Shown: positions 1 to 64,000 of the stretch, one piece after another
How the letters are laid out: every line of letters starts with the position of its first letter
Position numbering within the stretch: the first letter of the stretch is position 1
NCBI GenBank assembly: GCA_963717935.1
Contig: CAVQXP010000004.1
Span: forward strand, 1,088,001-1,152,000
Length of the DNA: 64,000 bases
DNA from: Candidatus Eiseniibacteriota bacterium
GTDB lineage: Bacteria > Eisenbacteria > RBG-16-71-46
Direction of reading: 5' to 3'
The notes under the pieces: generated by a model
What the model was told of the DNA's origin: nothing
The model's input: only the letters and a program-made list of their open reading frames with translations
Databases searched by the model: none
Position numbers and translations under genes: made by a program

Positions 1-135
1 GTGAATCCGATCGTGGCCGTGCTGTTGGGCTGGGGGCTGGGGGGCGAGGCGCTCACGCCGCGCACGGTCCTGGCCTGCCTGGTCATCGTGACCGCCGTGG
101 TGATCCTCACCGGCGCCCGCACCCTGCGGCGCTGA
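1..135 (+). CDS. 3' end of EamA/DMT family transporter (partial, runs off the window)
   Basis: Frame 1 reads VNPIVAVLLGWGLGGEALTPRTVLACLVIVTAVVILTGARTLRR*, matching the NP..AVLLG...GE C-terminal pattern of EamA proteins. Confidence 0.8.
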   Translation: MNPIVAVLLGWGLGGEALTPRTVLACLVIVTAVVILTGARTLRR

Positions 136-157
136 AGGCCGCGGGGCGCGGACCCCG

Positions 158-1591
158 CTACTTCGTCCGCCCGCGCTGCGAGTTCGCGTACTCGAGCCCC
201 ACGGTCTCCATCTCCGGGCTGCGCAGGCCGATCTTCCGGGCCAGCGCAACGGCCTCCTCCTCTCCCATCCCCTCGTCGAGCATGAGATAGGGCAGCATGA
301 TCCCGCCCACGCGGTTCGCCGCCATGCAATGGACGAGGACCGGCCGGCGCGCCGGATCACGCATGAGGCGACGGAACTCCTCGATCTGCGTGGCGCCCAG
401 GCTGGTCTTCGTGAAGGGGATGGTCACGTACTCGAGTCCTGCGGCCCTGACCACCTGCGCTTCGTCGTAGCCGCGCGGTTCGCCGGGCATGCACAGGTCG
501 ACGACCGTGCGGTACCCCGCGCGTGCGAAGGCCGCGAAGTCCTCCTCGCGCGGTAGTCCTGCGGTGGCCACGCCGGGCAGGGCGATCATCCCGAAGGCGA
601 GGCCGGGTACGGGCACCTGCCTCGTGTCGGCGGAGGCCGGTGAGGGGGCCGGCCCGGGCGCGTTCCCCCGGACCGGCTCTCCCGGTGCGCCGATCGGCCG
701 CAGCCGGATGCGTCTCTGCCGTGCGTCCAGCGTGACCTCGAAGTCCTGGAGCACCCGGCTCCCGATGTTTCCCACGCGCGCGGCGGGGTTCAACTCCAAC
801 TCGAGGTCGGTGAACTCGCGCCCCCCCAGGACGACCTTTCCGGCCAGCTTCGCGTCGAGCAGCTTGACCTCCCGGTCCACGGTCCGGGCGGTGCGTCCCT
901 CCACCGGCGGACCGGCGAGCGGGAGGCTGTCCTTCAGCGTCACCGGTAGCATCAGGCCACCCGACGATCCGGTGTCCACGTGCACGCGAACGCGCCGCCC
1001 GGCGACCTCGACCGGCACCGTGGGCAGCATCTCACCCTCGTAGGAGAAGACCTGTACGTCGTCGGGTGCCGGAAGCGAGCCGCGCCGGAGCACGATGCGC
1101 TGCCGCGCGAAGTCCCAGGTGATGAGCAGCCCGGGGAACTGGTTGGGCGAGAGCACGCCCCAGTGCTTCGCGGGGCCGGGCATCGGCATGTCGAGCGCCA
1201 GACAGGAGACCGGGGCCTGGAGCGTCCCCCCGAGCGTGAGTCGCCCGATGCTCACGATCTTCGCCGGCACCGGCGTGCCGCCGAGCGGGCTGCCGACCTG
1301 CGCTTCGCCGGTGACCTTCAGCCGCAGCGAGTCCGCGAGCGCCTTGGTGATGACCGTGCCATGGGCCCCGGTGTCCAGCACGAACGGGAACGGTCCGCGG
1401 CCGTCGAGCATGACCTGCACGACGCTGCGCCCCTGCCAGGACTCCATCGGCACCACGAGGCTGTCACCCTCGAGCCGGAACGTCGGCGCCGGCATGGCCA
1501 GGTGCTGCGGTACCGGCGCCGCGACGCTCACGGCGGTGAACGCCGTCCAGACGCAGAGGAATGCCGAAGTGATCGCGATCCGCGGCTTCAT
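158..1591 (-). CDS. Secreted tandem retropepsin-like aspartyl protease fused to a C-terminal DUF442/phosphatase-fold (putative sulfurtransferase) domain
   Basis: N-terminal signal peptide; two DTG motifs (FVLDTGA, VHVDTGS); Pro-rich linker; C-terminal domain with AGYRTVVDL and PVLVHCMAANRVG. Confidence 0.8.
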   Translation of the reverse strand: MKPRIAITSAFLCVWTAFTAVSVAAPVPQHLAMPAPTFRLEGDSLVVPMESWQGRSVVQVMLDGRGPFPFVLDTGAHGTVITKALADSLRLKVTGEAQVGSPLGGTPVPAKIVSIGRLTLGGTLQAPVSCLALDMPMPGPAKHWGVLSPNQFPGLLITWDFARQRIVLRRGSLPAPDDVQVFSYEGEMLPTVPVEVAGRRVRVHVDTGSSGGLMLPVTLKDSLPLAGPPVEGRTARTVDREVKLLDAKLAGKVVLGGREFTDLELELNPAARVGNIGSRVLQDFEVTLDARQRRIRLRPIGAPGEPVRGNAPGPAPSPASADTRQVPVPGLAFGMIALPGVATAGLPREEDFAAFARAGYRTVVDLCMPGEPRGYDEAQVVRAAGLEYVTIPFTKTSLGATQIEEFRRLMRDPARRPVLVHCMAANRVGGIMLPYLMLDEGMGEEEAVALARKIGLRSPEMETVGLEYANSQRGRTK

Positions 1592-1625
1592 GTCCGTGGT
1601 CTCCTCGTGTAAGGGCCGTGGGGGT

Positions 1626-1646
1626 TATGATACGATTCGTACCATA
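1626..1646. promoter_or_regulatory. Imperfect palindrome, candidate PadR operator
   Basis: TATGATACGA-T-TCGTACCATA (9/10 arm match); AT-rich patch between divergent genes. Confidence 0.55.
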
Positions 1647-1716
1647 CGACCCTCGTGATAGGCTGGTGTCACGGCAGCGTCAAACCGGCGCCGGCCGCAT
1701 GGTGTGGAGTCCGTCG

Positions 1717-2304
1717 ATGGCCTCGAGTCGCGAAGGGAAGCCCGGGCGGGTCGCGCTCCGGCGTCCGGTCCTGACGGAACTGGAGGGCTGCGTGCTGGGC
1801 ATCGTGTGGAGCCGGGGGCCCTGCACCGCCTACCTCGCGCGCAAGGTCTTCGTGGACTCGCCCAGCCCGTACTGGAGCGGTAGTGCCGGCGCGGTCTACC
1901 CGCTGCTGGCCCGGCTCGAGGATCGGGGGTTCGTGCGCGCGCAGGCCCACCGCGCGGGGCGGCGCGCGAGCCGGCGCTTCGTCATCACGCCCCGCGGGCG
2001 ACGCATGCTGGAGCGCTGGCTGGGGCCCCCCCTGCCGGCCTGGATCCTCGGCATCCCCATGGATCCCCTGCGTACGCGGATGGGTTTCCTGGCGGTGCTC
2101 CCGGCGCGCCGGCGGGCGCTCTTCCTGGCGGAGGCGGAACGACATGCGCGGACCCACCTGGAGAACGCCAGGAAGGAGATGGCCTGCACGTGCGCCGGCG
2201 GCGACCTGTACGACCAGTTCGTCTCCAGGGGAGCGGTCACGAGCCTCGAGGCCCGCCTGGCCTGGCTGAGCGGGGCTCGCCGCCGCCTGAGCCGGAGCCG
2301 GTAG
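1717..2304 (+). CDS. PadR family transcriptional regulator
   Basis: wHTH pattern LEGCVLGIV..GPCTAY...SAGAVYPLLARLEDRGFV...FVITPRG plus C-terminal helical domain; start at ATG 1717 (1699 also possible). Confidence 0.85.
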   Translation: MASSREGKPGRVALRRPVLTELEGCVLGIVWSRGPCTAYLARKVFVDSPSPYWSGSAGAVYPLLARLEDRGFVRAQAHRAGRRASRRFVITPRGRRMLERWLGPPLPAWILGIPMDPLRTRMGFLAVLPARRRALFLAEAERHARTHLENARKEMACTCAGGDLYDQFVSRGAVTSLEARLAWLSGARRRLSRSR

Positions 2305-2353
2305 ACGCCGACGCAGACGCCGGGGACGTGCCCCGCGGGGCCGAACCGCGTGC

Positions 2354-2383
2354 TTGCCTCGCGCCCGATCGCTCCCCTAGAAT
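2354..2383 (+). promoter_or_regulatory. Sigma70-type promoter of the pyr operon
   Basis: TTGCCT-18 nt-TAGAAT just upstream of the PyrR leader. Confidence 0.6.
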
Positions 2384-2408
2384 GCCGAGAGATCGCTGTC
2401 CCGTCGTG

Positions 2409-2439
2409 CCTTTAACGCCGCTCCGCGAGGTGGCAAAGG
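2409..2439 (+). ncRNA. PyrR-binding RNA stem-loop (cis-regulatory leader)
   Basis: CCTTTAA-c-GCCGCT-CCGCGA-GGTGGC-AAAGG: CUUUAA lower motif, CNGNGA hexaloop and AAAG closing strand, directly upstream of pyrB. Confidence 0.75.
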
Positions 2440-2448
2440 AGGAGTCGC

Positions 2449-3516
2449 ATGAAGGTCGCACCTGCCCGCCCGGCGCCCTGTGGCGCGGGGCTCGTTTTGT
2501 TCCGGGGGCTGGAGGTTGCGGCCCCGGACCGCGGCCTGCCGCTCCATCGTGACCCGCGGCATCTGCTCGGCCTCGAGGGCCTGGACCGCGCGGAGATCCT
2601 CGCCCTGCTGGACGCGGCCGAGACCTGCCGGGCGCGTCTGCGCGCCGGCGGCATGCCCTTCGACGACCTGCGCGGCGTGACGGTCCTGCTGGGCTTCTTC
2701 GAGGACTCGACCCGCACGCGCGTCTCCTTCGAGCTGGCGGCCCGGCACCTCGGTGCCACGGTCACCACGCTCACCACCGCGGGCTCGGCCATCAGCAAGG
2801 GCGAGTCCCTCTACGACACGGTGCAGAACGTCCGGGCGATGGGCGTGGACCTGGTGGTGGTGCGGCACGTGGCTTCGGGTGCGCCCTACTTCCTGGCCCG
2901 CCACCTCGACGTCGGTGTCATCAACGCCGGCGACGGCCGTCACGAGCACCCGACGCAGGGGTTGCTCGACCTGATGACCCTGCGCGATGCCTGGCAGGGC
3001 CGCTTCGAGGGCCGGCGCCTGGCGCTGGTCGGTGACATCGCGCACTCGCGCGTGGCGCGCAGCGCCATCTTCGGCCTGCGGGCGCTCGGCGCGAGCGTGA
3101 CGGTCGTGGGCCCGCGCACCCTGCTCCCGGCCGGGGTCGAAGGGCTGGGCTGCACGCTGGCCGCCACGGTGGAGGAGGCCATGGAGGGCGCCGACGCGGT
3201 GATGGCGCTCCGGCTCCAGCGTGAGCGCATGGACGGCGGGCTGCTGCCCTCGCTGGGCGAGTTCTCGCGGGTCTGGGGGCTCACGCCCGAGCGCGTACGC
3301 CTCATGAACCGCGACGCCGTCGTGCTGCACCCGGGCCCGATGAACCGCGGCGTCGAGGTCACCGCCGAGGTGGCCGACAGCGAGCGCTCGGTCATCCTCG
3401 ACCAGGTCCAGAACGGCGTGGCGCTGCGCTGCGCGGTGCTCGCGCGCTGCGCCGCGGCGCGGTCGGTGCGCGGATTCGGCCGGGCCGCGGGCCAGCCGCG
3501 CGGGGAGGTCGCATGA
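2449..3516 (+). CDS. pyrB: Aspartate carbamoyltransferase catalytic subunit
   Basis: FFEDSTRTRVSFE, HPTQGLLD, GDIAHSRVARS and HPGPMNRG motifs; start uncertain (about 35 aa atypical N-terminus). Confidence 0.97.
   Translation: MKVAPARPAPCGAGLVLFRGLEVAAPDRGLPLHRDPRHLLGLEGLDRAEILALLDAAETCRARLRAGGMPFDDLRGVTVLLGFFEDSTRTRVSFELAARHLGATVTTLTTAGSAISKGESLYDTVQNVRAMGVDLVVVRHVASGAPYFLARHLDVGVINAGDGRHEHPTQGLLDLMTLRDAWQGRFEGRRLALVGDIAHSRVARSAIFGLRALGASVTVVGPRTLLPAGVEGLGCTLAATVEEAMEGADAVMALRLQRERMDGGLLPSLGEFSRVWGLTPERVRLMNRDAVVLHPGPMNRGVEVTAEVADSERSVILDQVQNGVALRCAVLARCAAARSVRGFGRAAGQPRGEVA
2468..2501 (+). terminator. Candidate attenuator terminator hairpin
   Basis: GCCCGGCGCC-ctgt-GGCGCGGGGC followed by TCGTTTTGTT, 30 nt downstream of the PyrR loop. 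Confidence 0.45.
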
Positions 3517-4832
3517 GACCCATCACGCTCATCCGCGGCGCACGCCACTGGCGGACCGGCGAGCGCGTGGACCTGGGCTTCCGCGAGGGTCTGATCGTCG
3601 AGGACCCGGGCACGCGCGAAGCCGGCAGCGTCATCGAGGCCGACGGCCTGCTGGTGGCGCCGGGCCTGGTGGACCTGCACGTGCACCTGCGCGAGCCCGG
3701 CCAATCGGTGAAGGAGACCATCGCCACCGGCACGCGCGCCGCGGCCGCGGGCGGGTTCACCAGCGTGTGCTGCATGCCCAACACGCAGCCGGTGCTGGAC
3801 GCGGCGGTGCAGGTGGAGTGGGTGCGCGAGCGCGCCGCGGCCGTGGGGTACTGCCGCGTGCATCCGATCGGAGCGGTCACCATGGGCCAGAACGGCGAGC
3901 AGCTCGCCCCGGCCATGGCGCTGCGGAACGCCGGCGCGGTGGCGCTCAGCGACGATGGCCGCCCGGTGGTGAAGGCCTCGATCGTGCGCCGCGCGCTCGA
4001 GTACGCGCGCCACGCGGGGCTGCCCATCGTCTGCCACGAGGAGGACCCGACGCTGAAGGGCGAGGGGGTCATGAACGAGGGTCTCATGGCGACGCGGCTG
4101 GGTCTGCGCGGCATCCCCAACGCGGCCGAGAGCGTGATGGTGCGGCGCGACGTGGAGCTGGCCGCGCTCACCGGCGGACGCATCCACCTGGCGCACCTCT
4201 CGTGCGCCGAGTCGCTCGACGCGCTGCGCGACGCGAAGCGGCGGGGCCTCGCGGTGACGGGCGAGACCTGCCCGCACTACTGGACGCTCACCGACGCGGC
4301 GGTGGGGGAGTACGACACCAACGCCAGGATGAATCCGCCGCTGCGCTCGGCCGCGGACCGCGACGCGGTCATCGCCGCGCTCGCGGACGGCACGCTCGAC
4401 TGTCTCGCCACCGACCACGCGCCGCACACGGCCGACGAGAAGCGCGCGCCCTTCGACCAGGCGCCCGACGGCATCGTGGGCCTCGAGACCGCGCTCGCGC
4501 TGACGCTGACCTGCCTGGTGAAGCCGGGGCACCTCACGCTGCAGCGCGCGCTCGAGCTGTGGACCGACGAGCCGCGCCGGGTCTTCGACCTGCGACCGGT
4601 GCGGCTCGAGCCCGGCGACCCGGCGGACCTGGTGCTGATCGACCCGGGGGCGGAGTGGACCGTCGATCCCGAACGCTTCCAGTCGAAGGGGCGCAACACG
4701 CCCTTCGCGGGCTGGCGGCTCACCGGCCGCGCGCTCGCCACCGTGTGCGGGGGACGGTTGACGCACGTGGACCCGGCGGTGCGCGTGGCGCGCGCCCGCC
4801 GCGGTGCGGCCGTGGCCCCGGCCGCCGGTTGA
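3513..4832 (+). CDS. pyrC: Dihydroorotase
   Basis: DLHVHLREPG, MPNT, MNPPLR and ATDHAPH motifs; ATGA overlap with pyrB. Confidence 0.97.
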   Translation: MRPITLIRGARHWRTGERVDLGFREGLIVEDPGTREAGSVIEADGLLVAPGLVDLHVHLREPGQSVKETIATGTRAAAAGGFTSVCCMPNTQPVLDAAVQVEWVRERAAAVGYCRVHPIGAVTMGQNGEQLAPAMALRNAGAVALSDDGRPVVKASIVRRALEYARHAGLPIVCHEEDPTLKGEGVMNEGLMATRLGLRGIPNAAESVMVRRDVELAALTGGRIHLAHLSCAESLDALRDAKRRGLAVTGETCPHYWTLTDAAVGEYDTNARMNPPLRSAADRDAVIAALADGTLDCLATDHAPHTADEKRAPFDQAPDGIVGLETALALTLTCLVKPGHLTLQRALELWTDEPRRVFDLRPVRLEPGDPADLVLIDPGAEWTVDPERFQSKGRNTPFAGWRLTGRALATVCGGRLTHVDPAVRVARARRGAAVAPAAG

Positions 4833-4941
4833 GCGGTGGGACGGGGCACGGCTCGAAGCGCCCCGGGCCCGCCTCGTCAGCGCCGAGAAGCCCATGCTAC
4901 CCTGCGCTCATGGTCCCGACCGCGATGAGAGGGCGACCGGC

Positions 4942-6735
4942 GTGAGGCTCCGCCGCCTGGTCCCGCTGCTGGCGCTGGCGGTGCTCGCCACCTCCTGCGC
5001 CTACTACAACACCTTCTACCTGGCGCGGAAGTACTACTTCAAGGGCACCGGTGGCCTGCCCTACCCCGTGGACAAGCGCGACGCGAGCGCGGGGCAGAGC
5101 TTCACCAAGGCGATCGACCTCTCGAAGAAGGTGCTGGCGAACTACGCCAAGTCGAAGTGGGTGGACGACGCCTACCTGCTGTGGGCGCGCTCGCTGCTGG
5201 GACGGGATGACCCGCGCAAGACGGTGGACATGCTCGAGGATTTCCCCGTCCGCTTCCCCGACAGCAAGCTCAAGGCCGAGGCACTGTTCTACCTGGGCGT
5301 GGGCTACCGGCAGTCGCACCGCAACGGCGAGGCCGAAGCGACGCTGGCCCGGTTCCTCGTTCAGGCTCCCAGGAGCGACCTCGTCCCCTACGCCTGGCTC
5401 GAGCGCGCTCGCGCGCTCGCCGCGAACGACCGCGATTCAGCCGCGGCGTATTGCGCTGGCCAGGTGATCGAGCGCTTCCCCAAGAGCAGGCTGGGGCCGC
5501 AGGCGCTGGCCACGCGTGCCCAGGCGCTGCTCGATGCGGGTGACTACGCCCGGGCCCGCGCCGACTACCGGACCATCGGACTGACCGCGTTGAACGACGA
5601 CGACCGCCTCACGTTCCTGTTCCGGGAGTCCGACTGTCTCGAGGCCGCGCGCGACTACGAGGCGGTCCTGGGCCAACTCAAGGAGGCGCTGGCGCACGAG
5701 CGGTTGCCCGTGGTGACCGAGGGGCCCACGGGCCCGGTCCCCTATCAGCCGACACCCGGGGGCGATCGCTACGGGCGCATCCTGATCCGCATCGGCACGG
5801 TGCACCTGATGGCGGAGCGGCAGAAGGACGCGCTCGATGCCTACCAGGAGGTCGTGCACCTGTACCCGAAGTCGCTGCTCAGCGCCGAGGCGCAGTACCG
5901 CATCGGCTACGTCTTCGAGACCGCGGGCGACGACTTCGAGCGGGCGCGCAGCGAGTACGCGCGAGTCAAGGACGAGTCCCCGAACTCGGCCTTCTCCACC
6001 CAGGCCCAGAGCCGGCTGACGAACCTCGAGCGCGTGAGTCAGTTCCGCTCGGCCGGCGGTGACACGCTCCAGAAGGAGGCCGAGGCGGGCTTCCTGCTTG
6101 CCGAGTTGTACCTGTTCCAGCTGGGCAAACCCGCGCGCGCGGTCGAGGAGTACGGGAAGGTGGCCAGGGAGTTCGCGGGCACGCCGTGGGCTGCCAAGGC
6201 GCTGACCGCCAAGGCCTGGGTGCTGAGCCGCAAGCTCGGGCGCCGGGCCGCGGCTGATTCGCTGCTCTGGGAGGTGGTGCTGCAGTACCCGGCCACCGAG
6301 TCCCAACTCGCCGCGCGCGACTACCTCGAGCAGGACGGCATCGCGGTGCCCGACTCGCTCATCAAGTTGCCGCCGCCGCCCGCGCCCCCGCCGGCCGACA
6401 CCACGCGCCTCACGCCTCCGCCCACGGGGCCCGCGTCGCTCGGCCTCCTGGCGGGCGCCGACAGCGCGAAGGCGGGAGCGCGAAGCGGGGGCGTCCTCGG
6501 GCGGACCACGCCGCGTCGCGGATTCATGCGCACGGGCGCCGCTCCGGGACCGTCCTGGGACCCGCGTTATGCCGGGACGTCGAGCGGCGCTCCGTGTCTG
6601 GCCGGCGACAGCCCGTTCACGGGCGGCACGGACGAGGCGGCTGCCGGGGCGGATTCCGCGAACGCGCCCGGCGCAGCGCCCGACACGTTGCCCGTCGCGC
6701 CGCGCGACAGCCTCCACAACCGCATCGACCGGTGA
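4942..6735 (+). CDS. TPR-repeat lipoprotein with Pro/Ala-rich tail
   Basis: GTG start, lipobox LATSC followed by AYYNTFY; multiple TPR-like repeats (AEALFYLG, AEAQYRIG, EAGFLLAELY). Confidence 0.85.
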   Translation: MRLRRLVPLLALAVLATSCAYYNTFYLARKYYFKGTGGLPYPVDKRDASAGQSFTKAIDLSKKVLANYAKSKWVDDAYLLWARSLLGRDDPRKTVDMLEDFPVRFPDSKLKAEALFYLGVGYRQSHRNGEAEATLARFLVQAPRSDLVPYAWLERARALAANDRDSAAAYCAGQVIERFPKSRLGPQALATRAQALLDAGDYARARADYRTIGLTALNDDDRLTFLFRESDCLEAARDYEAVLGQLKEALAHERLPVVTEGPTGPVPYQPTPGGDRYGRILIRIGTVHLMAERQKDALDAYQEVVHLYPKSLLSAEAQYRIGYVFETAGDDFERARSEYARVKDESPNSAFSTQAQSRLTNLERVSQFRSAGGDTLQKEAEAGFLLAELYLFQLGKPARAVEEYGKVAREFAGTPWAAKALTAKAWVLSRKLGRRAAADSLLWEVVLQYPATESQLAARDYLEQDGIAVPDSLIKLPPPPAPPPADTTRLTPPPTGPASLGLLAGADSAKAGARSGGVLGRTTPRRGFMRTGAAPGPSWDPRYAGTSSGAPCLAGDSPFTGGTDEAAAGADSANAPGAAPDTLPVAPRDSLHNRIDR

Positions 6736-7610
6736 GCGCCACGCGCCCCGTCTGGCGGCAGAGCCGCGCCCGGGTCGTGCGGCAGGACGACCACGGCGCC
6801 GGCCATCGCTGGCTCGAACTCGAGGTGAAGTCCCCCTTCGCGCCGCCGAGCCCCGGGCAGTTCGTGCAGCTCCGGCTGCCGCCGGCCGCGAATCCGGTAC
6901 TGCTGCCGCGGCCCATGAGCGTCGCCAGCGTGGCGCGCTCGCGGGGTGCGCTGCGCGTGGGTTTCCTCTACGCGCCCGTGGGCGTCGGCACGCTGGCGCT
7001 GGCGGCCCTGGGTGCGGGCAGCGAGGTCGAGATGCTGGGACCGCTGGGGCGGGGCTTCCCGCTCGGGCATCCGGGCACGCCCGTGCTGCTCGCGGGCGGC
7101 CGCGGCGTGGGGCCGCTGCTGTTCGCGGCCGATGTGCTGGCGCGACGGCGGCGGTCCGCGGTGCTCCTGTTCGGCGCGCGCGGGCGTGCGCAACTGGTGG
7201 GGCTGGCGGATGCCCACCGCCGTCTCGCCGTCCTCGGCGGCCGTCTGCACGTCTGCACCGACGACGGCAGCCTGGGGCCCAGGGGCAACGTGGTCCACCT
7301 GCTCGAGCGCGTCACGCCGGGGCTCGCCGGTCCGCTCGTCCTGCACGCCTGCGGGCCGCACGCCATGCTCAAGGCGGTCGCGCTCTGGGCGCTCGCTCGT
7401 GGCGTGCCCGCGTTCCTCGCGATGGAATCCATGATGGCCTGCGGCACCGGGGTGTGCCGCGGCTGCCCGCTGCCGCGCAGCGCCCGCGCCCGCGCGGCCT
7501 ACGATCCGGCCACGGCGCCGTCGCTGCACGGCAACCGCGAATGGGCGATGTGCTGCACCGAGGGCCCGGTCTTCGCCGCCGAGGACCTCGACTGGGAGCG
7601 GATCTCGTGA
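6732..7610 (+). CDS. pyrK: Dihydroorotate dehydrogenase electron transfer subunit
   Basis: PGQFVQL, RPMS, GPLGRGF, AGGRGVGPL, ACGP and CGTGVCRGC...CTEGPVF [2Fe-2S] motif; directly upstream of pyrD. Confidence 0.92.
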   Translation: MSATRPVWRQSRARVVRQDDHGAGHRWLELEVKSPFAPPSPGQFVQLRLPPAANPVLLPRPMSVASVARSRGALRVGFLYAPVGVGTLALAALGAGSEVEMLGPLGRGFPLGHPGTPVLLAGGRGVGPLLFAADVLARRRRSAVLLFGARGRAQLVGLADAHRRLAVLGGRLHVCTDDGSLGPRGNVVHLLERVTPGLAGPLVLHACGPHAMLKAVALWALARGVPAFLAMESMMACGTGVCRGCPLPRSARARAAYDPATAPSLHGNREWAMCCTEGPVFAAEDLDWERIS

Positions 7611-8608
7611 ACGGGCGGACCCGCCGCCCCGTGCCGGCTCGCGCCGTGGACCTCACCGTGCGCATCGGCCCGCTGTGGCTGCGCAACCCGGTGCTCACCG
7701 CCTCGGGCACCTTCGGCTACGGCGACGAGTACGCCCACGTCGTGGACGTGAAGGCGCTGGGCGGCGTGGTGACGAAGACCGTCACGCTGGAGCCGCGCAG
7801 CGGCAACCCGCCCGGGCGCATCGTCGAGACCGCGGGCGGCATGCTCAACTCGATCGGCCTCGAGAACGTGGGCCTCGAGCGCTTCCGGCGCGAGAAGCTA
7901 CCGCGCCTGCGCGCGCTGGGCGCCACCCTCGTGGTCTCGCTCGGCGGCGAGACGGCGGCCGAGCTGGAGCGACTGCTGGAGACCCTCGGTGGCGATCGGG
8001 CGATCGCCGGATTCGAGATCAACTTCTCCTGCCCCAACGTGGCGAAGGGCGGTGCCCGATACTGGGCGGTGCCGCGCCGGCTCGAGCGCACGCTCGCCCG
8101 CCTGCGGCCGCTCACGAGGAAGGCGCTCCTCGCCAAGCTCTCGCCCGACGTGACCTCGATCGGCGACCTGGCGCGCGCCTGCGAGCAGGGCGGGGCCGAC
8201 GCGGTGACCGCCTGCAACACCTTCGTCGGCATGGCGGTGGACCTGGGCCGCCTGCGCTCGCGCCTGGGGCGGGCGACCGGCGGGCTCTCGGGTCCGGCCA
8301 TCAAGCCGCTGGCGCTGGCGCGTTGCCACGAGGTGGCCCGCGCCGTGCGCATCCCGGTCCTCGGTTCGGGCGGCATCATGGATGCGCGCGACGCGCTCGA
8401 GTACCTCGCGGTGGGGGCGAGCGCGGTGCAGGTGGGCACGGCGACGTTCCTGCGGCCCGACGCCGCACCGCGCATCGTCGCCGGATTGCGCGAGGCGCTG
8501 GCGGAGCGCGGCATCGGCAGCGTGCGCGAGTGGAGCGGTGTGCTCTGCGGCGAGCCGCTGGGCGAGGAGCCGGCCGCGAAGGCGCCCTCACGGAGGAAGA
8601 CGACATGA
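7607..8608 (+). CDS. pyrD: Dihydroorotate dehydrogenase (family 1B, NAD+) catalytic subunit
   Basis: NPVLTASGTFG, MLNSIGLEN, EINFSCPN, KLSP and GGLSGPAIKP motifs. Confidence 0.96.
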   Translation: MNGRTRRPVPARAVDLTVRIGPLWLRNPVLTASGTFGYGDEYAHVVDVKALGGVVTKTVTLEPRSGNPPGRIVETAGGMLNSIGLENVGLERFRREKLPRLRALGATLVVSLGGETAAELERLLETLGGDRAIAGFEINFSCPNVAKGGARYWAVPRRLERTLARLRPLTRKALLAKLSPDVTSIGDLARACEQGGADAVTACNTFVGMAVDLGRLRSRLGRATGGLSGPAIKPLALARCHEVARAVRIPVLGSGGIMDARDALEYLAVGASAVQVGTATFLRPDAAPRIVAGLREALAERGIGSVREWSGVLCGEPLGEEPAAKAPSRRKTT

Positions 8609-9321
8609 GCGAGCTGGCCATCGCCTTCGACGTCGAGACGCTCGATCAGGCGCTCGCGCTCGACCGCCGCCTCGGCGCGGGCCCCGAACTCGCCAAGGTC
8701 GGCCTGCAGCTCTTCACCTCGGCCGGGCCCGACGCCGTGCGCGCGCTGGCGGCGCGGGGCCGGCGCGTGTTCCTCGACCTCAAGCTGCACGACATCCCCA
8801 ACACCGTGCGCGGCGCGGCGGCCGCGGCCGGCGCGCTGGGCGTGGACCTGCTCACCGTGCACGCCACCGGTGGCGAAGCCATGCTGCGTGCCGCGGTCGA
8901 GGGCGCGGCCGAGGCCGGGAAGGGCACCCGCGTCGTCGCCGTCACCCTGCTCACGAGCCTCGACCCGCAAGCGATGCCGCCCGGCTTCGCGCGCCCCTTC
9001 GACCTCGACGCCGCCGTGGCCGCGCTGCTGGAGACGGCCGAGCGCGCGGGCGCGGCGGGCATCGTCTGTTCGGCCGCCGACCTCGAGGGCCTGCGCCGGC
9101 TCCGAGGCGGCCGGCCGTTCTATGCCGTCACGCCCGGCATCCGCCCGGCCGGGGGCGGGACGCAGGACCAGAAGCGCGTGGCCACCATCGGTGAGGCCGT
9201 ACGGCTGGGAGCCGGCCTGCTCGTGCTCGGCCGGGCCGTCACCGCCGCCGCCGACCCGCGCGCGGCACTCGAGGCAGCGCGGGCCGAGCGGGACGCGGCG
9301 CTACGGGTGCTGCGGGGATGA
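8605..9321 (+). CDS. pyrF: Orotidine-5'-phosphate decarboxylase
   Basis: KVGLQL, FLDLKLHDIPNTV, VTLLTS, TPGIRP and DQKRV motifs. Confidence 0.97.
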   Translation: MSELAIAFDVETLDQALALDRRLGAGPELAKVGLQLFTSAGPDAVRALAARGRRVFLDLKLHDIPNTVRGAAAAAGALGVDLLTVHATGGEAMLRAAVEGAAEAGKGTRVVAVTLLTSLDPQAMPPGFARPFDLDAAVAALLETAERAGAAGIVCSAADLEGLRRLRGGRPFYAVTPGIRPAGGGTQDQKRVATIGEAVRLGAGLLVLGRAVTAAADPRAALEAARAERDAALRVLRG

Positions 9322-9446
9322 CGCGCGCCGGGGGGAATCGGCCGCCCGCCGCCCGTCCCCGGCCACTCCCGCCGTCCGTCCGTCTTCTAACCCCGCCCGC
9401 CGCAATCCCTTGACTTACCCGGCTCCGTGGCGTAGCGCTCAAGGGA

Positions 9447-10037
9447 ATGAAAACGGCTCCCCGGCGTAGTTCGCAATTGGAGCCAGGTCGCGAGGCGGGC
9501 CTGGTACGGGCGGCGCAGGGCGGCGATCAGGCCGCCTTCACCGAGATCGTGCGCCATTTCCAGCGCCCGGTCTACCGTGTGGCCTACGCGCTGACGCGCA
9601 ACGCGAGCGACGCCGATGACCTCGCGCAGGAGACCTTCGTGCGGGCATACCAGGCGATCGGGCGGTTCCGTGCGGGCGAGCCGCTCTACCCGTGGCTCTC
9701 GCGCATCACCGTGAACCTGGCCTATTCGCTCTTCCGGCGGCGCAAGCGCCGGCCCGAGACCTCGATCGAGCCGCTGGTGGAATCCGGCCGGCAATGGGCG
9801 GCGGACGACGATCCTGCCGAGCGCGCGGCCGAGTCCGAGCAGCACGAACGGCTGGCCGGGGCCTTTGCCGAGCTGTCGCACGAGCACCAGGCCGTGCTCA
9901 CGCTGCGCGTGGTCGAGGACCTGTCGTACGACGACATCGCCCAGGCCCTGGGTGTGCCGGCGGGGACCGTGATGTCGCGGCTGTCGCGCGCGCGCGCGGA
10001 ACTCCGCACGCGACTCAAGGCGCGGACCGGGGAATGA
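9447..10037 (+). CDS. ECF RNA polymerase sigma factor
   Basis: Region 2 DADDLAQETFVRAY...WLSRITVN; region 4 LSYDDIAQALGVPAGTVMSRLSRAR. Confidence 0.95.
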   Translation: MKTAPRRSSQLEPGREAGLVRAAQGGDQAAFTEIVRHFQRPVYRVAYALTRNASDADDLAQETFVRAYQAIGRFRAGEPLYPWLSRITVNLAYSLFRRRKRRPETSIEPLVESGRQWAADDDPAERAAESEQHERLAGAFAELSHEHQAVLTLRVVEDLSYDDIAQALGVPAGTVMSRLSRARAELRTRLKARTGE

Positions 10038-11428
10038 CCATGAGCCATCTGACGAACGAGCAGTTGAGCGCCCTGGCGGACGCCGCGCTCGAAGGCGGTG
10101 CGCGCGCCGCGGCCGAGCGCCACCTCGAGGCCTGCGCGGACTGCCGCGAGGCGCTGGCCGGACTCGTGGCGCGGGACCGGGCGCTCGCTTCGACGCTCGA
10201 GCACGACCCGGGCGAGGAGTACTACGAGTCCTTCGCCGGCCGGGTGGGCGATCGCATCCGCGCGGCGGGTCTGGCGGGCGCGCAGGCGCGCGGGCCCGAG
10301 GGCCGCAACCTGGCGGACTGGTTCCGCGCGCCGCGCAAGCTCGCGCTGGTCGGCGCGGTCGCGACCGTGGTCGCGGGCGCGGGGATCGTCATGCTCGCCA
10401 CGCGCGAGGTGCGCGTGCCGGCGCTGCGCGAACGGGAGATCGAGAGCCGCGTGGCGCAGGAGGCGCCCCCAGCGCCCTCGCCGCCCGGGATCCAGCCCGA
10501 GGGTCAGCCCGGGACTCGCGGCGCGCCGTCGCTCGCGGCGGAACCCATGGCTCCACCGCCCGCGGAGGGACTCGCGAAGGGGGCCGCCCGTCCCCGGGAT
10601 GACTCCCGGGCGAAGACGGACCTCGTGTCCCGCGGGCGGACGGCTGCTTCCGCGCGGGACCGGCGCGTCCCGGAGAATCGCGCCTACGAAGTGCGCCGCA
10701 ACGAGGCCGGCGAGGACGTGCCCGTGCGCCAGCCCGATGGATTCGTCTACCGGCCGCTCCGGGCCGCTCCTGCGCCCCGGCCTGCCGTGCCCGGCGAGCC
10801 CGTGTACGCGCAGAAGCCGCAGTACGCCGTGCCGCTCACGTCCGAGAAGCGGGCGGACGCCCTGCGGGCCGGGGCACAGCCGCTGCCCACCGGGGCGGGG
10901 GCCCCGGCGCCGTCGGCCGACCAGGGCGCTTCCGTGGCGGAGGAGAAGGCCGCGCTCGAGCAGGAGTCGAAGCCGGTGGCGGCGCCGGGCGCCGGGCAGG
11001 CCGTCACGGCCCGGAAGGGACGGGTCGCGCCCGGCGCCGCTCTCGGTCTCATGGACCGGGCGGACCGGGGCCCCACGTTCCAGGTGCGCGGGACCCCCGA
11101 GGCATTCGATGGGCTCCCGGCCGAACCGCGCGCCCTGGCCAGGGACGCTCGACGGCTGACGACGATCGCGGAGACGACCGGTCTGCGGTCTGCGTGGGAC
11201 TCGGCCGCCGTCGGGTGGGAGCGCGTGATCGAGGGCGTGCAGGGTGGGCCGCTCGAGAGCGAGACGCGCTTCCAGGTCGCGCGGGCCTGCTTCATGGCGT
11301 GGCAGCGGGACGCGAGTGAGAAGCGCGCCGTGCGGGCCGCACAGGCGCTGAAGGCCTTCCTCGCGCACGCGCCTCAGGGCGCCGAGCGGGACTCGGCGCA
11401 GGCCTGGATGCGGGCGTTCGAGCGCTAG
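10034..11428 (+). CDS. Zinc-binding (ZAS, zf-HC2) membrane anti-sigma factor with long extracytoplasmic region
   Basis: HLEACADC (HxxxCxxC), one TM helix, Pro/Ala-rich linker and helical C-terminal domain; ATGA overlap with the sigma gene. Confidence 0.85.
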   Translation: MTMSHLTNEQLSALADAALEGGARAAAERHLEACADCREALAGLVARDRALASTLEHDPGEEYYESFAGRVGDRIRAAGLAGAQARGPEGRNLADWFRAPRKLALVGAVATVVAGAGIVMLATREVRVPALREREIESRVAQEAPPAPSPPGIQPEGQPGTRGAPSLAAEPMAPPPAEGLAKGAARPRDDSRAKTDLVSRGRTAASARDRRVPENRAYEVRRNEAGEDVPVRQPDGFVYRPLRAAPAPRPAVPGEPVYAQKPQYAVPLTSEKRADALRAGAQPLPTGAGAPAPSADQGASVAEEKAALEQESKPVAAPGAGQAVTARKGRVAPGAALGLMDRADRGPTFQVRGTPEAFDGLPAEPRALARDARRLTTIAETTGLRSAWDSAAVGWERVIEGVQGGPLESETRFQVARACFMAWQRDASEKRAVRAAQALKAFLAHAPQGAERDSAQAWMRAFER

Positions 11429-11469
11429 CCCGGGCTAGCGGGCCGCGCGGCGGGGGTGAAGCGCCGCCG

Positions 11470-13277
11470 TCAGGCCGTCTCGCCCGGGCCGACCACCTTC
11501 AGCCACGAGAACCACAGCGGGTGGTGCTGCTTGTACCAGCGCAGCACCTCCAGCACGACCTGCTGCTGGTCGGGCGGGATCACCTCGGGCGGGATGCGGT
11601 CGAAGTGGATGCGCATCTGCTGCCGGCCCACGTACTCGATGGCCTCGGAGCACAGGGTCTGCAATTCGTTGCGGATGCGGCCCGAGTCGGAGATCTTCAC
11701 CGGCCGGGTGCGGAAGTCCTCGCCGTAGATGAAGCGGGTGAGCAGCGGGATTGAACACCAGCCGCGACTCCTGGAGCTTCTCCATCAGCCGCAGGGTGAA
11801 GGTCACGTGCTTGTCGCCGCGCGCGGTGGCCAGCCGCACGCCGACACGGTAGACGCCGGGCCCGAGCTCCTCGACGCCGGCGGCGCCCGTGTAGGGATCG
11901 TCCCGCATGTACCCGGAGAAGGCCGCCACCTCCCAGCGCTTCTCGGGGAAGAAGTCGTCGGCGGCGATGACCGGCCGCTCGAGCGGGACGCCGGCGTCGC
12001 GGGCCTCGAGGATCAGCTCGCGGTAGGCGGTCTGCCCGGCGTCGTCCACCGGGTGCCCCAGCCGGTCGGCGAGCCGGTCGGCGAAGTCGGGGGCGTCGGG
12101 GTCGAGGTGCATGATGTGCAGCTCGCAGTCGTGCGGCAGGTCGAACTTCGAGGTGAACACCGCCAGCGAGGCGTCCAGGTCCAGCATCGGGGCCAGGCTC
12201 GCCGCCTGCATCGCCTCGGCGGAGGCGGCGTAGCCGTCGCACAGGAACAGGTGCGTGCGCCCCTCGTCGTCGGTCCAGGGACCGATCCGGTAGGTCGGGG
12301 CGTAGGTGCCGGACTCGGTGAAGGCCTTCATCCCCGACGGCAGCGTCCAGCCGTCCTCGACCAGGTGCGCGCCGGCCGCGCGCCATTCGTCCCAGAGCTT
12401 GCCGATGCGCACCGCGCGGGTCTTCCCGCCCAGGGTCCAGACGTGGACGTGCTCGCGGCGCAGGCCGGGATAGGCGGCCTCGATCGCCTCCATCACCCGT
12501 CCCGCGCGGCGTGCGGTAGTCGATCAGCAGCGAGTACTCGGCGGCCTTGTCCACCACGGCGCGGGGGAGGAACAGGTTCCCCACGTAGCCCTCGTAGGGG
12601 CGCTTCATCCGCAGCGGCTGGTCGAACAGGTGCAGCACCGTCATCGGCCCGGTGGGTTCCCCATTGGCGAAGCGGGAGGTGTTCTCCAGGGTGTCGATGG
12701 CGGCGCCCCAGACCGTGATGCCCGCCGCCTTCACCTCCTGGTAGAAGGCGCCCAGCCGTACTCGGCGTCGTTCAGCATCCGCGTCACGCGCTGCTCGAGC
12801 CAGCGCGCCACCTGGGGCCGGGCGTAGATGCGTCCGTAGCCGAGCTGCGGGTTCGAGCCCATCTCCGGGCGTCTCGCCCGCCTTGGGCATGAGCCCCTCG
12901 CCCAGGCACACCATGATGGCGTGGTTCTCCGGCAGGTGCCGCGAGGCGAACCACAGCCCCTCGCTCATGGCGTAGGCGGAGATGGCGTCGGCGTCCTTCT
13001 TCACCTGGTTGAGCTCGGCTTTGTCCTTCCCCTGCCCCTCGCCGAAGCGGCCGAAGAGCTGGGTGCCGAGCGCGGTGACCGCCACCGTCATGGCCATCAG
13101 CCGCTCCATGCGGCCGTCCAGGAAGGAGATCTGGTGGGTGAACTCGGCGACCGGCTGGCCCCGGATCCACTCCACCGTCACGTCCTCGAGCCACAGGTGC
13201 AGCCGGCCCAGGATGGGGCGGGTGTCGAAGGCCCACTGCGCGATCAGGTCCCGCTTGAGTCGAGCCGCGTCGCTCAT
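11470..13277 (-). CDS. Highly diverged GlpX-like (class II FBPase/FIG fold) protein, about 600 aa, with about 4 apparent frameshifts
   Basis: Stitching frames near 12868, 12752, 12498 and 11750 gives one protein with KKDADAISAYAM, MVCLGEG, AAIDTLENT and SAEAMQAAS, colinear with GlpX motifs. Confidence 0.7.
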
Positions 13278-13503
13278 GGTGTGTCCCTCTCGGCGGGCAC
13301 GCCCGATCCGCTCGAACCGCACCCCGGTTCCGTCTCCCTTGCCTCCGGCACCGCCTCCGCGGGCCCGAAGTCTCGTGGCCGCCGTCCCGTGCGGGCGAAC
13401 GGCACGGTCAGGCTAGCAGCACGGCGGAAGCGGGAGCAAGGCCGACCGGGCCGCGCGAGCCTGGCTGGCGAGCTTGAAGAAGTGGCGCCTGGGGCCGGCA
13501 CCG

Positions 13504-13890
13504 CTAGCCGGCGGAGACCTCGCGCGCCGGCCGCACGCACGCGTCGCGCACGGCTTCGCACAATTCCTCGGGGTCCACCGGGCGCGGGGCGAAGTAGATC
13601 GGGCGCAGCGGCTGGATCAGGCGCCGCACCTCGAGCGAGGCGTGGCTCGCCACGACGATGAGCGGGAAGTCGGGCGCGAGGCGGCGCAGCAGCCGCAGGG
13701 TGGCCAGGTCGTCGTCGCGCTCGGGGCAGAGGGCGAACAGCACGACCTGGTGCCGCCCGGAGGCGACGGCATCCACCAGCGACTCGGTCGTGGAGGCCGC
13801 GCAGACCGCGCAGCCACCGCTCGCGAGCACGTCGGCGAGCGGCGGTTCGCCGTTCGTCCCGGCCTCGAAGACGATCACGCTGGGCACCAT
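13504..13890 (-). CDS. Single-domain atypical receiver (REC-like) protein lacking the phosphoacceptor Asp
   Basis: REC secondary-structure pattern VIVFE...QVVLFALCP...PLIVVAS...YFAPRPVDPEEL; Ala at the Asp site, Arg at the Lys site. Confidence 0.75.
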   Translation of the reverse strand: MVPSVIVFEAGTNGEPPLADVLASGGCAVCAASTTESLVDAVASGRHQVVLFALCPERDDDLATLRLLRRLAPDFPLIVVASHASLEVRRLIQPLRPIYFAPRPVDPEELCEAVRDACVRPAREVSAG

Positions 13891-13904
13891 GTCACCGGAC
13901 TTCT

Positions 13905-13920
13905 AGCAATCCGGGTGCCT
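13905..13920 (-). promoter_or_regulatory. Sigma54 (-24/-12) promoter
   Basis: Minus strand AGGCACCCGGATTGCT: GG-N10-GC, close to the TGGCAC-N5-TTGCW consensus. Confidence 0.75.
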
Positions 13921-14040
13921 GAGCGCCGCCCGGTCGGGCGCGGCCGCCCGCCGGTCCGCAAAGTTCCGGAAAACCGTGCTCTGGCGAGGGTTTGGCGCGG
14001 GCCCGGCGCGCGGCTCCGGGGCGCCCGGGGACCGCCCGGC

Positions 14041-14075
14041 TGCCACGCTGTCAGGTCGCCGCCGCCAACTGACAG
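14041..14075. promoter_or_regulatory. Candidate enhancer (UAS) for the NtrC-type activator
   Basis: TGCCA-cgc-TGTCA (14041-14053) and inverted repeat CTGTCAG/CTGACAG (14048-14054/14069-14075), about 120-155 bp upstream of the sigma54 site. Confidence 0.55.
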
Positions 14076-14148
14076 ACCGGGGCGGACGACCGCGGGGTCG
14101 AAGGCTGGCCGGCCTGCGACCCCGAAGGTCCGCGCTCCCGGTCCCGGG

Positions 14149-15502
<1,354 letters not shown>

Positions 15503-15510
<8 letters not shown>

Positions 15511-16666
15511 CGCTGCCTCCCGGGCCCTGCACGGGCAGCTCGATGATGAACCGGGCGCCTGCGCCCGGGCGGCTCTCGACCCGGATGGCGCCGCCGTAGC
15601 CGGTCACCGTCCGCTGCGTGATCGAGAGACCGAGGCCCGTGCCCTGGCCGATCGGCTTGGTGGTGAAGAAGGGATCCCAGATGCGGTCGAGGTGCTGTGG
15701 CTGGATGCCGGGGCCGGTGTCCTCGATCTCGAGCGTCACGGTGGAGCCCGCGTGACGGGTACGCACCGTGAGCATCCCGCCCTCCTTCATGGCCTGCACC
15801 GCGTTCATGCACAGGTTCATGCACATGCCGCGGATGCCCGACTCGCGCGCCCAGATGTGCGGCACCTTCGGGTCCATGTCCTGCACCATGGCGATGCCCT
15901 GCTTGGCCATCTGGTAGTTGAGCAGCGAGAGCGTGTCGCGCGCCGCGCGGTTCAGGTCCACCCAGGCGGTCGCCGCGCGGTAGGGCTGCGCCAGCAGCAG
16001 CAGCTTCTCCGTGGTCTCGGTGCAGCGCTGGGTCTCGCGCTCGATGCCCTGCAGGACGCCGTCCATGTCCTCCCGGTTGCGCGCCGGGAGCTGCTGCTCG
16101 CGCATGAGCCAGCGGCGCAGCCGCTCGACCCCGGCGAGGATGGCGGCCATCGGGTTGTTCAACTCGTGCGCCACGCCGGCCGCGAGCGTGCCCAGCGAGG
16201 CGAGCCGCTCGCTGTGGGCGAGCTGCGCCTCGAGGTCGCTGCGCTCGCTGATGTCGCGCCAGACCTCGACCACGTGACTCACCTCGCCGTCGGGGCCGAG
16301 CACCGGGTTGTAGGTGGCCTCCCAGCGTCGCTGGGCGCCGCTCGGATCGGTCATGTTGCGCACCCGGCGGACCGGGCGCTTCAGCTCCATCACCTCGCAG
16401 GCCGAGCAACGGCTGGAGCCGGCGTTGGCCTCGGCGTCGGGACAGTGCAGCACGTCCATGCAGTGCGTGCCGATCACGGCGGCGCGCTGGGGCCCGAAGG
16501 CGTCCAGGTAGCGGCGGTTCGCGGCCACGACCTTCTGGGTGCGGTCCACCACGACCACCGCGTCGCTCAGTGCGTCGATGAGCTGGGGCAGGATGTGCCG
16601 GACCTGCTCGATGTCCATCCGGCCGGGGAAGGGGGCCGGGACGGACGCGGGATGTGGTTGCGCCAT
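15503..16666 (-). CDS. Cytoplasmic PAS-domain sensor histidine kinase
   Basis: PAS with Cys cluster; HELNNP H-box, N-box, DTGPGI, PFFTTK, GTGLGL; no TM helix; GAGGAG SD before ATG 16666. Confidence 0.93.
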
Positions 16667-16708
16667 GGACTCCTCGGGAAGAAGGACGACTGGCGCGGCC
16701 AGCGAGGA

Positions 16709-16721
16709 TGACAGTTTGTCA
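16709..16721. promoter_or_regulatory. Palindrome, candidate autoregulatory site of the kinase-regulator pair
   Basis: TGACA-gtt-TGTCA, same motif as at 14041-14053. Confidence 0.5.
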
Positions 16722-16857
16722 GGCACCGGGCCAAAAACACTAGCACAGGACCGGCAGGCGTGGCGAAAGAGGGGGTCGCTGGCCCCGGGCACCGGTCTTC
16801 CCCTACCATGCCCGGCGGTCCCACCGTTCGCCCGCCATCGAAGGCCGGAGTCCGCCG

Positions 16858-17103
16858 ATGAACGACGCCAAACTCAAGGATTGCTTCAGCCAGTCGCTCG
16901 GGATCCCGGTCGGCCGGGTCACGGATGATCTCGCCTACAACGCGATCAAGGAGTGGGATTCGGTCGGACACATGGCGCTGGTCGCCGCGCTTGAAGGCGC
17001 CTTCGACATCATGCTCGACACCGACGACATCCTGGGCCTGAGCAGCGTGGCCAGGGCCCGCGAGATCCTGGCGAAATACGGGGTGGTCTTCGATGCTGCT
17101 TGA
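16858..17103 (+). CDS. Acyl carrier protein
   Basis: 81 aa, acidic, EWDSVGHMALV phosphopantetheine motif. Confidence 0.92.
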   Translation: MNDAKLKDCFSQSLGIPVGRVTDDLAYNAIKEWDSVGHMALVAALEGAFDIMLDTDDILGLSSVARAREILAKYGVVFDAA

Positions 17104-17830
17104 AGGCAGGTCCGCGCTGGTCACGGGTGCGGGCCGGGGGATCGGCGCCGCCATCGCCGCGGCGCTGGCCGCCGAAGGTGCCCGGGTCGTGATCTCCGAC
17201 CTGAGCGAACAGGTCGAACCGGTCGCCGCGGAGCTCTGTGCGCGGGGGGGACGGGTCACGGCGCTGCGGGGTGACTTGCGCGACGAGGCGTTCCTGAAGG
17301 AGTTGGTCCAGGCGTGCCGCAGGCAGCACGGGAGCCTCGATGTGCTGGTCAACAACGCCGGCGTGCTGCGCCAGGGGTTGCTTGGGATGCTCCCGGCGAC
17401 GGCGATCCGGGAACTGTTCGAGGTGAACGTCATCGCGCTCATCGCGCTCACGCAGTACGCCGTGCGCATCATGGACGGGGCGCGCCAGCCCAGCATCATC
17501 AACCTAGCCTCGATCGCGGGCACCCGGGGCATGGAGGGCGTATCGGCCTATTCCGCCTCCAAGGGCGCGGTCGTGGCGTTCACGCTGGCGGGTGCGAAGG
17601 AGCTGGCGCCCCGGGGCATTCGCATGAACGCCATCGCGCCCGGGTTCATCGATACCGAGATGATCCGGGGGCTGGCCCCGGACTGGCTCGAGCGGCGCGT
17701 GGAGAGCATCCGCATGGGCCGCGTTGGCACCCCGGAGGACGTCGCCGGGGCGGCGGTGTTCCTGGCGTCCGGTCTGTCGAGTTACGTAACCGGGCAGGTG
17801 CTCGGTGTGGACGGGGGAATGCAGGGTTGA
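17093..17830 (+). CDS. SDR oxidoreductase (FabG-like)
   Basis: TGAGRGIG, NNAG, YSASK, APGFIDT, VTGQVLGVDGG. Confidence 0.93.
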   Translation: MLLEGRSALVTGAGRGIGAAIAAALAAEGARVVISDLSEQVEPVAAELCARGGRVTALRGDLRDEAFLKELVQACRRQHGSLDVLVNNAGVLRQGLLGMLPATAIRELFEVNVIALIALTQYAVRIMDGARQPSIINLASIAGTRGMEGVSAYSASKGAVVAFTLAGAKELAPRGIRMNAIAPGFIDTEMIRGLAPDWLERRVESIRMGRVGTPEDVAGAAVFLASGLSSYVTGQVLGVDGGMQG

Positions 17831-19236
17831 TCGATCTCCTCCGGCAACATCCTCGCCGGCAGGTCGCGCTGATCGAGCCGGTGAACGGGGGACGGGTCCG
17901 CTACGGCGAATTGCTGGAGCGCGTGGATGCCGCGGCCGAGGCGCTCGTCGCCGCGCTGGGCAGGCGCGGCCTCGCTTTCCTCGCCATGGGCCCCGACGTG
18001 GATGCCGTCGTGCTGTACCTCGGTTGTTTGGGCGCGCGCATCCCGTTCTGTCTCGCCGAGACCCAGCCGGAGCCCCTCGCGCGGCTCGCGCAGGTCTACG
18101 AGCCGGACCTCCTGCTGCTGCCGTTGTCGCTCGCGCCGCCGCCCGCCTACCGTGAACATCCGTCTCCGGTCGCTCGTTACCGCGTCTGGGTCGCCGAACG
18201 TCACGGGTCGCGCGCACTCCATCCGGACCTAGCGCTGCTGCTCACCACCTCGGGCTCGACCGGCAATCCCAAGCTCGTCCGGCTCACGCAGCGCAACCTC
18301 GAAGCGAACGCGCGCTCGATCGTGAAGTACCTCGGCATCGATCCCGGGGAGCGCGCGATCGAGAGCCTGGCGATGCACTATTCCTACGGGCTCTCGGTGC
18401 TTAACTCGCATCTCGTGGCCGGCGGCTCGGTCGTTCTCACCCCGCACTCGTTCCTGCGCCCGGAGTTCTGGACGGTGGTGGACGAGGAGCGCTGCACGTC
18501 GTTCGCCGGCGTGCCGTATATGTACGAGACGCTGCACCGTCTGCGCTTCGACCTGGCCCGGCACCCTGCGCTGCGCACGCTTACCCAGGCGGGCGGTGGG
18601 CTGCGCAAGGACCTCGTTGCCCATTTCCACGCGCTGGCCGCGGGGGCCGGGGCGCGCTTCTTCGTCATGTATGGGCAGACCGAGGCCACAGCGCGCATCT
18701 CCTATGTTCCGCCCGAGGCGCTGTCCGGAAAGATCGGTTCCATCGGCATCGCGATCCCGGACGGCCAACTGAGCCTGGCCGTGGTCGAGGATTCCGCCGA
18801 CCTGATGGAACTGGTCTATGAAGGTCCCAACGTCATGCTGGGGTACGCGGAGTCGCCTGCCGATCTCGCGCTGGGGGACGTCCAGGCCGGCGTGCTGCGG
18901 ACCGGGGACCTCGGCCGCGTGGACGAGGATGGCTTCTTCTCCGTCGCCGGCCGGCTCAAGCGCTTCGCCAAGCTGTTCGGCCGGCGCGTCAGCCTGGAGG
19001 ACATCGAACGCGAGATCGAGGCGGCATTCCCGGTGCGCGTGGCGGCGACCGACGGCGGCGACCGCATCGTGATCCACGCGGAACTGGAGGGCGCAGTCGG
19101 CCCGGAGGACATCGGCAGTCACGTCGCGAAGCAGCTTGGGGTACCGCCCGTGGCCGTGACCGTGACCGTCGTGAAGACCCTGCCGCGGACTTCCTCGGGC
19201 AAGAAGGACTATCGCGCGCTCGAGGTGCGCGGATGA
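17827..19236 (+). CDS. AMP-dependent acyl-CoA/acyl-ACP ligase
   Basis: LTTSGSTGNPK, YGQTEA, RTGDLG, LPRTSSGKKD; TTG start overlapping the SDR stop. Confidence 0.92.
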   Translation: MIDLLRQHPRRQVALIEPVNGGRVRYGELLERVDAAAEALVAALGRRGLAFLAMGPDVDAVVLYLGCLGARIPFCLAETQPEPLARLAQVYEPDLLLLPLSLAPPPAYREHPSPVARYRVWVAERHGSRALHPDLALLLTTSGSTGNPKLVRLTQRNLEANARSIVKYLGIDPGERAIESLAMHYSYGLSVLNSHLVAGGSVVLTPHSFLRPEFWTVVDEERCTSFAGVPYMYETLHRLRFDLARHPALRTLTQAGGGLRKDLVAHFHALAAGAGARFFVMYGQTEATARISYVPPEALSGKIGSIGIAIPDGQLSLAVVEDSADLMELVYEGPNVMLGYAESPADLALGDVQAGVLRTGDLGRVDEDGFFSVAGRLKRFAKLFGRRVSLEDIEREIEAAFPVRVAATDGGDRIVIHAELEGAVGPEDIGSHVAKQLGVPPVAVTVTVVKTLPRTSSGKKDYRALEVRG

Positions 19237-20327
19237 GGAGCCCCGCCCGGGACCTGCTGGAGTTGCCGCCCTACTCGTTGCCGCAGGACGAGAAGCGCGC
19301 GATGCTGCGGCCGCGTCTTGAGGCGCTCACGCGCCACCACTACGAGGCGTGCGCGGCGTACCGCAACGTCGTGGACCACGTGTTCGGCGGACTCGACACC
19401 GTGGACTTCGGTCGGCTCGAGGACCTGCCGTTCCTGCCGGTGTCGCTGTTCAAGACGCACGAGTTGAAGAGCGTCTCCGACGCCGACGTCATCAAGGTGC
19501 TCACCTCGAGCGGCACGACGGGCCAGCAGGCGAGCCGCGTGGTGGTGGACGCCGAGACGAGCCAGGTCCAGTCGGCCGTCCTGGTCAAGGTGGCGCAGCA
19601 CTTCCTCGGTCGGGAGCGCCTGCCGATGGTGATCCTCGACCATGCCGGGGTCGTGAAGGACCGCCGCTCGTACTCGGCCCGTGCGGCGGGCATCTTGGGT
19701 ATGGCCCAGTTCGGCTACCGGCCGTTCTACGCTCTGCGGGAGGACATGAGCCTCGACGCGGAGGGGCTCGTCGCGTACCTGGGCTCGATGAGGGATCGGC
19801 GGATCCTGTTGTTCGGTTTCACCTGGATGGTGTGGCAGCATTTCGCCGGAGCGCTCGAGAGTCTCGGGCTGCGCCCTGACCTGTCGCGCGGCGTCCTCGT
19901 TCACTCGGGTGGGTGGAAGAAGCTGCACGACGTCGCCGTGACCCCTGCGGAGTTTCGCGAGCGCCTGCGGGTGCTGACCGGGCTCCCCCGGGTGATCGAT
20001 TTCTACGGCATGGTCGAGCAGGTGGGGAGCGTGTATTTCGAAAACGAGCTTCACCTCTTGCAGGCCCCCATCTACTCCGACGTGATCGTGCGCGACCCGG
20101 TGACGCTCGAGCCGCTGCCCGATGGCCGGCCGGGTCTCCTGCAAGTCGTGAGTTGCCTGCCCACGAGTTACCCCGGGCACTCGCTTCTTACCGAGGACCT
20201 GGGCGTGATCCGCGGCGCGGACCTGCCGGGCACGGAGTTGAAGGGCCGCAGTTTCGAGGTGCTCGGGCGTGTCCCGCGTGCCGACTTGCGCGGGTGCAGC
20301 GACACGTTCGAACCGAGGGCCGCGTGA
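19233..20327 (+). CDS. LuxE-family acyl-protein synthetase
   Basis: LPFLPVSLFK, TSSGTTG, HSGGWKK, DFYGMVEQ, SYPGHSLLTEDLG and C-terminal RGC acylation Cys. Confidence 0.92.
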   Translation: MRSPARDLLELPPYSLPQDEKRAMLRPRLEALTRHHYEACAAYRNVVDHVFGGLDTVDFGRLEDLPFLPVSLFKTHELKSVSDADVIKVLTSSGTTGQQASRVVVDAETSQVQSAVLVKVAQHFLGRERLPMVILDHAGVVKDRRSYSARAAGILGMAQFGYRPFYALREDMSLDAEGLVAYLGSMRDRRILLFGFTWMVWQHFAGALESLGLRPDLSRGVLVHSGGWKKLHDVAVTPAEFRERLRVLTGLPRVIDFYGMVEQVGSVYFENELHLLQAPIYSDVIVRDPVTLEPLPDGRPGLLQVVSCLPTSYPGHSLLTEDLGVIRGADLPGTELKGRSFEVLGRVPRADLRGCSDTFEPRAA

Positions 20328-21597
20328 GCGGATCCGAACGGACCCGACCGCGCCGCTGGGTCGACCTCGGTGCTGCGGTGACGGTGCTCGCGCCCGACTC
20401 GCCCGGCCAGGACCTCGCCGGCTTCCTCGACGCGACCCTGGCCGCAGGCGGCGAGTCGTTCACCGCGGAGCGTCGCGAGGTCATCCACTCGCTCTCGGCT
20501 GCCTTTCTTGCCGACCCCGTCCTGCGTCGGGATGCGGCGAGCGTCGCGGCGGCCTACTGGATGCGGCGCGCCCAGGTCGAGCGGCTCGCGTCCGAATTCG
20601 AGCGCCGGGTGCAGGCGGAGCCTGCCGTGGTGCGCGTACCGGTGGGGCGCGTGTTCCACCTGGCGCCCGCCAACGTGGATACGCTGTTCATCTACTCCTG
20701 GGTGCTCGCCTTCCTGTGCGGCAACGCCAGCGTCGTACGATTGTCGCAGGACCGCACGCCTGTGGTTGAGGCGATGCTGGACGCGATCCGGGTGGTGGCT
20801 CGCGAGCACGCTGTGCTGGGCTCGGGCGACCGCTTCGTCACCTACGAGCACGACGCGGCGGCCACCGAGGCGATCTCGGCCTGGTGCAGCCACCGGGTGA
20901 TCTGGGAGGTGACGAGACGGTTGCCGCCCTACGCCCGCTGGCGCTCAATCCGCACGCCAGCGAGCGCGTGTTCGGGAACAAGTTCTCGTATGCGGTCTTC
21001 TCGGCGGCCCGGTACCTCGCGGCCAGCGCGGATGAGCGCGCGCGGGTCGCGGGCGGGTTCTTCAACGACCTCTTCTGGTTCGACCAGATGGCGTGCTCGT
21101 CACCCCATGTGCTCTTCTGGGTGGGGAGCGAAGCCGAGACGGATCCTGCCATCGGGGCGTTCGAGGCGGACCTGCAGGGCGAGGCGGACCGGCGTGGCTT
21201 CGTGCCCTCGGCCGCGAGCGCGGTGCAGCGCCGGGCCTTCGCCTTCGAGCTTGCCGCCGACGCGGACGTGCGAGTCGGTCTCGGGCATCCCAGCTTCGTG
21301 GGCATCCGCGTCCTGGAGGCGAGCGGCCTCACCCGGGAGACCTGCGGCGGTGGACTTCTGCGTCACTACCGGCTCGACCGGCTCCAGGATCTGGCCGGCT
21401 TCGCGGAGGAGGGCGACCAGACCGTGACCCACTTCGGCTTCAACGCAGACGAACTGCGGGACCTCGCCACCCGCGCCGGGGCACGCGGTCTGGACCGCGT
21501 CGTGCCGGTGGGCGAGGCCCTCGCGTTCGATGTCGTGTGGGATGGCTATGACCTGCTCGACGACTTCACGCGCCGTGTGCGGGCAAAGTCCTCCTGA
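20324..21597 (+). CDS. LuxC-family acyl-CoA reductase (one apparent frameshift near 20905)
   Basis: VFHLAPANVD and GNASVVRLS; VIW|GGDETV restored by adding one G to a G-run; catalytic FDQMACSSP; DRVVPVG...WDG. Confidence 0.88.
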
Positions 21598-21619
21598 GCC
21601 CGCGGACCGCGACCCCGCC

Positions 21620-22489
21620 ATGACGATCCGACTCGATTCCCCGCTCCAGGCCACGGCGAAGGCGCTCCCTGAGATCGCGCGTCTGCTCGAGCGCGCGATC
21701 CCGCGCGGGCGCCCGTGGGCCCCCGACGTTGAATGGCACTACCTGCGGAACCCGGCGGGCGCCGCCTGGTACGTGAACGCGCGCTCGGACCAGGGCGAGC
21801 TGATGGCCCACTTCGCGGTCATCCCCGTTCCGGCGCTGGACGATCCACGTTTTGACTCCCTGCGCGTGTTCCTCTCGCTGAACACCGCCGTGCATCCCGG
21901 CGCCACCGTGCCGGGTCTCATGGTGGCCACGGCGCGGGCTCTGTTCCGGCATCTGGAATCACTCCATCCCGCGCTCGTCCTCGGCGTGGCGAATGAGAAT
22001 TCCTTCGTCGGTTTCAGCCGCCTGCTCGGCTTCCTGCCGCTGGGGCGCCTCCGACTGCGCTTCTTCCCGCCCTTTGTGCTCCCGCGGGACGAGCCGCCCC
22101 GCGCCCTCCGGTGGGACGAGGCCGTGCTCCGCTGGCGCGTGACGCGCCCGCAGGCCGAGGTGTTCGCGCAGCCGTCGCGGGGCGCGGTGCTCCGTCGCAT
22201 CCACCACCGTGGGTTGCCGCTCGACGTCGTCCTCACGGTCGGTCTGCCCGCGGAAACGCTGGCCCGGCTAGCGTTGCCCAACGGCCCCCGCTCCCTCCTC
22301 CGCTCGGCACCGCGCCTCTACGCGGGCTTCGGCCCGTCGTCCCCCGGGGGGATGCCGGTGCCGGAGGGCTTGCGTCCGAGTCCGCTCGAGTACATCTTCC
22401 GCCCCCTCGCGTCCGAGATCGATCGTAACGGGCTCGGCGCCTTCCTCGCGTCGCGCCGTTTCGAGTTCCTCGACTTTGACGTCGTGTAA
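21620..22489 (+). CDS. Putative GNAT-fold acyltransferase
   Basis: W.Y..NPAG, AHFAVIP, LSLNTAVHP and GVANENS...F...GF pattern, plus a second LRWR-containing half. Confidence 0.7.
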   Translation: MTIRLDSPLQATAKALPEIARLLERAIPRGRPWAPDVEWHYLRNPAGAAWYVNARSDQGELMAHFAVIPVPALDDPRFDSLRVFLSLNTAVHPGATVPGLMVATARALFRHLESLHPALVLGVANENSFVGFSRLLGFLPLGRLRLRFFPPFVLPRDEPPRALRWDEAVLRWRVTRPQAEVFAQPSRGAVLRRIHHRGLPLDVVLTVGLPAETLARLALPNGPRSLLRSAPRLYAGFGPSSPGGMPVPEGLRPSPLEYIFRPLASEIDRNGLGAFLASRRFEFLDFDVV

Positions 22490-22510
22490 CCCATCCCGGG
22501 GATCCGGATC

Positions 22511-23326
22511 GTGATCAACGCACTGACCATCGACTTCGAGGACTGGTATCAGGGGCTCGAGATCCCGATCTCGGAGTGGGACCGCTTCGAGGACCGCCTG
22601 GTCTTCTCCGGACGGCTGCTGCTCGATCGCCTTGCCGCGGCGCAGGTGCGCGGCACCTTCTTCGTCCTCGGGGCGGTCGCGGAACGGCACCCCGAGCTGG
22701 TGCGGGAGATCGCGGCGCAGGGCCACGAGGTCGCGACCCACGGCTGGTCCCACACGCTCGTCTACCAGCTGAGTCCCGAGGCTTTCCGCACGGAGTTGCG
22801 GCGCTCGGTGCAGCTCCTCGAGGAGCTCTCGGGCCGGAAGGTCCTCGGCCACCGCGCACCGTTCTTCTCGATCACGCGCGCGTCGCTCTGGGCGCTCGAC
22901 GTGCTCGGCGGGGAGGGCATCCGGTACGATTCGAGCATCTTCCCGGTGCTGAACTACCGCTACGGGATCGAGGACGCGCCGCGCTGGCCGTACGAGGTCC
23001 GGGGCGATTCCTGGACCCTGACCGAGTTCCCCGTCACCACCTGGAGGGCACTGGGACGCAACATCCCGGTCGCCGGGGGTGCCTACTTCCGGCTCTATCC
23101 CTACGCGCTGACGCGTGCCGCCCTGCGCAGCATCAACCGGGCGGGGCACCCGGCCCTGTTCTACCTCCATCCGTGGGAACTCGACCCGGACCATCCCCGC
23201 ATCCGCCTGCCGCGCCGGATCGCGCTTACGCACTACGCGAACCTGAAGGCCACCGAGCGACGCTTCGTCCGGCTCCTGCGCGATTTCCGCTTCGCCCCGC
23301 TGAGAGAGGTGCTGGGAGTCCCGTGA
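22511..23326 (+). CDS. Polysaccharide deacetylase with DUF3473
   Basis: NALTIDFEDW, TFFVLG, HEVATHGWSH, RAPFFSI, YDSSIFP, GGAYFRLYPY, YLHPWELDP. Confidence 0.92.
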   Translation: MINALTIDFEDWYQGLEIPISEWDRFEDRLVFSGRLLLDRLAAAQVRGTFFVLGAVAERHPELVREIAAQGHEVATHGWSHTLVYQLSPEAFRTELRRSVQLLEELSGRKVLGHRAPFFSITRASLWALDVLGGEGIRYDSSIFPVLNYRYGIEDAPRWPYEVRGDSWTLTEFPVTTWRALGRNIPVAGGAYFRLYPYALTRAALRSINRAGHPALFYLHPWELDPDHPRIRLPRRIALTHYANLKATERRFVRLLRDFRFAPLREVLGVP

Positions 23327-23377
23327 CGGGGTCGCGCGCCTCCACCGGGCCGATGCCGCCGGGACGACGCGGGTTCG

Positions 23378-23406
23378 TTGACCTCTCCCGCGCGAACCCC
23401 TAGGTT
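23378..23406 (+). promoter_or_regulatory. Sigma70-type promoter upstream of gmd
   Basis: TTGACC-17 nt-TAGGTT. Confidence 0.6.
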
Positions 23407-23452
23407 CTGCAGGGTTCGCTGCCTTCCGTCATCGACTCTGAGGGCTTCCACC

Positions 23453-24406
23453 ATGCGCCGTGTGCTCGTCACGGGGGTGACCGGCTTTGCCGGCAGCCAC
23501 CTCGTGGACTATATGCTCACCCGGAACGACTGCGAGATCTTCGGCATCCAGCGCTGGCGGAGCCCGCTCGAGAACATCGAGCACTTCAAGGAGAAGATCA
23601 CGCTGGTCGAGTGCGACCTGCGGGATGCCTCCTCGACGCGCGACACCCTCGAGCGGATGCGTCCGGACTGGATCTTCCACCTGGCCGCGCAGTCCTTCGT
23701 GCCCACTTCGTGGAGCGCGCCGACCGAGTCACTCACCACCAATGTGCTCGGCCAGCTCAACATCTTCGAGGCGGTGAGGCGCATCGGCCTGGAATGCCGC
23801 ATCCAGATCGCCTGCTCCAGCGAGGAGTACGGCATGGTCTACGCGGACGAGTTGCCGATCAAGGAGACGAACCCGCTGCGGCCGCTCTCGCCCTACGCGG
23901 TCAGCAAGGTGGCGCAGGACCTGCTCGCCTACCAGTACTGGATGTCGTGGAAGGTGGACTCGGTGCGCACCCGCGGTTTCAACCACGAGGGTCCGCGGCG
24001 GGGGCCGGTGTTCGTGGCCTCGGACTTCGCCAAGCAGATCGCCGACATCGAGAAGGGCCTCAAGCCACCGGTGCTCCACGTCGGGAACCTCGAGGCCAAG
24101 CGCGACTTCACCGACGTGCGCGACATGGTGCGTGGCTACTGGCTGGCGCTCGAGAAGTGCGAGCCCGGCGAGGTCTACAACCTCTGCAGTGGCAAGGCGT
24201 ACAGCATCCAGCAGGTACTGGACCTGCTGCTCGGCATGACGAAGGTGAAGATCGAGGTGCGCCAGGACCGCCTGCGGCTGCGTCCGAGCGACGTGCCCGT
24301 GCTGCTGGGCGACCGCTCGAAGTTCACGAAGGCCACCGGCTGGGAGCCGGTGATCCCGTTCGAGCAGACGCTGCAGGACATGCTCGACTTCTGGCGCGCG
24401 CGGTAG
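23453..24406 (+). CDS. gmd: GDP-mannose 4,6-dehydratase family protein
   Basis: TGVTGFAGSHL, HLAAQSFV, SSEEYG, PYAVSK, FNHEGPRRG, GNLEAKRD. Confidence 0.8.
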   Translation: MRRVLVTGVTGFAGSHLVDYMLTRNDCEIFGIQRWRSPLENIEHFKEKITLVECDLRDASSTRDTLERMRPDWIFHLAAQSFVPTSWSAPTESLTTNVLGQLNIFEAVRRIGLECRIQIACSSEEYGMVYADELPIKETNPLRPLSPYAVSKVAQDLLAYQYWMSWKVDSVRTRGFNHEGPRRGPVFVASDFAKQIADIEKGLKPPVLHVGNLEAKRDFTDVRDMVRGYWLALEKCEPGEVYNLCSGKAYSIQQVLDLLLGMTKVKIEVRQDRLRLRPSDVPVLLGDRSKFTKATGWEPVIPFEQTLQDMLDFWRAR

Positions 24407-24417
24407 CGGGCTGTCTC

Positions 24418-25389
24418 ATGCCGGGCCGGACCGTCCTCGTCACGGGCGTGAGTGGCTTCGTCGGTCCCCACCTGGCGCGCGCTCTGGTCGCCTCGGGAGC
24501 GCGCGTCGTGGGGCTCGGCATCGAGCCGGAGCCGCCCGCCGGGATCCCGCTCGAGGGCTGGCATGTCGCCGACCTGCGCGAGCCGGTGGCGGTCGGTCGC
24601 GCGGTCGCCGCGGCGCGGCCCGACGCCGTGGTGCACCTCGCGGGGCAGAGCAGCCCGGCACGTTCCTTCGAGGACCCCGCCGGCACGTTCGAGGCGAATG
24701 TGAGCGGCGCGCGCAACCTGCTCGAGGCGGCGCGCGGCGGCGCGCCGGTGGCACGCCTGCTGATCGTCGGGAGCGGCGACGTCTACGGCCCGCAGCCCGA
24801 GGGCTCGCGCGCGGGGGAGGAGACGCCCTTCGCGCCCGTGAGTCCGTACGCCGCCTCGAAGGTCGAGGCCGACCGGCTGGCCGAGGTCGCCGCGCAGGGC
24901 GAGTACGGTCTCGACGTCGTCCGCGTGCGCGCGTTCAGCCACACCGGCCCCGGCCAGAGCCCGGCGTTCGTCGTGCCCGGCTTCGCCCAGCAGATCGCCG
25001 CCATCGAGGCGGGGCGGACGGAGCCCGTGCTGCGCGTCGGGAACCTCGAGGTGATGCGCGACTTCTCCGACGTGCGCGACGTGGTGCGGGCCTACGTCGC
25101 GCTGCTGGAGCACGGCACGCGTGGCGCTGCCTACAACGTCTGCCGGGGCGAGGGCGTGAAGCTCACCGAGGTCGTGAGCCGCCTCGTGGGGCTGGCGCGC
25201 GTGGCGATCCGGGTCGAGGTGGACCCCGCGCGCCTGCGGCCGGCGGACATCCCCTGGCTGGTGGGCGACCCGTCGCGCATCGCGCGGGACACCGGGTGGC
25301 GCGTCAAGCTCCCCCTCGAGCGGACACTCCGCGACGTGCTGGAGGAGTGGCGCGGGAGGGACCGCGGCCGGATGGCCCCGCAGGCTTGA
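24418..25389 (+). CDS. rmd: GDP-4-keto-6-deoxy-D-mannose reductase (Rmd-like) extended SDR
   Basis: TGVSGFVG, HLAGQS, PYAASK, FSHTGPGQS, VGNLEVMRDFSDVRDVV; tandem with gmd. Confidence 0.65.
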   Translation: MPGRTVLVTGVSGFVGPHLARALVASGARVVGLGIEPEPPAGIPLEGWHVADLREPVAVGRAVAAARPDAVVHLAGQSSPARSFEDPAGTFEANVSGARNLLEAARGGAPVARLLIVGSGDVYGPQPEGSRAGEETPFAPVSPYAASKVEADRLAEVAAQGEYGLDVVRVRAFSHTGPGQSPAFVVPGFAQQIAAIEAGRTEPVLRVGNLEVMRDFSDVRDVVRAYVALLEHGTRGAAYNVCRGEGVKLTEVVSRLVGLARVAIRVEVDPARLRPADIPWLVGDPSRIARDTGWRVKLPLERTLRDVLEEWRGRDRGRMAPQA

Positions 25390-25414
25390 CCCGGCCCACG
25401 GGCGGGCCTACCTT
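25386..25414 (+). promoter_or_regulatory. Sigma70-type promoter upstream of the wzz-like gene
   Basis: TTGACC-17 nt-TACCTT. Confidence 0.55.
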
Positions 25415-25429
25415 GTGCAACTCATTCCG

Positions 25430-26503
25430 ATGATGCCCACGATGAAACCCAGCCCGCTCGATTCCCTGCCCCCGCCCGCGCGCCGCTTTGTCGCTGCCTC
25501 CTTGGAGCGGCGGCGGCCGATTGCGGCGTTCGTTCTGGCGGTCATGGCGCTCTCCGTGGCGGTGGCGCTGCTGCTGCCGCCCTGGTTCCAGGCACAGTCC
25601 ACGGTGCTGCCGCCCACCGAAGGGAACGATTCCTTCGGCATCATGGCAGGGCTGATCCAGGGCGCTGCGCTCAGCAAGATCGGGATGATGACGACCTCGA
25701 CGGCCTCGGAGATCTACACGGAGATTCTCAGGAGCCGGACCCTCCAGGAGGATCTGGTCCAAGTGTTCCACCTCGACCAGCTCTACAAGCGGAAAGGGAT
25801 GGACCTCACCCTGAAGGAGTTGGCCCGCCACGTGAATGTGGCGATCGGCAACTCGGGCCTGCTCATCGTGCAGGTGGAGGACCGGGACCCGCGGCGCGCG
25901 GCGGACATGGCGAACCGGCTGGTGGACGAACTCGACCGATTCAACCGGGAGGCACTCAACACGCGGGCCAAGCGCACGCGGGAGTTCCTCGAGTCGCGGG
26001 TCGCTGACGTCCAGACGCGCCTGCGAGCGGCGGAAACGGCGCTCACGGCGTATGAGCAGAAACACGGTGTCACCGCCGACGCGTCCGCCGTGGGTGGCAT
26101 GGCCGCCATCATCGCCCAGAAGCTCAACCTGCAGGTGAAACGCGAGTACGTCTCCAGCTACACCTCCTCCGGGAGTGCCGCGGTCCGCTCCATCGACACC
26201 GAGATTGCCGCCTATGATCGCGAGTTGGCCCGCCTGCCGGGACTCAAGAGCGAAGGCGCACGGCTGGCGCTCGACGCGGAGATCCAGCGCCGGGTTTTCA
26301 CCGTGCTGACCGGCCAGTACGAGGATGCCCGGGTTCAGGAGATGCGGGACACGCCGACGATCACGGTCCTCGACCGGGCACGCCCTCCCGAGTTGAAGGT
26401 GCGGCCGAAGCGCGCGGTGATTGTCCTTATCTCGACCCTGGTCGCGTTGCTGCTCTCGGTGGGTTGGGTGGGGTTGTCGCTTCGCAAGGCTGCGCCCGCA
26501 TGA
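25430..26503 (+). CDS. Polysaccharide co-polymerase / chain-length determinant (Wzz/GumC-like, no kinase domain)
   Basis: N- and C-terminal TM helices, EILRSRT, coiled coil, VLDRARPP...PKR; start approximate. Confidence 0.88.
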   Translation: MMPTMKPSPLDSLPPPARRFVAASLERRRPIAAFVLAVMALSVAVALLLPPWFQAQSTVLPPTEGNDSFGIMAGLIQGAALSKIGMMTTSTASEIYTEILRSRTLQEDLVQVFHLDQLYKRKGMDLTLKELARHVNVAIGNSGLLIVQVEDRDPRRAADMANRLVDELDRFNREALNTRAKRTREFLESRVADVQTRLRAAETALTAYEQKHGVTADASAVGGMAAIIAQKLNLQVKREYVSSYTSSGSAAVRSIDTEIAAYDRELARLPGLKSEGARLALDAEIQRRVFTVLTGQYEDARVQEMRDTPTITVLDRARPPELKVRPKRAVIVLISTLVALLLSVGWVGLSLRKAAPA

Positions 26504-26597
26504 CTCCGGCCCGCGCCTCTTCCGCGCGGGACTCCTTGGCCATCACAGGGGACCGGGCTTCCGTGATTCCCGGATCCCGCTGGACCGGACCCGCGTG

Positions 26598-28052
26598 ATG
26601 AATCAGATGGCGGCTCCGCTCACTCGTCCCGTCCCGATCGGCTCCCTGCTCCTGGCAGCGGCCGCCGGAGCGTTTGCCATTACCGTGGGTCTGGCGACGG
26701 GCGACCCGGGCTCGGGGATGCTGCTGCCGGTGGGTGCCGTCCTCGGACTGATGGTCGTGGGTGTCGTCGTGGTCCGGCCATTCTGGGGCTTCCTCGCGCT
26801 GGTGTTCTCGTCATTCTTCCTCATGGTTGTGCCCGTGGCCGGGACGCACCGTGGTGTCAACGTCTTCGACCTCGTCCTGATCCCGTTGGTCGCGGCGTCC
26901 CTGCTCGGCGGTGCCCGGCGGGACGCCGCGACCGGGGACGTTTCCCTGGCCGGGCCGACCCACGAGGCCGTGCGGAAAGCCACCCGCCGCTTTGGGAACA
27001 GCGCCATGCTCTACTTCGGCCTGGCCGCGCTCTCCCTGTTGCCGATGGTGATCCGCCTCGGGCCCGGTCCGGCGTTCACCTCGGGGCTCTCGCTCGTGCG
27101 GGTGGTGCAGGGCGCGCTGGTCTTTCCGCTCGCGTTATGGTGGCTGCGAGACGAGCGACGGATTGGGGCGACGCTGCGCACCGTGTTTGTGGCGGCCGTC
27201 GTCTTCGCGCTGGTGAACTGTGTCTGGATGTTCGCTCTCGGAGTCCCCCGGGCCGGAATCGTCTGGTGGGTGACCGATGTGCGCGAGGCCGTCGGCAGCC
27301 CCAACGAGGCGGCGGCCGCCCTGCTGGTGCTGTGGGCCCTGGTTCAGGCGCGTTGGGCCGTCCAGCCAAGCCGGTGGCTCGTCCTGCTCATGGGTCTCGT
27401 GCTCGTGATGCTACCGCTCACCCAGTCGCGCAGCGGACTGCTCGCCTTCGCCACGTTCCTGCTCCTCACCGTGCGGCGCGTGCGCTGGCGCTGGCTCCTG
27501 GGGGGTGGGGTGGCGCTCCTCGTGGCGCTCCCGCTCGTGCCGGCGGAGTACTGGGGCCGTCTCGAAAGGTCCCTGATGTTCAAGCAGGGCTCGTTCGAGG
27601 TCTTCACGTTCCTGGCCCGGATCTACGGCTATCGCGTGGCCTGGCACGTCTTCCTCGACAACCCGGTGATTGGCGTGGGGTATCTCGGTTTTCGCTTCGT
27701 GAGCGCGAGCTACAACGATCTTCACCTCTCCATCGGCCAGGTCGAGAATTTCCTGTTGGAGACCCTGGTGGGCATGGGAGTCTCGGGACTGGCCGTCGTA
27801 GGCTTCGCGTTCGCGCGTCTGCACGCACTGGGCCGGGTGGTGCAGCAGGTTACAGCTCCGAGGACTCTCGGGCACGAACTGGCGCGTCTCCAGGCTCCTT
27901 TGCTGGTCGCGCTGTTCGTGGCCAACCTCACGGGGGCCACCTTCGTCGGCATGGTGGGGGTGGGACAGTTCGCGCTCTGGTGCGCGCTGCTGGTCCGGGC
28001 AGGGCACCTCGCGCAGGAACGGGCGCTCCCGGCAGGGTGCCCCGGGGCGTGA
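26598..28052 (+). CDS. O-antigen ligase/polymerase family membrane protein (Wzy_C)
   Basis: Multi-TM protein with TQSRSGLLA, R.Y.Y..AW..F.DNPVIGVGY and ENFLLETLVGMG. Confidence 0.85.
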   Translation: MNQMAAPLTRPVPIGSLLLAAAAGAFAITVGLATGDPGSGMLLPVGAVLGLMVVGVVVVRPFWGFLALVFSSFFLMVVPVAGTHRGVNVFDLVLIPLVAASLLGGARRDAATGDVSLAGPTHEAVRKATRRFGNSAMLYFGLAALSLLPMVIRLGPGPAFTSGLSLVRVVQGALVFPLALWWLRDERRIGATLRTVFVAAVVFALVNCVWMFALGVPRAGIVWWVTDVREAVGSPNEAAAALLVLWALVQARWAVQPSRWLVLLMGLVLVMLPLTQSRSGLLAFATFLLLTVRRVRWRWLLGGGVALLVALPLVPAEYWGRLERSLMFKQGSFEVFTFLARIYGYRVAWHVFLDNPVIGVGYLGFRFVSASYNDLHLSIGQVENFLLETLVGMGVSGLAVVGFAFARLHALGRVVQQVTAPRTLGHELARLQAPLLVALFVANLTGATFVGMVGVGQFALWCALLVRAGHLAQERALPAGCPGA

Positions 28053-28110
28053 CCTCCGCGCTTTCTCACCAGGCCGGTGCCGCGCGCGCGCGACCGAACG
28101 CGGCGGGGCC

Positions 28111-29289
28111 ATGAGCGCCGTCCGACCGCTGCGCATCCTCAACGTCATCACCCGGATGATCGTGGGCGGCGCCCAGGAGACCGTCCTGCTCGCCTGCGCG
28201 CTCGTGGACCGCGAGCGCTTCAGCTGCGAGATCCTGACCGGGCCCCAGACCGGCTCCGAGAGCGAGCTGCACGGCGAGACGCGGGCACGCGGCATCCCGC
28301 TCCACGTGGAGCCTGCGATGCTGCGGGAGTTGCACGCGCTCCAGGACCCACTGGCGCTGATGCGCGTGGCGCGCTTCATCCGCCGCGGTGGCTACGACAT
28401 CGTCCACACGCACACCGCCAAGGCCGGCGTGCTGGGTCGCATCGCGGCGCGCATGGCGGGTGTGCCGGTCGTGGTGCACACGGTGCACGGCTGGGAGTTC
28501 CAGGCCGCCGAGCACGGCCGGCTCTCGCGACTCTACCTGGAGCTCGAGCGCTGGCTGGCGGCCTGGAGCCAGGCCCTGGTGGTGGTGGCCGACTTCGACC
28601 GGCGCGAGGGGCTCGAGGCCGGCGTCGGGCGCCCGGGCCAGTACGCGCTGATCCGCTCGGGGATCGAGGTCGAGGAGTTCCGCGACGTGACGCTGACCCG
28701 CGCGGAAGCGCGCTCCCGGGTGGGCGTGCCCGCCGATGCCTTCGTCGTGGGTCAGGTCGGGAGGCTCACGCGGCAGAAGGCGCCGCTGGACCTGCTGGGG
28801 GCGTTCGAGCCGCTGGCGCGAGCGCGAGCCGAGGCGCGGCTCGTCTTCCTCGGGGATGGCCCTCTGCGCCCGGCGCTGGAAGCGGCGGCCCGGCGCGTGG
28901 GTCTGGAGGAGCGTGTCCACATCCTCGGCATGCGACGCGACGTGCCCCAGGTGCTGCGCGCCTTCGACGTGCTCGCGCTCGCGTCGCGCTGGGAGGGTCT
29001 CCCGCGCGTCCTGCCGCAGGCCATGGCGGCGGGCTTGCCGATCGTGGCGACCCGCGTGGCCGGCGCTCCCGAGGCGGTCGCTGACGGGGAGAACGGCTGG
29101 CTGGTTGCACCGGGGGACCTGGACGCCTTCGCCAAGCGGTTGATCCAGCTTGCGGGTGATCCCGACCTGGCCCGCCGCATGGGCGAGGCCGGCCGCGCGA
29201 GGGTGGACGAGTTCTCGGCGGCTCGGATGGCACTCCAGCTCGAGTTGCTCTACCTGGGGCTGGCCCGCGGGGCTGGGATCCCGGCATGA
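28111..29289 (+). CDS. Glycosyltransferase family 4
   Basis: GGAQE, DIVHTHTAKAG, GRLTRQK, SRWEGLPRVLPQAMAAG. Confidence 0.93.
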   Translation: MSAVRPLRILNVITRMIVGGAQETVLLACALVDRERFSCEILTGPQTGSESELHGETRARGIPLHVEPAMLRELHALQDPLALMRVARFIRRGGYDIVHTHTAKAGVLGRIAARMAGVPVVVHTVHGWEFQAAEHGRLSRLYLELERWLAAWSQALVVVADFDRREGLEAGVGRPGQYALIRSGIEVEEFRDVTLTRAEARSRVGVPADAFVVGQVGRLTRQKAPLDLLGAFEPLARARAEARLVFLGDGPLRPALEAAARRVGLEERVHILGMRRDVPQVLRAFDVLALASRWEGLPRVLPQAMAAGLPIVATRVAGAPEAVADGENGWLVAPGDLDAFAKRLIQLAGDPDLARRMGEAGRARVDEFSAARMALQLELLYLGLARGAGIPA

Positions 29290-29391
29290 GGCCGGCACCG
29301 CGGCCGTTGTGCCCCGCGGGGTGCATCGCTCCGGGGACGACCGGCGCGCCGGCGCGCTTCTCCGGTGCCGACGTGACCGGGGGCTGACGCG

Positions 29392-30354
29392 ATGCCACTC
29401 CTCGCTCCGGACGAGCTGCTGCCACTCCTGCGCTGCCCGCGGTGCCACGGCCCGCTTACGCGCCGCGCCGAAGGGCTCGCCTGCGGTTCGCTGACCTGTG
29501 GCCTCGTCGGCCGGGTCTTCCCGCAGGTGGCCGGCCAGCACGCGCCAGTGGACTTCGAGCGCAGCGTGGTCGCCGAGGCGGAGTTGCGCGCGCGCGCCGG
29601 TGCGAGCCTCGTGCCGCGCCGCTCCGATCGCGGCGTCGTCGGGGCACTGCGGCGGCTGTCGGCGCCACCGAGCCGTGTGGCCGAGCGGCACATGCACGAC
29701 CTCGTGGCGCGCCTGCGCGCCGGCGGCGGGCGGCCTCGCGTGCTGGTGGTCGGCGGTGGCAGGCGCAATCCCGGCTCCGAGCCGCTCTACGAGGACCCGG
29801 GACTCGACCTGATCGCATTCGACATCTACGCCTCGCCCGAGACCCAGTTCATCGGCGACGTCCACGGCCTGCCGCTCGCCGACGGCAGCGTTCAGGCGGT
29901 CTCGGTGCAGGCGGTGCTGGAGCACGTGCTCGACCCGTGGCGCGCCGTGAGCGAGATCGAGCGCGTGCTCGCCCCGGACGGGCTGGTCTACGCGGTCACG
30001 CCGTTCCTCCAGCACGTGCACGAGGGGCCGTGGGATTTCACTCGCTTCACCGAGAGCGGGCACCGCTGGCTGTTCCGCAACTTCGAGCGGCTCGACTCGG
30101 GAGTGGTGGCGGGGCCGGCCACCGCGTGGGTGTGGTCCACCGAGCAACTGGTGCGCGGGCTCACCCGTTCCGTCGCCGTGGGGAAGGCCGCGCGCATCGC
30201 GCTGTCGTGGGTACACCTGCTCGACCGCCTGATCCCCGAGCCCCACGCGGTGGATGGCGCGTCGTGCCTGTACTTCTACGGCCGCAAGAGCGACGTGCCA
30301 CTCGACCCGGCGGGCGCGATTCGCGAGTACCGGGGAGCGCAGCAGCCCGCGTAA
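29392..30354 (+). CDS. Class I SAM methyltransferase with N-terminal Trm112-like Cys knuckle
   Basis: LRCPRC...C..LTC; VLVVGGG, GDVHGLP, AVLEHV, HEGPWDFTRFT. Confidence 0.85.
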   Translation: MPLLAPDELLPLLRCPRCHGPLTRRAEGLACGSLTCGLVGRVFPQVAGQHAPVDFERSVVAEAELRARAGASLVPRRSDRGVVGALRRLSAPPSRVAERHMHDLVARLRAGGGRPRVLVVGGGRRNPGSEPLYEDPGLDLIAFDIYASPETQFIGDVHGLPLADGSVQAVSVQAVLEHVLDPWRAVSEIERVLAPDGLVYAVTPFLQHVHEGPWDFTRFTESGHRWLFRNFERLDSGVVAGPATAWVWSTEQLVRGLTRSVAVGKAARIALSWVHLLDRLIPEPHAVDGASCLYFYGRKSDVPLDPAGAIREYRGAQQPA

Positions 30355-30459
30355 GCGGAGTCGGACGGCGGGCGGGGTGCGCGGTGCCGCGCCGGGCCAC
30401 GGATGCATCCCCGCCGGCAATCTCGACCCGCGCGCTCCTCTTGCGCTTTGAGGATGGTG

Positions 30460-31722
30460 CTACACGGTCCGGTAGAGCGCCGCCAACCGCGAGACGCTCG
30501 ATTCGACGGCGAAGCGCTCCGCCGCCCATTCGCTGAACGCGGCGCGCCGCGCGGGCTCGCAGTCCCGTGCACAGAAGCGCTGGATCCGGTCCCTGCAGTC
30601 CTGCGTGTCGGCGAGGTCCGGCAGGACACAGGCGAACTCGGACTCGCGCATCGGAGCCGAGAAGTCCCCGATGCCCTCCGTCATCACGATCGGCAGTCCG
30701 GACAGCACGTACTCCGCGAACTTCCCCGGTGCGGCGACCTCGTTCATGGGGTGCCGCTCGCGCAGCAGCAGGCCGACGTCGGCTGCGCAGAGGTGGTCCA
30801 CGACTTCCCCGTGCGGGCTGGAGAGCACGCGGTAGTCGCCGGGTGAGAGGGCCGCGCGGCTCAGGAGAGGCTCGATGTGGCCGCGGTCCGCCTCCTGGGT
30901 GAGGACGAGGAAGAAGGCTGTCGGCCGGACCTGCCGGATGGCGATGAACGCCTCCGCGAGCTTCTCGGGGACCTGCCAGCGGCCCCGCAGGTTCCCGCTG
31001 TAGACGACCACGAAGCGGTCCTGCAGGCCGAGGGCGCGTCGGGCCCGCTCGCGCCGGTCGGGATCGAAGTGGAACTCCTTGCGGCTGGCCAGCGTCGGGA
31101 TGACGTGGACCTTCTCCGCCTGGTGTGGCGTGAGAGAGTGCCTGCGCAGCATCACCTCACGGAGTTTCTGGGAGACGCAGATCACGGCGTCGCTCTCGAG
31201 CAGGATCCGCCGCTCCTCCCGCTTGTAGTAGCGGTGCTCCAGGGTCCAGAGCAAGCGGAGCCAGGGCGTCGGACGTTCCGTCTTCGACCGCTTGTACTGC
31301 ACCTCCGCCAGGTCATCGCCCTCGAGTTCCGAGATCACGCGCAGCGCCGGCCATCTCCGCTTGAGCGCGAGCGCGAGGACGGCCATGACGATCTGGCGCG
31401 TGTGCACGACGACACGCCGGTCGCCTCGAACGGGAAGGTCCAGGGTCCGTGCCAGCGCGGGAGCGGAGAGCCCGGGGAACAGGTTCCAGACAGGCACCTG
31501 GTGGACGTCCCCCCGGATGCTGTCGCGCACGGCCTCGAGCCGGTTCGGTCCGAAGGCCCCGCGATTCCGCCATGCTCTCCAGGTCGCCAGCGGGTTGGGG
31601 GAGAAGCGCAGGCGGCCGACGAGCCCGACCACGAGCCCTTCGTCCTCGAGCCGGCGGATCAGGTCTACGTAGATGCCGGTGTGGAGCGCGTTGCCGCCCA
31701 GGTAGTAGAAGGCGCTCTCCAC
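30460..31722 (-). CDS. Glycosyltransferase (GT-B, family 4-like)
   Basis: DAVICVS, VVVYSGN...WQ, AADVGLLLR, APGKFAEYVLSGLP; GTG start chosen just after the upstream stop. Confidence 0.85.
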   Translation of the reverse strand: MESAFYYLGGNALHTGIYVDLIRRLEDEGLVVGLVGRLRFSPNPLATWRAWRNRGAFGPNRLEAVRDSIRGDVHQVPVWNLFPGLSAPALARTLDLPVRGDRRVVVHTRQIVMAVLALALKRRWPALRVISELEGDDLAEVQYKRSKTERPTPWLRLLWTLEHRYYKREERRILLESDAVICVSQKLREVMLRRHSLTPHQAEKVHVIPTLASRKEFHFDPDRRERARRALGLQDRFVVVYSGNLRGRWQVPEKLAEAFIAIRQVRPTAFFLVLTQEADRGHIEPLLSRAALSPGDYRVLSSPHGEVVDHLCAADVGLLLRERHPMNEVAAPGKFAEYVLSGLPIVMTEGIGDFSAPMRESEFACVLPDLADTQDCRDRIQRFCARDCEPARRAAFSEWAAERFAVESSVSRLAALYRTV

Positions 31723-31724
31723 GG

Positions 31725-33011
31725 TCAGGCCGATCCCGTATCCGCCGGAGAACGCCGTTCTGCGAGCGACTCGTAGAGGCGGATGTGACGGTCGAGGTAG
31801 GCGGCGGACGAATACTCCGATTCTACGATTCTGCGGCCGGCGGTCCCCAGGGCTTCGCGCCGAGCGTCGTCGCCCAGCAGATCGTCGAGCGCCTGCGTCA
31901 GGGCGGCAGCGTCCCGCGGCGGGACGCACAGGCCGGCCTGCGGCGGCCGGATCAGCTCCGTCATGGCGGTCCCCTCCGAAGCGATCACCGCGGTGCCGCA
32001 GGCCATGGCCTCCAGGGCCATGAGCCCGAACGACTCGGCGAGCGATGGCATGACGAAGACATCGGCGGCCGACAGCGCCTCAGCCATGCGGTGCTCGTCC
32101 TCGAGCCAGCCCAACTCGACGATCCGGTAGCGGTCCTGGAGTTCCGTCAGTTGTCCCCTGTCATCGAAGACCAGGAGGTGCGTCGCGGCCCCGGGCCTCA
32201 GGCGGTGCAGAGCCTCCACGAGCCAGGGAATGCCCTTCGCCCGGCGGTGCTTCGCGCCGCAGGGCATGCGAAACGCGATGACCTTCGCCTCCGGCGGGAT
32301 GCCGAGGCGGCTGCGGCAGGCGTCGCGGTCCCGCCGCCGCCACACTTCGAGGTCGAGCCCGAAGGGGATGACGTGGCAGGGGTGGCTGGAGAGCAGCGGG
32401 CTCGCCTCCACCCGGCTCTTCATCCAGCGCGAGGCGACGACCAGCGTGAAGGGCGAGCGGTGGTACATCTGGCGCTTCACCTTCCAGACCAGTGCGGTCG
32501 CATCGGACCAGACGGTGAAGTCCCGCCGGAGGTCGGGGCATTCGCCGCACCCAATCTGCCAGCGCGTGCAGTCGAGCGGATGGACGCAGTGGCCCGTCAG
32601 GGCCCAGGGATCGTGCAGCGTCCACACGGTCGGGCGGCGGCGTGCCAGGAACGGCATCAGCGGCAGGCTCACGTAGTGAGGATAGATGAGGTGCCAGTGC
32701 ACGACGTCGGCGTCGCGGAAGCATCGGCGCAAGGGGACCGTCAACGCCATCGGGGACAGGAGCCCCTGCAGGCTCGAGACGCGCTCGGCCGCGTACAGGC
32801 CCCCGCCGAACCATCCGCCGACCCGGGAGTGTCCGTGGACCCGCGCGTCGTCCGATCGCTTGTAGACCACGAGCATGCGGGAGTCCCGGCCGCGCGCGTG
32901 GAGCGACTGGTGCAGTTGGTAGCCGTTGAACCGCTGGCCGACGAGGTCGCGCAGAGTCACCTGGAGGATGCTGGGGGACGTCGGTGGGCGACCTGCGGGA
33001 TCCGGCGTCAT
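31725..33011 (-). CDS. Glycosyltransferase family 4 (WcaC-like)
   Basis: DVVHWH, VWTLHDPW..TGHC.HP..C..W..GC..CP, SLAESFGLMALEAMACG. Confidence 0.9.
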   Translation of the reverse strand: MTPDPAGRPPTSPSILQVTLRDLVGQRFNGYQLHQSLHARGRDSRMLVVYKRSDDARVHGHSRVGGWFGGGLYAAERVSSLQGLLSPMALTVPLRRCFRDADVVHWHLIYPHYVSLPLMPFLARRRPTVWTLHDPWALTGHCVHPLDCTRWQIGCGECPDLRRDFTVWSDATALVWKVKRQMYHRSPFTLVVASRWMKSRVEASPLLSSHPCHVIPFGLDLEVWRRRDRDACRSRLGIPPEAKVIAFRMPCGAKHRRAKGIPWLVEALHRLRPGAATHLLVFDDRGQLTELQDRYRIVELGWLEDEHRMAEALSAADVFVMPSLAESFGLMALEAMACGTAVIASEGTAMTELIRPPQAGLCVPPRDAAALTQALDDLLGDDARREALGTAGRRIVESEYSSAAYLDRHIRLYESLAERRSPADTGSA

Positions 33012-33197
33012 GCGGGCGATGCCTCCGTGACCCCACCGCACGTTCCGGGAGTCCCCCGGACCGGGATTCAGGGGGTGGGCTGCGGCTCGGGGGCTGGTCC
33101 TCGCTGTTGGTGGGCTGGGCGAGACAGGCCGCGAGCGTTGCTGCCGGGGCACCTTAGCATGGGGTCCGCCGCCCCGCATCCCGTCGGTGTCCGTGAA

Positions 33198-33227
33198 TTG
33201 ACCGACCCGGGGCGGAACGCCTACCCT
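33198..33227 (+). promoter_or_regulatory. Sigma70-type promoter upstream of ugd
   Basis: TTGACC-18 nt-TACCCT. Confidence 0.5.
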
Positions 33228-33311
33228 GTGCCGCTTGAATCAGTTGCAGAGTGCCGTCCACCGGATCCGCGCACGAGGCCTGCGTCTGCACGACACCGAA
33301 AGGACCCCGTC

Positions 33312-34670
33312 TTGTACTCCATCACCGTGGTAGGCACAGGCTACGTCGGGCTCGTGTCCGGTGCGTGCCTGGCGGACTTCGGCAATCGCGTCACCTGCGT
33401 GGACGCCGACGCCGCCAAGATCGGGCGTTTGCGCGCCCTCGAGATGCCCTTCTTCGAGCCCGGCCTGCCCGAGTTGGTCGCACGTAACGTGCAAGAGGGC
33501 CGGCTCCGGTTCGAGAGCGACCTGGTCGCGGCCCTCAAGGGCTCCCAGGTCGTCTTCATCACCGTGGGCACGCCGCCCCGGCCCGATGGCAGCGCGGACA
33601 CGCGCGCCATCTACGACGTGGCGAAGACGGTGGCGCGGCACCTCGACGGCTACAAGCTCGTGGTGCAGAAGAGCACGGCCCCGGTGGGCACGGCCCGCGC
33701 TCTCTACGCCTTCATCGCCAGACACGCGAAGCGCGGTGCCAGCTTCGACGTCGCCTCGAACCCGGAGTTCCTGCGCGAGGGCTCGGCCATCGAGACCTTC
33801 ATGCGGCCCGACCGGGTGGTGATCGGCGCCGAGTCGAAGCGCGCGGCCGACATCCTCCGGAAGATCCACGCTCCGCTCTTCCTGCTCGAGACTCCCATGG
33901 TCGTCACGACCCTGGAGAGCGCCGAACTCATCAAGTACGCCTCGAACTGCTTCCTCGCGGCGAAGATCTCCTTCATCAACGAGATCGCCAACCTCTGCGA
34001 AGTGCTTGGCGCCGACGTGCAGGCGGTGTCGAAGGGGCTCGGCATGGACCGCCGCATCGGCTCGAAGTTCCTGCACGCGGGCCCCGGCTACGGCGGCGCG
34101 TGCTTCCCCAAGGACACGCTTGCGCTCTCGGCCATGGCGCGCGAGGCGGGGATCCCGAGCGGGCTGGTGGACGCGACCATCGCGGCGAACGACCACCAGA
34201 TGCGGCACATGGTCGAGAAGATCGTGCGGGGCCTCGGCCGTCCGGCGCGCGGCAGCGTGGTGGCGGTGCTCGGGCTCTCGTTCAAGCCCAACACCGACGA
34301 CCTGCGTGAGGCTCCGGCGCTCGAGATCGTCGCCGGGCTCAAGCGGCGCGGCGTCAAGGTGCGGGCCTACGACCCGGTGGCGATGCCGGGCGCCACGACG
34401 CTGCCGCAGATGAAGGGCGTGACCCTGACGAAGGACGCCTACGACTGCGCGCGCGGGGCCGATGCGGTGGCCATCGTCACGGAGTGGAACGAGTTCCGGA
34501 ACCTGAACCTCGCCCGTCTCAAGCGCCTGCTGCGACGGCCCGTGCTGTGCGACCTGCGCAACATCTACGTGCCCGCCGAAGTCGAGTCCGCGGGATTCCG
34601 GCACATCGGCGTCGGCCGCGGGCGCGCATCCACGTCGGCCGCGGTGCGGCCGCGCCGGAGGAAGGCATGA
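33312..34670 (+). CDS. ugd: UDP-glucose 6-dehydrogenase
   Basis: VVGTGYVGL, VGTP, KSTAPVGT, SNPEFLREG, GYGGACFPKD, FKPNTDDLRE; TTG start. Confidence 0.93.
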   Translation: MYSITVVGTGYVGLVSGACLADFGNRVTCVDADAAKIGRLRALEMPFFEPGLPELVARNVQEGRLRFESDLVAALKGSQVVFITVGTPPRPDGSADTRAIYDVAKTVARHLDGYKLVVQKSTAPVGTARALYAFIARHAKRGASFDVASNPEFLREGSAIETFMRPDRVVIGAESKRAADILRKIHAPLFLLETPMVVTTLESAELIKYASNCFLAAKISFINEIANLCEVLGADVQAVSKGLGMDRRIGSKFLHAGPGYGGACFPKDTLALSAMAREAGIPSGLVDATIAANDHQMRHMVEKIVRGLGRPARGSVVAVLGLSFKPNTDDLREAPALEIVAGLKRRGVKVRAYDPVAMPGATTLPQMKGVTLTKDAYDCARGADAVAIVTEWNEFRNLNLARLKRLLRRPVLCDLRNIYVPAEVESAGFRHIGVGRGRASTSAAVRPRRRKA

Positions 34671-35122
34671 TCGAAGGCGTCAAGGTCAAGAAGCTCAAGG
34701 TCATCCCCGACGAGCGCGGCTTCCTGATGGAGATGCTGCGCGACGACGACGAGTTCTTCCAGCGCTTCGGCCAGGTCTACCTCTCGGTCATCTACCCCGG
34801 GGTGGTGAAGGGCTGGCACTATCACAAGAAGCAGACCGACCACTTCGTGATCGTGAAGGGCATGGCCAAGGTCGTGCTCTACGACGGGCGCGAGACGAGC
34901 AAGACCAGGGGCGAGGTCGACGAGTTCTTCATGGGCGAGCAGAACCCCATCCTGCTCGTCATCCCGCCCCTGGTGCTGCACGGCATGAAGGGCGCCGGCA
35001 CCGAGCCCGCCTACCTCGTCAACACTCCGACCGAGCACTACGTCTACGGCGAGCCCGACGAGCACCGCGTGGCGCCGCACAGCGGCGAGGTGCCCTACGA
35101 CTGGGACCGCAAGGATGGCTGA
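34667..35122 (+). CDS. rmlC: dTDP-4-dehydrorhamnose 3,5-epimerase family cupin
   Basis: IEGV..KKL..IPDERG, VKGWHYH, IPP.VLHG. Confidence 0.85.
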   Translation: MIEGVKVKKLKVIPDERGFLMEMLRDDDEFFQRFGQVYLSVIYPGVVKGWHYHKKQTDHFVIVKGMAKVVLYDGRETSKTRGEVDEFFMGEQNPILLVIPPLVLHGMKGAGTEPAYLVNTPTEHYVYGEPDEHRVAPHSGEVPYDWDRKDG

Positions 35123-36167
35123 GCCGGCGCGCCTCGATGGCAGCCGCGTGCTGGTGACGGGCGGGGCCGGCTTCATCGGCGCGAACTTCGTGCACCACTT
35201 CCTGCGCCGCTTCCCGGACGCGCACGTGGTGGTGCTCGACTCGCTGACCTACGCTGGCCGCCGCGAGAACCTCGACGGCATCCCGACGAAGTGCCTGACC
35301 TTCATGCACGGCGACATCCGCGATCCCTCCGCCGTGGCGCTGGCGATGGAGGGCTGTGACTACGTCCTCAACTTCGCCGCCGAGTCCCACGTGGACCGCT
35401 CGATCGAGGCGCCCGGCGACTTCATCCAGACCGACGTCTACGGCGTGTTCGTGCTCTGCGAAGAGGCCCGCCGCCAGGGGCTCGTGCGCTTCCTCCAGGT
35501 CTCGACCGACGAGGTCTACGGCGAGGTCCTGGAGGGTTCCGCGACCGAGGCCTGGCCGCTGATGCCGCGCAGTCCCTACGCCGCGAGCAAGGCGGGCGGC
35601 GACCGGCTGGCCTTCGCCTACTGGGCGACCTACGGGCTGCCGGTCGTGGTGACGCGCTGTACCAACAACTACGGGCCGCGCCAGTACCCGGAGAAGCTCG
35701 TGCCGTTGTTCGTCACGAACGCGATCGAGGGCCAGCCGCTGCCGGTCTACGGCACGGGCCTGAACCGGCGCGACTGGATCCACGTCGAGGACCACTGCTC
35801 GGCGCTCGTCACGCTGCTGGCGCAGCCCGGCATCGAGGGCGAGACCTTCAATATTGGCGCCGGGAACGAGCTGGACGTGCTCACCATCACGGGCACCATC
35901 CTGCGCCTGCTCGACAAGCCGGAGTCGCTGGTGCGCCACGTCGAGGACCGGCCGGGGCACGACCGCCGCTACGCGCTCGACTCCTCCCGGCTCGCGCGGC
36001 TCACGGGCTGGAAGCCGGCCATCGCCTTCGAGGACGGCATCCGGCAGACGGTGGAATGGTACCGCGCGAACGAAGCCTGGTGGCGCCCCATCAAGGAGGG
36101 CGAGTTCCGCGCCTACTACGAGCGCATGTACGGGCAGAGGCGGGTGCTGAAGGGGGTGCGGACGTGA
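35115..36167 (+). CDS. rmlB: dTDP-glucose 4,6-dehydratase
   Basis: TGGAGFIG, LTYAG, AAESHVDRSI, STDEVYG, NNYGP.QYPEK, DRPGHDRRY. Confidence 0.96.
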   Translation: MAEPARLDGSRVLVTGGAGFIGANFVHHFLRRFPDAHVVVLDSLTYAGRRENLDGIPTKCLTFMHGDIRDPSAVALAMEGCDYVLNFAAESHVDRSIEAPGDFIQTDVYGVFVLCEEARRQGLVRFLQVSTDEVYGEVLEGSATEAWPLMPRSPYAASKAGGDRLAFAYWATYGLPVVVTRCTNNYGPRQYPEKLVPLFVTNAIEGQPLPVYGTGLNRRDWIHVEDHCSALVTLLAQPGIEGETFNIGAGNELDVLTITGTILRLLDKPESLVRHVEDRPGHDRRYALDSSRLARLTGWKPAIAFEDGIRQTVEWYRANEAWWRPIKEGEFRAYYERMYGQRRVLKGVRT

Positions 36168-37834
36168 AGAAGCTCGCCGGGTTCGCCGCGGCGCTGCTGG
36201 TCGGCGCGTGGATTCTGTCGGTTGCGCCCGCGCGGGCGCAGGTGCCATCGGCCGCGGTGCCGGCCGACGAACGCGGCGTGCTGACGCTGCCGCGCCGGAC
36301 CAGCTCGTCCGAGGCTCTCACCATGCCGAGCGGCTCGTCCGCCACGGGCGCCGACGAGACCGCGGCAGGCGGGCTCTTCTTGCTGCGGGCGGGGTTGCCC
36401 GTGAGCCTGTCGGGGCCCGTGAACCCCGATGTCTACCTCCTCGGGCCGGGAGACGTGCTACTGCTCAACATCTGGGGGCGGGTCTCGCGCAGTGTGCCCA
36501 TCGAGGTGGGACCGGAGGGCAGCGTGCTCATCCCCGGGTCGGCCCCGATGTGCGTCTCGGGGCGCACCCTCAGCGAGGCGCGCGCCGACATCCTCCAGCG
36601 GATGAGCCTGCAGTATCGGGGGGTGAGCATGGACCTGCGCCTCGCCCGGCCGCGCACGTTCCGCATCTACCTCACCGGGCAGGTGCAACGCCCGGGTTCC
36701 GTGGAGGCCAACGGCATGCTGCGTGTCGGCGACGTCCTGACCGGAGCGCTGCTGCTCAACGGGGCGTCCCATCGCCGCATCGAGGTGTTGCGCGCCGACG
36801 GCACCCGGGTCTTCTGCGACCTGGAGCTCTTCCTCCAGACCGGTGACGCGGGGATGAACCCCTGGTTGCGCGACGGCGACGTCATCCAGGTCCCGAGCGC
36901 GACCGAGTTCGTCTACGCGCAGGGCGCGGTCGCGCGGCCGGGGCGCTACGAGCTGGGTGTCCGGGACAGCCTGCGGACGCTGCTGCGACTCTCGGGTGAC
37001 CCACTGCCCTCGGCCGTGGCGAACCGGGTGCTCATCGTGCGATTCAAGGACGCCTTCACGCCCGAATCGCTGTGGGTGAGCCTCGAGGATGTGTACTCGC
37101 GCCGGCAGAACCCTCCGCTCGAGGACGGCGAGCGGATGTACGTCTACTTCATCCCGCAGTACCATCAGCAACTCGAGGCCGTGATCCTCGGCGAGGTCCA
37201 GCGCCCCGGTACGTATCCCATCGTCGAGGGGCGTACGCGCCTGAGCGATCTGGTCTCCGCCGCGAACGGTTTCCAGGTCTCGGCCGACCTCTCGGCCATC
37301 CGCATCCACCGCCGGAGCGCGCTCGTGGCCGAGAAGGACCAGGAACTGGACCGCCTTCTCCGGCTGTCGCGCAACGATCTCACGGCCACCGAATACGAGA
37401 TGATGCGCACGAAGCTTGCCAGCCAGCGTGAGGACTACCGCGTGGACTGGGCGCGCCTGGAGGGCAGCAGGGATCTCGACCTGCTGTTGCGCGACGGGGA
37501 CAGCGTGCGCGTGGAGCGGCTGGTCTCCTCCATCCGCGTGGACGGAGAGGTGTGCCGGCCGGGGATCCTCAATTTCATGCGGGGGAAGAGCGTGGAGGAC
37601 TACGTCTTGCAGGCGGGCGGCTACAGCGACCGTGCCTGGCGGGGCAAGGTGCGCGTCACCCGCGCCGTGACCGGCCAGACCCTGCTCGCACGCAACGTGC
37701 GCACGCTCGACCCGGGGGACTTCGTCTGGGTGCCCGAGAAGTCCGATGTCACGGTGTGGCAGCAGAGCCGGGAGTTCCTGACCACCCTGGCCCAGGTTGC
37801 CACCGTCGTCATTGCCATCCGCAGCGTGCGGTAG
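36164..37834 (+). CDS. Polysaccharide export protein with multiple SLBB domains (Wza/KpsD-like)
   Basis: Signal peptide, YLLGPGD poly_export motif, four G.V.RPG SLBB repeats. Confidence 0.9.
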   Translation: MKKLAGFAAALLVGAWILSVAPARAQVPSAAVPADERGVLTLPRRTSSSEALTMPSGSSATGADETAAGGLFLLRAGLPVSLSGPVNPDVYLLGPGDVLLLNIWGRVSRSVPIEVGPEGSVLIPGSAPMCVSGRTLSEARADILQRMSLQYRGVSMDLRLARPRTFRIYLTGQVQRPGSVEANGMLRVGDVLTGALLLNGASHRRIEVLRADGTRVFCDLELFLQTGDAGMNPWLRDGDVIQVPSATEFVYAQGAVARPGRYELGVRDSLRTLLRLSGDPLPSAVANRVLIVRFKDAFTPESLWVSLEDVYSRRQNPPLEDGERMYVYFIPQYHQQLEAVILGEVQRPGTYPIVEGRTRLSDLVSAANGFQVSADLSAIRIHRRSALVAEKDQELDRLLRLSRNDLTATEYEMMRTKLASQREDYRVDWARLEGSRDLDLLLRDGDSVRVERLVSSIRVDGEVCRPGILNFMRGKSVEDYVLQAGGYSDRAWRGKVRVTRAVTGQTLLARNVRTLDPGDFVWVPEKSDVTVWQQSREFLTTLAQVATVVIAIRSVR

Positions 37835-37849
37835 CGGGATCCGGCGGCC

Positions 37850-39370
37850 ATGCCGCGAGTTGACGCAGGGAGCCGGCGGCGCAACGTCGCGGCGAACCTG
37901 GCGGGACGCGCCTGGGGCGTCCTCTCGGTCTATCTCTTCCTCCCGTTGTATCTGCGATTCCTCGGCATCGAAGCGTACGGCGTAGTCGGCTTCTACGCCG
38001 TGTTGCAGGGTGTCATGATCATCGCCGACCTCGGGCTCACGGCGACCCTCAACCGCGAGATGGCCCGCCTGGTGGCGGCGGACGCGGATCCACATGACCT
38101 CCGCGACACGGTCCGCACCATCGAGACGCTTTACGGCGCGGCCAGCCTCGTGCTGGGCGTGGCGGTCGTGCTGGCGGCGCCGCTGATCGCCCACCGCTGG
38201 CTGGGCGCCCACCAACTCCACGCGTCGGAACTCGAGACCGCCGTGCGGCTGATGGGCCTGGCGCTGACGTTCCAGCTTCCGACCGGCCTCTACCAGGGCG
38301 GGCTCCTCGGCCTCGAGCGCCAGGTCCTGGCGAACGTGCTGCAGGTCGGCTGGGGGCTCCTGCGCAGCGCGGGGTCGGTCCTGGTGCTGTGGTTGGTGTC
38401 GCCGACCCTTGTGGCCTTCTTCTGGTGGAACCTGGCGGCGAACGCCGTCTACTTCTTCGCCGTGCGCGTCGCACTGTGGCGCTCGCTGCCCGATGCGCCG
38501 GGCTCGGCCCGCTGGCGGGTGGGGATCCTGCACGGCGTGTGGCGCTACGCGGGCGGGATGGCGCTCATGGCCCTGCTCTCGACCGTTCTCATCCAGATGG
38601 ACAAGCTCGTGGTGAGCCGGCTGTTGCCGCTCGAGGCATTCGGCTACTACGCCATCGCCTGGTCGCTCTCCCAGGGCGCGGTGGTGCTGGCCTCCCCGGT
38701 GGCCAACGCCATGTTCCCGCGGCTCACGGCGCTGGCGACGGTGCGCCGCGACGACCTGCTGCGACGCACGTACCATCTGGCGTGCCAGCTCGTCGCGGTG
38801 CTGGCGCTGCCGGTCGGGCTGACGCTCGCCGTGTTCGCCCGCGAAGTCCTGCTGGTGTGGACGGGCTCGCCGGCCGTGGCGGCGAATGCCTGGGCGGCGG
38901 GCACGCTCCTGACGGTGGGCTCCATGGCGCTGGCCGTTCAGATCGTGCCGTACAACCTCGCCCTGGCGCACGGCTGGGTGAAGCTCAACATCGGTCTCGC
39001 GCTGGCGTCCATGGTGGTCGCCCTGCCGGTGCTGATCCTGCTGGTGGGCCGTTACGGCCTGACGGGAGGGGCCATGGTGTGGCTGCTGATCAACGTCGTC
39101 TCCACCGTGCCCTTCATCTTCCTGCTGCACCGCCGCCTGCTGCCGGGGGCGACGCGCCGCTGGATCCTGGCCGACGTGGCGCGTCCGCTCGCGGCCGCGG
39201 CGGCCTGCGTGGCCGTCGCGCGCCTGCTGTACCCGGCCGCGCCCCCGCGCTGGCTGGGAGGCGCGCTGTTGGGCGCGACGGTGTGCGCCGCCATGGCGGG
39301 TGCCGCGCTCGCGTCCCCGGACGTGCTGCGCTACCTGAGATCCGGCGCCCTGGCGACGAAGGAGCCCTGA
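37850..39370 (+). CDS. wzx: Oligosaccharide flippase (Wzx)
   Basis: About 12-14 TM helices; Y..FLG.EAYG, DLGL, QMDKLVVS...L..FGYY.IA. Confidence 0.88.
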   Translation: MPRVDAGSRRRNVAANLAGRAWGVLSVYLFLPLYLRFLGIEAYGVVGFYAVLQGVMIIADLGLTATLNREMARLVAADADPHDLRDTVRTIETLYGAASLVLGVAVVLAAPLIAHRWLGAHQLHASELETAVRLMGLALTFQLPTGLYQGGLLGLERQVLANVLQVGWGLLRSAGSVLVLWLVSPTLVAFFWWNLAANAVYFFAVRVALWRSLPDAPGSARWRVGILHGVWRYAGGMALMALLSTVLIQMDKLVVSRLLPLEAFGYYAIAWSLSQGAVVLASPVANAMFPRLTALATVRRDDLLRRTYHLACQLVAVLALPVGLTLAVFAREVLLVWTGSPAVAANAWAAGTLLTVGSMALAVQIVPYNLALAHGWVKLNIGLALASMVVALPVLILLVGRYGLTGGAMVWLLINVVSTVPFIFLLHRRLLPGATRRWILADVARPLAAAAACVAVARLLYPAAPPRWLGGALLGATVCAAMAGAALASPDVLRYLRSGALATKEP

Positions 39371-39372
39371 CG

Positions 39373-40563
39373 GTGACCCTGTTATCCGTGGTCATCCCGA
39401 CGAAGAACCGGGCCGCGTACGCGACCCGGTGCCTGGCGACGCTCGCGCGGCTGCCGTCCGCCGACCTGGAGATCGTCGTGCAGGACAACAGTGCCGACGA
39501 CGCGCTGGGGCGCGCGCTGAGCGTCGCGGACGCAGACGCGCGCGTGCGCTACGAGTACATCGCCGCGCCGCTCTCGGTGGTGGAGAACTGCGACCGCGGC
39601 GTCGACCGGGCCCGCGGGGAGTACGTCACGTTGCTGGGCGATGACGACGGGGTCGCCCCTGGACTGCTGGAGGGGGCGCGCTGGGCCGCCGGACAGGGTC
39701 TGGATGCGCTGACGCCCGGGTGCCTGGCTTGGTATATGTGGCCGGACGTCCGTTTCAAGCACCACGGCAGTGGCTCCGCAGGGCGGTTGACGGTGCGTCC
39801 TTACACCGGCGGTTGCGTCGAGCGCGATGCGCGTGCCGGAGTGCGCCGGTCGGCCCACAACGCCTTCCAGGACCTCGTGCATTCGGTCGAGCTTCCGAAG
39901 CTCTACTATGGACTGGTGCGCTCGGCCTGTCTCGCGGCGCTGCACGCGGAGACCGGTACGTACTTCCCCGGCGTGAGCCCCGACATGGCAGTCGCCGTCG
40001 GCGTGAGCAAGTACGTGAAGCGCTTCATGTCCCTCGACTACCCGCTGTTCGTGCCGGGGAGCTCCGCGAGGAGCAATGCGGGGGCGCAGGCCGCGAAGCG
40101 TCATGTCGGGCGGCTCGAGGACCAGCCGCACCTGCCCCGCGACTGCGTGAGCACCTGGCCCATCGAAGTCCCGGCGGTGTTCGCCATCCAGACCGTCTGG
40201 GCGCAATCGGCGCTCAGCGCCCTGCGACGCACGGGACGGCCCGAGGAGATCGCCCACTTCGACATGGGACTCCTCCACGCGATGTGCGGGGTGCTGAACC
40301 AGGGGTACTGGGGGCCGACCCTGGACAACTACGGGCGCGCTCTACGGGCCACCGGCACGGGCCGCGTGCGGGGGGCCGCTGCACTGGGTTCCGGTGTGGC
40401 GCGCACCTGGGCGCTGCGCGCGCGCTGGTTCGTGGGCCGGCTCCTGCGGCGGCCGTGGTACGTGGGCGCCTGGCAGGAGAGCGGGCTGCCGGACATCGAC
40501 GCGGCGGTGGGCGCGCTGGAGGCGAGGCGCGACGCCGGCGTGCGGCCGCCCTGGGCCGCCTGA
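39373..40563 (+). CDS. Glycosyltransferase family 2
   Basis: LSVVIPTKNR, VVQDNSADD, ARGEYVTLLGDDD. Confidence 0.9.
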   Translation: MTLLSVVIPTKNRAAYATRCLATLARLPSADLEIVVQDNSADDALGRALSVADADARVRYEYIAAPLSVVENCDRGVDRARGEYVTLLGDDDGVAPGLLEGARWAAGQGLDALTPGCLAWYMWPDVRFKHHGSGSAGRLTVRPYTGGCVERDARAGVRRSAHNAFQDLVHSVELPKLYYGLVRSACLAALHAETGTYFPGVSPDMAVAVGVSKYVKRFMSLDYPLFVPGSSARSNAGAQAAKRHVGRLEDQPHLPRDCVSTWPIEVPAVFAIQTVWAQSALSALRRTGRPEEIAHFDMGLLHAMCGVLNQGYWGPTLDNYGRALRATGTGRVRGAAALGSGVARTWALRARWFVGRLLRRPWYVGAWQESGLPDIDAAVGALEARRDAGVRPPWAA

Positions 40564-40637
40564 CGGGGGTTCGTCTGCCGTCGAATCGCCACCGGGGCGT
40601 GCTTCCGGCGCCCGCGGCTCTGGGGTAGTTTCCCCCC

Positions 40638-42038
40638 GTGCGTGCCCCCCACCGTCAGGTCCTCGCCAGCGCGGTCTTCGTGCTCGACGGCGCGATCATC
40701 GCCGCCTCGTGGCTCGGCTCCTACTGGCTGCGCTTCCACGCGCTGGGGATCCCGGCGCCGCTCGGGGTGCCGCCGCTCTCCTTCTACCTGTGGTTCGGCG
40801 CGGTGCTCACGCCCTTCGCGCTGCTGGTGCTGCGCACCTTCCGGATCTACCGCTCGGCGCGCACCGCGCGGCTCTCCCGGGAACTGTCGGCGCTGGTCCA
40901 GGGCATGGTCATCGTCACCGCCTTCGCGGCAGTGGCCTCGTTCTTCACCCGGGGCGAGTTGTCGCGCGCCACGCTGGTCCTCTTCGTGGTGCTCGCGACG
41001 ACGCTGCTCCTCGGCAGCCGGCTGGCCATCCGCGCGGCGCTGCGCTCCATGCGCCGGCACGGGCGCAACCTGCGCGGCACGCTGGTCGTGGGCACCGGCG
41101 AGCTGGCGGTCGCGCTGCTCGGGAAGATCCGCGAGCACCGCGACTTCGGTCTCTCCGTGCGGGGGTTCGTCGCGGCTGACGCGGCGCTCGTCGGCACGCA
41201 GATCGCGGGTCTGCCGGTGCTGGGCGCGGTGGGCGACCTGCCGGGCCTGGCCGAGCGCAGCGGAGCCGAACTCGTCTATCTGGCGCTGGCGCGTTCCGAA
41301 TACGAGGCCGAGCACGAGGCGCTCGAGCGTCTCGCCGACTCGACCGCGGCGGTGCGGCTGGTGCCGGACCTGGCGCGCGCGTTCACGCTGAACGCCAGCG
41401 TCGAGGACTTCGACGGCATGCCCGTGGTGCTGGTGACCGAGAGCCCGGGGCAGGGCTGGAACGCGGTCCTCAAGCGCGCCTTCGACCTGGTCCTCTCGGC
41501 GCCGGGACTGGTGGTCCTCTCGCCGGTGCTGGCGGCGCTCGCGCTCTGGGTCCGGCTCGACTCGCCGGGTCCGGCGCTCTACGCGCAGGAGCGCGTGGGC
41601 CTGAGCGGGAAGCGCTTCCGCATGCTCAAGTTCCGCACCATGCGCGTGGATGCCGAGGCCGGGGGCGAGCCCGGCTGGACGAAGCCGGGCGATCCGCGGC
41701 GCACGCGCGCGGGGCGCCTCCTGCGGCCGCTCTCGCTCGACGAGCTGCCGCAGCTCTGGAATGTGTTCCGCGGCGAGATGAGCCTGGTGGGGCCGCGCCC
41801 CGAGCGGCCGATGTACGTGGAGCAGTTCCGCGCCTCGGTGCCGCGCTACATGCTGCGCCACCACGTGAAGGCCGGCATCACCGGCTGGGCGCAGGTCCAC
41901 GGCCTGCGGGGTGACACGCCGCTCGACCGCCGCATCGAGTACGACCTCTACTACGTCCGGAACTGGTCGCTGGGCCTCGACCTGCGGATCCTGTTCCTGA
42001 CGCTGTGGCGGGTCTTCCGCGACGCCAGCGCGCACTAG
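40638..42038 (+). CDS. wcaJ: Undecaprenyl-phosphate glucose phosphotransferase (WcaJ-like initiating transferase)
   Basis: N-terminal TM helices, KRAFDL, KFRTM, LDELPQLWNV..GEMSLVGPRPER, GITGWAQV, DLYYVRNWS. Confidence 0.9.
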   Translation: MRAPHRQVLASAVFVLDGAIIAASWLGSYWLRFHALGIPAPLGVPPLSFYLWFGAVLTPFALLVLRTFRIYRSARTARLSRELSALVQGMVIVTAFAAVASFFTRGELSRATLVLFVVLATTLLLGSRLAIRAALRSMRRHGRNLRGTLVVGTGELAVALLGKIREHRDFGLSVRGFVAADAALVGTQIAGLPVLGAVGDLPGLAERSGAELVYLALARSEYEAEHEALERLADSTAAVRLVPDLARAFTLNASVEDFDGMPVVLVTESPGQGWNAVLKRAFDLVLSAPGLVVLSPVLAALALWVRLDSPGPALYAQERVGLSGKRFRMLKFRTMRVDAEAGGEPGWTKPGDPRRTRAGRLLRPLSLDELPQLWNVFRGEMSLVGPRPERPMYVEQFRASVPRYMLRHHVKAGITGWAQVHGLRGDTPLDRRIEYDLYYVRNWSLGLDLRILFLTLWRVFRDASAH

Positions 42039-42084
42039 GAGCCTGCCGGGTGATGGCTCGGACGAGTCCCTGGCGGCGCGGCCT

Positions 42085-43188
42085 TCAGCCCCGCAGCGCT
42101 TCCTCGTAGGCGTCGAGCGTGCCGCTCGCGGTGCGCTCGAAGGTGAACTCGCGCGCCCGGGCGAAGCCGTCGCGCACCAGTTCCTGCCGCCTCGCGGTAT
42201 CCGCGAGCAACGCCGTGATCGCGACGCTCCACGCCTGCGGATCGCCGGGCGGGAGCGAGGCGGCGGCCGCGCCCAGGGTCTCGGGCAGGGCGCCGGCGTC
42301 CGAGGCGAGCACGGGCGTGCCGCAGGCCATGGCCTCGAGGGGCGGCAGACCGAAGCCTTCGGCCAGCGAGGGCTGCACGTAGAGCGCGGCCCCGGAGTAG
42401 AGGCGGGCGAGGTCCCCCTCGTCGCGGAGCGGGCCCGCGAAGTGCACGGTGGCGGCCAGGTCCAGCCGGCCGGCGAGGCGGGCGAGGGGCTCGTCCGGGC
42501 TCCAGGCGGGCCCCGAGAGCACGAGCGGCGGGCGCGAGGCGATCGGGATGCGGGCCAGGGCCTCGAGCAGGACCGGGAGGTTCTTGTGGGGCTTGCGCGC
42601 GCCGACGTAGAGCAGGTAGCCGGCCGGAAGCGCACGGGCGGCGCGGAACGCTTCGACCTCGGCCGCGGGGACCGGGGCGAATCCGGGCGGGACCCCGAGC
42701 GGGACCACGCGCACCTTCGCCTCGGGCACGCGCAGCAGATCCACCACCTCGCGCCGGGCGTGGGACGAGTCCACCAGCACGAGCCGCGCGCGTCTTGCGG
42801 CCATCCCGGCCATGGCGCGCGCGTAGAGCGCGGCGCCCGGCGGGAAGAACTGCGGGAAGCGCACGTGGATGAGGTCGTGGATCGTGACCACCGCGGGCCC
42901 GCGCCAGCCGAGCGGCAGGGTGTAGTGAGGCTCGTGCAGCAGCTCGACGCCCGCGCGCCGCGCCGCGCGCGGCACGGCCAGGTGCTCGCCGAGCCCGTAC
43001 CTGGCGGCCCGCACGGGGACCTCGCGCACGCGCCCGCCCGCGCGGGCCATGCTGCCCCGGTCGGCGGGGTCCACGAGCGCGACGAACTCGTGGCCGCGGG
43101 GAGTCCGCGCCAGCGCGCCGAGCAGTCCGCGGATATAGGTGCCGATGCCGCCGTCCCGGAGCTTGCGCGCGTCGAGCCCGACGATCAT
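42085..43188 (-). CDS. Glycosyltransferase family 4 (MtfB/WbaZ-like)
   Basis: GIGTY, VTIHDL, YVGARKPHKN, EGFGLPPLEAMACG. Confidence 0.92.
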   Translation of the reverse strand: MIVGLDARKLRDGGIGTYIRGLLGALARTPRGHEFVALVDPADRGSMARAGGRVREVPVRAARYGLGEHLAVPRAARRAGVELLHEPHYTLPLGWRGPAVVTIHDLIHVRFPQFFPPGAALYARAMAGMAARRARLVLVDSSHARREVVDLLRVPEAKVRVVPLGVPPGFAPVPAAEVEAFRAARALPAGYLLYVGARKPHKNLPVLLEALARIPIASRPPLVLSGPAWSPDEPLARLAGRLDLAATVHFAGPLRDEGDLARLYSGAALYVQPSLAEGFGLPPLEAMACGTPVLASDAGALPETLGAAAASLPPGDPQAWSVAITALLADTARRQELVRDGFARAREFTFERTASGTLDAYEEALRG

Positions 43189-43216
43189 CGTCTCATCCGC
43201 TCGCGCGCGGGCGCGG

Positions 43217-44188
<972 letters not shown>

Positions 44189-44251
44189 TTAGTCTCCGGG
44201 GAGCGTCGAGGGAAGTCAAGGAACGCAGGCGCGCGGCGCCCCCCCCGGGGC

Positions 44252-45049
44252 TCAGCTCTTCTTCAGCGTCGCGAAGTGCCGGCGGTACCAGGCCACGAAG
44301 CGGCCGAGCCCCGCGCGCTGCAGCCACTCGCGCGTCTCGAGGCGCGCCACGAGGAGCAGGAAGAACGCCTGCGAGCGGTGCCAGGCCGAAGAAGAGTGGC
44401 GCCGCCGGATGTCGCGGCTCTCTCGCTGCGTCCGCCAGGCCGAGCGCTCGGACTGCCCGCCGTAGGCCATGCGGGCGAGCGGCTGCGGGATCACGCGGAA
44501 GCGCGCGCCCGCGGCGTGGAGGCGCAGGAAGAACTCGTAGTCCATGGCGTTCGGGAACGCCACGTCGAACCCTCCGTGCCGCTCGAACGACTCGCGCCGC
44601 ACGAAGGTGGCCGGATGGTTGACGGTCATCTCGGCCGGCAGCCGCGCGGGGTCGCAGTGATAGACGACCTCGCCGGTGCGCTCGCGCTTGACGAGCCAGC
44701 CGCACAGCACGTCGGCGTCGCCGGCCGCGGCGTGCCGCGCCACGCTGGCCAACGCCCCGGGCAGGTACTCGTCGTCGGCGTGCAGGTGGGCGACCCACTC
44801 GCCGCCCGCCAGCCGTACGCCCTTGTTCATGGCGTCGGCGATGCCCCGGTCGGGCTCCGAGAGCGTGCGCACGCCCAGGGGCCTGAGCTCCTCCAGGTAC
44901 TCGGGCGTCCCGTCGCTCGAGGCGCCATCCACGATCCAGTACTCCAGCGCCGGATAGGCCTGGGACAGCACGCTGGCGACCGTGCGCCGCAGGGCCGGGA
45001 GCCGGTTCCGGCAGACGGTGATCACCGTGATGCGGGGCGGGGCGCTCAA
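44252..45049 (-). CDS. Glycosyltransferase family 2 (WcaE-like)
   Basis: ITVITVC.N, IVDGASSDGT, SEPDRGI.DAMNKG, LHADD, HPATF. Confidence 0.92.
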   Translation of the reverse strand: MSAPPRITVITVCRNRLPALRRTVASVLSQAYPALEYWIVDGASSDGTPEYLEELRPLGVRTLSEPDRGIADAMNKGVRLAGGEWVAHLHADDEYLPGALASVARHAAAGDADVLCGWLVKRERTGEVVYHCDPARLPAEMTVNHPATFVRRESFERHGGFDVAFPNAMDYEFFLRLHAAGARFRVIPQPLARMAYGGQSERSAWRTQRESRDIRRRHSSSAWHRSQAFFLLLVARLETREWLQRAGLGRFVAWYRRHFATLKKS

Positions 45050-46137
45050 TCCAGCTCTCCGTAGACGGCTTCGAGCCCGGCCGCGCAGGCGTCCCAGGAG
45101 AAGCGCGCGGCCTGCGCCCGGCGCGCCGCCACGCGAGGGGCCGTGCGCCCCTCGGCGAGGCAGCGGCGGATGCCTTCACGGATGCTCTCGGTGTTCTGCG
45201 GCTCGACGTAGAACGCATCCTTGCCGCCCACCTCGGGCAGGGCGGAGAGGTTCGAGGCCACGACCGGACAGCCGAGCCCGAAGGCCTCGAGCACCGGCAG
45301 GCCGAAGCCCTCCCAGAGCGACGTGTAGAGGAGCCCGGCGGCGTGCTCGTAGGCCCAGCGCAACTGGGAGTCCGGGCAACCGGTCTGGCGCACGCGCGCG
45401 GTCACGCCGAGCGCCGCCAGCCGCGCGACCTCGTCCGCACGGAACGGACCGCCGCCGATGCAGAGCAGCGACGTCCCGGCGGCCTCGCCGCACGCCGCCC
45501 AGGCTTCGAGGGTGCGCAGGAAGTTCTTGTAGCTGTGCCGCTCGCCGATCCAGAGCAGGAACGGACGATCGAGGCCCTTCAGCGCGACGGAGGGGACGGG
45601 GGCCCAGTCCCGCCCGGCGAGCAGGACCACGCGGGTCTTCTCCTGCGGGACCCCGAGCAGCTCCACGACGTCGCGGCGCGTCGCCTGCGAGATGCACACG
45701 ATGCGGTCGGCGCGCGCGCACAGCGCGGCCTTGTGGACGGCCGGGTCGCGGCGGCCCCACCAGCGCCGCCGCGCGATCGCGGGGAAGCGCTCGTGGGTCA
45801 TGTCGTACACGGTCAGCACCAGCGGCGCCGAGCGCGGCAGGCCGCGCGGGTCGCGGTAGTAGGTCGGGTGCAGGATGACGCCCCGGCGGCCGCCCAGGGC
45901 GGCGCGGTCGAGCAGCGCGTTCCAGGGCGCGGCGAGACGCGCGCCGCCGGGGAAGGCCGGCAGGCGCAGGGCGTGTCGCGCGCGCGCGCCCAGGGCGGCC
46001 AGCTCCGCGGACTGATGGAGGCCCGCCACGACCTCGGCCGGGCGCTTCAGGCGCCGGATCACCTCGGTGAAGTAGCGCGTGATGCCGCCGCGGTCCTGCA
46101 GGCGGAAGATGTCGCCCGTATAGAGCACGGCGCGCAT
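45046..46137 (-). CDS. Glycosyltransferase family 4
   Basis: GGITRYF, HPTYY, TVYDMTHE, YKNF, EGFGLPVLEA. Confidence 0.92.
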   Translation of the reverse strand: MRAVLYTGDIFRLQDRGGITRYFTEVIRRLKRPAEVVAGLHQSAELAALGARARHALRLPAFPGGARLAAPWNALLDRAALGGRRGVILHPTYYRDPRGLPRSAPLVLTVYDMTHERFPAIARRRWWGRRDPAVHKAALCARADRIVCISQATRRDVVELLGVPQEKTRVVLLAGRDWAPVPSVALKGLDRPFLLWIGERHSYKNFLRTLEAWAACGEAAGTSLLCIGGGPFRADEVARLAALGVTARVRQTGCPDSQLRWAYEHAAGLLYTSLWEGFGLPVLEAFGLGCPVVASNLSALPEVGGKDAFYVEPQNTESIREGIRRCLAEGRTAPRVAARRAQAARFSWDACAAGLEAVYGELD

Positions 46138-46928
46138 CAGGCGCCCCCCGTGCGGCGCAGGCGCTCGGAGTCGGGCAGGGTGAGCGAAGGCCGGCGGTGG
46201 CGCACGAGCGGGAAGAGCAGCCGGCCGAGGCGCTCGGCGGCGTGCCAGCGCCAGGCGGGGAACGGGCGCTTCGCGAAGACCTGGTGGAAGGGGCCGACGA
46301 TCGCGTGAGGATAGCCGCAGTCGCGACCGAGCCGCTCGAGCGTGCGGCGCTCGTAGAACGCGACGTGCTGGCCGGTCTCGGGGGCGAGGTACCACCAGTC
46401 CGGCGAGGGCGGCGAGGTCGGCGGGACCTCCGTGCTGGTGACGAGGTAGTCGGCGCCGAAGGCCGCGAGCCGCTGGAATTCCTCGAGCGGCCGGACGAGG
46501 TGCTCGAGCACCTCGAAGGCGGTGCAGACGGCCGGGCGCCCGAGGTCCTCCCGCCATTCGAAGCCCTGCGCGAAGAGGTTCTGCGCGTGGGGGTCGAGCC
46601 AGTGGAACCGGAATCCCGCGTCGCGCATGAGGCGCGTGAACACGCCCCGGCCGCCGGCGTAGTCGAGGCACGGCTCGTCGTGCACGCCCGACAGATCGAG
46701 GAAAACGGCCGTCACCGCGCGCAGGTGGGCGTTGCGCGCGAGGAGCCCGGTGTCGGCGGGGTGGATGGCGTCGCGGTAGGCCTCCGCCAGCCAGTGCGGT
46801 TCGCCGGTCTGGGTGAGACCGCAGGCCTCGCAGTGATGGTAGCCGGTGCGGTGGCGGCCCAGCACGGTCTTCTCGAAGCACAGCGTGGTCGCGCCTCCGC
46901 AGAGCCGGCAGACCAGCGGCGCCGTCAT
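46137..46928 (-). CDS. Class I SAM methyltransferase with N-terminal Zn-binding motif
   Basis: CRLC...CEAC, LDYAGGRG, AFEVLEH, WWYL...GQHVAFY. Confidence 0.88.
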   Translation of the reverse strand: MTAPLVCRLCGGATTLCFEKTVLGRHRTGYHHCEACGLTQTGEPHWLAEAYRDAIHPADTGLLARNAHLRAVTAVFLDLSGVHDEPCLDYAGGRGVFTRLMRDAGFRFHWLDPHAQNLFAQGFEWREDLGRPAVCTAFEVLEHLVRPLEEFQRLAAFGADYLVTSTEVPPTSPPSPDWWYLAPETGQHVAFYERRTLERLGRDCGYPHAIVGPFHQVFAKRPFPAWRWHAAERLGRLLFPLVRHRRPSLTLPDSERLRRTGGA

Positions 46929-48073
46929 CGGGCCCCCCCCGTCACGCCCAGCGTCCGTGCCAGCGCGGCGCGCACGGCCGCCGCGTAGTGCGCGGGAAGG
47001 TAGGCGCGGCGCATGAGAGCGAGGCTGCCCGCAGCCCGCTCCGCCAGCCGTTCGGGCGGCTGTTCGGCCAGCTCGCGGACCACCCGCCGCAGGGTCCCGG
47101 GACGGCAGTCGGGCAGCACCAGGACCTCGGGCTCGTCGAAGCCGCACTCGGCGCTCACGACGCAGGGCATGCCGTAGGAGAGCGCGGTGCTCACGCTCCC
47201 CGCCTGCCCCTCGGAGCACGAGGGCAGGATCATCGCGCCGCAGCCGGCCTGGAGCTCGCGGAATCCGGCCGACTTCACCGCCACCGCCCCCACGGCGCGG
47301 ATGCTGGCCGTGCCGGACAGCTCCCGCCGGTAGGCGCGGGCGAAATCGCGCTCCGCGCCGAACGGGCTGCACACCACCAGCTCGAGGTCCGGTTCCCCGG
47401 CGAACAGCTCGAGCAGCAGGTCGAGACCCTTGTGCACCTGCCCGTTGCCGCCCAGGAAGAGGAAGCGGCGCGGATCGCGCCGGGCCGCCTCGGTGGGCGT
47501 CACGTCGTCGTAGGCGTGATTCGGGAGCCGGTGACAGGGCGGCAGGCGGTAGCCCGCGTAGGTGGCGAGCGAGGCGTCGCTGCCGAAGTAGAAGAAGGCA
47601 TCGAACGATTCGAGCACGTGCCGCGGGAAGGGCGCGCACCGGCGCCGCGGCCGCAGCCTCACGCCGCGCCGCCGCTCCAGGTCGGCCAGCCGGGCCGTCT
47701 CGGCCGCGTTGCTGAACTCCGGATCGCTCCCGGTGATGTAGCAGATGCGCTTCGCGCCGGGCCGCAGGCGTTCCTCGTAGAGCGGATGCTCGACCGGGTG
47801 CAGGTCCACGACGAGGTCGTAGCCGTGCCGCAGGAGCCCCGCGCGGCGCTCGTCGAAATCCACGACGTCCACGTCGTAGCCCAGCTCCGCGATGGCGCGG
47901 GCGAGCTCGCGCTGCTGGGCGATGTTCTGGTGCGTGGCGGGCGCGGAGGGGACCCGGAACGCCCCGACGCCGTACATCAGCAGCGCGTGCCGCGGCGCGC
48001 CGGAACCCGCCACCCCGCGAGCGATCCCGGCGCCGAAGAGCCGGCGGCGCAGCTTCCAGAGCAGAGCGTTCAC
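46925..48073 (-). CDS. Glycosyltransferase (GT-B, family 4-like)
   Basis: FLFLGG.GQVHKGLDLLLE, PSCSEGQ..SV...G. Confidence 0.88.
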   Translation of the reverse strand: MNALLWKLRRRLFGAGIARGVAGSGAPRHALLMYGVGAFRVPSAPATHQNIAQQRELARAIAELGYDVDVVDFDERRAGLLRHGYDLVVDLHPVEHPLYEERLRPGAKRICYITGSDPEFSNAAETARLADLERRRGVRLRPRRRCAPFPRHVLESFDAFFYFGSDASLATYAGYRLPPCHRLPNHAYDDVTPTEAARRDPRRFLFLGGNGQVHKGLDLLLELFAGEPDLELVVCSPFGAERDFARAYRRELSGTASIRAVGAVAVKSAGFRELQAGCGAMILPSCSEGQAGSVSTALSYGMPCVVSAECGFDEPEVLVLPDCRPGTLRRVVRELAEQPPERLAERAAGSLALMRRAYLPAHYAAAVRAALARTLGVTGGAR

Positions 48074-49401
48074 CGCGGCTCCGTGGGCAGCAGGGCGCGG
48101 CACTGCAGCCGGAACAGCGGCCGCGTGTGGGGCGTGACGGCGTTCATCAGCACGTAGGCTACGAGGAAGGCCAGCAGGGTCGCCAGCGCGGACCCGCGGG
48201 CTCCGAGCGGCGGGATCAGGACGGCGTTCAGGGCGATGTTGACGGCCGCCGCGACGAGGCTGCGCGCCATGAGTTCGCGCTGCCGGCCCTCGGCGATGAA
48301 CCAGTTGCTCTGGGCGACGCCCAGGAAGAGCGCCGGCGCGGCCCACAGATGGAGCGCCAGCACGGGCGCCGACGCGCGGAACGCCTCGCCGAAGAGCAGG
48401 CGCGTCACCGGACCGGCGAACAGCGAGAGCGGCAGCGCGAGCCCGACGGCCGTCCACAGGAGCAGGCGGAACAGCCGGCCGAGCCGCCGCATGTAGCGGG
48501 CCCGGTCCTCCGCGTGTAGCTGCAGCAGGCCCGGATTGGCCGCGGCCGAGAGCGCGACCGGGACGAAGTAGAGGATCTCCGAGAGCCGCTGCGCCGCGGC
48601 GTAGATCCCGTTCTCCGCCTCCCCGCGCATCAGGGTCAGCATCACCTGGTCGGTGCGCGCGGCGAAGATGATGGCCACGCTGTTCAGGACGAGCGGCCAG
48701 GCGTCGCCGAGCAGCCGCCGGGCGAGGTCGCCGCGGAAGCGCCAGCGCGCGGGAGGGGCGCCCTGCATGCGGAAGGCGATCATCAGACCGAGCGCCGCGA
48801 GCCAGCCCTCGAGGGCGATGGCGGCCGCCAGCAGCACGAGCGGGGCATGCATCAGCAGGCAGGCGACCTTGATGGCCGACGCGGTGACGAAGGCGGCACC
48901 GCGGGCGGCGATGAAGGGCGGGAAGCTGGAGCGGCTCTGGAACCACCAGGCGATGACGTCCATGGCCTGGAAGAAGGTCACGCTGGCGAAGAGCAACGTG
49001 AGGGCACGCACGCTCGCGTCCCCCGGGCGCGCGAACGTGGCCGCCGCGAGCGAGAGCAGCAGGGCGAGCCCGGACCCGGCGAGCCGCAGCCCCGCCGCGG
49101 TGCCCAGGATCGCCGGGGCTTCACCCGGACGGCGCACCAGGTCACGCACCACGATGGACTCGAGGCCCAGTTCGCCGGCTATGGCGGCCAGCCCCACGAG
49201 GCTCTGCGCGAACCCCAGCAGGCCCAGCCCGCTGGCCCCGAGGTAGCGGATGATCCAGACGTTGATGACGAGGCCCACGACCAGGCGGAAGACGCGGTCG
49301 CCGAGCTGCCAGCCGACGTTGACGCGGAACGCGAGCGCCTCGGGGCTCCCGCCCGCGAGGAGGGCGAGCCATTCGGACGGGCGCCAGCCGCCCTTCAGCA
49401 T
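48070..49401 (-). CDS. wzx: Second oligosaccharide flippase (Wzx)
   Basis: N..WQ..DRVFR...IIRYLG, LGLESIVVRDL, RTDQVML, GIYAAA; multi-TM. Confidence 0.88.
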   Translation of the reverse strand: MLKGGWRPSEWLALLAGGSPEALAFRVNVGWQLGDRVFRLVVGLVINVWIIRYLGASGLGLLGFAQSLVGLAAIAGELGLESIVVRDLVRRPGEAPAILGTAAGLRLAGSGLALLLSLAAATFARPGDASVRALTLLFASVTFFQAMDVIAWWFQSRSSFPPFIAARGAAFVTASAIKVACLLMHAPLVLLAAAIALEGWLAALGLMIAFRMQGAPPARWRFRGDLARRLLGDAWPLVLNSVAIIFAARTDQVMLTLMRGEAENGIYAAAQRLSEILYFVPVALSAAANPGLLQLHAEDRARYMRRLGRLFRLLLWTAVGLALPLSLFAGPVTRLLFGEAFRASAPVLALHLWAAPALFLGVAQSNWFIAEGRQRELMARSLVAAAVNIALNAVLIPPLGARGSALATLLAFLVAYVLMNAVTPHTRPLFRLQCRALLPTEPR

Positions 49402-50569
49402 GACGCCTTCCAGGCGGCGTGGGCCCGCTCGAACGCCGCGCGGAAATTCCGGTCGAACTCCTCCGCGGCGAAGGGCAGCGCGAGCGCGCGCAACTCGGCC
49501 GGGTCGAAGCGCTCGCGCTCGAAGAGTTCGATGGCGGCGGCCAGCCCGTCGACCGTCTGGGTGCCGAAGAGCACGCCGCCCGGGCACGCGCGCCACGCCG
49601 CCCGCCGCCACCGCGCGCCAGCGCCTCGGGGCTCGCGCCGCGGCCCACGGTCTCGAGCGCGCCGCCGCGGCCGAAGGCGATCACCGGCGTGCCGCTCGCC
49701 AGGGCTTCGAGCGGGATGATGCCGAAGTCCTCCTCGCCGGGGAAGAGCAGCGCCCGCGCGCTCGGCGTAGACCTCGCCGATCTCGTCGTCGCCCACCCAG
49801 CCGCGGAACTCGGTCGCCGGCGGGGCGAGCCGCCGCAGCCGCGGCTCCTCCGGTCCGGCGCCCGCGACCAGGACGCGGTGGCCGAGCCGGGCGCAGGCCA
49901 GCAGCGCCAGGTCCGCGCGCTTGTAGGGGGCGAAGGCGCCGGCGAGCAGGTAGTGCTCCCGCGCGCCCGGTGCCGCGGGCGCGCTGCGCGACGGAAGCGC
50001 TCGACGTCCACCGGCGGATAGACCACCTCCGCTTCGCGGCCCCAGTGGCGGCGGATGCGCTCGGCCACGTGCGCGGAGTCGGCGAGCAGCGCGTCCGGGC
50101 GCCGGCTGGTCCTACGGTCCCAGTCGCGCAGCCGCTCGCAGGTGCGGCGCACGTACCAGGAGAGCGGCCAGGGGAAGCGACCGGGCGGGAAGTAGGCCCG
50201 CTCGAGATCCCAGACGTAGCGCATGGGCGTGAGACGTAGCTCAGGTGGAACGTGCCGGGCGCCGTGACGGCGCTCTTCGCCACGGCGTGGCTGGTCGAGA
50301 TCACGACGTCGAAGCCCGAGAGGTCGAACGACTCGATGGCGCGGGGGAAGAGCGGCAGGAACCAGCGGTAGCGCCGCTCCGGCGCCGGGCAGGCGCTGCA
50401 GGAACGAGGTGACGATGGGATGCGACTCGAGCGCCGGCGAGACCGAGCCGCGCTTCCAGACCAGCGTGTGGATGGGTGCCCCCGGGTGCAGGGCGGCGAT
50501 GCGCTCGAGCACGCGCTCGCCGCCGCGCATGCCGGTGAGCCAGTCGTGGACCAGCGCGATCCTCGTCAC
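49395..50569 (-). CDS. Glycosyltransferase family 4 with several apparent frameshifts
   Basis: IALVHDWLTGMRGGERVL, DVVISTSHAVAK, TPMRYVWD, YPPVD, PYKR.DLA and EEDFGIIPLEA spread over different frames. Confidence 0.85.
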
Positions 50570-51828
50570 GATGCGGCCTCAGGCGCGGCGGCCCCGCCGG
50601 AGGCCGCCTCCGCTGCCGGGGCCCTGGCGTCCCAGTCCCGCGCGGCCCAGGCCATGCCCACCAGCGTGAAGAGCGGGTAGAGCAGCTCCTCGTCGCCGAA
50701 GTTCCACTCGAAGAGCCCGGCGACCAGGAAGCCGGCCAGCATCGCGACGACGCTGGCGCGCAGCCCCGCCGCGAGCCCGCCCGCCGCGATCATCCGCCGC
50801 AGCCCGCGCCCGGCGGCGACGAACAGCGAGCCGTAGAGCAGCACGAAGGCGGCGAGCCCCACGAGCCCCATGCTGGCGGCGATCTGGACCGGCACGCTGT
50901 GCAGGTGGCCGGCGCGCTCGGTCGCCTGCGGCGGCTTGTAGCGGTCGTAGACCGGCTTCATGTCCTGCGGGCCCACGCCGGTGAGCGGGTGGTCGCGGAA
51001 CATGGCCGAGCCCGCCCTGCCACATGTAGGTGCGCTCGAGGTTCGTGGGGTCGTGCGGGTCGAAGGCGCTCCATGCGCGCGCGCGGTAGGACGCGGGGGC
51101 GAGCGCGAGCGCGATCACCATCGCGGCGGCCAGCGCCGGGAGCCAGCGCGGGCGCGCCAGGCCGAGCAGGGTCGCCAGCGAGACGGCCAGCCCGATCCAG
51201 GCGCTGCGCGTGTAGGTGGCGGCGAGCGCGACGCCACCGGCGAGCGCCGCGCGCGAGCGCGCCCAGCGCGCCAGCGCGGGGCGCGCTCGAGGGCGAGCAC
51301 GCCCGCGGCCAGACTCACGAAGAGCAGGAGCTGGCCCCCGAAGGTCATGTAGTGGCCGACCGCGCCGTGCGCGCGGGCCGGCCAGGCGGCTCCCTTCGCC
51401 ACGTAGAGGGCGAGCCCGAAGAGCGCGGCCAGCGTGGCGGAGACGAGCAGGACGGCCAGCGCCCGCCGGCCGCGGTGGGGCAGGCGCGCGTGGGTCGCGG
51501 CCAGCGGCACGAGCAGGGGGAAGAACGCCTTCGAGAGCCGCGGGAGGCTCGCGGCCCGGTCGAGGGCGAACCACGCGGAGAGCGCGAGCGCGATGAGCCC
51601 ACGCGAGCGTGGGCCAGGCGACCGGCGTCGCGGGCCAGCGGGTGGCGTGCGCGCCCAGACGGCCAGGGTGAGCGCGGCGCAGATCCCCGCCGCGATGGAC
51701 ATGGGCGCGATGGACCAGGGCAGCGCGGCGACGAGGAGCAGGAAGCTCCAGCCGGCCACCCGGTCGAGCGCAGGCTCGACGCCGGAACGCGGGGCGGGTG
51801 TTTCGCGAACGGGGTGGTCCTTTGGCAT
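50566..51828 (-). CDS. O-antigen ligase family protein with several apparent frameshifts
   Basis: TM-rich segments, TYTRSAWIG, ERTYMW, DHPLTGVG and HLHSVPVQ spread over three frames. Confidence 0.82.
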
Positions 51829-52028
51829 GGAGTGCGGGTGCCTTGACGCGATCTGGCACGTCGGGCCTTCCCGCCGCTGCCGGAACTCGCGGACGCCGCA
51901 CGCTATCGGAGGGCGCAGAGGCTGTCCAGAAGGGCGAGGTCGCGGGCCGGGCCGCCGGGGGTGTGACGGTGGGAGTCGAGTGCCCTTTGGCGGCCGCGAC
52001 AGGGGTTTCGGAGCCGGGCGCAGAGTCC

Positions 52029-52059
52029 TTGACGTCTGGCCGGTTCCTTGGGGTATCAT
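52029..52059 (+). promoter_or_regulatory. Sigma70-type promoter candidate
   Basis: TTGACG-19 nt-TATCAT (spacer long, in an indel-prone region). Confidence 0.5.
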
Positions 52060-52242
52060 GCGATGACCTCGAGACCGTCGGCCATGCAGACGGTCGAATC
52101 GAGGGTCGCATCGGACGGCGCCTGTATCGCGTTGCGTCCGTGGTGGCTCGTCTTTGTGTGTCTGGGTTCGCCGACGTGTCAGGGACCTCGGCCAGCGCGA
52201 ACCCAGCATCGGCCGTGAAGCGGGTCCATGGAGGGAACGCTT

Positions 52243-53245
52243 GTGAGAATCCTCGTCACCGGAGGCGCCGGCTTCATCGGTTCTCATCTCTCCGAAGGGC
52301 TCCTTGGGCGCGGGCATGAAGTCTGGGCCCTGGACGACCTCTCCACCGGGCGCCTCGAGAACCTGCGAACGTTCGAGCGTCATCCCCGCTTCCGCTTCCT
52401 CGAAGGCAACGTCATGGACCAGTCGCTGGTGAACGGGCTGGTGGCCCAGAGCGACCGGGTCTACCACCTGGCCGCCGCGGTCGGCGTCAAGTACGTGCTC
52501 GAGAACCCGCTGCGCTCGCTCATCACCAACATCCGCGGCACCGAGGTGGTGCTGCAGGCCTGCGCCGAGCACGAGCGCCGGGTGGTGCTGTTCTCCAGCA
52601 GCGAGGTCTACGGCAAGGGCGTGACCGTGCCCTTCTCCGAGGACGACGACCGGCTCCTGGGCCCGACGCAGCAAGCTGCGCTGGTCCTATGCCGCGGGCA
52701 AGACGGTGGACGAGTGCCTGGCCCAGGCCTACTGGCAGCAGCAGCAGCTCCCCGTGACGGTGGTGCGCTGCTTCAACACCTGCGGGCCGCGCCAGTCGAG
52801 CGCCTACGGCATGGTGATCCCGAACATGATCCAGCGTGCGCTGCGGCACGAGCCCATCCTGGTCTTCGGCGACGGCCAGCCAGAGCCGCTGCTTCTCGGC
52901 GGTGAGCGACGTGGTGCGCGGCGTGATGATGCTGGCCGACTGCAGGGGCACCGAGGGCGAGGTCTACAACATCGGCACCGACGAGGAGGTCACGGTCCTC
53001 GAGCTGGCGCAGCGGATCAAGGCGTTGTGCCAGAGCGACTCGGTCATCGAGTTCGTGGCGTACGAGGACATCTACGGCAGCCTCGTTCGAGGACATGCGC
53101 CGCCGCGTGCCGAACCTCGCGAAGATCCGGCGCGCCGTGGGCTACGAGCCGCAGGTCACGCTCGACCAGCTCCTGGAGGTCACCATCCGGGACACCTGCG
53201 AGCAGATTCGGGCTGTCGGTGCCGACGGGCCTGGCTACGGTCTAG
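52243..53245 (+). CDS. NAD-dependent nucleotide-sugar epimerase/dehydratase with about 4 apparent frameshifts
   Basis: TGGAGFIGSHL, HLAAAVGV, SSSEVYGK, WSYAAGK, FNTCGPRQ, YGMVIP, QSRCF and DMRRRVP in successive frames. Confidence 0.87.
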
Positions 53246-53273
53246 CCCGCGAGCCAGGCCCCGGACGCCCCCG

Positions 53274-54290
53274 ATGCTCCTGGCCGCCGCGTTCGGCCTC
53301 GCGCTGCTGCTTGGCCTCGCCCTGACCCCGGCCGGCATCCGCCTGGCCTGGACGACCGGTTACCTCGACCACCCCGAGGCCCGCAAGCTCCACACGTCGG
53401 CCACCGCGCTGCTGGGTGGCGCGGCGGTCTTCGTGAGCGGGCTGGCGGCGTGGGGGGTGCTCCACCTGGTGAGGCGCGGCGACTCGGCCCACGAGGCGCT
53501 GTTCCTGCTCGCCGGGGCGTTCATCGTGTTCCTGCTCGGTCTCTGGGACGACCGCTTCGGCATGGGCCCGTTGCTGAAGCTCGCCGGACAGACCGCGGCG
53601 GCGGCGGCCCTGCTGGCCTCGGGGCGGCTGCCGGGACTGGGTCTGCCGGTGCCGCTCGAGGTGGTGCTCACGCTGATCGCCCTGGTGGCGCTGATGAACG
53701 CCGTGAACTTCCTCGACAACATGAACGGCATGGTCGGGGGGATCGCCGCGATCACGCTGGCCGCCTTCGGCTGCACCTCGGCCGCGCGTGGGGCGATGGG
53801 CCTCGCGACCGCCCAGTTCGCCTTCGCCGGGGCCTGTGCGGGGTTCCTGCCCTATAACTTCCCCCGGGCCCGCATCTTCCTGGGGGACGCGGGCAGCCTC
53901 CTGTTGGGGTATAGTCTCGGCGCTTCGGCGGTGCTGGCCTGCGCGGCGGCCCCGCCGGGGTGGGGCCGGTTGGGTCCGCTGCTGCTGCTGGCCTACCCGG
54001 CATTCGACATGATCTTCGTCGTGGTCAACCGTCTGCGCGAGGGCCGCAAGGTCTACGAGGGCGGCAAGGACCACAGCAACCACCGACTGGCGAGTGTGAT
54101 CCGATGTCCGACGAGAACCGTCCTCCTGATGTGGTGCAGTTCGGCCGCCCTCTGCGCAAGCGGGCTCGCGGTCCTGTGGCTCAACCGGCCAGCCCCAGCC
54201 CTGCTGTTGTCGGGCCTGTGGATGGCCCTGCTGTCGTGGAGCGGGTTGAGACTGTCGTCCATCCCCGTCCAGCCGACGTCGCCCCGCTGA
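53274..54290 (+). CDS. MraY/WecA-family undecaprenyl-phosphate HexNAc-1-phosphate transferase
   Basis: D.P..RKLH, GLWDD, NAVNFLDNMNG, YNFPRARIFLGDAGS, DHSNHRL. Confidence 0.9.
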   Translation: MLLAAAFGLALLLGLALTPAGIRLAWTTGYLDHPEARKLHTSATALLGGAAVFVSGLAAWGVLHLVRRGDSAHEALFLLAGAFIVFLLGLWDDRFGMGPLLKLAGQTAAAAALLASGRLPGLGLPVPLEVVLTLIALVALMNAVNFLDNMNGMVGGIAAITLAAFGCTSAARGAMGLATAQFAFAGACAGFLPYNFPRARIFLGDAGSLLLGYSLGASAVLACAAAPPGWGRLGPLLLLAYPAFDMIFVVVNRLREGRKVYEGGKDHSNHRLASVIRCPTRTVLLMWCSSAALCASGLAVLWLNRPAPALLLSGLWMALLSWSGLRLSSIPVQPTSPR

Positions 54291-54325
54291 GCCCGCGGCC
54301 GGCGCCCGCGCCCCGCGCGGCGCGC

Positions 54326-54580
54326 GTGGCGGGCGAGGAGGACCAGCGGCTGCGCGACCTGATCGTGATGATGGCCCGTGGCCTGGTGGACCGTCCCGAC
54401 GACGTGGCGGTCGACGTCCTGGAGCCCGGCGAGGACGCCGTGTTCGAGTTGCGCGTGCACCCCGACGACCTGGGGCACGTCATCGGCAAGCAGGGACGCA
54501 CGGCGCGCTCGATGCGGCTCGCGCTCGGCGCCGCCGCGTCGCGGGTGGGCCGCAACGCGAACCTCGAGATCGCCGATTAG
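54326..54580 (+). CDS. khpA: KH-domain RNA-binding protein KhpA (start uncertain; could begin at ATG 54104)
   Basis: LVDRPDDV, LRVHPDDLGHVIGKQGRTA; position upstream of rimM-trmD. Confidence 0.92.
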   Translation: MAGEEDQRLRDLIVMMARGLVDRPDDVAVDVLEPGEDAVFELRVHPDDLGHVIGKQGRTARSMRLALGAAASRVGRNANLEIAD

Positions 54581-55101
54581 CGAGCGTCCTGCAGCGTCGC
54601 TGGTGCGGATCGGCCGCCTGGGCCGGACCCACGGGGTGCAGGGCGAGATCAACCTGGACGGGGCCTCGCTCACCCCGCTCGAGCTGCACGCGATCAGGCG
54701 CTTCGTCTGGCGTCGCGCGGGCGTGGCGGAGCGCGCGCTCACGCTCCTGACCGCGCGTCCCGCGCTCGCGCGCATGCTGGTGCGTTTCGAGGGTGTCACC
54801 GTGCGCGAGCAGGCGGCGGAGCTGACGAACGGCGAACTCTGGGCCGGCGCGGGAGGCGCTCCCCGATCCGGGGCCCGGGACGGCCTACACGTTCCAGCTC
54901 GTGGGCCTGCGCGTGGAGACCGAGGAGGGCCGGGCGCTGGGTGTCATCGCCGAGGTGATCTCGACCGGGGCGCACCCGGTCTACGCCGTGCGGGGCGCGC
55001 GCGAGCTGCTGGTGCCCGGAGCGCCCGGCGTGGTGAAGCGCGTGGACCTCGAGGCCGGCCTCATGGTCGTGGCCCTGCCGGCCGGGCTCGAGGAGCTGTG
55101 A
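54576..55101 (+). CDS. rimM: Ribosome maturation factor RimM (apparent frameshift near 54847; start ATT 54576 or GTG 54603)
   Basis: IGRLGRTHGVQGE, REQAAELTN, then shifted frame ALPDP...QLVGLRV...GAHPV...ELLVP...VDLEAG...LPAGL. Confidence 0.92.
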
Positions 55102-55108
55102 GGCGGAC

Positions 55109-55870
55109 GTGAGGATCTCGCTGCTGACGATCTTCCCGGACTTCTTCGGGCCCGCGCTCGACGAGGGCATGATCCGGCTCGCGCGCGAGAAGGGCCGGCT
55201 CGAGGTCGGCGTGGTCCACCTGCGCGACTTCACCGACGATTCCCACCGCTCGACCGACGACTACCCGTTCGGCGGGGGCGTGGGGATGATCATGAAGGTC
55301 GAGCCCATCGACCGGGCACTCCAGTCGCTCGCCGTGGGGGAGACGGGCGCGCGTCCGGCCGGTACGCGCGTGGTGCTCCTCTCTCCGCAGGGGCGGCCCT
55401 TCACGCAGGCGCGGGCCCTCGAGTACGCCACGCTCGAGCACCTGGTGCTGGTGAGCGGGCGCTACAAGGGCGTGGACGAGCGGGTGAGCGAGCACCTGGT
55501 GGACGAGGAGCTCTCGCTCGGCGACTTCGTGCTCTCGGGCGGCGAGCCGGCCGCGCTCTGCGTCGTGGACGCGGTGGCCCGCCTGCTGCCGGGCGTGGTC
55601 GGCACCTTCGACTCGGTGGAGGGCGACTCGTTCCACTCCGGGCTGCTCGACACGCCCTACTACACGCGCCCGGCTGAGTACCGCGGCTGGCCCGTGCCCG
55701 AGGTGCTGCTCTCGGGCCATCACGCCCAGATCGCCAAGGCCCGCCGCGAGGAGTCGCTGCGGCGCACGCTCGAGCGGCGCCCGGACCTGCTCGAGGCGGC
55801 CGAGTTGACGGACGACGAGGTCCGCTTCCTCAGGCGCCGGGGCTGGAAGGGCCGCGAGCCGCGGGGCTGA
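55109..55870 (+). CDS. trmD: tRNA (guanine37-N1)-methyltransferase
   Basis: LTIFP, DDYPFGGGVGM, LLSPQG, GRYKGVDER, SLGDFVLSGGE, YTRP, LLSGHH. Confidence 0.97.
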   Translation: MRISLLTIFPDFFGPALDEGMIRLAREKGRLEVGVVHLRDFTDDSHRSTDDYPFGGGVGMIMKVEPIDRALQSLAVGETGARPAGTRVVLLSPQGRPFTQARALEYATLEHLVLVSGRYKGVDERVSEHLVDEELSLGDFVLSGGEPAALCVVDAVARLLPGVVGTFDSVEGDSFHSGLLDTPYYTRPAEYRGWPVPEVLLSGHHAQIAKARREESLRRTLERRPDLLEAAELTDDEVRFLRRRGWKGREPRG

Positions 55871-55894
55871 AGCTCCCGGTCGGCGACCGGAGCG

Positions 55895-55949
55895 GGAACC
55901 CGGTGGGCGGCTGGAGGGGTAGTACCATCAGGACGTAGTACCGTCAGGA
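55895..55949 (+). repeat. 15-bp tandem direct repeat preceded by an ECF-like -35 element
   Basis: GTAGTACCATCAGGA (55919-55933) and GTAGTACCGTCAGGA (55935-55949); GGAACC at 55895-55900. Confidence 0.65.
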
Positions 55950-55956
55950 GGCCCCG

Positions 55957-56646
55957 ATGAGATCCGCGACCTTCCCCGTCTTCCTGGCCGTTGCCGTCGC
56001 CCTTGCCATCCCCGGCTGCTCGGTCGAGCGCCACGTCACGGGGCCGCTCCCCTGGCAGACCTCCGTGCGGTCTCCCGCGCCGGGCTCGCCGGCGAACGCG
56101 ATCCGCCTCTTCGAGTGGGGGTGGAACAACCGCGACCTCGACGCGTTCAAGAACCTCCTGACGGCCGACTTCCGCTTCGTCTTCGCGCTGAGCGATTCGG
56201 CGGGCAACCTGTTCCGCGACGAGCCGTTCGGCCGGGAGCAGATGCTCGGCTGCCTGAGGAATCTCTTCACGGGCGGCGGCCCGGAGCCGCCGGCCACCAG
56301 CATCCGCCTGGTCCTGGACCCGGAACTCCTCGTGCTCCCCGACAGCCGGGCGGGCATGGACCCGGCGTGGCACAAGGAGATCGTCACGAGCGTGGACCTC
56401 GCCATCAAGACTGCGGCCGGTGCGGAGTACCGTGTCGTGGGCAACGCCCGCTTCTTCGTGGTGCGCGGGGACTCCGCCCTGATCCCCCAGGAACTGGGTC
56501 TCGTCCCCGACTCCACCCGCTGGTTCATCCAGCGCTGGCAGGACGAGACCCTCCAGGGGGCCGGGGCGATGCTCCGGGCGCTCCCGGCGGCGCCCCAGCC
56601 TGCGGACAACGTGACCTGGGGACAGATCCTCGCCCTTTACTACTAG
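55957..56646 (+). CDS. Hypothetical lipoprotein, NTF2-like pattern, C-terminal TWG motif
   Basis: AGGAGG SD, lipobox IPGC, WNNRDLDAFKNLLTADFRFVF, WFIQRWQD, ends NVTWGQILALYY. Confidence 0.8.
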   Translation: MRSATFPVFLAVAVALAIPGCSVERHVTGPLPWQTSVRSPAPGSPANAIRLFEWGWNNRDLDAFKNLLTADFRFVFALSDSAGNLFRDEPFGREQMLGCLRNLFTGGGPEPPATSIRLVLDPELLVLPDSRAGMDPAWHKEIVTSVDLAIKTAAGAEYRVVGNARFFVVRGDSALIPQELGLVPDSTRWFIQRWQDETLQGAGAMLRALPAAPQPADNVTWGQILALYY

Positions 56647-56736
56647 GCTCGCGGGGCGCCCCGGCACTGGCCGGGCGGACACGGACCCGCGCCGGGCACC
56701 CCGTCCGTCCCCGGTATCCGGCCCTCCGGGGCGGAC

Positions 56737-56765
56737 TTGGCGCCCCGGCCCACCTCTCGTATAAT
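56737..56765 (+). promoter_or_regulatory. Sigma70 promoter of rplS
   Basis: TTGGCG-17 nt-TATAAT. Confidence 0.75.
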
Positions 56766-56825
56766 GCGCGACCGCCATGTTCGCCCGGTTACCGATGACT
56801 TGGGCGTGAGGAAAAGGAGACCATC

Positions 56826-57197
56826 ATGGGCCTGATTGAGAAGATCGAGGCCGCTCAGCTCAAGTCGGATCGACCGGAGCTTCGCCCTGGCGACACCGTG
56901 GAGGTCGCGGTGCGCGTGATCGAAGGCGACAAGGAGCGGCAGCAGAAGTTCCGCGGAGAGATCATCAACGTGCGCGGCGCGGGAGTCCGCAAGACCTTCA
57001 CGGTACGCAAGATCTCGGACGGCATCGGGGTGGAGCGCACCTTCCCGCTGCACAGCCCCGCCGTCGGCGAGATCAAGGTGCTCAAGCACTCGAAGGTCCG
57101 CCGCGCGAAGCTGTTCTACCTGCGGCACAAGACCGGCAAGGCCGCCCGCCTCACGGAGAAGAAGACCGTGGCGAGGGAGCGCGCGCCGGAGGCGTAG
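56826..57197 (+). CDS. rplS: 50S ribosomal protein L19
   Basis: PGDTVEV..RVIEGDKERQQ.F.G, TFTVRKIS.GIGVERTFP, VRRAKLFYLR. Confidence 0.98.
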   Translation: MGLIEKIEAAQLKSDRPELRPGDTVEVAVRVIEGDKERQQKFRGEIINVRGAGVRKTFTVRKISDGIGVERTFPLHSPAVGEIKVLKHSKVRRAKLFYLRHKTGKAARLTEKKTVARERAPEA

Positions 57198-57200
57198 GGC

Positions 57201-57830
57201 ATGGAGCCCTGGCGCCGGCTCGCCCGCGCGGAAGCGCGGCTCGCCGGTGAAGCCGTCACCGTGGCCGGCGTGGACGAGGTCGGCCGCGGTCCCCTGGCCG
57301 GGCCGGTCGTGGCCGCCGCGGTCGTGCTGGATGCGCGGCGCGGCTGGGACGGCGTGAACGACAGCAAGAAGCTCTCGCCCGCCGCACGGGAGGCGGTCTA
57401 CGCCCGGGTCCTGCAGGAGGCCCGGGCTTTCGCGTGGGCGGTGGTGGGGCCGCGCACCATCGACGTGCTCAACATCCGCCAGGCGAGCCTCGAGGCCATG
57501 CGCCGGGCGGTCGTGCGTCTGCCGCTCGCGCCCGACCTGGTGCTGGTGGACGGCAACGACCGCGTGCCCGGGCTCGCGTACCGCCAGCAGTCGGTCATCT
57601 CGGGCGATGCGCACCTGCTCTCGGTGGCCGCGGCCTCGGTCGTTGCCAAGGTGGTCCGCGACCGCATCATGGAGCGTTTGGACCGCGTCTGGCCCGACTA
57701 TGGCTTTGCCCGCCACAAGGGCTACGGCACGCCGGAGCACATCGCCGCCCTGGGCCGGTTCGGGCCCTGCCCGCTCCACCGCTTCTCGTTCGCGCCGGTG
57801 CGCGTGCAACGCCTGGTACATTTCACCTAG
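57201..57830 (+). CDS. rnhB: Ribonuclease HII
   Basis: AGVDEVGRGPLAGPVVAAAV, DSKKL, VLVDG, AAASVVAKV.RD, HKGYGT. Confidence 0.97.
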   Translation: MEPWRRLARAEARLAGEAVTVAGVDEVGRGPLAGPVVAAAVVLDARRGWDGVNDSKKLSPAAREAVYARVLQEARAFAWAVVGPRTIDVLNIRQASLEAMRRAVVRLPLAPDLVLVDGNDRVPGLAYRQQSVISGDAHLLSVAAASVVAKVVRDRIMERLDRVWPDYGFARHKGYGTPEHIAALGRFGPCPLHRFSFAPVRVQRLVHFT

Positions 57831-57870
57831 ACTGGGCCAGGCTCCCGCACCGCCCCCGCGGAGCGACATC

Positions 57871-58224
57871 ATGGGATTGGCGCAGGAGCGCGGCCGCGCG
57901 GGCGAGGCCCTGGCCGCCGCCTACCTCGAACTCGCGGGGCTCGAGGTGACGCGGCGCAACGTGCGGCTCGCGGGCGTCGAGGTGGACCTGGTGGCGCGCG
58001 AGGGTCGCGCGCGGGTGGTGGTCGAAGTGAAACTGCGCAACCGCTCGGACTACGGCGGCGCGGTCGGGGCCGTGGACGAGCGCAAACGCGTGCGGCTGCG
58101 GCGCGCGGCGCTGGCGTTGCTGGCCGAGGAGGGAGGCCCGGTGCGGGTGGACGTCGTGGCGATGGACCTCACGGCCGAGGGGCTGACGTTGCGGCACGTC
58201 CGCGACGCGGTCCAGGGGGGCTGA
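57871..58224 (+). CDS. yraN: YraN (UPF0102) family protein
   Basis: G..GE..AAAYL, RN.R....EVDLVA, VEVK.R, RVDVVA; follows rnhB. Confidence 0.92.
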   Translation: MGLAQERGRAGEALAAAYLELAGLEVTRRNVRLAGVEVDLVAREGRARVVVEVKLRNRSDYGGAVGAVDERKRVRLRRAALALLAEEGGPVRVDVVAMDLTAEGLTLRHVRDAVQGG

Positions 58225-58228
58225 GCCG

Positions 58229-59603
58229 ATGAAGGTCCCGCGCCTCCCGCTCACGCGCCGCCTGCGCGCGCGGCTCCGGGCCCAGCGGCGCTGGTGGCGT
58301 GCCCGCTGGCGCGACACCGCGCGCGGCGAGGTGCTGTTCCCGCCGGTCGGCCATGGCATGGTCGCGGTGGAGACCCTGGCGGGCTCGAGCGCCGAGCCCG
58401 GCGGCGAGAGCGCCACGACGGGACCGCGCATCGCCGTGCTCCACGCCACCGCGGGCAGCGGCCACAAGCGCGCCGCCGAGGCGCTGGCCGCGGCGGTCTC
58501 CGTGCTCGAGCCGGAGGCCACCGTGCGCGAGGTGGACACGCTGGTCTTCGCCTCGCGCCTCTACCGGGGCACCTACGCGGCCTCGTACAACACCATGGCC
58601 CAGCACGCGCCGCGGCTCTGGGGCGTGCTCTACCACTCCTGGACGATGGCCCCGGTGAACCGGAGCACCGCGCCGGTGCGGCTCACGCTCGACCGGCTCA
58701 ACCTGCGCCGCCTGGTGCGCGTGGTCGAGCGCGAGCAGCCGGCCGCGGTCGTGTGCACGCACTTCCTGCCGGTCGAGGCGCTCTCGCCGCAGCGCGGCGC
58801 GCGGCCTGGGCGCGCCGCTCTACTGCGTGATCACCGATTTCGCGGCGCACCCCTTCTGGGTGTTCCCGCACGTGGACCGCTATTTCGTCGCGGCGGATGC
58901 CGTGGCGGACGAGCTGGCGGGCCGCGGGGTGCCGCGCCGCCGGATCGAGGTGACCGGCATCCCGGTGGACCCGCGCTTCGCGCGCCGGATCGGCCGCGAG
59001 GCGGCGCGGGCGCACTTCGGGCTCGACCCGGACCGGCCGCTGGTGCTGGTGATGGGCGGGGGCAGTGGCGTGGGGCCTCTGGCGCGAGCTGGCCGAACGC
59101 CTCACCGGGCTCGCGCTCGGGCACGCAGGTGCTGGTGGTGTGCGGCACCAACGCGAGATTGCGCGACGAGATCGACGCACCTGCCCGCCGGCCGCACCGG
59201 GCGCATCCGCACCCTGGGCTTCAGCCAGGAGGTGGACGTGCTGCTCGAGGCCTGCGACGTGGTGGTGGGGAAGGCCGGCGGGCTGACCTGCTCGGAGGCG
59301 CTCATCAAGCGCGCGCCGCTCGTGGTCTTCAAGCCGACGCCGGGGCAGGAGGTGCTCAACGCCCGCTTCCTCGCCTCGGCCGGCGCGGCCGTGCTCGCCG
59401 AATCGGTCGAGGACGTGACGGCCACGGTGGCGCACTGGCTCGCGAACCCCGCGGCGCGCGAGCGGGTGCGCGAGGCGCAGTCCCGCATCGCCCGGCCCGA
59501 CGCGGCCGAGGCCATCGCCCGCCGGGTGCTCGGCGACATCGGGGCGCTGCGCGCGGCCGCGCCGGCCGCCGGCACTCTTGACCGGCCCGCGGCCGGAACG
59601 TAG
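58229..59603 (+). CDS. MGDG synthase/UgtP-like glycolipid glycosyltransferase (GT28) with several apparent frameshifts
   Basis: TAGSGHKRAAEAL, VVCTHFLP, VITDF.AHPFW, TGIPV, VMGGGSG, VVCGTN, KAGGLTCSEAL, PGQE..NA. Confidence 0.88.
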
Positions 59604-59664
59604 GTTCGGTCCGGGTTCTCGAGTCCGTCGTCATCGCCATCCACTCCCGGGAGACGAGCCCAGC

Positions 59665-60199
59665 GTGTCCAGGATCTTCGTCCGCGACTTCACGGTCCCG
59701 GAGGCCGCGATCGACGTGAACGGCCACGTCAACAACCTCGAGTACCTGCGCTGGATGCAGGACATCGCCGTCGAGCACTCGGCCGCCCGGGGCTGGCCGC
59801 TGGAGCGCTACCGGGCGACCCGCACCGCCTGGGTCGTGCGGTCGCACTCGATCGAGTACCTGCGTCCGGCCTTCGCGGGGGACGCGCTCTCGCTGCTCAC
59901 CTGGGTGGCCGACCTGCGCCCGCGCAGCTCGCTGCGCAAGTACCTGCTCTGGAGGACGAGCGACCGGCAGATCCTGGCCCGGGCCGAGACCCTGTGGGTG
60001 CTTCGTGGAACTCGATACCGGCCGGGCGCGCCCCATCCCCGAGGAGCTGCGCTCCTCGTTCGAGGTCGTCTCCGACCAGGACGAGGTGCTGCGCCTGCTG
60101 CGCCACGGCGATGCGGTGAGCCCGCACCCCCCTGCGAAGACCGCCGATGGACGGGCTGGATCCCCACGCCCGGCGCCGCGCGACGCGGTCCACGAGTAG
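59665..60199 (+). CDS. Hotdog-fold acyl-CoA thioesterase (4HBT/YbgC-like), apparent frameshift near 60000
   Basis: IDVNGHVNNLEYLRWMQD, IEYLRPA, continuing as FVELDTGRARPIPEEL in the next frame. Confidence 0.88.
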
Positions 60200-60227
60200 T
60201 CCAGGCCAGCCCCAAGGGAGACCCTTC

Positions 60228-60866
60228 ATGAACCCGTTCACGACCGGATTGCTGGTGGTGGCTGGCGTCGCGCTGGCCGCCTGGCTCCTGCGCCGCTTCT
60301 CGGGTGACGCGGGCATCGACCGCGAGACGCTCTCGGGGCGGACGGGCGAGCCGGGGCACGCGGTGCCGCCCGCCTCCGCGCCCGAGGACGAGTTCGAGGA
60401 CGACGAGGCCGACGAGTCCGGCGAGATCGCCGCCATCACCTCGGACGGCTGGATGTTCATCCCCTTCGAGAAGGGCGTGCAGCTGCTGACCCCGGCGAGC
60501 CCCGAGGATCTGACCGAGGAGCTCGCGACCCAGGCGGTCTCGCGCGGCCGGGTGGCCGGCATGCTCTCGTGCGGCGATCTCGTCGCGGCGCGCATCGTGC
60601 GCGGCGCGCCCAGCGTGGACCCGTGGCGGCTCGAGGCCCTGGGCCGCGACCGCGAGTACCTGTCGTGGGGCTTCGAGACCGAGGACGCCGCGCACGCGGC
60701 GCTCGACCTGCTCGGGCGCATCGTCGTGCGGGTGCCGATGGATGCCGATGGCGAGCCCCTCGCCGCGGGGGCCGCGGAGTTCGAGGAGGCACGGCGGGTA
60801 CACGAGCAGACCGAGCAGGAGCTGGCGATGATGCCCGAGGTGGAAGAGCCCGAGGAGCCGAGGTGA
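60228..60866 (+). CDS. Hypothetical membrane-anchored acidic protein
   Basis: SD AAGGGAG, N-terminal TM helix, high-GC3 codon usage, GTGA overlap with the next gene. Confidence 0.75.
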   Translation: MNPFTTGLLVVAGVALAAWLLRRFSGDAGIDRETLSGRTGEPGHAVPPASAPEDEFEDDEADESGEIAAITSDGWMFIPFEKGVQLLTPASPEDLTEELATQAVSRGRVAGMLSCGDLVAARIVRGAPSVDPWRLEALGRDREYLSWGFETEDAAHAALDLLGRIVVRVPMDADGEPLAAGAAEFEEARRVHEQTEQELAMMPEVEEPEEPR

Positions 60867-61669
60867 CGCCCGCCACCCACCTGCCCGGGCACGAGGTCGC
60901 GATCGAGCGGCGCGAGGACCTCCCGTTCCTGGTCGAGCACTGGTACCTGGGTTCGCGCACCCGGCGCTACATGATGGTGCGGCGCTTCCGCGAGGTGCTG
61001 GAGCACGCCGCGCTCGAGCCGGGACTGCGCGTGCTCGACGTCGGCTGCGGCTGGGCCTACGGGAGCCACTGGGCGAACGCGCTGGGCTGCGAGGTCTGCG
61101 GCATCGATCTCGCGCACGACCAGCTCGCCTGGGCGCGGCGCGGGCTCGCGGACGGCGCGCGCCTGGGGCTCACGCAGGCCAACGCCAGGACGCTCCCGTT
61201 CCGCGGCGCCGCCTTCGACCGCGTCTTCTCGGTGGAGACCATGGAGCACGTCTTCCGGCCGGACCGGCCCGCGGTCTACGCCGAGCTGGCGCGCGTGCTC
61301 AAGCGGGGCGGACGGCTCGCGCTCTCCACCCCCAACCCTTCCTCGCCCATCGAGGCGGCCAAGCGGCTGGCGGTCCGCTGGCCCGCGTTCCGCCGGGCGC
61401 TGCCCTCTTCGTGCTTCCCCGAGGCGGCCGACGACCTCACGTCCTACCATCCGTACCGCTACCATCACCCGCTCCTGCCGTCGGAACTCGTGAGCGGGCT
61501 CGCCGCATCCGGCTTCAAGGTGCTGGGCACGACCCGCTTCCTCTGGGTGCCGAAGACGCTGCCCGGGCCGCTGCTGGGTGCGGGGCGCCTGGCCGAGCGC
61601 GCGCTCGAGTCGCTGCCGCTCCTGCGGCGCATGGGTGCGACGACGCTGGTCTGGGCGGAGCGGCGCTGA
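60863..61669 (+). CDS. Class I SAM methyltransferase
   Basis: VLDVGCGWA, GIDL, LPF...FDRV...ETMEHV, RVLKRGG...STPN. Confidence 0.9.
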   Translation: MTPATHLPGHEVAIERREDLPFLVEHWYLGSRTRRYMMVRRFREVLEHAALEPGLRVLDVGCGWAYGSHWANALGCEVCGIDLAHDQLAWARRGLADGARLGLTQANARTLPFRGAAFDRVFSVETMEHVFRPDRPAVYAELARVLKRGGRLALSTPNPSSPIEAAKRLAVRWPAFRRALPSSCFPEAADDLTSYHPYRYHHPLLPSELVSGLAASGFKVLGTTRFLWVPKTLPGPLLGAGRLAERALESLPLLRRMGATTLVWAERR

Positions 61670-61676
61670 GGTGGGC

Positions 61677-62351
61677 ATGACGCGGCTCCTCCTGCTGCTC
61701 GGGATCGTGCTCCTGCAGGTCTCGCCCGACATCACCGGCAACCCGCGCAACCCGGTCGAGCGCCCGCACAACATGGACGAGGCCGAAGTGGACTCGCTCA
61801 GGCCCACGACGGGTGCCCGGGTCCCGGTCCTGGTGGAGGCGCTCGAGGGCGCGCCCGTGGCGCCCCGGGAACTCGACGCGTTTCTCAGGGGGTTCCGCGG
61901 GGCGTTCCAGGAGCGTGAGATCCCGACCGAGCGCGTCGCGAAGAAGACCGGCGCGGTGAGGCCGGGCGCCCCGCTGCGCAACGGGCTCCGGCTCGCGGAG
62001 GGGGTGGACGAGAAGGGGGCGTGGAGCGTGCGCGTGCGGCTCGAGTGGTTCGCGCCGCAGGACAGCGCCGCCGACTCGCTCGCGCGCGACTGGCCCGGGC
62101 GGGGCGCGCGCGTGACCGTCACGGCCGGCTGGCCCGAGGGGACGCGCATCATGCCGCCGGCGCTGCCGCGCACCGAGTGGCTGCGCTTCCCGGCCGGGCA
62201 CCCCGTGGACGCGGCCTACTACCAGCACGCCGGCTGGCAGGTGGGCTTCCTGACGCTCGAGGCGGTGCTGCGCGCGAAGGGCGAGCTGAACGACGACCAG
62301 CGCCTGCGGCTCGAGGACACGCGCCGCATCACGCCGGCCGCGGCCCGATGA
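61677..62351 (+). CDS. Hypothetical secreted or membrane-anchored protein
   Basis: Hydrophobic N-terminus, typical codon usage, ATGA overlap with the FIST gene. Confidence 0.7.
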   Translation: MTRLLLLLGIVLLQVSPDITGNPRNPVERPHNMDEAEVDSLRPTTGARVPVLVEALEGAPVAPRELDAFLRGFRGAFQEREIPTERVAKKTGAVRPGAPLRNGLRLAEGVDEKGAWSVRVRLEWFAPQDSAADSLARDWPGRGARVTVTAGWPEGTRIMPPALPRTEWLRFPAGHPVDAAYYQHAGWQVGFLTLEAVLRAKGELNDDQRLRLEDTRRITPAAAR

Positions 62352-63568
62352 GCGCCGGCGCCCCGGGGGAGGGCATGCGCTGGGCCGCCGCATCCTCGCG
62401 TCTCGCCGATTCGGCGGCCGCCGCGGTCGAAGCCGCCGACACGCTCGCCGTCGCGCTCGGCGAAGGCCCGGTGGACCTCGTGCTGGCCTTCTTCAGCGTG
62501 CACCACGTCGCCTCGGCCGAGCCGCTCGCGCAGGCCCTGCGAGAACGCCTGCGCCCGGGCTGCCTCGCGGGAGCGAGCGGCCACGGGGTGGTGACGAGCG
62601 AGCACGAGATCGAAGGCGCGCACGCTCTCTCGCTGATCGCCGCGCGCCTGCCGGGGGTCACGGTCGCGCCGTTCGTGCTGGTGAGCGAGGGTTGGGACGA
62701 GGCCCTCGGCGATGCGGCCGCCTTCGCACGGATGGCTCCCGGCGTGGTGGGGGCGGAGCTCGTGCTGGTGCTGGGCGATCCGTTCAGCCTCGAGCTGGCG
62801 GGCCTGTTCGCCGCGTGCCAGCGGCAGGCCACCGGCGTGCGGCTGGTGGGCGGGCTCGCCAGCGCGGCGCCGCGGCCCGGTTCGAACGCGCTGCTCCTCA
62901 ACGACTGGGTCGCCAGCGGAGGTGGAGTGGCGGTGGCGCTCTCGGGGGCCCTGCGTGCCGACGTGGTGGTCTCGCAGGGATGCAGGGCCATCGGTCCGCC
63001 GCTCACCGTGACCCGGGGTGAGGGCAACGTGATCGCCGAGCTCGACGGCCGGCCCGCGATCGAGCGGGTCGAGGAGGTGCTCCAGGAACTGCCCGAGGGC
63101 GAGCACGAACGGCTCCAGGGCGGGCTCTACGTCGGGCTTCCGGTGCGCCCCGACGCCGCGGGGTGCGGTGACTACCTGATCCGCGCGCTGCTCGGCGGTG
63201 ACCATGCGCGCGGGCTGATCGCGGTGGGCGACCGCGTGGTGGTGGGCCAGCAGATGCGGCTCCATGTGCGTGACGCCGGGACCGCACGCGAGGACCTGGA
63301 GATGCTGCTCTCGCCGCAGGCCTTCGACACGCCCGCGCGCGCCGCGCTGCTGTTCGCCTGCAACAGCCGCGGGCACGGGCTCTTCGGCACCGCGGACGGC
63401 GACATCGGCCGGCTCCAGGCCGCGCTCGGCGGCGGGGTGCCGGTGGCCGGGATGTTCTGCGCGGGCGAGGTCGGCCCGGTCGGTGAGCGGAATTTCCTGC
63501 ACGGGCACACCGCGAGCATCGCCATCATCCGGCCGGGGACGGTGGCCGGGAGTGGCGGGACGCACTAA
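62348..63568 (+). CDS. FIST N/C domain protein
   Basis: LVGGLAS, VSQGCRAIG, NVIAELDGRPA, ALLFACNSRG, GMFCAGEVGP. Confidence 0.92.
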   Translation: MSAGAPGEGMRWAAASSRLADSAAAAVEAADTLAVALGEGPVDLVLAFFSVHHVASAEPLAQALRERLRPGCLAGASGHGVVTSEHEIEGAHALSLIAARLPGVTVAPFVLVSEGWDEALGDAAAFARMAPGVVGAELVLVLGDPFSLELAGLFAACQRQATGVRLVGGLASAAPRPGSNALLLNDWVASGGGVAVALSGALRADVVVSQGCRAIGPPLTVTRGEGNVIAELDGRPAIERVEEVLQELPEGEHERLQGGLYVGLPVRPDAAGCGDYLIRALLGGDHARGLIAVGDRVVVGQQMRLHVRDAGTAREDLEMLLSPQAFDTPARAALLFACNSRGHGLFGTADGDIGRLQAALGGGVPVAGMFCAGEVGPVGERNFLHGHTASIAIIRPGTVAGSGGTH

Positions 63569-63656
63569 GGTCGATCCGGCCGGTTCCGGGGCGCATCCAA
63601 CCGTCCTCGGCAGCGCACTTCCAGCACGCTCCCCCGGGCCAGTGAGAGGCATCTCC

Positions 63657-63704
63657 ATGAGCGTTCATCCTGAGGTCTTGATCGTGGGCGCCGCGCGCAC
63701 CTGA
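63657..63704 (+). pseudogene. 15-codon remnant of a thiolase (acetyl-CoA acetyltransferase) N-terminus
   Basis: GAGAGG SD then MSVHPEVLIVGAART*, resembling the thiolase start V.IV.A.RTP; lies directly upstream of hbd. Confidence 0.55.
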
Positions 63705-63714
63705 GGAGGACACG

Positions 63715-64000
63715 ATGACCACCACGAGCACGACTCCCGGTGGCGGCCCGGCCGCCGGGGTGAAGAAGGTCGCCGTCGTGGGCGGTGGCACCATGGGGAA
63801 CGGCATCGCCCAGACGTTCGCCGCCGCCGGCTTCGACGTCGAGCTGGTGGACGTGAAGCCCGAGTTCGTGGAGCGCGCGCTGGGGGCGATCGCGGCGAGC
63901 CTCGCGCGAATGGCGAAGAAGCAGGAGTGGCCGGCGGATCGCGTGCCGGCCGTGCTCGCGCGCGTCCACGGCGGCACGAGTCTCGACGTCGCGCACGACT
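63715..64000 (+). CDS. hbd: 3-hydroxyacyl/3-hydroxybutyryl-CoA dehydrogenase (partial, runs off the window)
   Basis: GAGGAGG SD; VKKVAVVGGGTMGNGIAQTFAAAGFDVELVDV. Confidence 0.88.
   Translation, partial: MTTTSTTPGGGPAAGVKKVAVVGGGTMGNGIAQTFAAAGFDVELVDVKPEFVERALGAIAASLARMAKKQEWPADRVPAVLARVHGGTSLDVAHD

Follow-up and report, generated by a model that had tools for sequence, protein, structure and literature searches.

What could a LuxC/LuxE acyl module be doing at the start of a glycan locus, followed by a GNAT-like gene and a deacetylase gene? The question is raised by a 64,000-nucleotide stretch of DNA (the window), for which a preliminary description had proposed that the module builds a short hydroxy-acyl group on a carrier protein and that the deacetylase may unmask an amine re-acylated by the GNAT. 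As judged from the sequences and their relatives, the seven genes probably form a conserved set that swaps the acetyl group of an amino sugar for a custom-built acyl group. The features are as follows.

14149..16792, minus strand: PAS histidine kinase and sigma-54-dependent response regulator, divergent (profile matches)
16858..17103, plus strand: stand-alone acyl carrier protein (ACP), 81 aa (Pfam PP-binding, 26 bits, cutoff 20.8, E 1.1e-5)
17093..17830, plus strand: FabG-like short-chain dehydrogenase/reductase (SDR), 245 aa (adh_short_C2, 217 bits)
17827..19236, plus strand: AMP-forming ligase, 469 aa from a TTG overlapping the SDR stop (AMP-binding, 132.5 bits)
19233..20327, plus strand: LuxE-like acyl-protein synthetase, 364 aa (Pfam LuxE, 164.5 bits, cutoff 24.9)
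20324..20905, plus strand: LuxC-like acyl reductase, N-terminal part, in the frame of the GTG start (LuxC profile 86-195, 22.8 bits)
20905..21597, plus strand: LuxC-like acyl reductase, C-terminal part, in the adjacent frame, carrying FDQMACSSP (LuxC profile 177-401, 34.4 bits)
21620..22489, plus strand: tandem-GNAT acyltransferase, 289 aa (fold of an AlphaFold2 model; Pfam and NCBIfam have no model for the family)
22511..23326, plus strand: CE4/DUF3473 polysaccharide deacetylase, 271 aa (DUF3473, 152 bits; Polysacc_deac_1, 75 bits)
23462..30354, plus strand: continuation of the glycan locus (Pfam/NCBIfam matches)

The gene order and spacing are as first described: the ACP and SDR genes overlap by 11 nt, the SDR/ligase, ligase/LuxE and LuxE/LuxC junctions are TTGA, ATGA and GTGA overlaps, respectively, and gaps of 22 nt (LuxC stop at 21597 to GNAT ATG at 21620) and 21 nt (GNAT stop at 22489 to deacetylase GTG at 22511) follow. 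The Pfam and NCBIfam scores likewise bear out the ACP, SDR, AMP-ligase, LuxE-like and DUF3473 deacetylase identities. Catalytic motifs are conserved across the cassette proteins, the module proteins are all devoid of hydrophobic segments, and the arrangement is beyond chance because it recurs in related genomes. Among the window ORFs scanned (those with coding signal, each in Pfam, NCBIfam or both), none matched the luciferase, LuxD or DegT-type aminotransferase families, in agreement with the claims that the window holds no luxA, luxB or luxD and the locus no sugar aminotransferase; the view of a luciferase-less LuxC/LuxE module heading a glycan locus stands. Downstream lie genes for two NAD-dependent sugar epimerase/dehydratases, a Wzz-like protein, a Wzy_C polymerase/ligase-like protein, a GT4 glycosyltransferase and a methyltransferase, and the window also holds a WecA-like Glycos_transf_4 gene, which we take as bearing on the source of HexNAc. 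It is possible that the divergent histidine kinase/response regulator pair controls the locus; against TIGR02915, the model of the PEP-CTERM-box regulator, these regulators reach 389.6 bits (under its cutoff of 502.6), and no sigma-54 promoter match occurs within 16618-16858. Exosortase models had no match among the window ORFs scanned with NCBIfam (some ORFs or fragments had Pfam only), and other XrtA-system models matched in the window, all under cutoff.

In the ACP, the EWDS motif holding the attachment serine is invariant in 12/12 aligned orthologues. The SDR has the TGAGRGIG and YSASK motifs and scores 238 bits against FabG models, under the equivalog cutoff of 296. The AMP-forming ligase is the presumed loader of the ACP; in NCBIfam it matches best TIGR03098, an exosortase-A-associated ligase (162 bits, cutoff 592), and among solved structures it comes nearest to feruloyl-, oxalate- and malonyl-CoA ligases (E 5e-24 to 5e-21), which give a vague hint of the substrate. 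Residues 13-357 of the LuxE-like protein align with residues 27-366 of the Photobacterium LuxE structure 7xc6_E (E 1.5e-17), the C-terminal cysteine motif RGCS pairing with KGCS; its score against the NCBIfam LuxE equivalog is 81 bits (cutoff 550). Pfam and NCBIfam profile scans found no ketosynthase, dehydratase or enoyl reductase in the cassette.

The LuxE RGC and LuxC DQMACS cysteines had been called intact; both motifs are present, but a one-base frame break in the LuxC-like gene had been missed. It lies at a short G run (20903-20908), between the W and the GG of ..HRVIWGGDE.., and places the start codon and the DQMACS cysteine in different frames. Coding signal quits the start frame around 20900-20930, and past the break the frame from 20324 reads as Arg/Ser/Pro-rich nonsense up to a stop at 21427. 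Most likely, the break is an assembly indel. Were it real, the copy of the module in the window would be disabled. The sequence as given does contain the break, and the module might be a dead remnant in the source genome. We regard this as improbable, in view of the strong coding signal and conserved motifs in both halves, and of the relatives: FDQMACSSP is present, and the reading frame unbroken, in 12/12 of those aligned, and the seven closest full-length ones (P0124-P0130; 81-89% identity, 423-424 aa) are intact, while the intact orthologue in the related locus L001 scores 89.7 bits. Furthermore, breaks of this kind affect at least two further genes of the 64-kb window (one of the Wzy_C type, near 51003, and one for an epimerase, near 52650-52715) and two more look fragmentary, a density compatible with assembly indels on a contig of 2.1 Mb.

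The gene following luxC, previously termed GNAT-like, encodes a tandem GNAT by fold, and its ORF has no Pfam or NCBIfam match, even at E<=10 in Pfam. Its AlphaFold2 model (pLDDT 91.2, pTM 0.89) has as top Foldseek matches the tandem GNATs 7q3a, 4my3, Eis and NMT (E 3e-8, probability 1.0, TM 0.54-0.56). Like MAB_4324, Eis, N-myristoyltransferase and MshD-type proteins, it has two GNAT-like halves in one chain, but sequence identity to solved structures is 8-15% and the TM-score is moderate. The family is large, with 691 clusters at 50% identity (E<=1e-10), and 14 of the 31 members scanned matched Acetyltransf_9 at E<=1. The C-terminal motif RRFEFxDFD is invariant. GNATs usually take CoA thioesters as donors. 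The motif-A loop reads x(V/I)PGLM in 6/6 aligned proteins linked to the module, a clade that lacks the usual (Q/R)GxG loop, whereas it is of a (Q/R)G type ending in F (QGKGIF, RGGGVF, RGQKLF, QGRGLF) in 3/3 module-less GNATs of known context and in a PIG-L fusion. This altered CoA-binding loop hints at an ACP-borne donor, with the difference seen in a single clade and confounded by relatedness. Use of ACP is not intrinsic to the family, since 3/17 loci have no ACP module within 10 kb.

The deacetylase scores 314.9 bits against TIGR03006, "XrtA system polysaccharide deacetylase" (over the cutoff of 276.2), and 52 bits against the NodB model (E 4.5e-14; under the equivalog cutoff of 240 bits). 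It carries the HGWSH and RAPFF motifs and appears to be cytoplasmic, no signal peptide or membrane segment being seen in its sequence (maximum Kyte-Doolittle 19-mer value, 1.10).

The coupling of GNAT and deacetylase, as first proposed, is backed by a comparison of 17 related loci (L001-L017). LuxE, LuxC and GNAT run together in 14/17: twelve Gemmatimonadales/-ota loci (L001-L011 and L015, the matches of L011 and L015 being fragmentary) have deacetylase-ACP-SDR-ligase-LuxE-LuxC-GNAT on one strand, and two short contigs (L013, L014) have (ligase-)LuxE-LuxC-GNAT reaching their ends. In L001, the GNAT gene starts just before the LuxC gene has ended (LuxC 8721-10004, GNAT 10001-10858). A de-N-acetylase lies inside the cassette or adjoins the GNAT in 15/17 loci, the two others being the short contigs, which end before that position. 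In three other phyla, the acyl module is absent but the GNAT still neighbours a de-N-acetylase: the order in Geothrix terrae (L012) is WecB, GNAT, a TIGR03006-like deacetylase (230 bits) and a glycosyltransferase; a Solirubrobacteraceae locus (L017) has a PpgS-like GT2, DUF2304, GtrA, deacetylase, GNAT and SDR; and in Hellea (L016), a PIG-L de-N-acetylase, of non-homologous fold, is immediately upstream of the GNAT homologue. In addition, a 567-aa protein (P0387) joins PIG-L (residues 18-138) to the tandem-GNAT family profile (287-565, E 4e-25), with 31% identity to the window GNAT end to end (E 9e-22). This sole fusion, picked up by the profile search, could also reflect two neighbouring genes wrongly joined at gene calling; a word-indexed search returned no GNAT-related protein longer than 506 aa. 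This pairing independent of the acyl module supports a couple that deacetylates, then re-acylates.

We therefore give an even chance to the cassette being a cytoplasmic N-acyl tailoring set of a Wzx/Wzy-type surface-polysaccharide locus, which swaps N-acetyl for an ACP-built acyl group. Its bearer is probably a relative of Gemmatimonadota. The sequences show the domain identities, the shared gene order and the module-independent link of GNAT to deacetylase; the chemical steps and their order, as well as the nature of the acid and acceptor and the donor role of the ACP, are what we infer in this scheme. The AMP-ligase would load the dedicated ACP with a small carboxylic acid, which is probably dicarboxylic or else an oxo or hydroxy acid. 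The LuxE-like enzyme would convert a carboxyl, either of a free acid or the distal one of the ACP-tethered acid, into an acyl-AMP and then an enzyme thioester, which the LuxC-like enzyme would turn into an aldehyde; the FabG-like SDR would reduce the carbonyl to a hydroxyl, yielding a hydroxy-acyl-S-ACP. At the cytoplasmic face, the DUF3473/CE4 deacetylase would take the N-acetyl off a HexNAc still linked to a nucleotide or polyprenyl phosphate, and the tandem GNAT would put the custom acyl group on the freed amine.

CE4 enzymes that solely deacetylate are common. The deacetylase and GNAT might thus act independently, the former leaving free amines on a partly cationic polymer, as in PNAG or Pel, while the module and the GNAT acylate another nucleophile, for instance a hydroxyl, or an amine whose synthesis is encoded at another place in the genome. 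The deacetylase indeed changes ends: it follows the GNAT in the window but precedes the ACP in the 12 relatives, so that immediate adjacency does not tie it to the GNAT there. However, the GNAT family adjoins, or is fused to, de-N-acetylases of two unrelated folds in the three further phyla, the deacetylase seems cytoplasmic, unlike the PNAG and Pel enzymes, and the ORFs scanned include no aminotransferase, which leads us to hold independent action unlikely.

Two other proposals concern the acyl group. LuxC and LuxE of luminous bacteria act on long-chain acids, and the module might make a fatty aldehyde, an alcohol or a lipid tail ("liposugar") rather than a short hydroxy-acyl amide; in the excerpts of PMC7874193 and PMC4875605, the same five genes are read as fatty-acid synthesis and a lipid component is suggested. 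We find this very unlikely, as the cassette has none of the three chain-building enzymes sought, the LuxE equivalog score is far under cutoff, and the closest solved relatives of the ligase use small acids. Alternatively, the ligase could load an amino acid, as DltA does with DltC, to give an aminoacyl or hydroxy-aminoacyl substituent, LuxE/LuxC reducing a side-chain carboxyl. The ligase scores 126.9 bits against the amino-acid adenylation domain model TIGR01733 and its PDB matches include D-alanine carrier-protein ligases as well as beta-aminoacyl-ACP synthetases (E 1e-12 to 1e-11), and a FemAB-related protein adjoins the deacetylase in canonical PEP-CTERM loci (excerpt of PMC3684757). Nevertheless, acyl- and dicarboxylate-CoA ligases are better PDB matches and the ligase scores far under any family cutoff, so that an amino acid has a slim chance of being the substrate.

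The deacetylate/re-acylate route had been presented as undescribed, but its chemical logic is already known. In the NodB/NodA/NodF-NodE, LpxC/LpxD and teicoplanin systems, a cytoplasmic de-N-acetylase frees the amine of GlcNAc and an acyltransferase re-acylates it, the Nod and Lpx donors being ACP-borne acyl groups. NodB is a CE4 enzyme, like the cassette deacetylase; the cassette differs in its acyltransferase (a tandem GNAT instead of NodA or LpxD) and in its acyl group, which would come from a ligase/LuxE/LuxC/SDR line instead of a ketosynthase or housekeeping fatty-acid synthase. What appears to be undescribed is the family of the transferase, together with its regular association with deacetylases.

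In Vibrio cholerae O1, Morona et al. reportedly described in 1995 a LuxC/LuxE-like reductase, a dehydrogenase and a transferase N-acylating an amino sugar. There, the acceptor amine (perosamine) comes from an aminotransferase, not from deacetylation, and the dehydrogenase and transferase belong to families other than those of the cassette. As in the cassette, this RfbK-RfbO (WbeK-O) tetronate branch has a carrier and a ligase for a short hydroxy acid. It offers a published precedent, in that RfbL is described as activating 2,4-dihydroxybutanoic acid and linking it to CoA or to the carrier RfbK (excerpt of PMC12208996).

Nor is the five-gene module new to glycan loci. The excerpts of PMC7874193 and PMC4875605 report ACP, 3-oxoacyl-ACP reductase, AMP-dependent synthetase, luxE and luxC in flagellin glycosylation islands (Aeromonas group II; Enterobacteriaceae), where these alike gene types, listed in the same order as orf1, orf2, orf3, luxE and luxC and given no assigned function, lie inside a glycan locus without luciferase genes. 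The likeness is one of gene types: in these islands, a GT2 glycosyltransferase (Fgi-1) follows luxC and the target is the flagellin glycan, whereas the window has the tandem GNAT and DUF3473 deacetylase after luxC, within a locus of the exopolysaccharide or O-antigen type. On a Deinococcus plasmid, the genes ACP-SDR-AMP-LuxE-LuxC come in the same order in a glycan locus and are followed by a PglD-like hexapeptide acyltransferase, so that the N-acyltransferase closing the module varies.

Finally, the TIGR03006 cutoff passed by the cassette deacetylase is that of the PEP-CTERM/XrtA loci, whose canonical order is UDP-GlcNAc 2-epimerase, deacetylase, FemAB-related protein and glycosyltransferase (excerpt of PMC3684757). 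None of the 31 GNAT family members scanned matched TIGR03019 (FemAB-related) at E<=1. The Geothrix locus mirrors this order, with a GNAT of the cassette type in the position of the FemAB-related protein.

Family searches and the junction sequences bear out the gene set, order and spacing that the preliminary description had claimed for 16858-23326; all these genes are on the + strand. Since the G+C content of the window is 69-76%, it contains many spurious ORFs, and the real reading frames were chosen by third-position G+C. The cassette comprises the following genes, in this order.

Within 16858-23326, + strand: ACP of 81 aa (PP-binding, 26 bits; cutoff 20.8)
Within 16858-23326, + strand: FabG-like SDR (217 bits)
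Within 16858-23326, + strand: AMP-forming ligase (132 bits)
19233-20327, + strand: LuxE-like protein (Pfam LuxE, 164.5 bits; cutoff 24.9)
GTG start at 20324, C-terminal part ending at 21597, + strand: LuxC-like protein, in two frames
21620-22489, + strand: GNAT-like ORF of 289 aa, no family match
Within 16858-23326, + strand, last gene of the cassette: deacetylase (DUF3473 and CE4)

Start-to-stop overlaps among the first four genes are 11 nt, then TTGA, ATGA and GTGA, and the gaps measure 22 nt before the GNAT-like gene and 21 nt before the deacetylase gene. No terminator-like site occurs in any gap between the cassette genes. A sigma-70 scan returned 0 promoter-like sites and no sigma-54 promoter was found upstream of the ACP gene (16618-16858), the sigma-54 matches in the window numbering 16 versus 17.7 expected by chance. 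With this total at chance level, the best sigma-54 promoter-like site of the window, AGGCACCCGGATTGCT at 13905-13920 on the - strand (one mismatch), sits immediately 5' of a small receiver-domain gene (13504-13890, - strand) that adjoins a sigma-54 activator gene.

The cassette observation is real and conserved. A scan of species-representative genomes with a GNAT-family profile yielded 17 loci, to which the window proteins were mapped by tblastn. The order deacetylase-ACP-SDR-ligase-LuxE-LuxC-GNAT, on one strand, occurs in 12 Gemmatimonadales or Gemmatimonadota loci (L001-L011 and L015, the matches in L011 and L015 being fragmentary), so that the deacetylase comes first in the cassette of the relatives and last in the window. 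The short contigs L013 and L014 have (ligase-)LuxE-LuxC-GNAT and stop before the position that the deacetylase occupies in the other loci. Together with the 12 full loci, they link the acyl module, i.e. the five genes from ACP to LuxC, to the GNAT in 14 of the 17 loci. The closest metagenomic relatives (84-89% identity) are on short contigs.

The three other loci have no acyl module within 10 kb, yet a de-N-acetylase adjoins the GNAT in each of them. In Geothrix terrae (L012), the order is UDP-GlcNAc 2-epimerase, GNAT, TIGR03006-like deacetylase (230 bits) and glycosyltransferase; in a Solirubrobacteraceae locus (L017), it is PpgS-like GT2, DUF2304, GtrA, deacetylase, GNAT and SDR; and in Hellea (L016), a GNAT homologue (31% identity) is immediately preceded by a PIG-L de-N-acetylase. 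A trio like PpgS-like/DUF2304/GtrA is known from the mycobacterial arabinogalactan GalN pathway. The two families also occur in one polypeptide, the cluster representative P0387 (567 aa), which comprises a PIG-L domain (18-138) and a tandem GNAT (287-565; profile E 4e-25) that aligns at 31% identity with the window protein, starting at residue 8 and reaching the C-terminal motif (E 9e-22). The pairing of two unrelated deacetylase folds with this GNAT, adjacent or fused, is the strongest evidence for what would be one common substrate. This comparative evidence argues for the earlier suggestion that the deacetylase may unmask an amine that the GNAT re-acylates.

Other genes accompany the conserved ones in some loci. 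L017 also encodes a fatty acyl reductase and a wax-ester synthase upstream of the deacetylase-GNAT pair (L017:823-12000). A TylF-like O-methyltransferase gene lies between LuxC and the GNAT at L010:9308-9988 (TylF 52 bits, Methyltransf_24 37 bits) and at L014:1973-2728, the latter ORF being known as a similar translation only; a methyltransferase at this position would suit an acyl or sugar substrate that bears a hydroxyl. PAPS-synthesis genes (CysN/C, CysQ, CysC and CysD; L001:253-4227 and 11000-19913, L004:14017-20609) border the cassette in Gemmatimonadales relatives, accompanied in L001 by a sulfate ABC transporter, a porin O/P and three sulfotransferases, and in L004 by a Wzc-like tyrosine kinase. 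These flanking genes, none of which is present in the window, suggest a sulfated polysaccharide in the relatives.

The ORF at the center of these pairings matches no Pfam or NCBIfam model. A word-indexed search found 384 relatives at E<=1e-3, nearly all of 284-290 aa and with an invariant C-terminal RRFEFxDFD motif, and a 31-member profile retrieved 2121, 691 and 41 clusters (50% identity) at E<=1e-3, E<=1e-10 and E<=1e-30, respectively. The word-indexed search, weak evidence on this point, gave no longer fused relatives; the profile search gave one, P0387. The label "GNAT-like" used in the preliminary description is correct by fold, because the best PDB matches of the AlphaFold2 model (pLDDT 91.2, pTM 0.89) are tandem-repeat GNATs, namely MAB_4324, Kribbella 4my3, Eis and N-myristoyltransferase (E about 3e-8, probability 1.0, TM 0.54-0.56). 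By sequence, 14 of the 31 family members match Acetyltransf_9 at E<=1 (best E 4.5e-6; the window protein is not among them), and the family profile found chance-level matches only among PDB chains (best E 0.012). None of the 31 members matches the FemAB-related PEP-CTERM model at E<=1, and NCBIfam gave nothing consistent for them, including no exosortase-associated acyltransferase model. This tandem-GNAT family is one without a model of its own in Pfam and NCBIfam. Its motif-A loop reads x(V/I)PGLM in all six module-linked proteins aligned, and is of a (Q/R)G type ending in F in the three proteins of known context that have no module and in the PIG-L fusion. The difference hints at ACP as the GNAT donor, a hint that is suggestive only, since the module-linked sequences form one clade.

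The deacetylase passes the TIGR03006 model, "XrtA system polysaccharide deacetylase" (314.9 bits; cutoff 276.2), as does its L001 orthologue (352.6 bits), and it retains the HGWSH and RAPFF motifs behind an N-terminus without signal peptide. It falls below the cutoff of the NodB chitooligosaccharide deacetylase model TIGR04243 (52.4 bits versus 240), what it has in common with NodB being the CE4 homology domain only. The window does not count as an XrtA/PEP-CTERM exopolysaccharide system, since none of the ORFs in its 64 kb that were scanned with NCBIfam matched an exosortase model, and the remaining XrtA-system models (TIGR02915, TIGR03007, TIGR03088, TIGR03027 and TIGR03098) matched below their cutoffs. 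In canonical PEP-CTERM loci, a UDP-GlcNAc 2-epimerase is followed by a TIGR03006 deacetylase with a FemAB-related protein as its neighbour (PMC3684757); in the window, a different tandem GNAT takes the place of the FemAB-related protein.

The LuxE-like protein matches PF04443 over profile positions 22-386 of 391 and aligns over its full length with the solved Photobacterium LuxE (7xc6_E, residues 27-366), its C-terminal RGCS lying over the KGCS of that structure. The cysteine of this RGCS is presumably the acylation site. The protein scores below the cutoff of the luciferase-system LuxE equivalog NF052244 (81.1 bits versus 550), and, as had been claimed from inspection, no luxA/luxB luciferase or luxD family was found among the window ORFs scanned. 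The same gene (19233-20327) weakly matches the DVU_1553-family AMP-ligase model, and two methyltransferase genes (29392-30354 and 60863-61669) weakly match the DVU_1556-family model, all far below the cutoffs; these matches may echo another uncharacterised gene set.

The preliminary description, which called the LuxE and LuxC cysteines intact, overlooked a frame break in the LuxC-like gene at 20903-20908. The frame opening at GTG 20324 matches the LuxC profile at 86-195, then becomes rich in Arg, Ser and Pro and stops at 21427, while the adjacent frame, which ends at 21597, holds the part with FDQMACSSP (profile 177-401). Both halves score above the curated PF05893 cutoff of 21 (22.8 and 34.4 bits), and the coding signal switches frame at the break, which alignment with 12 orthologues, all uninterrupted, places in a short G run between the W and GG of ..HRVIWGGDE... 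The unbroken L001 orthologue (8721-10004) reaches 89.7 bits over profile 86-400, and the seven closest full-length relatives (P0124-P0130) share 81-89% identity over the C-terminal part, measure 423-424 aa and have PF05893. In an alignment made among relatives, FDQMACSSP, which holds the putative active-site cysteine, does not vary in any of 13 LuxC-like sequences; a phmmer search of the PDB with the C-terminal part gave no characterised LuxC and no other related structure.

Two explanations of this break were weighed, an indel in the assembly and a true pseudogene. At least two other genes in the same 64 kb are split likewise (a Wzy_C gene near 51003 and an epimerase gene near 52650-52715), these two well-defined breaks fall at short G/C runs, and two further genes look fragmentary. 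Because other genes are also split, on a contig of 2.1 Mb, an assembly indel appears more likely than a pseudogene for the LuxC-like gene. Programmed frameshifting at this position was set aside, no slippery heptamer being apparent on inspection. The affected genes listed are as follows.

50582-52111 and 50569-51003, - strand: Wzy_C gene, split (profile 3-92 and 94-149)
52228-52902 and 52706-53242, + strand: NAD-dependent epimerase gene, split (profile 1-131 and 152-207)
49145-50569, - strand: GT4 gene, fragmentary matches only

Elsewhere in the window, an MGDG-synthase-like gene (58659-59600) is without its N-terminal part, and the stretch 11479-13259 (- strand) has a coding-like composition with four frame changes and no Pfam match for the ORFs tried there.

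The glycan region that the cassette heads (16858-52700) appears to comprise two loci. The first, on the + strand (16.8-42 kb), encodes Wzz, Wzy_C, a MOP flippase, an export protein and a WcaJ-type initiating transferase, and the second, a - strand block (42-52 kb), has its own flippase and Wzy_C genes, glycosyltransferases, a methyltransferase and a GDP-fucose-synthase-like gene. One more gene follows the - strand block.

53274-54290: WecA-like gene

The cassette chemistry would presumably be cytoplasmic and take place on a nucleotide- or polyprenyl-phosphate-linked sugar, since all module proteins are without hydrophobic segments and the deacetylase is without a signal peptide. As the preliminary description had noted, no aminotransferase was found among the window ORFs scanned. 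From this observation, the WecA-like transferase present in the window, the WecB beside the Geothrix pair and the PpgS-like polyprenyl-phospho-HexNAc synthase of L017, the context points to a HexNAc as the acceptor sugar. In the proposed pathway, the ligase would load the ACP with a small acid, LuxE and LuxC would convert a carboxyl into an aldehyde, the SDR would reduce a carbonyl to a hydroxyl, the deacetylase would free the sugar amine and the GNAT would place the acyl group on it. A dicarboxylic acid, with one carboxyl tethered and the other reduced, would employ all five enzymes, in parallel with the cholera tetronate model; part of the Vibrio cholerae Rfb scheme was reportedly set out by Morona and colleagues in 1995. 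The solved structures closest to the ligase include oxalate- and malonyl-CoA ligases, which may give only a weak hint as to the substrate.

The five-gene core also occurs in other glycan loci. According to two surveys (98 Aeromonas strains and about 70-80 Enterobacteriaceae strains), flagellin glycosylation islands contain ACP, 3-oxoacyl-ACP reductase, AMP-dependent synthetase, luxE and luxC genes, read there as "fatty acid synthesis" genes with a proposed lipid component (PMC7874193, PMC4875605); judged by gene lists, the Aeromonas islands have the same five gene types as the window. A tblastn search of plasmids with the LuxE-like protein matched 36 records, and the same search with the GNAT gave one weak match. 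A Deinococcus sp. NW-56 plasmid (L018) carries the five genes in the same order as the window, after glycosyltransferases and a sugar transferase and before a PglD_N plus hexapeptide N-acyltransferase, and Ponticoccus and Rhizobium have looser versions. With the same gene types in the same order within a glycan locus, the acyl module of the window is a known, uncharacterised cassette, and the picture would be that of a portable acyl-building line ending in a variable transferase. Our literature search, with few subscription journals in its scope, yielded neither a paper on DUF3473 nor one on a LuxC/LuxE cassette joined to a deacetylase/GNAT pair.

Together, these data lead us to a joint reading that we hold as possible rather than probable. 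The de-N-acetylase (CE4/DUF3473 or PIG-L) and the tandem GNAT, adjacent or fused, would form a widespread, so far unrecognised "N-acyl swap" pair acting on amino sugars, and the Gemmatimonadota GNAT would have exchanged a CoA thioester for a dedicated ACP as its donor, fed by the ligase, LuxE, LuxC and SDR, thereby placing a custom hydroxy-acyl group on an exopolysaccharide. Bacterial glycan loci commonly contain DUF3473/TIGR03006 deacetylases and, likewise commonly, the luciferase-less ACP/FabG/ligase/LuxE/LuxC cassette; for both, the link of the GNAT to de-N-acetylases of two unrelated folds offers a concrete, testable scheme. Under this scheme, the exopolysaccharides of soil Gemmatimonadota would be expected to contain unusual N-acyl amino sugars; in the cassette-bearing relatives, these polysaccharides are probably also sulfated. 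If true, the "N-acyl swap" reading would provide the first functional assignment for DUF3473/TIGR03006, and would suggest that the long unexplained deacetylase/FemAB pair of PEP-CTERM loci works likewise, with an aminoacyl donor.

What appears to be new is the tandem-GNAT family, which spans hundreds of sequence clusters in several phyla, its regular association with de-N-acetylases and, in Gemmatimonadota, its recruitment of the acyl-ACP line. The principle is not new, and the preliminary description went too far in not recognising the route as described, because deacetylation followed by acylation is the logic of NodB, NodA and NodF-NodE in Nod factor synthesis, of LpxC and LpxD in lipid A synthesis, and of the deacetylase/acyltransferase pair of teicoplanin.
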